Positions 1 to 64,000 of a DNA stretch of 64,000 nt are shown here, piece by piece. Both the position numbers and the translations under genes were made by a program. Origin of the DNA: Perna viridis. Its lineage: Eukaryota. Each line of letters begins with the position of its first letter. Position 1 is the stretch's first letter. Under the pieces are notes generated by a model. The model searched no databases. It was not told the origin of the DNA and was given only the letters and a program-made list of their open reading frames with translations. Location: NCBI GenBank assembly GCA_037379345.1, contig CM074513.1, positions 37,258,885-37,322,884 of the forward strand, read 5' to 3'.

Positions 1-1638
1 TGATACTGCATCAGCAGCAGTGTCCTTCAAAATAGATGGCAATACTTACCTTGCCATAAGTAATACAGGCAATGTCAGGCGATACCAGGCAAAGTCCAGA
101 ATTTATAAAGTCAACAGCTCAGGAACTTTAGTTGTTGTGAGTAATAAAAATATTATTTGCTTTGTTTGCTCTTATTTTAACATCTAAATAATCTTAACTC
201 CTCGAAGGGTTAATGTTACTTTTAAATTATTGGATGGGTTAAAATGATGATTTTGCTAGCCTTGTGTTTTTCAATGCTAAAAGTGCTGTTTTATTTTAAT
301 TTCTTCTATCAATGAGGAACTGACCAGTTGTTGAGATGATAGTTCTGGTCATTTTACATTGTAGCTCCAAGAACTATCAACATCAGGAGCCAAAGATGTA
401 ACATACTTTTCCTCTGGAAATGACCATTTTCTTGTGTTAGTCAATTCAAAAGATAACAATGGTAACACTTTAGTACCAGTCGATATATTCAAATGGGACA
501 AGTCAATTGGTATGTTTACATTTACACCATGGCAACAACTGACCAATCAGGGAGCAGAAGGAGTGGCTGTTTTTGAGATGGAGGGTGTGGTCTACATGGT
601 TGTTGCTAATAACTACAACTCTGAGAAGAAAACTTACCTTGTTGAGTATGTTATACTTATAGATAACTTTTTACTATCTCCACAAGATTAATTTTCTATT
701 AAACTGGACATGACCACTAATTTTTTTTATTTTTTAGCTCTATTATATACAAGTTGAATTCTAACCAAAAGTTCTCTGAGCACCAAAGAGTCAGAACAGA
801 AGGAGCTATAGATGTTACTCATGTCCTGTTTAAATCTCTTAACCTACTGATGTTTGCCAATAATAGAGGGGATTCTATCAGTAGCCCACAGAAATCCTGG
901 GTATACCGCTGGGACTCGACAACACAGATGTTCTTTAAACACAGTGATTTAGATACATATAGAGTAGAAGATGTAGAAGTTCTTATGGGAGGTGATGGCA
1001 TTGGTAGGAATCTTTGATGTATATTGTTTTATCACAGATTATAAAAAAGAAGATATCATTTGCCTTCAATCAGTTCACAAGATTTTAAATTAAAAGTTCA
1101 TTTTCTCTGATTATCAATACCTAGTGGGTATTTTTGTAAGGGAGCTTATTTTGATAATTGGAGCAGTCTATGCAAAAATCGGAAAAATAATTCCTCAAAA
1201 TAATTGCCCTGGCTTAAGTACTTATCACACTAATTAGCACCAAAATTAAAAATGCTAATCCCCCAAAAAATTACCTTACATCATACTTTTGTCAATTGAA
1301 ACTACTATCACATATGGAATAAAGTTTTCTGTCCAAATAAAGCATTTCTGTGTGAAATATTAGCTTTATTAAATATAAAAACTATGTTTTATTGCCTTGA
1401 TTTCAGCATACCTGATAGTCTCCAACAGTATTGGGAATTCTGAAATTTTCTCATGGCATGCACAAGACCAGAAGTTTATCTCGATGTGGACTGGACCACC
1501 AACCACCAACATGGTACCTGTTCTGATTCCTCAGACTTCTGGACCTTTACCATTGGTTGCCATTGGTAGTATAGGGGCTGCCCAGAATGTCACTCTTTAC
1601 CAGTTAGTGAAGACTAAAGATAGTGACTTTTCACCAAG
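1..1638 (+). CDS. ADGRV1: ADGRV1 EAR/EPTP repeat exons (<1-136, 365-645, 738-1003, 1407-1638)
   Basis: Motifs such as WQQLTNQGAEGVAVFEMEGVVYMVVANNY, HQRVRTEGAIDVTHVLF..LLMFANN and SWVYRWDS..F match the EAR repeat pattern; GT/AG boundaries are visible. Confidence 0.85.
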
Positions 1639-4600
1639 GTAGTCGAATCCGCATTTACTTGTGTATTGTTCAAGAGGTTCATTCATTCACTGATTTCATA
1701 TCCTTTAATTCTCTTAATCATAAAACTAATTATCAGAGATTTCTTCTTATTCTTGTCCACCAAATTAACATGCTATCAAATTTGTCAATTAGCAAGAAAT
1801 ATTTTATGTAAAGGATAGATAGCAAGGTCAATATATATATATTTGCAAATTTCTATTTATTCATAAACTGTGAAAGTACTATTGTTCATGGGGTACCAAT
1901 TTTTGTGGTTTTTGTGGGTAGACCAAACCATGAAATTTGGTTCCCAATAAAAAGGAGAATCCCATTGATGTGTATACTGGAAACCTCATAACAACAAAAT
2001 TGAAGAATCCACAAACTTATGTTTCATCCCTAATCAATGAAAATTGGTATCCACAAATTAAAGTACTGGGTACTTTCACAGTACAGTAATACATTTATCT
2101 GGAAACATACCGCACTGTGGTTTAAATTAATTGTCAATATTATTTCAGGACTATTACAATGTCCTTTGAACCTGGTCAAAGAACATTACACACAACTGTT
2201 CAAATAATACAGGACAACCAACCAGAGGAGAAGGAAACATTTTATGTAACTTTGACCAATCCAACAGGTGGAGCTGAAATAGGTCCACACAACATGATAA
2301 CTGTTGATATCCTGTCTAACGACAATGCTAATGGTGAAATAGAGTTTCCCCCTGTATGTCTTCTTTTATTATAGCTTTCTGATAGATACAATTTCTTTTT
2401 CTTTTTTTTTTTTGATATTTAAGCAAAATTTACTTCATTTTATTGAAGCTACAGTTTGAGGAGGATAAGCTATTAGACAGGAGGTGATTCATGCATGCTA
2501 AAAACCCACCATATTCAGTTTTATTTCTTGTTCGAAAACCATTATAGATCACATAACCAGTCTTAGTTTTTCATCCAGGGTTTGCACTTTTGAGATAAGA
2601 TTTACATAGATTGTACATGAAATTAAAGTGTAGTTTTCTCAAAAGTACAGATCTAAATACAGAAAGGACTATTGTCTCTTAAAAATATAGCATATGTAGA
2701 CCAAAAAAGCATCATCTGATCCATGGGTTTTTCTACACCATGAATCACCTTACCATAAGCAGTGTCTGAATTTTATATTGACTGGTACTATTTGTTTTCC
2801 GTGTATACTGCTTGTAGAAGTTATGCTTTTGTATAGATTTTGAGCCTTAATTGTTTATTTATATGATAAATGCCTGGTTAAACCTTTCTGAACACATCAT
2901 TTTTAGTTTTGCAAAATTGCACAAAAACTAAGAAATGCTTCAAAATGCCTAGAAAAAACAGGACACATATAGTGTTAGTATAACACTTTACAAAGGGAGA
3001 TAACCATATTTTTTCAAGTTTTATGTTTTGAGTGAAATGATAAGAATCTTCCTTTCTTTTGTAGTCATCTTTGGAAGTGTTGGTGACTGAGGAGGATGGT
3101 AAAGACAACCTAGTGGAGATTATGGTCCTTAGGAAATTTGGTTTCTTTGGTAGGGTAGTAGTGAAATGGATGGCAACAGGTGATCAGAATGGACTGTTGG
3201 ATATTACTCCACTTGAGGGAACAGTATGTTATGTAGACTATTGGTTTGAATATTTTGACTAAGTTTTTAACTATGTACTGTCAAAATAGTAGAGAACACT
3301 GCTAGCAATATAAATCTAGGTTATGAGATATTTTATTACCATAATTTACAAGATTTGCATAAGCTTGTTCTGGTAATTTTCAGTACTAATTGACACTGGT
3401 CTCATTGCTGGTTTTTAAATTTTACTGTTGTCTGTTCATACTTTGAATGTCTGTCCCATAATATTTTTTTCATAAAAATCTCTGCAACACCTCTGTGGAA
3501 CAACTTAAGTTTAGAATGTAGCTTTGTAACCTACTTTGAAAGGTTGTTGGAGGAGCATCTACAGGCTTATCCTATGGACACATTTATTCAGTTACATTGT
3601 ACATGTATCATTGAACCACAGTTTGATAGTTAGTTGTCTGTTATTCCATTTGTGTTTAATACATGTGTAGAACTATAATACTTTGTCTACTTCCAGATAG
3701 AATTTCCTGATGGCCAGTCCCAGGCCTTTATTAAACTAACTATACTGAATGACAACCTAGCAGAGTTACCAGAGGTTACATACATACGTCTGACAGAGAT
3801 CATAGAATCTGGATCTACAGAGCCAAACAAAGGAGCGATAATAGGTATGGCAATACATGATTCATAATCTATGGTTAATCGTTTATAAAGAAATGATAAT
3901 TAGTATAAAATAATTGCAACTTTGGATTTTGACAGCATCATGTGGAATATCTGGATGAGTGTGTGTGAGCCCTGAGATATTCAACATGATATTGTCAGTT
4001 ACTTAGTCAAAAGTAACTATTATATTATTTATCAGTTATCCAGTTGTTGCTGTTTCAATTATTTTAATGTATTTCTAGTTTTTGAAATACTTTTGTAGAG
4101 CAAGTCATTAGTAGTGAAGCTACACACTGTTGATACATGATATCAGTTTCATGCAAAACTCTGATGACATCGCCATCACTCCCAATCTTTTGATGGATAT
4201 TTTCGAATGTCTTGTCATGTACAAGAGAAAGAGAAATATCTGTCGGAAAAATCACAGATTACTGATAAAAGTGCATCATTCATGGATACAAGTTATTTTT
4301 TATGGTCCAACAGATATTGCTGGCTGTCTTTAAATGAAACTTGTCAATTAAGTTTGAAAATTAAATATTTTTAAATTTTTTTCTTTTTTTACTTAAGCAT
4401 GTAAACCCCAAACTAAAAAAAACATTCTAACTTTGGGAGCTTTTGCTAAAAGAAATTAAGACTAGCCATGGAAATACATTATATTTGTGCCTATTCTCAA
4501 CTACTTCCAAAGCACATTTCTTACCTCCACTCATCAAGTGATGGTATATTGGAATCACCTTGTCCATCTTTCATCTGTTCATAAACCTGTTTGTCCATCC

Positions 4601-7600
4601 ATCCAAATTTTGTCGCAATTATCTTGGCTTCCATAGCATTTAGATGTGACATATGTTGTAAGCCATTTTGGTTGCTCTTCCATATCAACTTCCTGTTTGA
4701 GTGGGGTATGACTAGCATGACAATGCATGCAACGTTCTGTTTTTCTTTTAATGTACTTATTCAAATCTATAGGTAAAAGTAATGTTGCCAAGATGATTGT
4801 ACAAGCAAATGATTCTCCTTATGGTGTTATTCTGTGGGAACGGGAGTCAATTGTCTTACCAGAACCAGAAGGAACTGACTTCACTCAAGAAGTCTACATT
4901 ACTAGGCAACAAGGCAAGATGGGGCAGCTACAAATCTCCTTCCAGTAAGTTGCTTTTTGAAATGAAATATGTAACAAGTTTGTTTAAGATTGTACATGTA
5001 TAGTTATTGTACTGGCCTAAATTGAATGAGCATTAATAGTCAGGCAGGACCGAGCAAATTTTGTTAATACACATGTACTTAGTCCTCGATGTGTGATCAT
5101 AAGTTTTAGTAGTTTGTGTTCATGTTTTTTGTTGTCCAACATTCTCTCATTTTATAGGACAGGGATAGCTACTGGTTACCCAGTAGATAGGAGAGCTGTT
5201 TCAGGAGAAGATTACATAGCCAGACAAAGTACCGTTGTCATGCAGGAAAATGTTACTAGAGTACCTATCCAGCTGGTGATTAAACAGGTATGGAAAAAGC
5301 CACTATATGAGAAGTTAAGGGGAATGTGCAGGGATACTACTTTAAATATATTGTAACTACTTATTGATTCCTTTGTTCTCATTAATTTGCAATGTGATTA
5401 AATAAACAACAAATCATGGACCATTAAATCTAAGAGTAAACGGAAAAATTGAACCAATAAACTCAGAATGTCACAATATTATACTTCAGCATTTGGAACT
5501 ACCAATAACCAACTTGAAACACTTTTGAATAAATTTGATTATATTCTGTGCTTTGATTTATGAATATTACGTTTAGACTCATATTTGAACTCCACAAACC
5601 ATTAAGTTGAATAAATATAACTTTGTATTTTTTAATCGTAATTTCAGGACAGCATGCCAGAAGCTGATGAGTCATTTGTTGTAAACATAACAGGAGTATC
5701 GGTGATGGGACTGACTCCACCAGCAGGAGCTGAACCTAGTGTTAAAGTCCCTGGCAATATCCTTGTTGTTACAATCACAGAGAATGATGATGCTAGAGGC
5801 TTGGTGGAATTTGATGTCACAACTGTAAGTGTGTGGTATTTGTTACTGTTCCTTTGTTGTGGTAGATATGAATGTTTATGGATCTAAGATAATAAGATTT
5901 ATAGTAGTTGTAGAAGTCTCTTTATTTTGGTTTCTAAGGTCTTAAAAAAGCCACTGTCCTAATGAGCATCTAAGGTCTTAAAAATCCACAATCCCAATGA
6001 GTTTCTTAAGTGTTACAAAGCAACAATCTGGATGAGATTCTAAGGTCTTAAAAATACACAATACTAATGAGGTTCTGAGGTCTTATAAAGCCACAACCCC
6101 AATGAGAGTCTAAGGTCTTACAATGCCACAATCCCAGCAAGTTTTGAAGTCTTACAAAGTCACAATCCAAATGAGATTCTGAGGTCTTATGAAGCCACAA
6201 TATGAATGAAGTTCTAAAGTCTTACAAGAAGCCACAATCCCAATAAGATTCTATGGTCTTACAAAGCCACAATTCCAATAAGACTCTGAGGTCTTACAAA
6301 GCCACAATCCCATTGAGAGTCTAAGGTGAAACAAAGCCACAATCCAAATGATATTCTGAGGTCTTACAAAGCCATAATCCCAATGAAATTCTAAGGTCTC
6401 ACAAAGCCACATATCCAAATTAGATTCTGAGGTCTCTAAAAACCACAATCCCAATGAGTTTCCTAGGTCTTATGAAGCCACAGTCCCAATGATGTTAAAA
6501 TTCTTACAAAGCAACAATCCAAATGAGATTCTAAGGTCTTACAAAGCTACAATCCCAATGAGAGCCTTAAGTCTTACAAAGCCACAATCCCAATGAGGTT
6601 CCAAAGTATAATCCAAATGAGTCTGTAATTTCTTACAAAGCCACAATCCTAATGAGATTCTGAGGTCTGACAAAGCCACAATCCCAATAAGAGTCTAAGG
6701 TCCTACTAAGCCATAATCCCAATAAGATTCTAAGGTCTCACAAAGCTACAATCCCAATGAGTTTCTTAGATCCTACAAAGCCACAATCCTTATGAGTTTT
6801 TTAAGGTCTTACAAAACCACAATCCCAATGAGAGTCTAAGGTCTTAAAGAGCCACTATCCCAATGAGATTCTGAAGTCTAATAAATCCACAATCCAAATG
6901 ACTTTCTAAGGTTTTACAAAAGCCACAATCCCAATGCATTTCTGAAGTCTAACATAGCCACAATCCAAATGAGTTTCTAACGTCTTAAAAAATTAAAATC
7001 CCAATGAGTTTCTAAAGTCTTACAAAAGCCGCAAACCCAATGAGTTTCTAAGGTCTTACAAAGCCACAATCCCAATGAGTTTCTAGGGTCTTACAAAGCC
7101 ACAATCCTAATGAAATTCAGAGGTCTTTCAGTGCCACAATCCCAGAGTTTCTACACAGGCAAATGTGCCACACATGAGAATCATATGGTTTGCATCATAT
7201 GATTATCATATAAATCGAGCACCATATGATAATCATATGTTTTTAAGCCAAAATTACCATATGAGAATCATATGAGAATCATATGATAATCATATGACTA
7301 TCATATGTTCAATATCATGTGATTACCATATGATTATCATATGAATCGAGCACCATATGATTATCATATGTGGCACATTTGGCTTTCTTACAAAGCCGCA
7401 ACCCAAAGTTTCAAATTTCCTACAAAAGCCACAATCCTAATGAGTTTCTATTGTTGTGTTGTACAGATTAGACTTGTCATAACATTTATTTTTTGTTTAC
7501 AAACTTCAGTGAGTATTTTAAATTACATTAACTATGCTATCAGTGATCCATTGAGAAATATGTTTATTAAAAAAAACAGTGATATGAACTCAAAACTCCA

Positions 7601-10600
7601 TCAATATACAAAATTTTACGGAACCACAAAAAAAAAATGCTTTTTCAATGATTAAGTGAAGAAATGTGAAATCAATGAAAAGTTGAACAGCTTGGATTTT
7701 AAATGAATGTTCATAAGCATTGCTATTTGTTATCTTATATATTTCTATCTGAGTTTTTATATATTTGATTAGAATATAGAGGGTAGAATTGACACATATG
7801 AAGAGTACGGCAAGAACACAACTATATCTCTGAAGGTCAAAAGAAAAATTGGTGTATTAGGTACAGTAACTGTATCATGGCAAGCTGAACCAAGGGAAGC
7901 AACTTATCTTGACTTTGGACCACCAAGTGGCAGTGTTATGTTGATGGATGGTCAAGAATCAGGGGAGATAATTATCACAATAATGGATGACACAGATCCT
8001 GAAGAAATGGAGGTAAGAATGGTTACATAAATTAATAGAGATTATGTAGCATGTTATGATATATTAGCTTAAATAGCAATACCAATCTGATTTGCATATA
8101 TCATTTTAGTTTGTTTATGATAAAACTTACTCTGACCCCCTACATGTACATTGTGGAGACAAAATGATTTAAAGTACAAATAGTATCCCTTATTTATATG
8201 AAAAAATACATTACATTATAGTGTATTATTTATTTTCTTTAGACGTTTGATATCAAGTTATTATCAGTAGTTGGTGGATCATCACTAGGACCTAACAAAG
8301 TAGTCAGGGTGGCCATCTTGAAAAATGATTCTCCAAATGGACTTTTTAGATTTGTACAGAAAAAGGTAAACTGATAATATATTATGAATGAACTATTGCT
8401 CATTGGGTACCTGGTTTTGACAATTCTACGAATGCTGTTGCTTTTTATTCTTTGCTGTAATAAGAATTACATGTGTGTAAAATGCATGAAATGCATTCAC
8501 TTTTTACAATTAGAGCGTAAAACAAATGCCTATCATATCTTACATATGTTAAAAAAGACATTTTTTTCTTACTGCACTTTTTTTTCTAACATTAAGGTTA
8601 CAGTTAAAGAATCTAAAAGTGATTCAGACCCTGAAGGGGAAGTAACTCTAGATATAGAGAGAATGCAAGGAAAGGAAGGAGTAGTAAATCTACAATGGAG
8701 ACTGAATGCTGAAGCTGTTAATGATTTTATTGAACCTATTGCTGGAACAATAAAGTTCGGTGAGGTAATGAAAAAATTTAAGGTTTTGGAAAAATATTTA
8801 TATTTTTTGTTTGTTAAAAGATGTCTTCATTCTTGTATACTCATAAAATGCAGTTGAGAACCACAACAGTCTAGGAAACAGCTAGTTTCGATGATTAAAT
8901 ACAAATCAAATCTTAGCTTTTTCCAAGATAAGAATGGTCAAAACATGGCACCTGAATGTTTACAAAAAATTCGTAATCAGCTTATCATTACCAGACAATT
9001 CAACCCATATATATTTCAGACCATGACAGTAGGAGAATGCATAAGAACAATAAAAGCCATAAATCAAAACAAATGTTTCTTTGGGAGCATTTAAGGTGTT
9101 ACATTCTTCATATTATGTTCATTTCTAATATGACGTCTTCATATTGTCAAACATTATATGTCGGTACAACCCCACATTTAGCACCTGCATACTGTCTCTT
9201 TTCTTTTGCTGTCACTTTGAGACAAAACACTCATTTAAAAAGGTTTATGCAATGATTTAACAGCTGAGAGGTTATTTAATTGAAATCAATTATATAAATA
9301 CACACATTTATCACATACGATGACATAAATATACAAATTTAATCCAACTTTCATATGGGGGAGGTTGAACGGAACAGACATTATTTCGGCTATGCTTAGG
9401 GAAATTTTTGTCACAAAAATTACTGTATTTGTCATATAAGAAAAGAAATAATTCCTTCTGGGGGTAGATTTGTACTCATTTTAACATGGGTTTGGCATTT
9501 ATATTCTCATTAAACACCTCGCTCGGTGTTAAATAATAGAATATAAATGCTGTAGCCATGTTAAAATGAGTACAAATCTACCCCCTCCACGAATTATTTC
9601 TTTATTAAGGTGTGATTTTAATACTTTCTTATCCGTATATGATAAAATCATATAATAAATATTCTAGTACATAAAATATTTTTAAAGGGTGAGATAAAGA
9701 AGAGTATAAGCTTGAGAACAAAAATGGACAACATTTTAGAAGGAGAGGAAAAATTCCTCATATCTTTAATATCAGCTGACAATAATGCCGATATCTCCCA
9801 TTCTGGTGGGGATGCTGTCATTGTCCTTCTTCCTGACCCAGGATCAGCTGGCACTGTTATGATTCTGCCAGATTACAGAACAGTGTATATAGGAGAACCA
9901 GGAGAATCAAGTTCTATGTACAATGGACAAACAGATATTTTGTTAAGTAGAGGGGCTGGTATCTATGGAGATATAGCAGTGACTTGGACCATAACCCCAC
10001 GTGATCTGGATGCATTTATGCAGGTTGAAGGGACAGCTCAGTTTGGAGATTTGCAGCCAACTGCTAAAATTGTTCTTCAGGTACTGCCAGATTCAGATTA
10101 GCAATATCTTTCTATACATTTATTCTGTATCTACAAGCCTATTAAATTTGTTTAGATTTGACATAAAAAAATGTATGAGATGAATTATACTAATACAGTG
10201 GCTTTCTATGGGTGAAGTATTATAGAAAATATTTTTTGCTTTTACTGATGTGGTTATATTTTATCTGTTTGCTTTTTTTTACAATTTTCATTATGGTCAT
10301 AAGTAAAATAGGTTTTTTTTACTTTCATAGTCTAAAGATGACACTGCTGCTGAATTAAGAAGAATCTACACCCTCCAGATAAACTCAGCCACTAATGGTG
10401 CTAGTATTTCTAGTGTTCCTGGAAGTTTTGTATCTAATGTGGTATATGTAGCCAGTGACTATCCTCATGGACTGTTTGAATTTTCATTGCCTGAGATCAC
10501 ACCTATTACAGAAAATACCGCAAAGGTATTAAAACTGAGCTAATCATGAATTATATCATTGTCAGAGCAAACTTTTTCATGACTTGATATCAGTGAAATT

Positions 10601-13600
10601 ATATGTAAGATAAAATTAAGATGTAATTAGGAAATTTCAATTATTTGAGAAATTACTGAAGACAGTTATTTACTGTATTGGGTACAATATGTACTTTCCT
10701 TGTATATATGTAGGTTGGGTCATTTCAGTACCCTGCTTGTACATGTATTTTGTTCATTTTCCTCATATAGAAAGCTATGGTGTTTCAAGGTTCTCATTAT
10801 AGTTTTACCATTTCAGGTAAACATCCCCATCATAAGACAGTATGGCAGGAACAATCAGGTTCTAATCTCATACACCACTACACCAGGTACAGCCGAGGAA
10901 TATAAAGACTTCTATCCTGCTTCTGGTACTCTTATATTCCAGCATAACGAAAGACAGAAAAATGTAGAGATTACAATTGCTCAGGATGACTTACCTGAAG
11001 GGCCTGAAATGTTTTACCTTAATCTTACATCAGCCAGGCTGAGTATTCCTAGGTAAGGTTATAATTACCTTGAATATTTATGTAATTTTGTAAGACTAAT
11101 AAAAAGTGCTTTAAATGCCAGTGTGGGAAAACTTTTGAGTTGTAAAATAATGTCTATGATTATGTCATTGCAGTAACAACAATTATACAGAGATCAATGG
11201 TTTGCGGTTAGATATGGCTCCTGCAATTGGACCCATAGGTGTCAAGACTATTCTGATACAGAAAAATGACAATGCCGAGGGCACCATAGAGTTCCAGTCT
11301 GATCATTTTACAGGTAGGCTTAATGCTTCAAACCACTAATGTCACTTTCCATAGGCTGCAATGCTAATCTCACAAAGCTCAATGTATTATGGAGCTTCTA
11401 CCTTAAGTTTAACTTGAAGTAGACTATATATAAGCTGCTGCATGTCAACACTTAAAGCTCTTGTGAGGTTTACTACCTTGCAGTGCAACACCAGCTCGAT
11501 GAGCTAAAAATGGAATGGGAATTTTCCTACATTTCACAAAAAAGGGGAGTCTTCATGCAGAACTCATGAAATATTTAATTTAGTAAGTTACATTGACCAT
11601 TTTATGTAGAAATAAAGAAAATATGATTCTCTGCCAAAAAACAGACTCACTTGTGCAGAATTGATGTGCACTTTTCCACAGCAACATAACGTAAGTGCAC
11701 TAAAATTTGTAAAAGATTTTATTTTTGTGTACATTCTAAAAGCTCATTGGTTGAATTAGTGGTATGTCACCTAAATATAAAGTACAGATAGACCCTTACA
11801 ATGAAGTTTATTAACAGAAAATTGTTCTTAGGTTATGTTTTGGTTTATCAAAATAAATTTCCAATTTATTATTGTCAAAACATTTTCACAACCGGGTTCA
11901 AAATAGATTTGATTTATTTTATATTGGAAATTGATAAAAAAAATGTGATGATTAGATTTTAAAACCCATAATAAATTCACAAACTCAACTAAGGTTTACA
12001 GCCTGATGACGTTACATAGTTACTTAATGAAGTGATTTTTAACATACTAAGTTACCAAGCAAGCTGCTCAATAAATATCCTTTAATATATATATAGTTTC
12101 TTTACATTTCAGTTCTAGAGGAATCAGGTGTTGCTAAGATACCACTTGTGAGAAAGGGAGGTAATTATGGTAGCATAACAGTGAGCTTCTCAGTGACAGG
12201 AATAAATGCTACAGCAGGGGTGGATTATGTTGTTGGCAACACCAAGGTCAAAATAGAGGACAAAGAGAGTAAAGGCAGCATCGACATTGTACTCAGGGAT
12301 GACTCTGATATGGAGTATGCTGAGCAGTTTGTCATTACCATAAATAGTGTCTCAGGTGGGGACAATATGATAGGTATTTTTTTCTTTCATATAGATTCCC
12401 AATCTCATCAACAAAATACATACTCATAGTAAAATGATTATATGCGTTGCCCGTGAGGGACAGAGTTATTAGTTCTCAAATTAAATTGGCTTTGTTGATA
12501 AAGGGCTATTTTGTTATATCACTAATTCTTGCCTAAAGGTAGTATTCTAGACTTCCATGATATGCATCTGCTTTAAAAAGTTCAAATAGTCACTTCCTAA
12601 CTGCACACATTATTTCTGAAATATGTCACTTCTGACAGAACGATTATGAGCTATTTAGGTTTCAGAGTATCTACTTGTAAAGGACATCACTGACACTCAA
12701 TCCCTATTATATTCTTAAATGTCTTCAGTATAATGGCTTGTGCAACAGGGACAAAGATCACTTTGAATGGAACTTTGCTTATATACTCAAAGCATATAGA
12801 AAATGTTTAGGGTCACTTAGTTTTTTTCTCTCCTAATATTCAAAATTTGGATTTACACCATTCCGACAGTGTTTTTAAACGTTATTAAACTGTCATTTGT
12901 TTTTAAGAGGATTGGTTTTATTGTTATAGTGATTAATTTATAGAATTGTTTACATATATGCTGTGATAATAATAAAATTAAATTTATTGAATTTTCTATT
13001 GTGACCCTTAACATTTTTTGTGGAGTATTTAAATAACATACATAATTTAATTTACTAGCTCTTACTTGTAATATTGTTTTTAAATGCTATTTCAGATGGT
13101 GCTTTACTTGGCACTATAACTAAAGCTACCATCACTATTGCTAAGTCAGACTACCCAAATGGAATGTTTGGCTTCAAAGGTCCACTGCAGATCATTATGG
13201 ATAATCCTGTCAGACAAGTACAAACAACCTTGACCATTGAAAGGTCAGGAGGTCATCAAGGTCAACAAACAGTCAACTGGAGACTTTTGGGACCAAATAA
13301 CCCACAGAGAGTACTACTAGAGACCAATGATATTTTCTACATCAGTAACAACCAGGAAACTACTAGTGGACATTTGGTGTGGGAAAATGGTGAATCAGGG
13401 GCTAAAACTATTACTCTGTACATCAAACCATACTCCAGCTGGGAGGTACAGAAAATATTTGTAGTGGAAATAGTCACTGTCTCAGGTTTTCCAAATAGTG
13501 TTGGTGATGGTGAAATTGGACCTAATACTGGAAAGACAACTGTCACTGTAAGTTAAATGTATAGTGCGGTACATGCTTTAGATGTCCAAAAGTTGAAAAC

Positions 13601-16600
13601 TTCCAGAATATTGATAAAAATTAATAAATCTTTCATAAACTCAGATCATGGTCATTTAGTTGAAGGCAAATTTGTATAGTACTAAACAGAAAATTTTTAT
13701 TGAGGTAATAGGTGTTAAATGTCTTTTTATGCTTTTATGACTCTCGCATGGAAGGTTAAGATTTTGTTACTAGAACATATATCTCCAAATTCGTAAGGTT
13801 TAGCCCAATTCTGACATGTGGTGCAAGTGTTCAGCATGATGAAATCTATCTGAGGTCATTTTTTTTGTGAAAATCTGTTCAACCTTGTTGGAGTTATTGT
13901 CCTTAATATAAGTCATTGTGCTTTTATGTTATTACTTTCAAAAATCTTTTCCTCTGAAACTACTGGGCTGAATTCAATGAAAGTTGTTATGGTTGTTACT
14001 TAGATATGAGCATTTGGAATTTTTATCCAAGAAAAAACATGACTGCTTTTGCAAAAAATAGAAAGTGACTCATTAAGCCTGGTGAGCAATTTAGGCTTTT
14101 TAGAGCTATAATTTACACTTTCCTTTTATTTTCGTAGATTCGTAAGAATGGGGATCCCAGTGGTATTATACAGTTCAGTGGTGTATCTCTCTCTGAGAGG
14201 ACAGTTGAAGAACCGTCAGGGATCAGTCCCTTAGAACTACAGTTCCCTATACAGAGGAAAGACTCCACTGGTGTCATAGGCTCAATACAGGTAAGGCATA
14301 AATGTTTACCTTTGGAACAGTTCATGTGGGAGATTTTCCTGCTGTCTCAAATTGGACATTTTTACATTAAAGCAAATTTTTGAACACATTCAATCATTTT
14401 GCTATTTTTCACTGAAAATTTATTAAATTTAACCAAAATCTTTACACAAACCTTACCTTTTTATATGGAAGATTTTTATTTTTCATTGATTTGTTGGAGT
14501 ACCCCCGCAATTTGGGGGAAAGGGGGTAAGGGACTGACATATTCATAAAAGTGTTAACACTGTTTAACCATCAATCTTTAGCCATTTTGTATCTGTTCTA
14601 TACATTGACTGTTTATTTACAATTGACTGAGTAGATTTACTTTTGAAGCTTCATTCCTATATGAGTTTTAAATCAGTGCACTGTTATTGTCTATATGTAA
14701 TAACTGATATTTAACATACATTTGACTTTTTATCTTCCTGGTTCTATTTTTTTTTCAGAATTGTTAATGGTCTTATATTCAGTATTTTGTCCTTCCTTAC
14801 ATTGTATTTCAATTTCAGACATGTACTTCATGAAGAACAAAAACACTGCATATGAAATCAAACTTCACTCTCTAAACACTTTTTTAAGGTATTTTGGGAG
14901 ATAACAGGACCATTTGATACAACAGCAGATTTCCAGCCAAAGAATGGATCAGTTTTTCTGGCTGATGAACAGCGGGATTCTTCATTTAGTATACAAATTC
15001 TTCCTGATACTTTACCAGAACTAACAGAGACATTCAAGGTCATACTGACCTCTGTTCAGGGTGGAGCTGAAATAGATACCAGTAATAATGAGGCTGTATT
15101 TCATATCAGGTATGAATGTTGTCTTATTTAATTATTGTTTGACTTAATTAAATTAGAATTTTAGTTAAATTTTAACTAAAAGTAATATGTGTTTATAACA
15201 TTGTTATCTTAAAATTTGATGCATATTTACAGTAATGTAATACAAAAATTACTGAAATGTTGCTTTTTCATATGAATTGTCATATTAAGATGTGTATAAA
15301 AACATGATGAAAAAAATCAAAAGTAACATCAAGAAACCAGTAAAAGAAAAAGGAGAAGCTAGATGGTTTGATAACCATGCTTTTTTATGTACAGATATAA
15401 TGACCACCCCCATGGGTTATTTGGATTAATCCAGTCACAGCAAGCTATACATGTAGATCCATCAGACCTTGTACGATCTGTCTTCCTCAACTTTACACGA
15501 CACCAAGGCACTTTTGGCTCTGTAACTCTTACTTTTGCAGTCAGTTATGATATTGTAAGTATCTTTGAATGGAGCTTTGATTATATGTAAAGGTAAACTT
15601 TTTCATAGGTGTAAGTTATATTTTTTAAATAATATAAAAAATTTTATAAAAATTATTGAACTCTTTTATAATTAAAAACACTTTTATAATTAAAAACTCT
15701 CTTTTTTTTTATTTAATGATGTGCATTGTATCCTGGTTGATTTATTTAGGTGTCTGTGCTAAAATCTTTATTTCAGCCTCAGTCTGGTGTAGTTCTTGGT
15801 AACACAGGTGGTCCTGTAACCTTTGCTGAAGGTCAAACAAGTGTCAGGGTCAGTATACCAATTGAAGGCAATGGGTTCCTAGCTGTTGATACAACATTCA
15901 CTGCTACACTGAGAACTGTGGACTATCTGGGACAAGGAGGTAACTCAATGTTTGTCAGTTATACCTATCAATGTTCTTCCTAATCTTGTTGTTTTTATGG
16001 AAATATGGTTTTTGACTAGATAAGATTCACCACCATCTGAAAAGTATATAAGGGATGATAAAATGTTTTTTGTCTTCATATGACATTGTGACATTCAATT
16101 TTTTTTTCAGTGACTGATCCTCCTGCCTTCCAGCCGACAGAAACAGAGGCTAAGATAAGTGTACCACAGGAGGCCGCCAACAGTGTGATTGGCTTTAGAG
16201 ATCTTATTGCTGGTGTTGATGAAGGTACTGCTGTAGATTCAAATGAATTTTCGGTAGCTTGTGTTATTTTTAAGAAACTTATGTTTGTGAATAATTTACA
16301 AACTAATTCAAGTTTAACCCTTATAGTGTTTGCTATAATTAAGGAATTTAAGTATGTGAAGAAAATCTAATTGTTGTAATAGTTCTATCCTTCTTTCTGT
16401 AGCAAGCAATACAGCAACAATGACTCTTCACAGAGAAGGAACATATGGCACAGTTACAGTCCCCTGGCAGATTGGGTACCCTAGTGGACAGGACCCTGTA
16501 CAAGGGTCCCTGGGGAGTATTACTCCATCAACTGGCACTGTTACTATACCACATGGAATGGAGACCAAATCATTTGCTGTTACAGTAAGACTATGATTGT

Positions 16601-19600
16601 ACCATGCATTACATATATAAATATTCTACATGTTGCTAAGGACTGTACTTTCAGATGTAAATACTTTCTTTGATGCAGTTGATACTGAAGCAAATGGTGA
16701 ATGTATGGGAACTGGAAGCTGATTGATATAGGGAGACTTGTTGTCAAACATTAATGACTTTATCTGGGTGCGATAAAAATCTCTCCACCAAAAATGGAGG
16801 ACAAGCAAACCTCCTTCATAAAAACAACAACAACAAATTTAAAAAATGACCAATAGGTAGTTGTAATTTGCATGTGGCAGCTAGGTTCTAGGAAAATGTT
16901 TATTATAAGTAAATTTTTCTTCATCTATACTCTTCTAAGTCAGGTGTTTATTTCATGTAGGTAACAGCTGTACCCAGTAGAGAGGAGTATTTTGTGGTAC
17001 ACTTACCACACATACCGTCTACAACAGTCTCTGGTGGAACAAGACTCGACAAAGACAAGAAGATAGTACAGATAGAACCTCATGGTGTCATTAGGTTTGC
17101 AGCTAATTCAATCAAACCTGTGGTATCAGAGTTGACTGGAAAGGTATAGTAGAAGAAAGTAATGGATTTAAAATTGTGAAATTGATAATGAAATAGTTTA
17201 AGATCTTAAATTACAAGATATTTAATGAGAAACAACTTCTTTAAATCTTCTGATTAAAATCTCATTGAAGTAATATATATTATACCCTAACTCAACCAGT
17301 GGTTGATACATTGGAATCTTCTGTCCATCTGTTCAAATGTTGTTGCAATTATCTCAATTTCTATTAGATGGATTTATTTCATACTACTAAGGGGGTTTTT
17401 AACATCCTTGACTACTCGTACGAGTCTCGAATGGACAGCGTCTTAATTTCATATTTATTATGTGGCTTTATATAGGTAGGGCATATGTTGTAAGCAATTT
17501 AGTTGAGATCCAATATCAGCTTCCTGTTTCTTGAATTGCCATACAAGTGGGGATATACCTATAATGTATGCAACCTCATGCTTTGTTAAGGTTTGAAAAC
17601 CAATATTCAAATGCACAGATAATGTTGTGTATATTTTGTAGGCATATTTGTATGTACAGAGAATCTTCGGCTCTCAGGGTAAAATAGAAGTGAAGTACAG
17701 ATCACAGGGCATTAGTGCTGATAGAAACTTTGATTATATTACTACTGAAACCAATGCTGTTATAATGGAACCAGGCCAAACTTCTTCAGTCATTCAACTT
17801 CAGGTTAGATGGTATTCTGTTTTATTTCCATACCACTGAGTTTTTAGGAGAATATTTTTAACAGATTGATCAAAACAGTGTATTTTTTTTTTAAATCTTT
17901 AAAAATTTAAGTTTACTCAAGTGGATTATGAAAATATGCCTACTGACATTATATGTAACATTTTTCTAGGTCTTACAAGACAATCACCCAGAAGAAGAGG
18001 AAACATTTCATGTAAACCTAACACATGTTGAAAAGTATCCCACAGAATTAGTTCCTAGTAAGTATACTTTTAATTTTGCATCACCTCATGTAATTTTAAT
18101 AGATTTATTGAATGGTAAAATTTGGTTTTCACTTGCTATATTGAATATTATTGCTTTTTGATCAAACTTGATGCAGCAAAATGTATTTGACATTGCAAAA
18201 TCATTGAAAAATGAACTGAAGATAATTATTATTTTTATTTCTAGAAATCTCTCCTAGACTGAGTACTTTGTACTCGTCATCCCTTGTTACCATTGAGGAG
18301 AGTAATGATCCCTATGGTATACTCAGTGTAGAACCGTCTGCTGTCTCTGTAGAGGAAGAGTTCAAAAAGGTCAATCTAACTATTCAAAGAACAGGTACAC
18401 AAAGATCTTTTTTTATAAAACCAGGGTTCTTTGCAGAAAGATTTATATTACTGGTATACATTCTGATTAGTAAAGTGACATTTCATTAAAAAAATTATGA
18501 TGATGAAAAGTAAATACTTGCATATGTATGTTGTACATGTGTTAACTGGTTAATTATTGTTATTTGTATGTCAAAATTTTGACAATTCATAACATGTTAC
18601 TTAATAATTTGCTTAGACAAGGGAACTCTATAAAAAGAAGTTTGACTTTATTTGTATTGTCTTCATGTATATTGATGATTTGTAGGAGGTTTGTATGGAA
18701 CGGTTAGTGTTGTTGTAAGAACAGTTGGAGGAGGTGAAATATGGACATCCCAGATAGTAGCCACATCCTCAGACTCAAATGATACTATAACTGAGATCCT
18801 AGGCAACAGGGATGTAAAGAGTAAGGCCACTGGAGGCCTGGACTATGAAATACTGGATACTAAGGTGCAGTTCCTACAGAACCAGATGACAAAGACTGTA
18901 TCCCTGACTATATTGGCTGACAGTGCTCCAGAGGCTGATGAAACTGTGGTTGTCTACCTGACACAGCCAACAGGTGGAGCTAGAATAGCTTTAGGGTCTC
19001 CAGATGGGGACAAGAAGGTAAATCCATATCTCCATTACCAAAGCAGTCATAGGTGTCACACAAAGTGGGGAGATTTTTTGTGATTCCCTCTGAAAAAAAT
19101 GTTGTTGAGTATCCGTCAGTCTGTCCATCTGACCATCTCCCAATTGTTCTTTTTCAAACTTTGTACAGTTATTTAGTATCATAAAATACAGATCAAGTTG
19201 GAATTTCAGCTTGATTGGATTATTTACACAAAAGGTACAGCCATTTTAAGGTGTTCCTACCCCAATTTTTTTAAATGACTTCATGTTATCTTTCTTTGCA
19301 TATTAAAGAATTGTGAAAGTTACTTCTTTTGGGGTATAATGGAGTCTAGATAAATTCAAATGTATTTTTGTTTGGTTTTTTTTTCACCAAATTTTATTTT
19401 TGCTGAATTAGTGTTATATTTCTTGGTATATGAATAGGTAAAATTGATTTTTATTAATTAATTGGGAGTTGCTGAATGGAATCTATATAAAGTTTTAATA
19501 TGAGCTTAATCTGTTGTTTCTGTGTAATAATTTGTAATTTAGCATATGACTACACAGCAATGTGGCTTGGAATCATTTAATGTCCCATTAGATGCTCTAT

Positions 19601-22600
19601 TTTTTAAAAATTCTAATAGAATCGATTCGGATAAGTACCAATAAATTATTTGAGTTGAAGGTGTGATTGTTTTGAAGGTTGAATCTGATCCTTGGATACA
19701 TAAAAGTTTCCATATTTTTCCAGGGTTTTTCCATTGTAACAATATTACACAATGATGTGTCCAATGGGATCATAGGGTTCTCTGAGTCATCCAAAGCTTT
19801 GACTGTCAATGAAGATACAGCTCCAACATTTACACTACAGCTATCTAGAATAAATGCTTACTTTGGTGAAGTAGAGGTAAGTTTGGAATCATTTCTATCT
19901 CTATTTATAATTGACCTTAAACTGTATCGCATAAACTGAGTAAAATGAAACATCAAACAAGCCTTGTGTGAAAGTCTTAGATCAATTTTAGTGGTAATTT
20001 AAAATATTATTTCTCTGTTGTGATTAACCAGATTTATAGGTTTATTCTGCATCTACACACATTCTGTTTATATTAAAATAGCACAGAACCATCAAATTGA
20101 GGCATTAAAAGCACAATATTATTACTGGTCTTAAGGAGAGTAATGATCCACTGGTGTGATAATGAATCAGGATCAGTAAGCATTTGGACATTAATATATT
20201 TTTGCGATTTGATCTGATTCCTCAATTAGCTTAACTGGAAAGTTTAAAAGGGGTTAATGACATCTCATAATTTTGTTTCTTAATCTGGACCAGTTTAATC
20301 TGCAGTTTGTAAACATTTTTGATTTACTGAGCCTGTAAGAGATAAAGACTAGACATTACCTAGTTATGTGACAATCGTCATTTTTTTATAATTAGTTGAA
20401 ATTTGATAGAAAAAACACAAACATGCCTGATTTTTCAAAATTGTGATAAGAATTGGGTGGTCAGTAAAGATCATAACACCCCTATTTCACAATCACTGTA
20501 TATATAACTATAGATGATTCTTACAAAATTTTTACCTAGGTTTCTTGGAAAGCTAAGGTACACCTGACTAGTACCACTACAGAAGATGTTGTTTTAGCTA
20601 ATCAGCTGGTGAAGACAGCAGGAACAGTAATTTGTCCTGCAGAACAGTCCTCATGTACATTTGACGTATCTTTAAAGAATGATAATGTAAGTTATCCAAG
20701 ATACTGTGTTATCTATTATATTTTAAGTAGCAGTCTTTCTTAAAATCAGACAGAAGGTGATTCATGCATGTCAAAACCCCAACAAATTCAGTTTTATTTC
20801 TTGTTCATAAACAGTAGCTGATCACATAACCAGTCTTAGATTTTCATTTGGTTGTTGCGCTTTTGAGATAAAAATTATATAGATTGTACATGAAATTTGT
20901 ACTTTGCAAGAGTTATCGTTCTTGATTTGGCTTGATTTGGTTGCTTTTAGTGGGAGATAAATGTATGATTCTCTCAAAAGTGCAAATCTGAATTCAGAAA
21001 AGATTGTTGTTAAGTGAAAGTATAGCATATGTAGACTGAAAAAGCATTGTTTGTTTGGTAGGTTTTGCTTGACCATGAATCACTTTTCCATTGGTAGTGT
21101 CTGAATTTTATGTGGACTGGTATTTAATTGGAAAACTTGTTTAAGGTTGTTTTGATTATCTGAAATAGAAGAACTCCCCCAAAAAGAAGTTAGTGGAATT
21201 TTATCCTTCAAGTCATAATTGATTGTAATTATTTAGTTCTTTTAAATGAAGCAATTTTATTTAAAAGATATTGTGAGTTGGTATGTCATAGTGAGGTACT
21301 GTCAAAAAGAATAGTAATGTCTTGTTTGAAAATAAAGTGATGTAATAGCTTTACAACCAGCCTTAATTGAATTCTTTAAAACTAGATTCCAGAGAATCAG
21401 TCAACATTTATAATCTTGCTGACTGATACTGGAAAAGATGCTGAATTGGACTATAGCAGTGCAGTAGCTAACATTACTGTAGAATCCAGTGATTTTGTTC
21501 ATGGTCTGATACAGTTTACTGAGGACTCTAGGTAAATAACATGGGGTTCATGGTCTGATAGTTTACTGAGGACTCTAGGTAAATAACATGGGGGTTCATG
21601 GTCTGATACAGTTTACTGAGGACTCTAGGTAAATAACATGGGGGTTCATGGTCTGATACAGTTTACTGGGGACTCTAGGTAAATAACATGGGGTTCATGG
21701 TCTGATAGTTTACTGAGGACTCTAGGTAAATAACATGGGGGTTCATGGTCTGATACAATTTACTGAGGACTCTAGGTAAATAACATGGGGGTTCATGGTC
21801 TGATACAGTTTACTGGGGACTCTAGGTAAATAACATGGGGTTCATGGTCTGATTGTTTACTGAGGACTCTAGGTAAATAACATGGGGGTTCATGGTCTGA
21901 TACAGTTTACTGAGGACTCTGGGTAAATAACATGGGGGTTCATGGTCTGATACAGTTTACTGAGGACTCTATGTAAATAACATGGGGGTTCATGGTCTGA
22001 TAGTTTACTGAGGACTCTAGGTAGATAACATTGGGTTCATGGTCTGATAGTTTACTGAGGTTTCTAGGTAAATAACATGGGGGGTTCATGGTCTGATACA
22101 GTTTACTGAGGACTCTAGGTAAATAACATGGGGGTTCATGGTCTAATAGTTTACTGAGGACTCTAGGTAAATAACATGGGGGTTCATGGTCTGATACAGT
22201 TTACTGAGGACTCTAGGTAAATAACAGAGAGGTTCATGGTCTGATACAGTTTACTGAGGACTCTAGGTAAATAACATGGGGGTTCATGGTCTGATACAGT
22301 TTACTGAGGACTCTTGATAAATAACATAGAGGTTCGTGGTCTGATACAGTTTTCTGAAAACTCTTGGTAAATGACATGGAAATAACAAAAGCCCCATTAG
22401 AATATATGTATTAACAAGTAGGAAGGGACTAATGGGAAATGTTGGTTTGATTATGATAAAAATTGGTAGATGCATGCTCTCTTTTGATGATTTCAGTTAT
22501 TCTTTGAATACAGTCTAACTGGTTATGATGTTTGATAATTTTTAGAAAATGTCTATTTCTTTATGTACTATAGTTTTACTACTGTTAATGATATTTTATT

Positions 22601-25600
22601 TTTATGAGCAATATTAATTACCATGTAACAATTATATTTTTTAGAATCATAGTAGTCCACAAGACTACAGAGAGTGTCCAGTTGAAGGTAGAGAGAATCA
22701 AAGGATTGAATTATGATGTTAATGTTAGTTACCAGACTTGGATGATGAATAATAAGAAAGTTCTTTATGATATAGACATCTACCCTGCCTATCAAAGTCA
22801 AGATTTCAGCCAGAAGTTTGGTCTCCTGTCGTTTGTGAAGAATACACAGGTAAGAAGTTCTTCCGTTATTCCATGGAGTTCTTTCACTAATTGGAATGTA
22901 AACCATTAACAGGCTTTTGTAAAAATGAGGCGTACCTACTGTCAACATTTTTTGAAATATTTTTACAAATATTCAGAAACAAGAAAAATATTTCTTCAGT
23001 AAATGAGCAATTAAGCCATTACAATAAGACAAAAATATTGCCATGACATTTGCCATATCTACTACAATAGCTTTTCATATATCGTTACAGGATATTAAGT
23101 ATATCGATGTTGCCTTGACACCTAGGACAGCATCAAATAACCCATTCCCAAAACAGTTCTATGTGGACCTGAAAAATCCTACTAATAATGCCAGGTATGT
23201 CTGCTTCACATATGTAATTCTAAATTAACCATATTATAATTTTGCATGTGGCTCTAACTTTCTTTTTTAACCTTTAAACTTTGTTGAAGCATTTTGTTTA
23301 TAAGATATAAAATCAGTAACAATTTGTTAAATTAAATTTCATTTAATTATTTATATAGTTTTGATCATTACCATAGAGATGTTATGTTACAGCATTCATC
23401 CACAACACTACAGATCAACTGTATTGATAGTACAAGAATCTAACCTACCAATATGGAGAACCATCATTAACCAGGAAACAACCAACAATGATACTGATAT
23501 CCTTAGGTATATATCATACTAGAGGATCCTTGTCATGTCAAATTTTGTGAAATAATATTGCTACCAAAAAAACATTTTTGTACACCAATATTTTGATAGA
23601 CATATTGTGGGACATTGTCAGTCTGTCTACTGACAAATGCTGTACAGTAACTCAAATATACTGTGAGAGATTTTATTCATTTTTTTTGTTTTTTGTCTGA
23701 AGTTATTGCACGAAGCTCCATTGAGTTATTTTAATTGTTGATTTTCACCTTTTTTGTGTCAGAGTTATGGGAGTTTAAAGACCAAAAACATGGACCCCAA
23801 GTATATCATATGTATTTTAGTACAGCTGTTTATTTAAGCCATTTTAAATGGCACACAAAATAATTTTCTGTAACCCTACATCAATTCTTGCCTTTATTCT
23901 TTTATTTTTGCCAGCTTTTAGGCAAGCCATACATTTTCAAGATATAAATGATAATGCACCGATACTGAGTGAAATGAAAACATTTAAAATTGTTCACCCT
24001 AGGTCATTACATTTTCTCATTGTAGAATGCTTGTGAAACTTGATTTGATTGTAAAAGAAAATTTAGATCCTACAGAATTATCTTTGGTGGAGAAGATTCT
24101 GGAAAATATTCTTGATGAAGGACAAACCAGGAAGTATGTTATTTCTTAAAAATCATAGTTTAAATACTTTTTGTTCAAGTTGATCATATGATACTGATGA
24201 AATGGAAACTGAACCATACTGTGATGTAAAATGTTTCATGCAGAAGAAGAACATTAGTTCTTTCCAATTCATGACTTTTGCTTAAACTTTATAAAGTTAT
24301 GTTTTAGATATATGGTTTATATATATATGTAAAATGAATATCTGTCCATCATTTGTTTTTGAACTTTTTTCTAAATGCTTTGATATATTGAGCTGATCTT
24401 TGGTATGCAAGTCTACCATGATGAGTTACAGATCATGTTTATGTTTCATTGAGATTTTCTATGAATTAAGGTCCTTTGAACTTTCTTTTTTTCTTAACTA
24501 CTTTTTATTTGAGAGTCCAATATGTGGATGTGTAACATCCAATAGTATCACACTGTGTGAAATACTTTCCACTGGAAAAAAAATCATATCAAATTTTATA
24601 ATAGTTAAATGTTTTCCATGGCTGTTAAATTGTCTCCATTCTCAACCTTAAGATGATTAAACATACAAGTGTCTGAAGAGGCTTTTTTTAGGGGTACTTT
24701 AAAAAAGTGGGGCTTGGTTTTTGTGGGGTAAAAAGAGTTCACAGTGTTATAGGTGTTAACAATTTGGATAGTTTTTGATATGACATGTTATACAGGATGT
24801 TTCTAGGTATCCTGGATGATATTTCATGGGATGTTTTACATATAGTTTTTCATCTAGGATATTATTCAATTGATAAATATTTATCCATTTTATCAAGAGT
24901 ATGAATTCTGTTCACTCTTCATAAGTGAACTATATTCAGGATATTATTTAATAGTATGAAATAATTTCCTGTGTATAATTATGAATTCTGTTCACTCTAT
25001 GTGAACTATTTTCTGGATATTATTTAATACTGTTTAAATGTAGTATGAAATAATAGCCTGTGTACAATTAGGAATACTTCCAGCTTTTTTGTAATAAGTT
25101 ATAGTAAATATCATTGTTCATGTAGTGGACACAATTTAATAAGTGTGGAAAGCTTTCCATAGTGAAATAATATCCTCTGGAAAAAAAATTAATTTGAAAT
25201 GAATCATTCCACAGGATAAGATTTCATCCGGATAGTATTATGTCTTACAGATGCATGGGGTATGTGAGAGCGCCCACTAAGGTTCTTTAATTTTTTTATC
25301 ACTTAAGAATGCCTGATGACATTTTGAATGAGTTACTGAACATTATGTGTACCATGCTGGATCCTACGAGGACAGATGCCACTAGAGGAAGAGCATCACT
25401 TGGACTGTTAATGGAGAAGTTATCTTATACCCAGCTGACAGGAAAACCATGTTCTTCACCTCAATATCCTGATATGTAAGTTCTCTAATGGTCATTTTTC
25501 GCCCAACTTATATATAGACAATTTTAAGTGCACTGACTTGCCATAAGATGGATACATATCAATGTGGCGTGGCTTAGAACCGCAGAAAAATGCAAGGCTG

Positions 25601-28600
25601 CCTGAAGCATTTTCCCCAGTTCTAGTAGAGTTTGTATTAGTATATCAAAGTTATCGCCAAGTCAGTACACAATTATTGTCTTTATACTGTAAAATGCATT
25701 TTAAGCCTGAAAAAGAAGATCTCTGATCCAGAGTGGGCAACATTCCAGGCAACTAGAAAAAAATCTAACATTAGTGACTAAAAGTTTATATTCAGTCATT
25801 GACTATATATAATATTACTTCTGAATATACACTCAATACATTTTGACTGCTCAGATAGAATGATTGCAGTAAACAAGTCCTTTGTGGTTCAATTTTTATG
25901 TACCAATACTTTATTTTTGTCTTCATCGATAGGAATATTACTCATACCACTCCTCTATGCTGATCTTTTTACAAATGCATGATACCCTGAATAACTATAA
26001 ATTTTAACTATATAAGGGGCATTTTACCCAGAGATAAAAGCAAATATTATCAAAATGTTTGCCTTAACCATATATTCATAAATTATGTCTCTATGTTTAA
26101 CAAACTTTTGTCTCGAGGCTTATTTTCCCAGCTTAAAATCTAAGAGGTAATGGGCAACTTGGCTATGTTAATTTTTGTTTATTTTTGTCCATGGAAACGT
26201 TGATAGTGATAGAACCAGACCTCTTTATACTGATTCATATTTTTATTAAATAATGTATAATCTGTTTGCTTTAGGTCAACATTACAGTATTGTTTGTATG
26301 CTAAGGTATCAGCAGCCAGGTGGCCTTTACAGAAAGTTCACAACTTCAAATATAAAGCTCAGTAAGTTAACTATTATTATCAATTAAATATATCAGATTG
26401 ACAGATGAAGGATTTGTTTTATTTACATATTTATTTACCTTTATGTAGTGTTTCCTTGTATTAGCTAGCATTTTTTTTTTTGTGTCTGAACAGAAGTATA
26501 TACTTCAGGAATACCTGTTATATATTTTCTGCCTATGAATAAATAGCCCCAATCACTAAACAACCTGATATGATAGATGAAATTTCTTATTCAATCATAA
26601 AGTGTGCTACTTCAGAAATTAATTTTGTTGAAAATATAATGAATTTATCAGTTTATACATGAAGATTTTTTGCTATATTAGATAATCTTTGTTTGTTTGT
26701 GGCCTAAAATGTCTTCATATTTATTTTTGAATAAAATGGTGATCATGGATATTTTGTTTGACATTACTTGTGGGCATATAGTATTGTACAATTTCAGTTC
26801 ATTGTATTTATTTTTACAGGAAACATGACTACTTCAGGATTCCTGAAGAAATTGTTGATCCTCCACAGGGCAATGTGAGTACACAATAGAAACTAAGGTT
26901 TAAGATTTTATCTTATATTAAGATTTGTTGGTATCTATACTTCTACTCACTGTACTTGATATACATGTACATGTATTTGGAGATAATTCTTCTAATTTTG
27001 ATGATCACTAGAATTTGTTGAATTCATGGGAGACAACTCTTAAATCTGAATTTTTCATCCAAAACTGAATGATTAGCATGATTTCTAAGTACTGTACTTC
27101 ATGGTTAATTCAGTTACTTTTTTTCTTTTGACAGTGTGTAGATTTCCATATTATTGAATACAGCAGTGAATTATGGTTTATGACAAGTGACCAGCCTCAG
27201 CTGTTGAGCAACAAGGTAAAGACTTTCTTATTGATTTGTTAAAAATAGACTATTTCCTGCATTTGTTGTTTTAAAAAGAACACTTATTTACAATAAATTG
27301 TATCTACGAAACATACCAGAATTTACCTCATTGTGATAGAAGTTGATTATGATTTGGTAGTACATGTAGTACTGAAAGCTTTAACCAATAAATGCTATGA
27401 ACATAGAATTGGCTGATTCAGTATGGTGTCATGTTTTTCTTATTAAGTTTTGAACCAAATACCAGATAACCCAGATATTATTGAATATCATTTTGTTTCT
27501 ATATGCTAATAAAAATATTAATATTATTCCTTCAGATTATTAATTTTGGTTTAAAGGGCAGACCATCAACTTACTCTGATAAACCTGCAGTATATAGTAT
27601 TCATACTACTGGTAGTCGCATAGCCACACGTCAAGCTCAGTAAGTTTGAAAAACATTTATAGTCACCTGCCCCATTAATATACAGGATTTTGAATCTTCA
27701 ATCATACTGCTATAATTTTGAAATGTCTAGGTTGATTAGTGTAACAACTCCTTAAATTGACCATTACACGCAACATGTTACATTGTTAAATTTAAGTTGC
27801 TTTTTACCCATCTGTTTTTGTTTCTGTATTATAAAACACTGTCCTATATTAATCATAGGATGGAATAGTTATTAAAAAGGCCTTGGTTTGACTTTTTATT
27901 TTTTTATTCGGAAATTTCATGATCCTGATAGTGATACTTGTCACTTGATTGGCGCAAACCATGTTTTATTTTTTTTTAAAAATACATATAGCTTTTTAGC
28001 AACTAAGAGTATGAATAATGTGAGCGTGCTTGATAAAGTTCTTACCTTAGCAGTATTTAGTCAATGATTTGCAGATAAGTATTTGTTTTTTATAGATGTG
28101 TATTCTATGACTATGGCTCAGGAGATTGGGTAAACCCATCAGGGTGGTGTCAGGTGACCAACAACATTGCTGCAGGGACCGACGATTTTGTAGATTGTTC
28201 ATGTAAACATTTGACACACTATGCTGTGAAGGCCACAGCAGTGGAGATGGATGTTGTAGGATATTCTACATGGTTTTTTATTGCCTGCTTTTTCTGTATG
28301 GTACGTGGAACATTACTTGGAATGAACTTTCATATGACTTTTTAAATCAAAATATTCATGTATAAAATAAATTAGAGATGATTAAGAAAAAAATGTTCCA
28401 TGTTACATATAATCTCTCTTTTTGGGTATGTATGGCCCAAGCCATAATGGTCCACCATATATGTTCTGTGTTACATGTTATAATCTCTTTTTCCAGATCT
28501 GTATGGCCCTAGCCTTTGTGGTCCACCATATATGTTCCATGTTACATGTCAAAATCTCTTTTCCAGATCTGTATGGCCCTAGTCATTGTGGTCCATTATA

Positions 28601-31600
28601 TATGTTCCATGTTACATGTAATTATCTATCTTTCCAGATCTGTATGGCCCTAACCTTTGTGGTCCACCATATATGTTCCATGTTACATGTTAAAATCTCT
28701 TTTCCAGATTTGTATGGCCTTAGTCATTGTGGTCCACTATATATGTTCCATGTTACATGTAATTATCTATCTTTCCAGATCTGTATGGCCCTAGTCATTG
28801 TGGTCCACTATATATGTTCCATGTTACATGTAATTATCTATCTTTCCAGATCTGTATGGCCCTAGCCATTGTGGTCCACCATATATGTTCCATGTTACAT
28901 GCCATGTTCTCAGCCAATTTACTTATGCATATGTGTTTTGCCTGCTTTGCTACTCAGGTAAGTCTTCATCATTAGTAGTTAGACATAATGGTTCATATAG
29001 AATTGCTGTGTAGACTAAATTAGAAGTTTATATTTTAATATTTATAATTAATACTGAATTGGGTACAACAACAAGTAGTTTTCTAAAAGTTAATTGTAAA
29101 AATTCAAAAACTTTCTTTTTAATTGCTTGTGTAGTCTTTAACTTTGACTGTAATAAAACAACAGAAATATGTGTTGAAAAAAAAAATGGTTCTTCGAGCA
29201 AGATACTTTTATCTGAAAGCTTTTTTATCATTGATATTGTGTTATAGTATTTAATCTTACCAAATCTTATTTTATCTCTGAGATAGATGTAAATACCTTT
29301 CTGTTTCAGTTATGTTACATCGTAGCAGCATATGCCAGTCCAAATGATATTCTGATCTATAATAAGTTTGATAATAACTATAGATGTATTGTAATGGGTC
29401 TCTTCCTGCATTACTTCTTCCTTACACAGTTTACATGGATATTAGCTCAGGTTTGTGTTCATATGTAGTATTAAGACTTTTTTCTCCAATGCTCTCTACC
29501 ATAATATTAACTTGAAATTTATGTTAACAAATTTTTTTTCAATTTTACAGAACTAAAAACATACTTCAACCTTTAAAACAGGTTAAAAAGTAAATCAAGA
29601 GAACCAGGGTTCAAACAGTAACCATAAGACATAAACCAAGGACAAGGAAAACACACAAAAAAGAATAAGAAATAATCATAATAACACATAGATAGAAACT
29701 AAAGTAAATGAGCTACCCAGACTCCACTTAATATTGAGAGTATGGACCCTGGTTCCTAAAAAATCTTCAGTGTAAAATTACTCGCAAGTTATAATGTCAT
29801 AATACTCTGATATATTATGACGTGAAAAGGACTGCTGGTAGGTATGCATTAGCTCAAGACTTGAATGCCATTGACTATGGGTTTATTTTCATTAATGAAG
29901 ATAATATAAATGTTTTTTTTTTTTTTTTTTCTTCAGGCAATGAATTACTGGAAGATTCTGGTGATGAATGATGAACATACAGACAGAAAATATGTATTCT
30001 TCTTCCTGGTAGGATGGGGTAAGTTATATCATCTAAAACATTGTTATTTATGTCAAATCAATCATTTATAGCAGATTTTTTAATAATAATATAATAGTAC
30101 CATTTTACTGAATGTGATCATTTCTCAGTAGTTGTGCCTAATAAAAATTGAAATACAGTTCTATCAGAAAATTCTCTTTGGTAAATACCTTTTAAACTCT
30201 ATTTGCTGTATTTCCACAAATGCCCTGTATTCATTTATGAACCTGGTTTGAGGTTCAGTTTCCCATGATACATTTCACACATAGTTTGCATTTGAAGCTA
30301 TGAAAAGGTCATACTGTAAACCAATTTATTTTCATGAGCGTTTCATTTTTTTCTAATTTTATGAGCAAAAAAATAAATGGTGAAAAAAAACTGTTGCAGA
30401 TAAGCCCTATCAGAAATGCATGTTTGAGAGGGTGTTAGTCTCAAAATTAAAAAGCACTAGAACTCATTGAACCCATGATTATGTACACTGACTATACTTG
30501 TGTTTCTATCAATTTAGGAAGTCCAGCAGTAATACTTTCCATATTCTACACCGTGACCTATAACCTTTATAAATATGTGTATGATTTACCAGTGGACCGT
30601 ATCTATGGTGATGTTAATAATAATGGACAAATGTAAGTTTTTCACAACTGAACATAATTAATATACAAAATGTCAAAGTTATGATAGCAGATATTGTTAG
30701 ATATTCTTATATATATTTCCAAATGAGTGAAAGTTGAATATCACAAAATATTAACTCAAGTTTCTTAATGAACAGAGCTGATATTTTGCGATATTCAACT
30801 TTCACAAGTTTTTAAACCTTTTTTCAATGATGCTTATGGAAAAGTAATAAAAAATGAAAAAGTACTACTTAATGTCACATTGTCCATGGTTTAATATTGC
30901 AAATTGTTTATATAGATAGAAGTGATTGACTGAATGTTCCCAGGGTAAAAATTTTAGATAATTCATACTGTGAAATAAATTCAGTAATTTCACTCTCACA
31001 CTTTCTCCTGCCAAAACGTCATATCATGAATATCAATCCTCTGTTCACAAAATTAAAAGTTAATGTTAAAAATGGCAACAAAAAATGGAGGAAATCTATA
31101 TAATAAATAGGATAATCAGTTGGTTATCGTGAATAACCAAAATATGATAACTCCTGCTTAGAACACATTAAGTCGTGCTTTGGACAATTTCGTTAAATTT
31201 AGTCTATTAATCTAGCCATTCAAGAAGTAGTTAAAACAACCAAATCATAGAGAATAGAAATAAGATACCTCTGATGAAAATTTCTTCTCATAATATCACT
31301 TCACTAAACAATCTCCCTTATCTTCATTTTCCTTAGGTCCTACTCATTCACAGTATATTTGCTGCTTCACTTACGAATAACTTCTCTGTTTTTTTTCTTT
31401 TAGGTGTTTTATGACAAATGCCTATGCTGGATTAGGAGGTTTAATCATTCCAGTGATCCTGATACTAATTGCTGTGGGTGTCGTTTTCATGAAGGCATTC
31501 CAAGTCACACCACAATGGCAGGCCTATGATGACATATACAGGGGCAGATATAATATTAATGGTATATTTTCTTACTACAGAACCATCATACATGAACTTC

Positions 31601-33445
31601 ACACCACTTTGATGATTTAGTGGTAGCATATGTCTGGAGGAAGAGAGGTTATAGGTTCAAACCAAAGCCCAGTATCATGCCTTTCTGCAGAGTATTTTTT
31701 AGTTGTGGGTTCATCGAAGTTCTGAAAGTTCTAAGTTTAAAGTTGTGGACAAATATAAACCATGGCCATCAAAATTTATCAAATGTATTTTTTGTGAATG
31801 CATGAGATATGCAAATGGATGCTTAATTACAATAAATCAATCTAACTGCAGCCACAGAGCAAATGTGTAATTATTTGAATGTAGGTAAGATCAACCCAAA
31901 AAGGAGATTGAAATCTTAGTTCGTGTTTGATAAATTTTAAAGAAGTTTTCAGGGATGACCAAATATTTACAAATATAACAAAATAAACTCCTTTTTTATC
32001 CTTTTACAAGTATGTTACCCAATTTACTCCAACTAGTCACTATTTTTGTTACTTTTCTATGAGTCATTACTATATTACAGAAATCCGTACTTTATTGTCA
32101 TTCTGGGGTGTGATTACCATGACATGGTTCTGGGGAGGATTACATCTAGCCTATGGACAACTATGGATGTTGGTTCTATTCTGTATCTTTAACATAATAC
32201 AGGTATGTAGATGGTACACTTTTTTTATTATAGAGCTTGTAATTCCAGCTTATTTTTTATCTGGTATTTATACTGTAAGAAGCATTCAAAACTAAAGATG
32301 ATTTGTATTAGTTTCCTTCTTCTATGTACATTAATGTGATACATGGTTATCAGAATTTTCTATATTGTGTTTTCATTATTGTATAAGGCAATAGGAATAA
32401 AGATTTAGTCTTTACTCAATCAAAATTGAAAAAATAACCACTTGCTATGGTTGAATGGAAAGTTGGGGACCTAATCTCATGAATTTGCTGTGTTGAGACT
32501 TACAGCCCTAAGCCAGTATACAGTAAAATAGTAACTAGTACAAAGCATTATTTCACAAGCTTAGGCACTTCTTATACATAATTGACAGAAATTTGAGGGA
32601 ATAATACAATTTTTTTTTTTTTTTTGCTTCTTCCATCTGTATTGAATACAAATACATATTTAATTGAAATCTGATCACTTATTTTGATATTTACATTTAA
32701 AACTTTTGTACTCAGGGAGTGATGGCCCTTGTATTATACACTATTCTGCGGAACCCCATGATACAGAAATGTTTTGGGCCACAGAAGTCGGGTTACCCTG
32801 CCAATACTACAGGGGATGGAGTGTCTACTAACAACCATACTAATACAATCCTAGATATCAACAGTCTTAAAGGTTCTAGAGCTTCTATATTAAATGAGGT
32901 GAGTTCTATCAAAGTATGTCAAGGTGCATTTGGTATTTTCAGAGGTTACATCTGAAATCATGAAAAAAGTATACATTTTTAAAATTTATACCCTAAAAAA
33001 ATCAAAGGAAGAATTAATATTAAAAATAAGAGGAACAAATGATTCTTAAAACTGTATCTGTTACAAAAAAAGGAAGGTATCAATGCAGATACTTAGTATT
33101 TATTTTGCAGTATATTGCTTTTAGAAGACCTTAATCCTTGTGTTTACTTGAATATTTCAGAGTTGGGAAAAGGACTCTTTACATACAAAGAGCACAATGA
33201 AAGTAAAGCGTACCTTGCCAATCAATCGTAACATTTATGTAACCCCACCAGTTTTTGTGCCATCTACGACGGTCACTGATGAAAATCCAGATGAAGATTT
33301 AGATGAACTATTGTTTGCTTTGAAAAATGACAGTTTTGTGCCAAGTGAGACTTCAAGTATTGCATCAGAGAAAACTTCAGATCTCTCAAGTAAAATTGAC
33401 AAGTATGAAATGAGGAGGATTTCTATTGCTGATACTCATTTATAG
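1..33445 (+). CDS. ADGRV1: Adhesion GPCR V1 (GPR98/VLGR1), 3' portion, many GT-AG exons; 5' end lies outside the window
   Basis: Exon translations give EAR/EPTP-like repeats (e.g. exons 365-645, 738-1003, 1407-1638), then repeated Calx-beta motifs (D-x-x-P-E-x-x-E-x-F-x-V-x-L and I-x-x-N-D-x-x-x-G-x-I-x-F) from ~2150 to ~23200, a GPS motif, seven-TM exons and a last exon ending RRISIADTHL-TAG, close to the vertebrate ADGRV1 C-terminus (RRIPIADTHL). Phases were compatible at the junctions I checked. Confidence 0.96.
1867..2083. mobile_element. MITE with terminal inverted repeats
   Basis: actgtgaaagtac ... gtactttcacagta ends plus inner inverted match (taccaattt / aaattggta); a related degenerate copy lies at ~42240-42428. 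Confidence 0.65.
2475..2787 (+). mobile_element. Non-autonomous repeat with subterminal inverted repeats, copy 1
   Basis: aggtgattcatg (2482) ... catgaatcacct (2750); clearly homologous to 20748-21122. Confidence 0.7.
5934..7450. repeat. ~35-bp minisatellite (consensus ctaaggtcttacaaagccacaatcccaatgagatt), >30 diverged copies, in an ADGRV1 intron
   Basis: Direct tandem periodicity; interrupted at 7160-7381 and resumes afterwards. Confidence 0.95.
7160..7381. mobile_element. Foldback/MITE-like element inserted in the minisatellite
   Basis: Ends caaatgtgccacacatgagaatcatatgg / ccatatgattatcatatgtggcacatttg are inverted repeats; interior made of ~11-bp catatgataat units. Confidence 0.8.
9442..9603. 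mobile_element. Palindromic MITE-like hairpin element
   Basis: aaagaaataattc..gggggtagatttgtactcattttaacatgg mirrored by ccatgttaaaatgagtacaaatctaccccc..gaattatttcttt; centre aacacc-tcgctc-ggtgtt. Confidence 0.85.
13780..14110 (+). mobile_element. Partial Helentron-associated (HINE-like) element
   Basis: Shares cctctgaaactactgg, gagttattg.cctt, aaaacatg..tg...aaaaataga and ggtgagcaattt.agg motifs with 33925-34831. Confidence 0.55.
20748..21122 (+). mobile_element. Non-autonomous repeat with subterminal inverted repeats, copy 2
   Basis: Homologous to 2475-2787 (ttcagttttatttcttgttc, gatcacataaccagtcttag, catgaatcac, gtgtctgaattttat..ggactggta). Confidence 0.7.
21497..22379 (+). repeat. ~49-bp tandem repeat, ~18 copies, unit = last 35 nt of ADGRV1 exon 21387-21531 plus 5' splice site
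   Basis: Unit gttcatggtctgata(ca)gtttactgaggactctag|gtaaataacatgggg; the first copy is the real exon end (VHGLIQFTEDS). Confidence 0.97.
24901..25070. repeat. Short diverged tandem duplication (~80-90 bp x2)
   Basis: atgaattctgttcactct...gtgaactat...ggatattatttaata...gtatgaaataat..cctgtgta occurs twice. Confidence 0.7.
28096..28300 (+). CDS. ADGRV1: ADGRV1 exon with GPS autoproteolysis motif and start of TM1
   Basis: Translates to ...W..PSGWCQVTNN...VDCSCKHLTHYAVKA..VVGYSTWFFIACFFCM. Acceptor tatag at 28091-28095, donor gtacgt at 28301. Confidence 0.92.
28393..28901 (+). repeat. 70/71-bp tandem repeat, ~7 copies, unit = 3' splice site plus first ~52 nt of ADGRV1 exon 28850-28957
   Basis: ttccag|at(c/t)tgtatggcc starts at 28497, 28567, 28638, 28708, 28779 and 28850, plus a degenerate copy near 28427. 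Confidence 0.97.
28850..32898 (+). CDS. ADGRV1: ADGRV1 7TM exons (28850-28957, 29310-29450, 29937-30018, 30518-30632, 31404-31561, 32081-32202, 32716-32898)
   Basis: Hydrophobic segments with adhesion-GPCR motifs: CIVMGLFLHYFFLTQFTWILAQ, YVFFFLVGWG.P, WFWGGLHLAYG, FNIIQG. Confidence 0.9.
33161..33445 (+). CDS. ADGRV1: ADGRV1 last coding exon with class I PDZ-binding C-terminus (DTHL)
   Basis: ttcag acceptor, then SWEKDS...DEDLDELLFALK...YEMRRISIADTHL*; AATAAA at 33474-33479. Confidence 0.92.
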   Translation, partial: SWEKDSLHTKSTMKVKRTLPINRNIYVTPPVFVPSTTVTDENPDEDLDELLFALKNDSFVPSETSSIASEKTSDLSSKIDKYEMRRISIADTHL

Positions 33446-33924
33446 TGAATGAATAATTTTAGGGTGTATTGTGAATAAATGGGTATCCTTGCTAGCTGAG
33501 GGTTACAGTCCTGTCCTCCCTCCTGTCTGGTTTGACAATTACTATCTTCGTTTAGTAGATAAGTAGTATGCATTAAGTTCTATAATTTATAAAGTATTTC
33601 ATATAAGACCAAGGTGCTCAATGAGTTATAGACATTTGGTTAAAATGGAGGGAAATTTTGACAAAGTGCTTGATTTTTTGTATATTTCAGTTGTAAATCA
33701 CTTTGATATTATTTGACACTGTATTACAAATAAGAACATATTATTTCAAAACAATCATTGTCATATTAAATACTGCAGTATATCAAAGTATCCTTTTGTC
33801 AATTACTAAACAAGTTACCATACATGTATATTTTATCATTTTTAGAATGCATTATGTGTTTAATGTGAAACCTTGAATATTGATCTTGTAATGCTTCCAC
33901 TATTGTGAGATGCAGGAATTCATT

Positions 33925-34831
33925 TTTTAGTTCACCTGGTCATGTGAGCTATTGTTATCACTTTGCGTCCGTCGTCGTGGTTAACAACTTTTCTAAACTC
34001 TTCTCCTCTGATACTACTTGCCCAAATGGAACCAAATTTGGTATGAATGTTCCTTGAGGTATCCTGCATAGAACTGGTGTGGGGATTATTTGATCTGTCA
34101 AAAAACATGGTCGTCGTTACTAAAAATAGAACATAGGGGTCAGACAGTAATTTTTTGCATACATCTCCAAAATTCTTTGGTTAAGCTGAATTCTGATGGG
34201 GCTGAAGTGTTCAGCTTGATGAGATCTATCTGTGGTCAAATTTTCTTTTTAATCCGTTACACTATGTTGGAGTTATTGCCCTTTTTCAACGTGTTTAACT
34301 ATTTTTAATGTTATTTCTTCCAAATATCTTCTTCTCTGACACGACTTTACCAATTGAAACCAAACTTTGTAAGCAAGTTCCTAGGGGTATTCTGTATAGA
34401 ACTGATGTGAGGACTTTTGATCCGTCGAAAAACATGGCCACAATTACTAAAAATAGATAATAGGGGTCAGACAGAAGTTTCTTGCATATATCTCCAAAAC
34501 ATTTAGGTTAAGCTTAATTCTTACAATAGCAGAAATGATCCTTATTATTAGGACTACAAAAGCCTTCAGGGATACAAGTTGTAAGACGACTCCTTGTAAG
34601 AGTTATTGCCCTTGAAAGGGGAAAAATGACGGGTTTTTTTTTTAGTTTTCAGCCAATATTATGAAAACTTTGATAGATAGAAACTTTCAATTGCTGAAGT
34701 GATCCTTATGATAAGTCCTATCAAAGTCTTCTTGAGTCATAATTGTTGGACAACTTCTTGTTTAATTTATTGCCCTTGAATGGCAAAATTCGAGTAGGTG
34801 AGCAATTCAGGCTCCTGGAAACCTCTTGTTT
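33925..34831 (+). mobile_element. Helentron-associated interspersed element (HINE/DINE-like) with internal tandem units
   Basis: 5' ttttagttcacctg..gtgagct..gcgtccgtcgtcgt; internal ~320-bp duplicated block (~34010 and ~34330); 3' aggtgagcaattcaggctcctggaaacctcttgtt; T-rich flanks. This layout matches my recollection of bivalve HINEs. Confidence 0.75.
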
Positions 34832-36538
34832 TATTTCATTCAAAGATGCAGTGAAACCTGTCTTAACCACACAGTTGTTGAGTCTCTCTACAAATCACAC
34901 CATTTCAAACATGAATTTATTTAAACCAAAACCGGTCATGGCTTCACTGAAAAAAGTTGGTACTGGTTTCACTGTAAATTTGACATTGTTGTATTGTGTA
35001 ATTTCTAGTCAATATATGTCACATCTAGTCAAGTTTATTATCTGTGATACCTGTTTATGTTATGTATCATCACTTAATGAGTGCAATCAAAACTAAATAA
35101 GTCATATTTTAGTAGGTTTTTTTTCAATAAAATTAAGATGTGTACTTATTATATTTTCATGAAACAGCTTACAGTAAAGCATAAGCATCTAAGCTGCCAC
35201 TGAACTTTAATTACCAGGGCATCATTTCACAAAGCACATGTAAGTTTAAGACTCCATGGTTCATGTATGCAAAAGTTTTCTTTATGATAAGAGAATGCCT
35301 TCTTCAAACCAAGTCAAATGGTTAATCCTTTATGTTCTTGACGTTTGTTAATATGACACTTGACATTCTGCATTGTTACCATTAGCCATAATCTACATAA
35401 TAGTACAAGTATGTACCATGTTTTAACTCAATATGAACAAGCACAGCATCAATGAAGCAATATTGCTACACATAACGAAGCACAAAAACATCTTAGACCT
35501 ATAACTCCTGTAAAACTTGTAACTTCAGAATGGTATAGTGCTAGAGTCAAGTAAATAAATGTACAATCATGGTGTTAAACTTTCCTATGAAATATCATGA
35601 GTTGCAGAAGAGTTCCATCCAGAATTTAAAAAATGGTAATGTACTCTGGGTGAATTCAGTGGTTTACTATGGCTTAACGTGACTGTATTAGATGGCACAG
35701 TTATTCTTCATAATACAATGGTGAATCAAACCAGCTTGTTAACTCCAGTAGTTCAACTTTATACAAATATAGTAACAACACAGTTCTGTACAGAACAGAA
35801 ATATCACGAAAAAAAACTTTATAAATATAATATTCATAAATATATTTTTAATACAAGATATAAAGAAAACCAGGAGCAATGTGTTAGATTGTCATACAGT
35901 AACATACAAAAACCCATAATTTAGATTTGTTTACATGTCTTAAGTTTCATCGTTCAAGGACTCAGTCAAATTTATCTTAATGCAATATTTTTTTTTTCCA
36001 AATGACAACTCATATGATAATAAAACTACTAAATAATACCACAGCAGTATGGACTGGACCTTTTTTAAATGAAATGATGACAATTTTTATGTTAATAACA
36101 TACTCCTACATAGCACTGATGCTGCAAAAATAATACATGTACCTATGTTTCTAACAATAAAACTCTTGATCAACAAGGCACAAAATTTGAGGAATGGTAA
36201 GACATCACAAAATATATAATACAAATTCTAAATAATGGGACATGTAAAATATTGTAAACCTGAATGCATTTAGAAAGTTTAAGGACATATTGTGACTTAA
36301 AAGTCTATAGTAAAAAATATGAACATCTTAAAAAGATATTTGGTAAGGTTATATAATATAAACTTTTACAACAATTATAACCAAACAATTATCCACTATG
36401 TCACTATCTAAAAGAGTATACAAAAAGTCCTAATATAAATGATAACAGTATTGAAAAATATGTGTCTTAATGCACCAAGTCCATTAAATGGAAGACAATA
36501 ACTTTTCGATGTCTGTTCATATTGCAATTACTGGATGT

Positions 36539-39500
36539 CTAGGAGTTCTTCTGATCAAGCTTTACTGTCACCTGTAATAGATTTAAAGAATTGATTGAAT
36601 GTTATCTAATTTCTATTTTTATGCACTTTTAGGCAGAAACATTTGATCAATTACATGAACCAATCTTTGTACCAAAACAAGCCTAATTTTACAATTCTAG
36701 CTTATAAATGCAACATTATACAAGAAGACATGTCAACCCATTGGACAAATTATTCACAATTTGAGTAATTCCGATGTCATTCTATCTTACAAATTTTATG
36801 TGCTAAGTGAAAAAACCAACAAGTTTTTGGTATGACTAAGCTAGGAATCAAATGGCTTGAACAAGATACTAGAGTATGGAATTACTATATATGCAGTCAC
36901 AAGTCAATACTAAACAATATCAACCAGAAAATCTGGCATATATTGTAGAGATATTAAGTTTGATATTCTTGCCAGTGCTGGAAATGTGGCAAAATTTTAA
37001 GAACCCAAATTCTGAAGAGATTCAATTGACCAAAGTCAGAGATAGCTTGAATGGCTTTCATAATTTTATAAAGTCAATAATCATTAACTGGCATTTAAAA
37101 TAGCATCCTTCTTATAGTCTTATGTAATATCTACTTAAAACTAAATTTTTTGTGGTTACAAATGATTATCATTCAATGTTTTCTTTAAAAGAATGTTTAG
37201 TGCCCCGTTAATAATAAATTTGGATGACTATTATGAATAAAAAAAAAATTCAAAAAAGAAGAACATGAACAATATACAATCCATGAACTTTTGTGTTGAT
37301 TTTGTACTCACACATTTGACTTCAGTATAAGCTTCCAAACCATATTCTCCAAGTTCTCTCCCTTGACCAGACATCTTGTAGCCGCCGAATGGAGCAGCAG
37401 CATCAAATACATCATAACAGTTAACCCTTAAAATAAAAAATCGAATACATCATAACAGTTCACCCTTAAAATAAAAACTCAAATACATCCTAACAGTTCA
37501 CCCTTAAACTAAAAACTCAAATACATCCTAACAGTTCACCCTTAAACTAAAAACTCAAATACATCCTAACAGTTCACCCTTAAAATAAAAACTCAAATAC
37601 ATGGTCATTATGTTTCCTCCTAAAAACTGAGGAATAAGTAAAGATTATCTTAACATTTATCAAAATAAATAGCATTACTACTGCACATAATGTTTTTGTC
37701 CTTTTTTTTTCTGTGACTGAAGTCCCCCAATGCTAAAGAAAATTTTAGAAAACAAAGAAAAACCTTCCATGAAAACAATTGCTGATCTTTAGTTTACAGT
37801 AAAAATTGGCTGAAAACTTCAAACATTCCCTAAAGGTAAATTGACAAATAGCATGTTGTTATGGCTACTTACCAAACAGTTCCAGCTCTAAGACTGTTAA
37901 TCAAGTAATTAGCCTTGTCCAAATCTTTAGTGTGAACAGCAGCTGCCAGACCATAGTGGTTCTTGTTGGCTCTCTCTATCAGCTCCTCCATGTTCTTAAA
38001 CTTCATAATGGGCATCACTGGACCAAAGATCTATAGATATAATTAGAAACATTGCAATTCAAAGATTTCAGTAACTATATAGTTCAATTGTAACTAGTTC
38101 TGTGATAAAATACACAGTCGGAATTGAACAGACTTGTTAGTTCGAAAAACTCGTACAAATGACCATATAGTTCAACCTATTCATCATGTATTTGTGGTTT
38201 TAACTTGTTTCCTTGTTTTTGATGAGAAAGAGGTTATGAACTAAAATACTAGAAATAAAAAAGATTCCACTCCACAAGAAGAAGTTGATATTGTGTATTG
38301 TGAAATAATATTTTTCCAAAATTATCCTTCACTACATTGCACAGTTTTTAAGATTTTGAGCTCACAAAGTCGGTGATATTTCATAAATGGTATAACAATT
38401 ACAAAAATATTTAACCAAATGTTACAAAAATATATTATGCATATCTTCTGGTAGTAATTATACATGCATGAAAGTTCAGGTCAGTACTATGTCCTTTTTT
38501 AAAAACTTTATGCTAACAAATATTGATGACGGACCAACAGACATGCAAGTAGACAGACAGACATGTAGATAGGCAGGCATACATATGGACAGATAGTGAT
38601 AAATATGGGTACTTGCATCTGTTACGCAAGGTCATAACTGGAGCCCCACTGAAATAAAACTTTTAAATAAAAGAAACATAAAACAGTACAGTATACACCA
38701 TAAAATAAATGTACATTTCATTATCATTAAAGAAGATATGAGTAAAATCAAAATATCCCATACCTCCTCATTAGCTATCGCCATGTTGTCTGTGACATCA
38801 GCAAATACTGTGGGTTGTACAAAGTATCCTTTATCTCCAATTTGACCTCCACCTGTTGTCATCTTGGCCCCCTGAGCCTTTCCAGTATCGATGTACTTCA
38901 ATACAGTATTAAACTGGTCCTGGTCAATCTATAAATGGTGTATATTGTCATTTCAAAGGCAGACATTAAATCAGCTTGGGATGAAATAGGTACAGAAAGT
39001 GTTAGGTGCATGAAATGTTTTATAAAATATAAACAGTTTTGTAACATGATCATCAACAAATATCAACAATTGTAAGCATTAATGAAATTGTAGTCCAATA
39101 CCTTATAATCATCACTTCATACTTGTTAATTAATTGGAACTTATGCTGTAAACAAGACCTGAAACCTTCAATGAGTCTAAATTAAAGAACAAATATTTGA
39201 AACCCTGAATGAACCAGTAACCTGTGTAAACCTAATATTTTCTAAAGTACTTTTATATCAGTTTCAATACATTTTGAACCTGTAAAAGGAAGCACATGCA
39301 CCAACCAAACAAATCTCTAAAGTCTAAAAACGTACTTGGTTTAAACAGCATTCAACTATTGATGAAAACATATGCTATAATGAGTTATTGTTGTGACTTG
39401 AATGGCTTGATATGCTACAAACTGTTTTATTAATGTCAACTGTCACAAACCTGTGGTCCCTGTTCAGTAGAGCTTAAGAACGGGTCTCCAACAGTTCTCT

Positions 39501-42500
39501 TCTTTGCTCTCTCTGTACTCCTCTCAACAAACTCATCATAAATTTTCTCCTCAACATAAACTCTGGATCCAGCACAGCAACACTGGCCCATGTTAAAGAA
39601 CAAAGCAAAGTGGGCATCCTCCACTGCTTTCTCCACTGTAGTAATATATAAACACATATTTAAAATTGATGACATAATGATAAATACAGGAGATATTGTC
39701 AGGTCAATGTCAAGAATTGGAGTTTGTTCAGTGTGATATTTTGCTCTTAAATGAAACTTCCAACAAATAACTATCAATGAGTTTAAAACTGTTCAGAAAT
39801 GCTCAACCTCATTCATAGACATAATAATCACTTAGCTTGTTACCTCTGCTTTACAGTATGTAAAGACATCCACAAGACATGAGCACTACTCATTATAAAT
39901 CCATGAAGCTGTTTACAATGTACTAACTTCAAAGCTTTGATACTGAAAGTGGCAGAGGTACAAGCTTTGAAGTTGCAAATATACCTCAGTTCAAGAGACT
40001 GATAAATGATAATCATAGGAAAAACTGTCCTTGACAAAAATTACAGAAACCTTGAGAATATTTTCAAAAATATTTTTTTAACAATTGAAACCCAAAAAAT
40101 CATTTGAACAATATACATGTATAACAATCAAACTAAAAAAAAATATAATGTATGATGCAGGCCTGTAAACAAGGAGATGTAAAAGGGAATGAGTCACAAT
40201 TACAACCATATTTAAGAACTATTTTAGATAAATACATATGACTTTCGTCAAAATTTTTAAAAACTTATTTACAAAAACACATCCTATTAATAATCCTGAG
40301 TTCTAGCTTGGTAGTTGAAATAATAACCTATCGGGTACCAGATCATATAAACTGTAGTTGAAATAATAACCTATCGGGTACCAGATCATATAAACTGTAG
40401 TTGAAATAATAACCTATCGGGTACCAGATCATATAAACTGTAGTTGAAATAATAACCTATCGGGTACCAGATCATATAAACTGTAGTTGAAATAATAACC
40501 TATCGGGTACCAGATCATATAAACTGTAGTTGAAATAATAACCTATCGGTTACCAGATCATATAAACTGTTATCATAGAGATATTTCAATGACCTAATCA
40601 GAAAACTTAACATGGAAATCTTGACATGAAATTTGAGGTCAATAGACCATGAATGTGGGGCAAATGCATGCTCCTCATTTAAAATAGTGTTATAGTGATG
40701 CTAATACAACTGTATACCAAATATATAGATCTAGTGCAAGAAGATCATATTAAACTGAGCTAATTAGAAGACTTAACATAAAAGTCTAATGTGAATGCCA
40801 ACCCTGAAACTGGAAAAGTAATATCTTAGTCTCACCGTCACAGGCGAGGCAAAAACCATATTCTTCTGTCAAAGAGATAATGGGTTTATACTCACTGTTA
40901 ACATCAGAGAGGATGATATTGGGACTCTTTCCTCCTAACTCTAGAGATACTCTCTTCAGATTTGAGTCAGCAGCAGACTTGGCAACTATCTTTCCAACCT
41001 ATAAACAGACTTCATGGCTTGAATAAAGTTATGTAATCAATGGTGACAAACATTATGTTTATTAAGTATAAAATAGGATCTCTAATGGCTGTCCAAAACA
41101 GACTATCATAAATTACAGAATTTCACATTAAAATATGTGCTTTTTATTAAGCAATAAATAAATTTAAGTACCGGTTCATGCTTTCTGTATCATTCAATTG
41201 TCCAAACCTATAAAACAAACCCATTACCTCGGTTGACCCAGTAAATGCTACTTTATCTACATCTGGATGTGTTGCTATGGCAGCCCCAGCAGTTGGTCCA
41301 TATCCAGGTACAATATTGAGTACACCTGGTGGGAAACCAGCCTACACAGAACAGGAAACAATAAATTTTACATATGCTCTCAAAATAAAACACCATGACT
41401 ATAAAAAAAAAATTACACAAAATTTTACAAGTTATAAACATGAAGTTGTATGTGTAAATGTTGTTGTGCTAGGTATATCCCCACTCATACAGAAAGTTAA
41501 TATAAGACAACACCAAAAATACATACGCCCCATCTATATAAAGCCACACACCAAATTTGCTATCAATTCATCCATATGGAGCTGTGGATTTTTTTAGATG
41601 AAAATTGTTCTCTATTATTCCATATAGTGGAAAATTGAAAAGATCCGCGAAACAGGAAGATGATATCTGTCAGCACCCAAAAAACACTTATAATGTATGG
41701 TCACCTATATAAAGTCACAAACCAAAATTTAAATTCAATCCATTCATTCGGAGCCAGATAATTGCTATAAAGTTAGGAAGGACAGAGAGAATGACAGATA
41801 GACAAAGTTATTTCAACATACCAACCACTCGTTCAGTGGAGTAAAAATCAATAATCACAAATCATCCTGCAAAACGTTATATATGATATTTGAAGTACTA
41901 TAGAGAGTAAATTTTACCTTGACAATTCTGTAAGCTAAATTACATACCTCTGCAGCAAGCTGAGCTACGTATAGGGCAGTTAAAGGTGTCTGTTCGGCTG
42001 TTTTCATAACCACACAGTTCCCCATTGACAAAGCTGGACCTAACTTCCAGGCCTGCATCAGGAGGGGGAAATTCCACTAAAACAATCAAGTTTAATCAAA
42101 AATAATTTGGAGATGTATGTAGAATGCACGTATAAAACAACATCATCCGTGAATGGTACCATTCACTTAAAAAACAAGACACCAGCTTACAATACTTGCC
42201 AGAGGACATTAGACAACAAAAAGAAGTACTGAGATTTAGTACTTTCATTTGTGGGTACCAATGTTTTGTTGTTTAGGGAAAAACTATCAGTTTGTAGATT
42301 CTAAAATTCATGGATTTGACAACTCTATCACACAAACCAATGCAAAATTTCCCTTTTGTTGGGTGGTTTACCAAACCAAAGAAAATCATGAAAATAGATA
42401 CCCCACAAAGAATTATACTTTGACAGTATCTAAAACTGACATGCAGTGATGCAGAGGAAATTTCAAATTTTGTGTCTATACTTGTTCAGGGTATGACCTC

Positions 42501-45500
42501 CATGGTCTTATCAAGCTATGGCCTACAAACCATTTTATTTTATTGGAAATTCACATGGAAGTGATACTATCTAAAGGTATTCTCAAAGACAATACATAAA
42601 AGAATTGGTCTCATTAGCAATTAAAATGTTTGACCAAATAATATTTTATTTTAAAAATTGACAACTTGGACACACCCAGTAATACATACATGTACATGTA
42701 AGCCTCTGATTCTCTATTAAGATTCCATGGAATTTTGTATTAAAGTTTTATGCAAAAAATTGTCCACTTACAGGGATAATTTGTCCACAAATGCCAACTG
42801 GTTCATGTCTGGTGTAACTGTAGAAATCTCCACCTGAAGTTTAAAGTTTCTTTTAAATTATGTTACATTTTTGTATAAAACAATTTTTGTACAAGAAGTC
42901 CAAACAACCCATCAGATTGGATAGAAATCAGTGAATATGAATCTACATATATTTACTGGCTTGAATCAGGAACACAGGAATGTTACTGGAGTAGCATTGG
43001 TAAAAACCAAATAACTAATTGATATAATGTGAAATAAACAGATATTGTTAGATGTTAAATTTCTTCAATGTGATACACAGCCTCTTAAAATCATGTAGCA
43101 GTAGTCTTTCCTAAAAGGGAATACCATGTCAAGTTTGCTGCCCAAGTGAAGTACTTCTTTAGCTCAGTAGACCATTATAGCCTAAGTTTGATCTCTGACT
43201 GGTACTGTTCAGATTTTAATTTATGAACAGTGTAAAGAGCTGTATTTCTATACAATAATTTGTACATTTACGTTGGTAATTTTTTTAGAATTAGTTTTAA
43301 AAATGATTTAAGTAACAAATTGCTTTTTACCGGTATTCCTGTACTAGTCATTTTGAAAAATCATCTAACTTACTTATTGGTATAACTTTTCCATGGTTTT
43401 TATCTGCCCAACCAGCATAATATCTAATAAAATGAAATTTGATTAAAAAACAACTTATATTCATTAACAATGAAAATCATAGGTAAACCATTGCAAAATG
43501 AAAATTAAAACGTCTTGGTTATGATGAATTTATCGGGTTGAATTCCAACTGCAATGGGAAATAACTTTGGGCTTTTCTCAATGGCTTTAAATATACAACA
43601 TTAAAGCAATAATCTGCACTTCAAAGGTTGATTTGGTAGAATTAAATGTCCTAGACGACTTCCCACTTGTTTTTATTTTTTTTTTAATATTTTAGTACTT
43701 TTCATTACATAATGCTAGCAGGCGTCAAATGTTTTTCAAAACATGATGCATATTTTTATATCTGATTTGTTCCTTTTTTAATACAAGTGCATCCATTTAA
43801 ACTATTTATAACTTTAAAATTTATGGATCATCAAGCATATGTGTGTTGGTGGCTTAATAACCACAGGGTAGTGATATGCGTCTAGTGCAGTAGTGATCGA
43901 ACGTCTCTAGATCGCTACTGACCCTGGCTAGTCTACGTGTAGACGAAAAGGGGAGCAGCATAAGCAGAAGCCTTCCTCTGCCAATACATAGCCTCTACAC
44001 TACCAAGACTCCTTCAATTTGCCTCCCCGAGGTAACACATGGTAACTTGGGTCTAGTACTCAAGGCTAACATGAAGGGGATCTCGGAGTAACAAGGACCC
44101 TAGAGGTGTAGAGTGCAGGCCCACCGGCGCGTGGAACACGCCCTGGCTCTCACCAACCTTGCCCCACCTATGGGTTAAATAGATCGCTGCCTTGTGATGG
44201 ACTGTTGAGTCAAAGGCTACGGGAGACAACCCAGACAGAAAACGATGGTCAGACTGGGATCAAACCTTTGAAAGGGAACTTGTCAAGGAGAGGAAACTCT
44301 GATGTAAAACCCGGCTAGAAAGGAGTCGTCACCCATGGTAGGGAACCTATCTAGGAGAGCTGACTCTGATACAAAAGCATGTGAGGGACTTGCTGACCAC
44401 CACATTAAAATAAAGCTGAAGCTAGAGGGCCAACCCCACACTAGTGGATACAAATGGTTACAGAAACGATTACAGTAAAAGTCATTCCTCGGACTCGTCA
44501 ACGACTAGAGAAAGAGGACCAAACCAAACATCGAGGACAGCAAATGACGCGAAAGCTGATGAAGTTGTTCTCACCAAAACAACCAACAACCATAGGTACT
44601 TGGAATGTTAGAACAATGTATCAAAGTGGCAAAAGCTTGCAAATTGCGAACAAAATGGATAGATACAATATCGAAATTCTAGGACTCAGCAAAGTAAGAT
44701 GGAATACAGCTGGAATGACAACACTATCTTCAGGTCATACGGTCATATTCTCAGGAAATCCAAATGAAGACGACATACATGACAAAGGCGTGGGATTCAT
44801 GCTTACAAAGAAAGCCAAGAAATCGCTTTTGGAGTGGAATCCAATATCTGCAAGAGTGATATCAGCTAGATTTGACACTCGATTCCAGAAAACAACATTT
44901 ATACAGGTGTATGCACCAACAAACACCGCAGACGAAGATGATAAAAATGACTTCTACAACTTATTACAATCAGTTGTTGATGCCGTTCCTAAAAGAGACA
45001 TCCTTATCATCTTAGGAGATCTGAATGCCAAAGTAGGTGATGACAGAGGAGGTAGAGAAAGGGAGATAGGACCACATGGAATAGGGCAAATGAATGAGAA
45101 CGGAGAAATGTTTGCTGACTTTTGCGCTATAAACAGTCTAGTAATTGGCGGTACTTGGTTTCCACATAAATCTTGTCATAAAACCACCTGGATTTCACCA
45201 TCTGGAGACACTGAAAACCAAATAGACCACATAACAATAAGCCGTCGATGGAGATCTTCATTACAAGATGTACGAACAAAACGTAGAGCAGACGCAGCAT
45301 CAGATCACCACCTTGTAATTGGAAAAATTAAACTCAAGCTTTTAACAATAAAGAAAAGAGAGACTACAAAAAGGAAGTTTAATGTTGAGAAGTTTAAAGA
45401 TCAGAAAGTGAAAGAAAACTTCCAAATTACACTCAGGAACAGATTTAGTACTTTATTAGATCTTGACAACGAAGAAATGAACAATGATATTGATGACATC

Positions 45501-48500
45501 TGGAACTCAACAAAGACAGCCATTCTAGAAGCATGCGAAGAAACAGTTGGTTTCATTCACGTGAAAAGAAAGAAATGGATGTCAGATCAAACATGGGATA
45601 CAATATCTGAAAGAAGGGAAATAAAAGAAAAGTTGATGAGTGCCAAAACCAGACAGCAAAAGAAAAACCTGCAAGACCTTTACAGTGCAAAAGACAGAGA
45701 AGTAAAGAAAAGCTGTAAAAGAGATAAAAGAAACCATGCTGAAAAGTTAGCAGTAGAAGCTGAAAACGCCTGCTTAAAAGGAGACATCAAAACATTGTAT
45801 AACATCACAAGACAACTCAGTGGAAAGATCTCTCAAAATGAAAATTTACCAGTCAAAGATAAAAACAACAATACCCTCACAAAGCTAGAAGATCAGCTTG
45901 ACAGATGGAAAGAACACTTTAGTGAGGTATTGAACAGACCACCACCAACAAATCCACCAATACTTGAAGAAGGTCCAACACTTAACATAGAGACTGACAA
46001 AATTACCGAAAATGAAGTAAGAAAAGCCCTAAAACATCTTAAGAATGGGAAAGCAGCGGGAATCGATGGCATACCACCAGAAGCCCTCAAGTCCATGAAT
46101 GACACTACCATTCAATATCTTCTTGGGCTATTAAACCAGATATGGGAAAAAGAAAAAATTCCAAAAGACTGGCAAAAGGCACTCTTGGTAAAACTACCTA
46201 AAAAGGGGGACAAATCCAATTGCAACAACTGGAGAGGAATAACTCTTTTGTCCATTCCTAGTAAAATCCTATGCAGTATAATCTTACAAAGAATGAAAGA
46301 AGAGATTGATAGCAAGCTGAGAGATGAACAAGCTAGATTTAGACAAGAACGATCATGTGTCAACCAGATTGCAACACTCAGAATAATTATTGAGCAAACG
46401 ATCGAATGGCAGTCATCCCTATATCTAAACTTTATTGACTTCCAGAAAGCATTTGACAGCATAGATCATCAGGTCTTGTGGAACATTCTAGGACACTATG
46501 GGATTCCTCCTAAGATTATTTCCATGATTAAGTTACTGTATGAAGAATTCTCTTGTCAGGTCATACATGCTGGTACACTGACGGATCCTTTCCCTGTAAC
46601 AACTGGCGTAAGGCAAGGATGCATTCTCTCTCCCCTTCTCTTTCTCATAGTCATCGACTGGATAGCAACAACAGCTTACAACGACCCTCATGGTATACAA
46701 TGGACACTAACATCTCGTCTAGAAGACCTCGAATTTGCAGACGACATATGCACACTATCGCATCGTCTTCAAGATTCCCAACACCAGGTCAACCATCTTG
46801 AAGAAACAGCTAAAAGAACAGGATTGTATATCAACACAGCCAAAACCAAAGCCATGAGAATCCAACAAAACCAGATGGATCCAATATTGGTAAATAACCA
46901 ACAGATAGAGAATGTAGATAAATTTACGTACCTTGGAAGTGTCATGAGTACAACTGGAGGCACTGACGAAGATGTACAAGCCAGAAAGATGAAAGCATTA
47001 CAGGCTTTTTCCATTCTAAAGCCAGTATGGAAAAGTAGAACACTGAGAACGACTACTAAGATCAAAATTTTCAACAGCAATGTTAAGTCTGTCCTGTTAT
47101 ATGGTTGCGAGACCATGAAATCTATACAAGTCTTTGTTAACAAGTGCCTAAGAAATATACTGAATATCAGATGGCCAGAAAAAATAACAAACAAGAAACT
47201 CTGGCAAAGAACAAAACAACAACCAATAGAAAACACCATTCGAACCCGAAAATGGAAATGGATTGGTCATACTTTAAGGAAGAACAATAAAAACACTACA
47301 AAGCAAGCTTTAGATTGGAATCCCCAAGGGCAAAGAAAAAGAGGAAGACCAAAGAACAATAAAAACACTACAAAGCAAGCTTTAGATTGGAATCCCCAAG
47401 GGCAAAGAAAAAGAGAAAGACCAAAGAACACCTGGAGGAGGGGTTTGAACTCTGAACTGAAGAGAGTAGGACTAACGTGGAAGAATTGTAACACCATCGC
47501 CCAAAACCGAAGCGAATGGAGAGAAACTGTAGTCGCCCTATGTCCACCCATGGACGAAATGGAATAAATCATATAAATCATCATCAAGCATATATCAAAT
47601 TCACTTGTGCGAACAAATATAAGTCTATTCATCTGTTTCAGTCACTTCCATGTTTATATATATATTAGTAACTTGATTTGCCATATTATTTTATATTTGG
47701 TACATCTAGTTTAAGAGTTAAAACAATGAGGGTGTACTCTGTAAGAGGACAAAATTATAAGCTAGAAAGGCTGTATCAATAGATATGTCTGACACTTATA
47801 TTAAGTTGGGTGTCCTGATTGTTGCTGAAAAACTTTGGTGGACTTGTTTGCTGGATGAGTAATCCAATATTTTTGGAAACTAATTAGACCCTCAGTAGTT
47901 TTAAGGTCATAGAATAAATTCCACTTTATTACTATTATGAGGACTTAGACCTCTATTACCTGTAACATTTGATGGAGAGTTCAAGATCAGCATTAAATGA
48001 CATCATATAGGGCTTCCCATTGTCAAGGGTTTCCAGTGACTGAAATATATACAAAATTTTATCAAATTCAATTCTATCAAATTACCAAGAGTTATTAAAT
48101 TCATATAAGTGCATAAAAAAGTTGTGATGACATTTGTGCAATAGCAATGTAAAAATAATATCTTACTACATTGTAAAATATGATGAAGGTGAAACCTGTA
48201 AACGCTCCTGAAGAAACTTTAATTAAAAAATAACTTTGATAATTTTTGTCAGCTCGATTTGATATATTATACTTATAACCTTCAAGTATGGTAAATTTTG
48301 TAATGATATATATTTATCCTAATGCATAATACTGATTGTCATGGTCTGATATGTCTTTGGGTCGAATTGTCCAGCACTGGTTAACATAATGGTTCTTATA
48401 ATTTGCGAAATTTCTTAAATGGTATCATTTATTGTATTTAGTTTCACTTCATTCTGTTTCATTTTGTATAGTTTAATTATGTTTTTATTAGGATCTGATT

Positions 48501-51500
48501 CATTTTATTGAATTGATTCGTGTCAATTCTTTCTTTTATCGATCATTTTTGTTTCATATTGGTTCGTTTTCATTTCGCAATTTTTATGACCCGAGAATTA
48601 TGGGTAATATTGATTACGTAATTTTCATATCTGGGCGCCATACTGCAGACTACAAAGCCAACCCTATCTTGGAAAAGCTATGATTCGATTTGTATTTAAT
48701 TATCGAAACTAGCAAATATTTTCCGACACTGGTTTGGCTCTCAATTGCAAATGAAGTATATGCAAATGAAGCTGCCATTAAGCTATTTTTCAGCTCCTGA
48801 AAATGCATGTACAAACCAGATATTGATGCTTTTTCTTGCCATAAGTATACAGAACCAAGTTGATAATACAACCATAAATGCTCCCTGCGAGAGCGTATAA
48901 ACATATTTTTCATCAAGTTTTAACAGTTCATGAACTTCTTCTACAAGATTGCAGAAATTACATGTAAAAAGGAGACAGGTACTAGACCATTTTATTCAAC
49001 AGGATGAAGAAATTATATGGCAACGTTATGAGATGATGATTACACAGAGCTATTTATCAAGTTAACCATCTCTTCTACTTACAGCCAGATATTGTCTGTC
49101 CCTCTCCATTAGGTCGGCCAACCGATTCAACAACACCCCTCTCTGAGCAGCATCCATTCGTCTCCATGGTGATCCAAGTCTAAAGGCCTCCTGTGCTGCA
49201 TTCACAGCCTTGTCAACATCAGCCTGTATATAAGGAATACTACTTCTGACTTAAGATTTATCCAATGAAAAGTAGGTAAAATTGGCCTGTACTATTTTCA
49301 TTTTGTGTAACATACAGTTCATAGTCAAATTTTTGTGTCCTGCTATTTTTGTAAGTCAAATTCTGCTTAATTATGATTTGTGAAGCAATTCCAGAAAAAC
49401 TTCAATGATATGGAACCTTGCGGTAAAATTTGGTACAGATCCTTACATTTCTACTCATATTTTTTGTTTGTTTGTTTTCTTTTTTTTGCACATTTTTTGT
49501 TATTGTGCTGGAAACAGGTATGTTTTTTTTGGGGGGGGCTCTTTCAAACATTTAGCATTATCACCAAACAAATCAATTCCAGTCTGACTTTCATGGTATG
49601 TGATACAGTTTCTGAAATATCCATATATCTATAATCAAGTTATTGTACAGAAACCAAATGTCTACAAATGATACAGATGCAACTGGAATGACAATGCTGT
49701 AACATTATACAATTGCTAATTTTATGCAGTCATGTTTTTTTTTATTTTCCCCATTTTGCTCATTCTTACTAAATACTTTAACACCATAGAACAAAATACC
49801 TTATCACCTTCTGCCACCTCACAGATAGGTTCTCCTGTACATGGGTTCAATGTCTGGAAAGTTTTACCACTTACAGAGTCTACAAACTCATTGTTAATGA
49901 AAATCTAAAAAGAAAACAATTCATGATTTTATTTTGGAAGGGGAATTACAGTGTGTGTTTTCAGCCACCTACCCACAAATATCAATAAATCATCAAATAA
50001 GACTATCACAATTCAATGAAAAAAATGTTATTTATCACTCATGTTTTCCTTTTAGTACATGCTGCTACTGATTTGAGTCTTTTTCAAATAATGTGCCAGC
50101 CTACTATATTTTCATGTCTGTCAGTGACTCATTGAGAGTCTATTTTGGTATTTTACTATTTTGGTATTTTACTATTTTGGATTCAGGTTATATGCTGAAG
50201 CATTTGTTGCAATTTAGGTCCACTGATGTCAGCCTTCAATTATATTGTCAGTTTACCACTATATAAGTGTAAGAAGCCTGGAAAATGATGTTCTAATTGA
50301 GAGGTATATTATTAGAATGCTCGTATAGTGTAAGTTTTATCAGATTTTTTTCATTCAAAAATTAATCCTAATCTCAAAACAGAGATCTCCCTTGATAGAC
50401 TGCAGGGATACTTTTGATAATTTTACCAATATTGAGGAATGATGAAATTTAAAGTCCCTACCCAACATTATGTATGAAATGTTGATCATTTCTTGAAAGT
50501 GCTGAGTCATAGCCAAAAGATTGTACAAGCTATAAATCTGATTTAATCATATGGCCTTGAACTATTTTTTATGCTCTGATAATTATCCAACTGAGCTTGT
50601 TTTTTTTCTATGGGCTAGTAAACTTGTAGGAAAAGCAAAATTCACATCTAACTGATTGAACCTAAGCATCGATGCACATCAGTGCATATCCATGACATGA
50701 GATGACTGATAGACAACTTAAATACTTAACAATCATATGTAATAGGATACTGCTGGGTTTTTCAAAATAAATATAAAGCCCATATTCACAATCAGTTATG
50801 TTCTTACATAACACATTGTATTGATAACCATGATAGCTAAAAGAAATAAAGAAACTCCACTGGATATTTGGGAGAAGAGTTGGTACAAGTTTTCCTATGA
50901 ATAAATCTACACTATTAACTATTCATTGTTCATATGCTATAATAATACAGACTGATAGTGAAGAAATATTTGATAGATATGAAGTTAAGAAAATGTTTTA
51001 CTGTGAGACTTGTAGCAAGGCTATATATGGTATTTTCCAGACATTGTTATAAGACTTATCTTATTCACCTGTAATCGATTCAGTTACTGAGTAATTATGA
51101 AAAGCATGTATGAACTTGTTGGCTTGTATTCATCCTATCTAAAGCTTAGATAAGTTTAGAAACAGTTACTGACATTAAAAAAATACAAGGTTAAGGTTAC
51201 CTTTGAAATAATTTAACATGCAATTAAACTAGAAGTTCTAGGTAAACTGGATCGTTACTAATTTAAAGCAAAATATAAATAGTGTATTATACACTTCTAT
51301 TTAAATAAGTAAATGCTGTGGTTCTTAACTATGATTCAGAAAATAAAGATGAGTGGATAAAAATTACACTATCATATACTGATATTCAGTGGGTTGAAAT
51401 TGTTTATTGTGTTGAGTATCATTATTGAGTCTGGCTAGAAAAAAAATTCTTCGGCCAACTAATCCAACATTGAAATTAATAACTACAAACTCCCAACAAA

Positions 51501-53182
51501 AAAACACCTGGTCACATAAAACATTTAAACGCTTGCTAGCAAATCACAATACCACAGGAGACTTTTTGCACTGTTACAGGATACTGCATCACAATTTTGT
51601 TCTTTTTAAAGGTACAGAAATACAGTGGCTGGCCAAAAGTGTTGGTGCACTAATTATTGGCAAAGATGCAGTCAAAAAGATTGGCCAGGAAAATGCACTG
51701 AAAAAATACTAATATGACATAGTGTTATCCAAGAATAAAATTTAACAAAAGTTAAATAGTAATTTCCCCTTTTGTTAACTTTTATCATCTGCTAAAAATG
51801 GCGCTAAAACGTAAAGATTTGTCACCCAATCAACTCCCTTGTAGCAGGACAAAACATTATTGGAATGCTGAGAATTGGTCATGGACTCAAGGAAGAGTTT
51901 TAGTGACGAGAGTACAATTGAAGTTGGGACCGATGGAAAAGTGTATGTTTGGAGGCAATCTTACGAAGATTTTCATTCTGACTATACAAGGATTGTTCCA
52001 TTAGAAATCCTCTAAATTGTTTTTGGTATGTATTTGGTACTGTGAGGGTCGTACCTTGACTCAAATATAAAGTGTGAGAAATATATCAATATATTAGATG
52101 AAAATTTATGGCCAGTGATTATCACACATTTTCCTAATTCACCATGGATATTACAAGAAGATAATGCACCACACCAGGTTTGGAAACAGACATCTGACTG
52201 GAAAACAGAAAATGAAATATTACCTTGCCATAACCATCTTAAGTTTGTTTGTTTGTATGGATTTAACATCCGAGCAGCAATATTTCAGCTATATTCAGAC
52301 GATGAACATGAAATTGATGATAAAATGAACATGAAATGATGATGAAATGAAAAAGGAATGGGACACAAGGACAATGGGATCGACAAATTTTGATTGCCAC
52401 TGGAAATAGGGAGAGGTGGGTAGGGTCGGGCAATTTAGCCTCCTGTGGCGGAGCCCTATGGTTCCTACTCCGGGAGAATACCGCAGTAGGGTTCTTAAAC
52501 GTGCGAGGAACATGGCATCTTTCCCAACACGGTGCACCACTATGGTTTGCGGTCAGGTTTTCCGTATTATAGCCTGACAACCCCAGCATGTAACACACCA
52601 GGGGTACCCCATTCCACCACCTGGGGCACACATCCCAGTTGCTCTGTGGGCAGACAAGCTTAGCGCTGCTGCAGGCCTATTCTTTTCACACCCGGACCTG
52701 CACTGGGCCATAACCATCTTAAGAGTCCTGACCTTAATGTAATAAAAAATGTGTGGAAAGTCTGATCTGTAAAATTTCTGATCCCACAAAATTTGCCATT
52801 CCAGTCTCAGAAAACACCTTCTTACATCAGGGGAAGGATAAAATCATAATTTTAAATTAACCATGCAGCATATATCATATCTTTTGTGGGTCGGGCAGTC
52901 TGCAACCACAGCCCGCTCGGACAGATTCACGGACAATCTTTTATATATTTACAATACCTAAGTTCAAGCACGTACATTATGCAGAGGCGTATAAAAAGGC
53001 AATAGAATGCAAATAACAGAAATATATGCACAGTGGTCAAGTTCCAATTATTGCCTTACCCGAGCGTAGTGAATATCCGGATTTGTAATAGGCTCTGGAA
53101 CGCTTGACATGCATGCTGATTGTATTTTTACTGCATTATTTATCAGCCTCCTTGAAAATGTCCTCCGTAATAGAGCTGCCAT
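36539..53182 (-). CDS. ALDH2: Mitochondrial aldehyde dehydrogenase, 14 coding exons, ~520 aa: 53060-53182, 49800-49904, 49083-49223, 47960-48039, 43374-43423, 42772-42833, 41948-42076, 41228-41341, 40896-40998, 39451-39635, 38764-38928, 37873-38030, 37312-37426, 36539-36571
   Basis: The exons sum to 1563 nt with GT-AG boundaries. Motifs: [34 protein letters not shown] (catalytic Glu), [11 protein letters not shown] (catalytic Cys triplet as in ALDH2), [31 protein letters not shown] and C-terminal QKNS*. Confidence 0.96.
37404..37602 (-). repeat. 38-bp tandem repeat, 5+ copies, unit = 3' splice site plus first ~23 nt of ALDH2 exon 13
   Basis: Minus-strand unit ..tttaag|ggt(t/g)aactgtta(t/g)gatgtatttga; acceptor AGs at plus-strand 37427, 37465, 37503, 37541 and 37579. 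Confidence 0.95.
40311..40570. repeat. 43-bp near-perfect minisatellite x6 in ALDH2 intron 9
   Basis: gtagttgaaataataacctatcgggtaccagatcatataaact repeated six times, with one substitution in the last copy. Confidence 0.97.
43841..44079 (+). ncRNA. HDV-like self-cleaving ribozyme at the RTE 5' end
   Basis: P1 gtgtgtt (43841-47)/aacacat (44034-40) with G1.U wobble; P3 gcc/ggt around L3 tccccga; GG 44041-42 for P1.1; P4 cttgggt/actcaag; J4/2 gCtaa (C44066); P2 ctccttca/tgaagggg. Confidence 0.85.
44454..47567 (+). CDS. RTE ORF: APE endonuclease plus reverse transcriptase (1037 aa, open but carrying damaging substitutions)
   Basis: [28 protein letters not shown] and SDH (APE); [38 protein letters not shown] and FTYLGS (RT); WIGHTLR..RKRGRPK.TW (RTE C-terminus). 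Confidence 0.95.
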   Translation: MVTETITVKVIPRTRQRLEKEDQTKHRGQQMTRKLMKLFSPKQPTTIGTWNVRTMYQSGKSLQIANKMDRYNIEILGLSKVRWNTAGMTTLSSGHTVIFSGNPNEDDIHDKGVGFMLTKKAKKSLLEWNPISARVISARFDTRFQKTTFIQVYAPTNTADEDDKNDFYNLLQSVVDAVPKRDILIILGDLNAKVGDDRGGREREIGPHGIGQMNENGEMFADFCAINSLVIGGTWFPHKSCHKTTWISPSGDTENQIDHITISRRWRSSLQDVRTKRRADAASDHHLVIGKIKLKLLTIKKRETTKRKFNVEKFKDQKVKENFQITLRNRFSTLLDLDNEEMNNDIDDIWNSTKTAILEACEETVGFIHVKRKKWMSDQTWDTISERREIKEKLMSAKTRQQKKNLQDLYSAKDREVKKSCKRDKRNHAEKLAVEAENACLKGDIKTLYNITRQLSGKISQNENLPVKDKNNNTLTKLEDQLDRWKEHFSEVLNRPPPTNPPILEEGPTLNIETDKITENEVRKALKHLKNGKAAGIDGIPPEALKSMNDTTIQYLLGLLNQIWEKEKIPKDWQKALLVKLPKKGDKSNCNNWRGITLLSIPSKILCSIILQRMKEEIDSKLRDEQARFRQERSCVNQIATLRIIIEQTIEWQSSLYLNFIDFQKAFDSIDHQVLWNILGHYGIPPKIISMIKLLYEEFSCQVIHAGTLTDPFPVTTGVRQGCILSPLLFLIVIDWIATTAYNDPHGIQWTLTSRLEDLEFADDICTLSHRLQDSQHQVNHLEETAKRTGLYINTAKTKAMRIQQNQMDPILVNNQQIENVDKFTYLGSVMSTTGGTDEDVQARKMKALQAFSILKPVWKSRTLRTTTKIKIFNSNVKSVLLYGCETMKSIQVFVNKCLRNILNIRWPEKITNKKLWQRTKQQPIENTIRTRKWKWIGHTLRKNNKNTTKQALDWNPQGQRKRGRPKNNKNTTKQALDWNPQGQRKRERPKNTWRRGLNSELKRVGLTWKNCNTIAQNRSEWRETVVALCPPMDEME
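51623..52860 (+). mobile_element. Decayed, internally deleted Tc1-family transposon (copy 1); right end approximate
   Basis: TA|CAGTGGCTGGCCAAAAGT left TIR; transposase fragments [39 protein letters not shown]...ILQEDNAP and [11 protein letters not shown] (cf. SPDLNPIEN.W). Right TIR not found. Confidence 0.85.
52244..52706 (-). mobile_element. SINE-like non-autonomous retroelement nested in the Tc1 transposase (copy 1)
   Basis: 17-bp TSD gccataaccatcttaag at 52227-52243 and 52707-52723; minus-strand tail ..gctgaaatattgctgctcggatgttaaatccata(caaa)n; GC-richer than the flanks. Confidence 0.88.
53060..53182 (-). CDS. ALDH2: ALDH2 exon 1, proximal copy: mitochondrial presequence [41 protein letters not shown]
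   Basis: ATG in context gaaATGG; Arg-rich N-terminus without acidic residues; VPEP..NPDI.Y resembles the mature ALDH1/2 N-terminus; phase-0 donor GTAAGG fits exon 2. Too short for the ORF track. Confidence 0.9.
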
Positions 53183-53274
53183 TTCTTTCGTTTTAAATCA
53201 AATAAAATTACGAAGAACCTGAGAACATACCAGCTGTGAAAAAAGTTCAAGGTCGATTGCTCACCGCTTGCGTA

Positions 53275-53390
53275 TTTTTTGTTTTGTTTTGTTTTGTTTT
53301 TGGTTTACTGTTGTTCACTTTGTTTTGATTTTCTGATTTAAATTTTTTTTTGTTTTTTTTTTGGTTTTTTTTGTTTTGTTTTGTTTTTTC
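53275..53390. repeat. (GTTTT)n / poly-T low-complexity tract just upstream of ALDH2 exon 1 (duplicate at ~58549-58665)
   Basis: Direct reading. Confidence 0.85.
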
Positions 53391-53725
53391 AAATGCGTAA
53401 TTATTCATTCAAATCTGCCTGCTCTTAGGAGATAATCAACATTGAAAATCCAGTAGATTCTATTGTATTTGAGCGTCATTTACAGAGTTATCTCCCTTAA
53501 TTTTGAAATCTACAGTGCATTCTAAATAATTTTTATCTCCTAAGAGCACGGGTTATATGAAAAACCACATGTTTTTTTCTGTTTACTATGACATTTCAGA
53601 CAAAATATCAAAAATAAAAATATGTAGGCTTTTTACCCATGAATCACATTTTGCATGATCCTTAGTGCTACTTAACATTCCGTAATATCGATTTTTTTAG
53701 CAATTAGCCAAGGGGGGAAAGTTAG

Positions 53726-55195
53726 ATTAGTTTAAACATATTTTATTTGCAAATAAACAAATTTGGATCAGACACGAGTTATTCCAACTCACATGGTCTT
53801 CTCCATACATTGAATATAACACACAATAAAATATTGAACAAAAACGACAAGTGTAGTGTACAGAAATTGATAATTTAAATTTTTACAATAGTAGGTCCAA
53901 ATCACAAAAAAAAGAAAAAAAATCATAATTGGTGTAAAACGTTAATAAGTGATAAAAAATAAGAAAAATGCCAAAGGTATTTTGATCAGTCTAAACAGAA
54001 TCGACCTGAGTGCTGAATAAAATGTTGTATTGTTTTTAAATTTGTCATCATTGCTGGTGTTATCATTTATTGCGCTACCAAATAAAATCATTGTTATTCG
54101 ATCTTCACCAGTATCCGGAAGATTGTCTATATATAAATTGCGTTGTTCTACATACAAAGGATATTCTAGAGAGAAATGAGTACTATCCTCAATAGGCCAG
54201 CCACAGGTGCAAAACCCACTCTGAACAGATCAGCTTTGAGTGTGCTACTCATGTGACGTAGTCTTGTGTGCAAAATATTAAGCTTTCGAGTCCCATGATA
54301 ATAATATGAAGGTGGTTTGAACACGAGGTTCTGATTTCTCAGTAATTGTTTGAAATTGTCTAAGGTTGGCACCTGTCTCAATCGTAGGTCTAAGCGATCC
54401 CACAATCGTATAGCAGATGAAAAGAATGACTTCGAAAAAGTTTCAATACGAGTTTGAGGATAAACATAGTTGGCCTCATTTCTTAAATTATATTGATTGG
54501 TTGTGCCTACAGTAGGTGTTAAACAGTCTTTTATATATGCTGGTATCTTATTATTGTGTACTCTATGGAATAGACACAGTTTACGACTTCGTCGACAATC
54601 TGCTAATGTCTCCCAACAAGTTTCAAAATATAAAGATTCAATACTGGCATTTCTTGGAAGACCGGTTACAAGTCTGCCAGCGTCATTTTGTATTTTATCC
54701 AATTTATTTGCACATTCTGCAGAACATCCATCCCATAGTTCACAAGAATATTCCAGTAATGGTAAAATATAAGTATGATATATCTTATTCAAATTTTATC
54801 TGTTCAGAGTGAACTTGAGCTTTCGTAGAACACCTAACTGTCTTGTTGCATTCAGACACATATAATCAATATGGGTTGACCACTTACAATCCGAAGAAAA
54901 TACTACTCCAAAATGCTTGTGAGTATCAACCATCTCTACTCATTGATAATTAGATTTAATATTGATTGGTTGTTGTATTTCTTGGTTTGTAAAATGTACA
55001 GCCTTGATTTTGGCAGGGTTGAAGTCTACCCTCCAGTCTTAAGACCATTTTTGTAGTTTATCAAGGTCAGAGTTAATGGTATGCTCTATTGTAAATGATT
55101 CTGTGACGAACAGCCTAGTGAGGTATCGTCAGCAAATAATCTAGTAAAACTATTCAAATCATCAGATATATCATTTATAAAATAAAAAATAGTAA
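53726..55195 (-). mobile_element. 3' third of the CR1-type LINE, generated by the tandem duplication
   Basis: Near-identical to 59000-60469; truncated at the duplication junction inside the RT domain (..LLFF). Confidence 0.9.
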
Positions 55196-56898
55196 TTCAT
55201 GATTTTATTTTGGAAGGGGAATTACAGTGTGTGTTTTCAGCCACCTACCCACAAATATCAATAAATCATCAAATAAGACTATCACAATTCAATGAAAAAA
55301 ATGTTATTTATCACTCATGTTTTCCTTTTAGTACATGCTGCTACTGATTTGAGTCTTTTTCAAATAATGTGCCAGCCTACTATATTTTCATGTCTGTCAG
55401 TGACTCATTGAGAGTCTATTTTGGTATTTTACTATTTTGGTATTTTACTATTTTGGATTCAGGTTATATGCTGAAGCATTTGTTGCAATTTAGGTCCACT
55501 GATGTCAGCCTTCAATTATATTGTCAGTTTACCACTATATAAGTGTAAGAAGCCTGGAAAATGATGTTCTAATTGAGAGGTATATTATTAGAATGCTCGT
55601 ATAGTGTAAGTTTTATCAGATTTTTTTCATTCAAAAATTAATCCTAATCTCAAAACAGAGATCTCCCTTGATAGACTGCAGGGATACTTTTGATAATTTT
55701 ACCAATATTGAGGAATGATGAAATTTAAAGTCCCTACCCAACATTATGTATGAAATGTTGATCATTTCTTGAAAGTGCTGAGTCATAGCCAAAAGATTGT
55801 ACAAGCTATAAATCTGATTTAATCATATGGCCTTGAACTATTTTTTATGCTCTGATAATTATCCAACTGAGCTTGTTTTTTTTCTATGGGCTAGTAAACT
55901 TGTAGGAAAAGCAAAATTCACATCTAACTGATTGAACCTAAGCATCGATGCACATCAGTGCATATCCATGACATGAGATGACTGATAGACAACTTAAATA
56001 CTTAACAATCATATGTAATAGGATACTGCTGGGTTTTTCAAAATAAATATAAAGCCCATATTCACAATCAGTTATGTTCTTACATAACACATTGTATTGA
56101 TAACCATGATAGCTAAAAGAAATAAAGAAACTCCACTGGATATTTGGGAGAAGAGTTGGTACAAGTTTTCCTATGAATAAATCTACACTATTAACTATTC
56201 ATTGTTCATATGCTATAATAATACAGACTGATAGTGAAGAAATATTTGATAGATATGAAGTTAAGAAAATGTTTTACTGTGAGACTTGTAGCAAGGCTAT
56301 ATATGGTATTTTCCAGACATTGTTATAAGACTTATCTTATTCACCTGTAATCGATTCAGTTACTGAGTAATTATGAAAAGCATGTATGAACTTGTTGGCT
56401 TGTATTCATCCTATCTAAAGCTTAGATAAGTTTAGAAACAGTTACTGACATTAAAAAAATACAAGGTTAAGGTTACCTTTGAAATAATTTAACATGCAAT
56501 TAAACTAGAAGTTCTAGGTAAACTGGATCGTTACTAATTTAAAGCAAAATATAAATAGTGTATTATACACTTCTATTTAAATAAGTAAATGCTGTGGTTC
56601 TTAACTATGATTCAGAAAATAAAGATGAGTGGATAAAAATTACACTATCATATACTGATATTCAGTGGGTTGAAATTGTTTATTGTGTTGAGTATCATTA
56701 TTGAGTCTGGCTAGAAAAAAAATTCTTCGGCCAACTAATCCAACATTGAAATTAATAACTACAAACTCCCAACAAAAAAACACCTGGTCACATAAAACAT
56801 TTAAACGCTTGCTAGCAAATCACAATACCACAGGAGACTTTTTGCACTGTTACAGGATACTGCATCACAATTTTGTTCTTTTTAAAGGTACAGAAATA

Positions 56899-58134
56899 CA
56901 GTGGCTGGCCAAAAGTGTTGGTGCACTAATTATTGGCAAAGATGCAGTCAAAAAGATTGGCCAGGAAAATGCACTGAAAAAATACTAATATGACATAGTG
57001 TTATCCAAGAATAAAATTTAACAAAAGTTAAATAGTAATTTCCCCTTTTGTTAACTTTTATCATCTGCCAAAAATGGCGCTAAAACGTAAAGATTTGTCA
57101 CCCAATCAACTCCCTTGTAGCAGGACAAAACATTATTGGAATGCTGAGAATTGGTCATGGACTCAAGGAAGAGTTTTAGTGACGAGAGTACAATTGAAGT
57201 TGGGACCGATGGAAAAGTGTATGTTTGGAGGCAATCTTACGAAGATTTTCATTCTGACTATACAAGGATTGTTCCATTAGAAATCCTCTAAATTGTTTTT
57301 GGTATGTATTTGGTACTGTGAGGGTCGTACCTTGACTCAAATATAAAGTGTGAGAAATATATTAATATATTAGATGAAAATTTATGGCCAGTGATTATCA
57401 CACATTTTCCTAATTCACCATGGATATTACAAGAAGATAATGCACCACACCAGGTTTGGAAACAGACTTCTGACTGGAAAACAGAAAATGAAATATTACC
57501 TTGCCATAACCATCTTAAGTTTGTTTGTTTGTATGGATTTAACATCCGAGCAGCAATATTTCAGCTATATTCAGACGATGAACATGAAATTGATGATAAA
57601 ATGAACATGAAATGATGATGAAATGAAAAAGGAATGGGACACAAGGACAATGGGATCGACAAATTTTGATTGCCACTGGAAATAGGGAGAGGTGGGTAGG
57701 GTCGGGCAATTTAGCCTCCTGTGGCGGAGCCCTATGGTTCTTACTCCGGGAGAATACCGCAGTAGGGTTCTTTAACGTGCGAGGAACATGGCATCTTTCC
57801 CAACACGGTGCACCACTATGGTTTGCGGTCAGGTTTTCCGTATTATAGCCTGACAACCCCAGCATGTAACACACCAGGGGTACCCCATTCCACCACCTGG
57901 GGCACACATCCCAGTTGCTCTGTGGGCAGACAAGCTTAGCGCTGCTGCAGGCCTATTCTTTTCACACCCGGACCTGCACTGGGCCATAACCATCTTAAGA
58001 GTCCTGACCTTAATGTAATAAAAAATGTGGAAAGTCTGATCTGTAAAATTTCTGATCCCACAAAATTTGCCATTCCAGTCTCAGAAAACACCTTCTTACA
58101 TCAGGGGAAGGATAAAATCATAATTTTAAATTAA
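56899..58134 (+). mobile_element. Decayed Tc1-family transposon (duplicate copy)
   Basis: Same sequence as 51623-52860 within the second duplication unit. Confidence 0.85.
57520..57982 (-). mobile_element. SINE-like element (duplicate copy)
   Basis: Same element and TSD at +5276. Confidence 0.88.
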
Positions 58135-58333
58135 CCATGCAGCATATATCATATCTTTTGTGGGTCGGGCAGTCTGCAACCACAGCCCGCTCGGACAGAT
58201 TCACGGACAATCTTTTATATATTTACAATACCTAAGTTCAAGCACGTACATTATGCAGAGGCGTATAAAAAGGCAATAGAATGCAAATAACAGAAATATA
58301 TGCACAGTGGTCAAGTTCCAATTATTGCCTTAC

Positions 58334-58456
58334 CCGAGCGTAGTGAATATCCGGATTTGTAATAGGCTCTGGAACGCTTGACATGCATGCTGATTGTATT
58401 TTTACTGCATTATTTATCAGCCTCCTTGAAAATGTCCTCCGTAATAGAGCTGCCAT
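58334..58456 (-). CDS. ALDH2: ALDH2 exon 1, distal duplicate copy
   Basis: Same sequence as 53060-53182, including ATG and GTAAGG donor, inside the second unit of the tandem duplication. Confidence 0.85.
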
Positions 58457-58999
58457 TTCTTTCGTTTTAAATCAAATAAAATTACGAAGAACCTGAGAAC
58501 ATACCAGCTGTGAAAAAAGTTCAAGGTCGATTGCTCACCGCTTGCGTATTTTTTGTTTTGTTTTGTTTTGTTTTTGGTTTACTGTTGTTCACTTTGTTTT
58601 GATTTTCTGATTTAAATTTTTTTTTGTTTTTTTTTTGGTTTTTTTTGTTTTGTTTTGTTTTTTTCAAATGCGTAATTATTCATTCAAATCTGCCTGCTCT
58701 TAGGAGATAATCAACATTGAAAATCCAGTAGATTCTATTGTATATGAGCGTCATTTACAGAGTTATCTCCCTTAATTTTGAAATCTACAGTGCATTCTAA
58801 ATAATTTTTATCTCCTAAGAGCACGGGTTATATGAAAAACCACATGTTTTTTTCTGTTTACTATGACATTTCAGACAAAATATCAAAAATAAAAATATGT
58901 AGGCTTTTTACCCATGAATCACATTTTGCATGATCCTTAGTGCTACTTAACATTCCGTAATATCGAATTTTTTAGCAATTAGCCAAGGGGGGAAAGTTA

Positions 59000-61900
59000 G
59001 ATTAGTTTAAACATATTTTATTTGCAAATAAACAAATTTGGATCAGACACGAGTTATTCCAACTCACATGGTCTTCTCCATACATTGAATATAACACACA
59101 ATAAAATATTGAACAAAAACGACAAGTGTAGTGTACAGAAATTGATAATTTAAATTTTTACAATAGTAGGTCCAAATCACAAAAAAAAGAAAAAAATCAT
59201 AATTGGTGTAAAACGTTAATAAGTGATAAAAAATAAGAAAAATGCCAAAGGTATTTTGATCAGTCTAAACAGAATCGACCTGAGTGCTGAATAAAATGTT
59301 GTATTGTTTTTAAATTTGTCATCATTGCTGGTGTTATCATTTATTGCGCTACCAAATAAAATCATTGTTATTCGATCTTCACCAGTATCCGGAAGATTGT
59401 CTATATATAAATTGCGTTGTTCTACATACAAAGGATATTCTAGAGAGAAATGAGTACTATCCTCAATAGGCCAGCCACAGGTGCAAAACCCACTCTGAAC
59501 AGATCAGCTTTGAGTGTGCTACTCATGTGACGTAGTCTTGTGTGCAAAATATTAAGCTTTCGAGTCCCATGATAATAATATGAAGGTGGTTTGAACACGA
59601 GGTTCTGATTTCTCAGTAATTGTTTGAAATTGTCTAAGGTTGGCACCTGTCTCAATCGTAGGTCTAAGCGATCCCACAATCGTATAGCAGATGAAAAGAA
59701 TGACTTCGAAAAAGTTTCAATACGAGTTTGAGGATAAACATAGTTGGCCTCATTTCTTAAATTATATTGATTGGTTGTGCCTACAGTAGGTGTTAAACAG
59801 TCTTTTATATATGCTGGTATCTTATTATTGTGTACTCTATGGAATAGACACAGTTTACGACTTCGTCGACAATCTGCTAATGTCTCCCAACAAGTTTCAA
59901 AATATAAAGATTCAATACTGGCATTTCTTGGAAGACCGGTTACAAGTCTGCCAGCGTCATTTTGTATTTTATCCAATTTATTTGCACATTCTGCAGAACA
60001 TCCATCCCACAGTTCACAAGAATATTCCAGTAATGGTAAAATATAAGTATGATATATCTTATTCAAATTTTATCTGTTCAGAGTGAACTTGAGCTTTCGT
60101 AGAACACCTAACTGTCTTGTTGCATTCAGACACATATAATCAATATGGGTTGACCACTTACAATCCGAAGAAAATACTACTCCAAAATGCTTGTGAGTAT
60201 CAACCATCTCTACTCATTGATAATTAGATTTAATATTGATTGGTTGTTGTATTTCTTGGTTTGTAAAATGTACAGCCTTGATTTTGGCAGGGTTGAAGTC
60301 TACCCTCCAGTCTTAAGACCATTTTTGTAGTTTATCAAGGTCAGAGTTAATGGTATGCTCTATTGTAAATGATTCTGTGACGAACAGCCTAGTGAGGTAT
60401 CGTCAGCAAATAATCTAGTAAAACTATTCAAATCATCAGATATATCATTTATAAAATAAAAAATAGTAAGGGTCCAGGAACAGAATCTTGCGGAACTCCC
60501 GCGTTGATAAAAGACTCAGATGACATAGAATTGTTAACAAAGACCTTCTGTCGTCTTTTATATAAATAGCTTTGAAGCCATAAAAGTACGTTATGGTTAA
60601 TTCCATATGATCTAAGCTTTATTATTAACCCCTTATGCCATACCTTATCAAATGCCTTCGACATATCACAGAACACTACACAAGTATTATATCTTGTTTA
60701 GAGCTTCACATATCTTATGATAAATCTCAGTCAGTTGATGGACTGTGCTGTGCCCAGCCATGAAACCTGACTGAAATTTATATAACAATGAGTTTGAATT
60801 AGATAGTTGTAAAGGTACTTATATACTACTCTCTAAAAAACCTTTCCGATGCAGCTTAATAACGCAATCGGTCGATAATTAGAAGTCAGGGACTTCTCCC
60901 CCTTTTTAAAGGAAGGCGTAACTGAGGCAAGCTTCCAAAACTCCGGAAACACCTCTGTCGATAATGATTTATTAAAGAGTATATGTAATGGGACCGATAT
61001 ACTATCAGCAGTGTACTTGAGCATATGGTGACTAATACAATCATGTCCTGACGCCTTACCCATTTTCAGGACTTTTAGCACATCTAGAACGTTTTTCTAT
61101 TAACTATAATGTCGTTTAGTGATTAGTCAGTTCTAGGTGCAAATTCTGGAGTTGCTCTATTTGCATCTTTATTTGTAGAAATCGAACAAAAATATCGGTT
61201 AAGGAGGTCAGACCTGGATTCGTCATCAACGACAAGTTCGTTTCTAGTTGAATCGTGAAGTGCTGGTATATGGGTAAATGATCCCGAGCCTTTCATGATC
61301 TTCATAACTAAACCCCAGAATGTCTTTGGGCTAGAACTGGCATTAAGCATGTCATCTACGCTTAAGAAAATTGTTCCTTAGCGTATTTGATCATGTTAGT
61401 GACCTTATCACGTTGCCTTTTGTAATTTTGAATAGCAATATCAGTTTTGCTATTTATCGCCTTGTCGTGTAATCGGTCATGTTTTTTATCTCACTACGCA
61501 GTTCAGAATTAAACCACTGTTTATCGTCTGGGCGAATAGTTACCTCCTTTGACGGTATATGTCGTTTATATATCTCAATAATTTTGTTGGAGAATTCAGT
61601 ACACATCAGATCGATGTTGTTACCCATATTATTGATATATTCCACCCAATCGATCGAGTTGATAATATCGTTAATCGCATTAAAATGCTTGTATAACCAC
61701 ACCGCTTGGTGCATGAATTATTAAGTCTTTGATGTATCTTCAAAAGCAATTGTGTAGCTTGATGGTCACTGATAGATCTGTCAACATCAACGACTTCATC
61801 AAGCTGCAAATCACAGTTAGGAGATACAATAACTGGGTCTAGAAGAGTTCCCTGCACATTAACATGATAGCGCGTTGCCTCATTTATATAATTAGGAATG

Positions 61901-62750
61901 TTATAGATCTCCATGATGTCCTTCAATATGTTCTTATTCTCTGATAATAAGTTCACGTTAAGGTCACCAGTAATAACGATATTTGGCGTGTAATTCAAGG
62001 CCTGTTCAATTGATATTTGGAAGTGTTCCCAAAAGGGATTTGTAGTTCCCTGTGTTCGATAGACAGCACGTAGTATCAACTTAAAACGAGGAAAGCAAAC
62101 TTCAAGCCATATAAGCTCTCTGTTAGGAAATTCTAGATCATCACGATGAATTACTGTAAGCTCATCCGCAATATACACTAAGACACCGCCCCCATGTCAA
62201 TTTCGATCTTTGCGGATAAGGTTGTTAGAAAAACCGGTCATATGAATATCATCAAATGGGATTCTTCCATCTAAGTGGGTTTCAGTAATACATAAGATCG
62301 ATGCTCCATGAACTAGGCTTCCAACGTAAGAAAGCTTGTGCCTTAAGCTCCTAATATCAATATGCATGATCGCGAGATGGTTATCAACATGGGGACCCGG
62401 ATTTTCACTGACGTCACTGACGTCATTGCTGAGCAGTAAAAGAATCACTAGTATAAGTATGTAACAATGTTCTTAGTGAATGACTCAAAAATGTATCTGT
62501 GATATGCAAAGAGAAGTGATTTTAAGGCTAAAATTAGGATTCCTAGAAACAAAAATGGTATATTGTATGTCCTGTATCTGTATATATACACAGACCTCGT
62601 CCGGACACGAGAATAGACTTTGTCATAAAACAAGTCTATCGCTGAGCGATATAAGTTTATATCACTACCCGTAATCAAACATGAAAGCATGTAGTCGCTC
62701 CACGTCATAGACTGTCATGTGGCAAAGAACAACGCAAGCAGATTAAAAAA
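59000..62750 (-). mobile_element. Near full-length, decayed CR1/L2-group LINE (APE + RT; frameshifts and stops); 5' end approximate
   Basis: Fragments: CITETHL, DRN..GGGV, TGDLNVN, TLLDPV, ISDH (APE); NYRPIALLSCIGKVF, FCDMSKAFDKVWH.GL, GVPQDSVPGPLLF, LFADDTS, HKHFGV (RT); 3' end aataaaatatgtttaaact. Confidence 0.92.
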
Positions 62751-64000
62751 AAAACACAATTCAGCACTCGAGGTCTTAATAGTCAAAATTAAAAATAACA
62801 AAGAAAACAGGAAATAAACTAAAATACAATATACAAAACGTTCTCCCATTATGAAAAAAAAAAACAGGTCAGGAACAGTTAGGATTTTTCCATATTGTTG
62901 GTTTATGTCATATTTTCTGTATTTCCTTTAAACAGACATTTTGCATATTATGACCAAATTATTATATACATTTGTAGTTATAATAGTAGTAAACTCTATT
63001 CTATTGAGAGCTGATGAATATGTGTAGCTAAATTTAATTTCAAAATAATAAGAATAATAAAAAACACATTATACAAAAACTACCAAGCATGCTTTCAAGC
63101 AGATGATTTTTTCTTTTCCACAAGGATAGATTTTTGAAAATTAAAATTAAAAGAAGCCAATAGTTTAGCCCGATAAAAGAAAACAAAAAACGTTACCGTA
63201 GTAAATACCACGCTAATGTCAAATATGATATAAATAATCAGAATGTATATTTTGAAAAGAAAAGATCAATTATCATAATGTACTGATAGCTAGCTAGTTC
63301 TATACAAGATATAGTAACATACAAGTCCTTGCGAAACACACATACATTATAAGATGTAAAAAAAAAAACAAAACAAAACAAAACGCTCATAAAGGGATTA
63401 TTTTACCATTAGGGTTTTTTCAAATAGAGAGGGTAAGAGAGTAATGTTGGGAATTTTTGAAATTTTAAAATATATAGTCGCATGTCACATGAAGATCAGA
63501 AATTTAAATATACATATTTATATCATTAAAGATAAATAACAATAAACTATTAATATTACCGAATATTCAGAAAATATAGATTTTGTACATATAGAGTGGT
63601 AAATTTAACCGGTTGTACATGTAAGTGACATTCGCATTTTTAATCAGCAATCAAGTTTGTCGTTTGATGACATTCTTTAAGACTTTTTAACATAAAGGAA
63701 TTCTAGATAAGTTGTTTACATAAATTATACAATGTATAAATAATGGGTTGACAAATTAAAAATCAGGTACAAATAGTGATTTTCATATGAATACCATTCT
63801 ATCAATTTAGCCACAACATATGATATAAATAGACGGAACTACCCGTCATACCATTCATGAGCATTTCGAGTGCACCCGATTTTAAAACGAACACAAACTG
63901 AGAGTATGAAGTATTAACTGAGTACATTTGAAGTCTGGAATATAAAATTTGATGGTGGTGATAAAAGAAAAAAAATGTTTTAATCGAAACGCCTATTTAT

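Follow-up and report, generated by a model that had tools for sequence, protein, structure and literature searches.

A minisatellite spanning a 5′ splice site of the predicted ADGRV1 gene of Perna viridis, probably a tolerated junction repeat

One 5′ splice site of a predicted ADGRV1 gene in Perna viridis forms the first unit of an 18-unit tandem array that continues into the intron. Our analysis of the 64,000-nucleotide stretch of DNA around it (the window) suggests, with a probability of about 0.8, that the array is a junction-spanning minisatellite, or "mirage", that is tolerated rather than functional, in which the most upstream donor (donor 1) would win by position and any leak to other donors would decay. 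The array belongs to a class that has already been described, a relation that the initial annotation of this DNA overlooked. The features of the locus are as follows.

2..33445, + strand: ADGRV1, 3′ part; 51 exons with GT-AG at every junction and 2957 codons up to the stop; domains EPTP, Calx-beta, GPS and 7TM
21386..21531, + strand: ADGRV1 coding exon of 146 nt (IPENQ...FTEDSR), a Calx-beta-like linker with AG/GT ends and fitting phase; unit 1 takes its exon part from the last 35 nt
21497..22379, + strand: donor-spanning minisatellite, 18 units; units 1-9 are grouped in three blocks of 147 nt (49/48/50 nt)
21532..21537, + strand: true 5′ splice site TAG|GTAAAT (donor 1), the sole donor that keeps the frame
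21546..22379, + strand: 17 intronic copies of the donor unit, with pseudo-donors after 21578, 21628, 21678, 21725, 21775, 21825, 21872, 21922, 21972, 22020, 22067, 22118, 22166, 22216, 22266, 22316 (GT lost) and 22366
22380..22644, + strand: unique remaining 265 nt of the 1113-nt intron, which include the true acceptor
22645..22849, + strand: next ADGRV1 exon, 205 nt (IIVVHK...VKNTQ)

The gene model was assembled from splice signals and phase, and it runs over its 51 exons without a frameshift or internal stop to one terminal stop. Its domain order (EPTP/EAR, Calx-beta repeats, GPS, 7TM) fits ADGRV1 (VLGR1). A Pfam scan of nine exons returned EPTP in two, Calx-beta in one and GPS in one, the other five having no relevant match, and the sole PDB match of a 7TM exon is ADGRV1 itself (9fte_A, E 4.6e-9). 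On these domains and this match, the predicted host gene is ADGRV1, as the initial annotation had named it. Exon 18685-19017, compared with cluster representatives, matches unnamed Calx-beta proteins, on which the identity of the gene is not based. The exon at the array has no Pfam match when scanned alone; it ends in a D-x-x-x-G-x-I/F-x-F motif, as do nine other repeats of the protein. A spliced product across the array junction was not found among proteins of at most 2000 aa, where 0 of 7 candidates scored for the downstream exon and 0 of 6 for the upstream exon. Donor 1 is of middling strength, ranking 29th from the weakest among 62 donors of the window. The acceptor with which it pairs had been placed at 22646, one nucleotide too far downstream, the exon starting at 22645. 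A cryptic acceptor AG precedes 22497, 148 nt upstream of the true acceptor, and scores 8.24 against 8.32.

Tandem Repeats Finder (TRF) reports 21497-22379 (+) as a tandem repeat of period 50 with 18.0 copies, 91% matches and a score of 1477, in agreement with the roughly 18-fold amplification first proposed. Unit 1 is composed of the final 35 nt of exon 21386-21531 followed by GTAAATAACATGGG, so that the unit encodes the end of its host's own exon. The earlier description of the unit as the last 35 coding nucleotides plus the donor holds for unit 1; in 6 of the 17 copies (2, 5, 8, 11, 12 and 14), a 2-nt deletion leaves an exon-derived part of 33 nt instead. Units 1-17 measure 47-50 nt each, and 14 of the 18 units are distinct in sequence. 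The string CTAG|GTAAAT is identical in 13 of the 18 units, namely the true donor and 12 of the 17 copies, which bears out the claim that most downstream copies carry it, and the GT is kept in 17 of the 18 (16 of the 17 intronic copies). Runs of at least three G are found at 15 of the 17 unit junctions. We found no other copy of the unit on either strand of the 64-kb window, and a search of the window against Rfam gave no matches at gathering score. The array shows head-to-tail units of minisatellite size, a terminal unit that is the true exon end, intronic copies that keep the splice signal and a diverged edge, all features of junction-spanning minisatellites. The 24-mer at its junction has 17 near copies. 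Among random intronic 24-mers outside known arrays, 6 of 1356 have any near copy within 1.5 kb, so the array is not due to chance.

Variation among the units points to repeat turnover. Units 4 and 7 share one substitution, units 2, 5 and 8 share the 2-nt deletion, and the most diverged units are 17 and 18, with 4 and 8 substitutions compared with 0-3 in the others. The 147-nt blocks and decayed edge units are ordinary minisatellite turnover, and the array is best read as a recently turned-over repeat. It arose when 50 nt spanning the end of the exon underwent tandem duplication and were then amplified, probably by slippage or unequal exchange, with the true exon end remaining unit 1. The same turnover bears on whether the array is an artefact of assembly and is missing from the animal or much shorter there. 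The length of the G-runs differs among units, and another part of the window contains a tandem duplication (5.28 kb, 99.8% identical) that may itself stem from misassembly; both would fit such an artefact. However, 14 of the 18 units differ, and their shared variants recur in a regular three-unit pattern with decay at the 3′ edge, a regularity that argues against one. The array is also 883 nt long with unique flanks, which is easy for long reads, and the window contains no N. We therefore consider an artefact extremely unlikely.

Substitutions are not concentrated on the splice signals of the copies (6 of 24 events, P 0.25; 5 of 20 types, P 0.28), in a comparison of low power. Selection against the pseudo-donors is thus not seen, a pattern that fits copies which are nearly harmless but that a young array would show as well. 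As 6 of the 17 copies, including the one that adjoins the exon, carry the 2-nt deletion, a contraction by unequal exchange could bring this frameshift into the exon itself.

The reading frame of 51 exons and 2957 codons remains open through donor 1 only. Read-through past donor 1 gives ...FTEDSR followed by TAA, the immediate in-frame AGG-TAA stop noted in the initial annotation, and every other donor meets it as well. The products of donors 2-4, when translated, end at window residue 2150 of 2957, short of the GPS and 7TM region and with 18 junctions downstream, and the remaining donors share this one stop because it sits directly behind donor 1. The proposal that only the most 5′ donor gives the full-length frame is thus upheld. 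Skipping exon 21386-21531 also breaks the frame. Use of donor 2 would produce an exon of 193 nt, a length reached or exceeded by 14 of the 49 internal exons; the exons would measure 193-440 nt with donors 2-7, inside the range of the gene (maximum 452), and 487-981 nt with donors 8-18, outside it. As a signal for intronic polyadenylation, neither AATAAA nor ATTAAA occurs in the 1113-nt intron. Given this and the 18 downstream junctions, general rules of nonsense-mediated decay (NMD) suggest that decay is a likelier fate for leak products than a stable isoform. Leak from donor 1 to nearby donors is plausible, since the human 6-16 and CBS genes are described as also using two nearby pseudo-donors (PMC1557585); here, a minor leak to donors 2-3 would generate mRNAs with a premature stop that are probably degraded.

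What would single out donor 1 among so many equivalent sites? Predicted pairing does not mark it out, with P(unpaired) in a local folding model of 0.013 compared with 0.004-0.069 at the copies. Masking of the pseudo-donors by RNA structure was rejected as a candidate on this lack of an accessibility difference, together with a fold z of -2.0, which 3 of 100 shuffles equal, and a centroid that is mostly open over the array. G-runs are a further candidate donor selector, against which stands the report that mutation of the G triplets has no effect in human F7 (PMC1557585). With 12 of the 17 pseudo-donors identical to the true one and pairing that does not distinguish donor 1, the choice would have to rest on position. 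The spliceosome may take the first donor that it meets or the donor nearest to the upstream acceptor across the exon, and such arrays would survive only where this default choice still yields the original exon.

The precedent for such a choice is mammalian, the host here being a mollusc. In the 37-bp VNTR of intron 7 (IVS7) of human F7, the first unit spans the exon end, and all pseudo-donors are reported to work once the upstream ones are knocked out; in minigenes, the most upstream donor alone is used, and neither deletion or addition of monomers (1-6, 8-12) nor G-triplet mutation has an effect (PMC1557585). The introduction of the same paper lists 6-16 and CBS IVS13 as using two further nearby sites, and LAMIN B2 (LMNB2) and PDGF intron 4 as using the true site only (PMC1557585).

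The copies also invite a reading as recursive or self-correcting splice sites, in which the TAG|GT of each copy serves as a weak acceptor and splicing of donor 1 into the array regenerates a donor, with stepwise removal of the intron. An AG directly precedes the GT in 14 of the 18 units, and some 22 nt farther upstream each unit has a branch-point-like CTGAT, recognized by eye. The acceptor scores in the array are nonetheless only 1.9-4.5, compared with 8.3 for the true acceptor and a median of 7.2 and 5th percentile of 3.0 among 62 true acceptors; the array also lacks a pyrimidine tract, and two AGs intervene. Recursive splice sites are mostly known in very long introns, and this intron is merely 1113 nt long. 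Stepwise removal of this kind is hardly to be expected here, and a tolerated repeat with positional choice of donor 1 remains our preferred reading.

Two further arrays in the window span splice junctions, both at acceptors.

28393..28901, + strand: second junction array, same gene (ADGRV1), 71 nt x 7, at a 7TM exon, with the true acceptor in the final copy (exon 28850-28957)
37403..37602, - strand: third junction array, in ALDH2, 38 nt x 5, with the true acceptor in the final copy (exon start at 37426)

In the 71-nt array, the upstream copies keep the pyrimidine tract and CAG, and all six upstream starts (6/6) lead to a premature stop. The exon that follows has a weak single match to 9fte_A (E 0.46). 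In the 38-nt array, three of the four upstream starts stop at once and one shifts the frame. In each of the three junction arrays, the exon is shortest when the true site is used. First-come scanning accounts for the donor array only, and pairing across the exon would account for all three. The acceptor arrays, in which the true site comes last, thus point to such pairing, and a single gene with arrays at both a donor and an acceptor offers a natural setting for testing how splice sites are chosen in a mollusc.

These arrays also bear on whether the donor array could act as a dosage dial, with downstream donors that compete with donor 1 so that longer alleles yield more decayed transcript or more secreted ectodomain lacking the transmembrane (TM) region. 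Every alternative donor truncates the product before the GPS and 7TM, 12 pseudo-donors are intact and of middling strength, 6-16 and CBS are reported to leak to the two copies that follow (PMC1557585), and the human isoform ADGRV1c is described as a predicted soluble form that arises through splicing-induced termination (PMC13729602). On the other hand, donor choice in F7 is reported to be unchanged by copy number (PMC1557585), and the known leak is limited to the nearest copies, so that extra far copies should not scale it. The 18 junctions beyond the stop and the intron without a canonical poly(A) signal favour decay over a stable isoform, and the same layout recurs at two unrelated acceptors. 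We regard such a dial as unlikely. The initial annotation had offered two alternatives, strong preference for the first donor and tuning of ADGRV1 output by copy number. The former is what the precedent shows (PMC1557585); the latter finds no support here, as F7 minigenes with 1-6 and 8-12 monomers are described as spliced alike (PMC1557585), AATAAA and ATTAAA are missing, and the layout is shared with the two acceptors.

Tandem copies occur at 3 of the 124 junctions of ADGRV1 and ALDH2. Among arrays with at least five copies, 3 of 5 span junctions compared with 0.78 expected (P 0.029), and among those with a period of at least 30, 3 of 7 do so (P 0.087). The window was chosen on the donor array, and the counts were hence also made without it, giving 2 of 4 arrays (P 0.11) and 2 of 6 (P 0.25), respectively. 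Junction enrichment of minisatellites is thus a lead and not established, and a genome-wide enrichment in the mussel, taken alone, is a tentative possibility that we hold to be somewhat doubtful. Its combination with a donor array that leaks in proportion to its length, such that mussel minisatellites form preferentially on splice junctions and also affect output, is very unlikely. Were this combination true, the balance between full-length ADGRV1 transcripts and those that are decayed or encode a secreted ectodomain would depend on allele length. The frameshifted copy beside the exon would, through unequal exchange, keep giving rise to null alleles, and the adhesion receptor would thereby be under a mutable dosage dial.

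The minus-strand neighbor is ALDH2, whose model of 468 residues aligns without gaps to Mytilus californianus ALDH2 at 92% identity, with one exon at 95%. ADGRV1 and ALDH2 (37312-49904, -) lie tail to tail, the last mapped ALDH2 exon being less than 4 kb away from the ADGRV1 stop. The 5.28-kb tandem duplication (49918-55195 and 55194-60469, 99.8% identical) holds the first ALDH2 coding exon twice (53182-53057 and 58456-58331) and starts at a distance of 14 nt from the acceptor of the ALDH2 exon that follows; it is either a recent duplication or an assembly error. A higher-GC stretch in an ALDH2 intron (~43900-47500, +) has, by appearance, the look of a LINE-type retroelement, and it contains a 72-nt two-copy repeat at 47280-47430. 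Open frames at 59443-62472 (-) and 57322-57612 (+), partly inside the 5.28-kb duplication, resemble endonuclease/reverse transcriptase and transposase fragments. Two other minisatellites are intronic only and touch no junction, at 5932-7144 (35 nt x 35, diverged) and 40311-40570 (43 nt x 6, 99% identical).

Overall, the donor array is most likely harmless, since splicing in the lancelet and human cases of this layout relies mainly or solely on the first copy. As a single locus it matters little, because the class and the first-donor rule are already published; what it would add is the bivalve lineage. Junction arrays have practical relevance to gene prediction, exon-primed PCR and read mapping, and may be mutation hotspots. 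A bivalve report of junction-spanning arrays was not found in the literature searched, which included few subscription papers, and among the matches listed (titles and abstract starts), none concerned mussel junction arrays or mussel ADGRV1. A source on human repeats describes cases that can affect splicing, and a layout like that of the donor array is not among the cases in the passages considered (PMC10078293).

The closest parallels are the amphioxus mirages (Adh3, the globins BflGb6 and BflGb9, TnC and PGBD5), which, like the donor array, are tandem copies of exon-intron boundaries (PMC3087553, PMC3902484). As described, they occur at donor and acceptor boundaries alike, with units of 10-160 bp, AG/GT often kept, a homogenised centre and a diverged edge, all of which are shared here, and the turnover reported for them (PMC3087553) is matched by the 147-nt blocks and decayed edge of the donor array. 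The boundary mirages of PMC3087553 are reported to be length-unstable, apparently with no disturbance of splicing, and the same is stated of those in Adh, TnC and PGBD5 (PMC3902484). Length polymorphism and normal splicing are reported as shown for these amphioxus arrays; the mussel array is described here from genome sequence, and its 18 copies compare with 3-6 in BflGb6. Human F7 has a first unit that spans the exon end, identical intronic pseudo-donors and G-runs in the unit, as does the donor array; it has 4 exon nt per unit, 5-9 copies and some pseudo-donors free of a stop, unlike the 35 exon nt, 18 copies and one common stop found here (PMC1557585). The donors of human 6-16, CBS, LAMIN B2 and PDGF are listed as repeated 10-26 times, with CBS (15-20) and PDGF (16-18) in the range of the mussel array (PMC1557585). 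The unit also contains the AG|GT that is duplicated in tandem in the Rogers model of intron gain, as cited in PMC3087553. Unlike in that model, the donor array has formed no new exon or intron, and intron sequence and a stop lie behind its copies.

Follow-up and report, generated by a model that had tools for sequence, protein, structure and literature searches.

An HDV-like ribozyme fold at the 5' tip of an RTE-type retrotransposon family and of its sister families in one animal genome

The window, a 64,000-nt stretch of genomic DNA analysed as a whole, contains a retrotransposon that lies antisense in an intron of an ALDH2-like gene. This host gene, recognized by the Pfam Aldedh profile, extends over ~49.9 kb to 37.3 kb in minus-strand orientation. 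The top PDB matches of one of its exons are to mitochondrial ALDH, with 97 bits as against 71 for ALDH1A1. Splicing of the intron (43423->47960) is attested by 81 and 127 spliced reads in the stranded RNA-seq runs X23 and X24. At 1-33440 of the window, on the plus strand and thus in tail-to-tail arrangement with ALDH, there appear to be numerous exons, with repeats that are Calx-beta-like and an end that is 7-TM-like; we take them to resemble ADGRV1/VLGR1. The intron and the element inserted in it comprise the following features:

43424-47959, minus strand: ALDH2-like intron holding the element in antisense (4,536 nt, GT..AG)
43827-43840, plus strand: left TSD, 14 bp, an exact match to 47580-47593
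43841-47579, plus strand: retrotransposon of 3,739 nt (~3.74 kb), bounded by the two exact 14-bp repeats
44445-47567, plus strand: single ORF with APE endonuclease and RT, 1040 codons from stop to stop
47568-47579, plus strand: 3' tail of short AATC/ATC-type microsatellite units, without poly-A
47580-47593, plus strand: right TSD, 14 bp, an exact match to 43827-43840

No stretch longer than these 14 bp is repeated exactly in the two flanks of the element, and the left one ends at 43840; hence, as an earlier note on this DNA had claimed, G43841 (G1) directly follows the left TSD. Two private changes mark the ORF of this copy: it has lost 21 nt in frame near 47113, and 72 nt are duplicated in tandem at 47345-47416. 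RTE elements are described as having a single ORF of ~1,020 aa with an APE endonuclease and an RT (PMC5850137), and a 3' tail of short tandem repeats rather than poly-A together with TSDs of ~8-20 bp (PMC5850137, PMC6007223). The element shows the same anatomy: a single APE and RT ORF near this size, a short tandem-repeat tail instead of poly-A, and TSDs that are mostly 9-18 bp across its copies. The nearest Atlas clusters have an identical APE+RT architecture, with one of them named CFDP2-like, and an RT search of PDB returned only LINE-1 ORF2p, R2 and one unnamed RT. From the anatomy of ORF, tail and TSDs, the element likely represents a young RTE-type family of non-LTR retrotransposons.

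The first 243 nt of the element (43841-44083) are confirmed, at the level of predicted pairing, as a complete HDV-like nested double pseudoknot with helices P1, P1.1, P2, P3 and P4. Its parts, all on the plus strand, are:

43841-43847: P1 5' strand, pairing 7/7 with 44034-44040; G43841 is G1, the first base of the element
43848-44005: J1/2, ~160 nt, structured
43868-43874/43998-44004: closing helix P1.2 of J1/2
43887-43898/43910-43921: J1/2 hairpin of 11-12 bp
43924-43928/43980-43984: J1/2 inner helix
44006-44020: P2 5' strand, with its core at 44009-44016/44072-44079 and 44017-44020 poorly paired
44021-44023/44031-44033: P3, with one G.U
44024-44030: L3, with equivalents of U20 (44024), C21/C22 (44025-44026) and G25 (44029)
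44034-44040: P1 3' strand; T44040 is private to this copy, the family base being C
C44025 and C44026 with G44042 and G44041: P1.1, its GG being 44041-44042
44046-44052/44058-44064: P4 hairpin of 7 bp, with one G.U
44065-44069: J4/2, holding the candidate general acid C44066
44070-44083: P2 3' strand, pairing with the 44006-44020 strand

Every helix named in the earlier note, which had described a full nested pseudoknot, could thus be located, as could L3 and the J4/2 with C44066; the latter residue is C in 30/30 aligned copies of the family (family A). The predicted cleavage site, 43840/43841, is the 5' boundary of the element. U44024 and G44029 match the L3 residues U20 and G25 that form the reverse wobble of HDV; both are important in HDV-like ribozymes (PMC13635239, PMC3774820), and C75 is the catalytic cytosine of HDV chemistry (PMC13635239). 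Some details of the earlier description need amendment. The G.U at the first position of P1 is present in the window copy but is private to it: 44040 is C in 29/30 aligned copies, making the family pair G-C. The imperfect pairing of P2 next to P3 is a family-wide trait (44017-44020 vs 44070-44071, with 44017-44020 and 44070 invariant in 30/30). P2 itself is longer than first described, continuing with AGA/UCU beyond a single bulged A to reach 11 bp. The J1/2 folds with an MFE of -51 kcal/mol (z -1.98). Another private change, G43984A, breaks one covarying pair of its inner helix and, by prediction, lets the P1 5' strand mispair more readily.

Searches of the 723-Mb animal genome with a family-A 5' query gave 138 candidates and 40 scored copies that are 96-100% identical. 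Of the latter, 25 start at G1 and 7 at +2, so that 32/40 begin at base 1-2; 3 more start between +4 and +8, and the other 5 between +21 and +71. For comparison, we took 60 copies, by list order, from 100 listed matches to a 3' word that lacked a coincident 5'-end copy: their starts are scattered from +296 to +3695. Exact 16-mers from the 5' end, core and 3' end occur 32, 42 and 131 times in the genome; therefore, most copies bearing the core also reach the tip. The TSD junctions of 34 near-full copies fall into several types: in 10 the last base of the left TSD is the one before G1, in 3 the TSD overlaps G1 by microhomology, and 6 have 1-9 extra bases between the TSD and G1; the others start at +2 (6) or at +4/+6 (2), are without a TSD (6) or have a broken 3' end (1). 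Upstream DNA common to any two family-A copies never exceeded 5 nt, bar one segmental duplicate pair. Thus, the proposed coincidence of the ribozyme site with the element's 5' terminus extends to the family as a whole. That most 5'-reaching copies start at G1 is likely because of a ribozyme cut just before it. Covariation within family A was uninformative, its copies being 96-99% identical with mostly scattered single-copy changes.

Pattern and DNA searches recovered four further RTE-type families with an HDV-like core in the same genome: B (22 loci), C (5, later 30), D (13 aligned including E) and E (1). In family B, 17/22 loci start at their own G1. Compared with family A, its P1 has C-G instead of U-A at pair 6 and its P2 is perfect, with a duplex energy of -17.6 kcal/mol vs -13.0 in family A. 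In most copies of the family (L070-L099), the central pair of P3 is C.A. The same A.C mismatch is found in P1 of three family-B copies (L092, L098 and L099) that still start at G1, a point against the ribozyme setting their start. The base preceding G1 is T in 17/24 family-A copies (p 0.0002 vs 33.5%) and is more often A in family B, which may reflect target preference or non-templated addition. One locus (L089:1483-1643, minus strand) shows the family-B core and P1 with a wholly different, shorter J1/2 that appears to be closed by its own 8-of-9-bp helix; only the C-terminal part of the ORF follows, and the locus is possibly a non-autonomous derivative.

Family C (L214-L243, e.g. L081:1344-1563, plus strand) differs in P1 sequence on both strands and keeps 6 or 7 of the 7 pairs in the four copies parsed. 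A 4-5-bp hairpin stands between its P2 and P3 5' strands, and in one subfamily both arms of this hairpin are lengthened. The P2 pair flanking the hairpin, which could be parsed in 21 of 30 loci, is paired in 19/21 and uses four pair types (U-A 10, A-U 5, G-C 3, G.U 1, mismatch 2). Its P3 often has a U.U at the base, and the J4/2 catalytic C, as read from the alignment, is present in 29/30 loci. Family D (L105-L115, L119) is older and decayed; it mostly has GU replacing the GG of P1.1, leaving one C-G and a C.U.

To gauge the pairing across the five families, we aligned 17 representatives and found that 20/37 pairs change on both sides. Shuffles gave a mean of 11.5 such pairs, with 0/500 reaching 20, and slid controls gave 2-7; the 17 rows being related, the shuffle counts are not probabilities, and the alignment includes the decayed family D and columns in which MAFFT misplaces P1.2 and parts of family C. 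Pairing is preserved in 93.5% of the cells of P1, 91.1% of P2, 80.4% of P3 and 91.6% of P4, the last of which has two-sided changes at 6/7 pairs. P1.1 is paired in only 70.6% because GU stands for GG in family D. The 46% for P1.2 comes from misregistered MAFFT columns; a free-register duplex test forms the closing J1/2 duplex in 17/17 representatives. RNAalifold recovers P2 and P4 unprompted. Additionally, covariation between families A, B and C is seen in the inner helix of J1/2, and the P1 5' strand is separated from its 3' partner by 150-190 nt in all five. We tentatively read these families as a natural RTE-borne series of HDV-like ribozymes in one genome, in which the cut site would be kept at the tip and the edge of the core remodelled: a mismatched P2 top (A), a fully paired P2 together with a C.A pair in P3 (B), a three-way junction formed by an inserted hairpin (C) and a one-pair P1.1 (D). 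On the same tentative footing, the family-C hairpin might be an active, undescribed architecture; a full-text literature search returned no description of such a P2/P3 hairpin.

In the two stranded RNA-seq runs, the body of the element has a sense depth of 2.5-19. At many of the private sites of the window copy all sense reads show the family allele, and its 72-nt duplication is skipped by 9-10 reads per run. Other copies are thus transcribed, with no sign of this for the window copy; the sampled animals may also lack the insertion. The left junction is covered by a contig (43701-43868) of DNA run X1, placing the insertion in that sample, from which the assembly itself may derive. Over 43821-44030, which takes in the first 190 nt of the element, there is no sense coverage, nor is there any pile-up at G1 (25 and 53 reads placed in the two runs), so that no cut end is seen. 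As the element is antisense, the ALDH pre-mRNA bears only the complement of the ribozyme and could not be cut by it. The spliced reads uphold this geometry, from which the earlier note had argued that the pre-mRNA is spared, but selection for the antisense orientation finds no support. Host sense was approximated by the TA+GC skew of the flanks, calibrated on two genes only (15/17 host-sense chunks positive). By this crude, low-power proxy, the suggested depletion of sense-oriented intronic copies did not appear: the 34 full-length copies, taken without the duplicate L055 and the five copies whose starts lie between +21 and +71, divide into 18 sense-like and 16 antisense-like, and 60 truncated copies into 24 positive and 36 negative (Mann-Whitney p 0.76, Fisher p 0.28 vs full-length). 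Lying antisense to ALDH2, with its own sense reads absent and with P1 and J1/2 predicted to be weakened by its private changes, the window copy is likely a passenger.

HDV-like ribozymes are borne by RTE, Baggins, R2 and L1Tc elements, which they release from co-transcripts (PMC6765202, PMC7761336, PMC3774820); in RTE, R4 and L1Tc elements the site of ribozyme cleavage coincides with their 5' junction, and R2 elements, which are likewise cleaved there, have a fixed start with small additions or losses (PMC3774820). The 5'-terminal fold of the present family probably serves in the same way to free the element RNA from host read-through transcripts before G1. A source copy would be read through from a host promoter and the ribozyme would fold in the transcript. 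By analogy with HDV biochemistry, a Mg2+-dependent cut would then occur before G1, with the candidate C44066 as general acid. The structured J1/2 and long P2 may aid the cut by drawing P1 and P2 together; a structured J1/2 with an extended P2 accelerates cleavage of drz-Agam-2-1 (PMC4908430). The freed RNA would be translated and then reverse transcribed at a new nick up to the cut end, and TSD formation would set G1 beside the left TSD, with some copies gaining non-templated bases or losing one. That the window copy came from such a self-cleaved transcript is an inference, if a well-supported one.

The 5' end might alternatively be set by an internal promoter at G1, leaving the fold with another role or with no role; L1Tc has such a dual system, bearing a promoter and a ribozyme in the same 77 nt (PMC3383444). 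Family sense RNA is indeed found along the body, and the missing common upstream DNA suits either mechanism. However, such a promoter leaves unexplained why the first 7 nt covary, through P1, with a distant strand in five families, and no extra cap-derived G is seen at -1, where G occurs in 1/24 family-A copies. Hence, we regard a promoter in place of the ribozyme as unlikely, though the two could coexist.

Somewhat less probable still is that the family-A ribozyme is a slow, weakened relic, and that the sharp end comes from a halt of the RT at the folded domain or from the start of the source RNA. The P2-top mismatch in 30/30 copies and the zero sense coverage of the first 190 nt would fit this, as would the competing P3 extension in the MFE structure: nested folding favours this mispaired extension in family A, and likewise in family B. 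Under ViennaRNA, the P1 pair probability was zero for all three sequences tried, in A and B alike, because the P1/P2 pseudoknots cannot be modelled. Against a relic, the catalytic-core positions are all intact in family A, related ribozymes tolerate a bulge at this place (the drz-agam-2-2 consensus appears bulged and family C hairpinned), and the starts gather at G1 and not within helices.

The fold also has to be set against the background of accidental matches. An HDV-topology descriptor, composed for this test after the sequence was seen, gave one match in the window, with 43841 as the sole P1 partner within 300 nt. Among 2,211 versions of the window shuffled by dinucleotides, which amount to 283 Mb with both strands counted, it matched in full once, and none of 20,000 shuffled versions of the 610-nt 5' UTR matched. 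The best Rfam match, drz-agam-2-2 (RF01788; 18.9 bits, E 0.038), falls short of the gathering score of 38, and the sequence is not a member of that family. A loose core pattern occurs 31 times forward in the genome and 65 times when read backwards as a control, and its counts were left unused because they lie below this control; 25/30 of its loci have an RTE-type ORF match close by. Two of these 30 loci (L079 and L086) and 4/6 matches to a second pattern (L100-L103) were rejected, the pairings or the ORF being absent. Notwithstanding the sub-threshold Rfam score and the excess of backward matches, a chance resemblance to the HDV consensus is refuted by the covariation across families and the position of the fold, as well as by its rarity in shuffled DNA and the neighbouring RTE-type ORFs, and retains a negligible probability.

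The ribozyme drz-Agam-2 heads a mosquito RTE. HDV-like ribozymes at RTE 5' ends were reportedly described by Ruminski et al. in 2011 (as cited in PMC6765202, PMC3774820 and PMC7761336). Like the drz-Agam-2 type (RF01788), the fold under study is a nested double pseudoknot with GCUAA in J4/2, a J1/2 that is long and structured, a P2 that reaches 11-12 bp by extension and a predicted cut at the first base of the element. It differs in the J1/2 sequence, the mismatched P2 top and the G-C first pair of its family. R2 and L1Tc ribozymes similarly set the 5' end (PMC3774820, PMC3383444), and the junctions of Drosophila R2 likewise show small deletions and non-templated additions; by contrast, the present element is of the APE type, inserts in a dispersed, TSD-flanked rather than rDNA-specific manner, and encodes the whole of P1. 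The CPEB3 ribozyme (PMC4836649) is also an HDV fold inside a host intron, but it is read in the host pre-mRNA, whereas ours is antisense and part of a mobile element with ~40 near-identical 5' copies. We saw no sign of domestication of the window ribozyme. The Perere-3 RTEs of Schistosoma (PMC8501958) too carry a 5' ribozyme on an APE-type, TSD-making element, but theirs are twister variants, a class different from HDV-like. The GU P1.1 of family D resembles the weak P1.1 of the CPEB3 and C. briggsae ribozymes. Literature searches returned nothing relevant on a mollusc or metazoan-wide report of such ribozymes. Overall, the ribozyme-headed RTE is of a published kind, and the family is a new, well-supported and ordinary member of it.

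As such, it offers a clean example of a known mechanism, in which a promoter-poor retrotransposon sets its own 5' end by a ribozyme, and changes no model. The ~40 near-identical full-length copies with TSDs, along with the four variant sister families, are a ready set for studying the tolerance of HDV-like ribozymes to damage in P2, P3 and P1.1, and also suit asking if intronic copies in sense orientation are costly to the host. Elsewhere in the window, an apparent tandem duplication of ~5.28 kb has identical ORF fragments at both of its places (about 50000-55300 and 55300-60100), and next to it lies an APE+RT LINE of a different type, on the minus strand at ~59400-62500.
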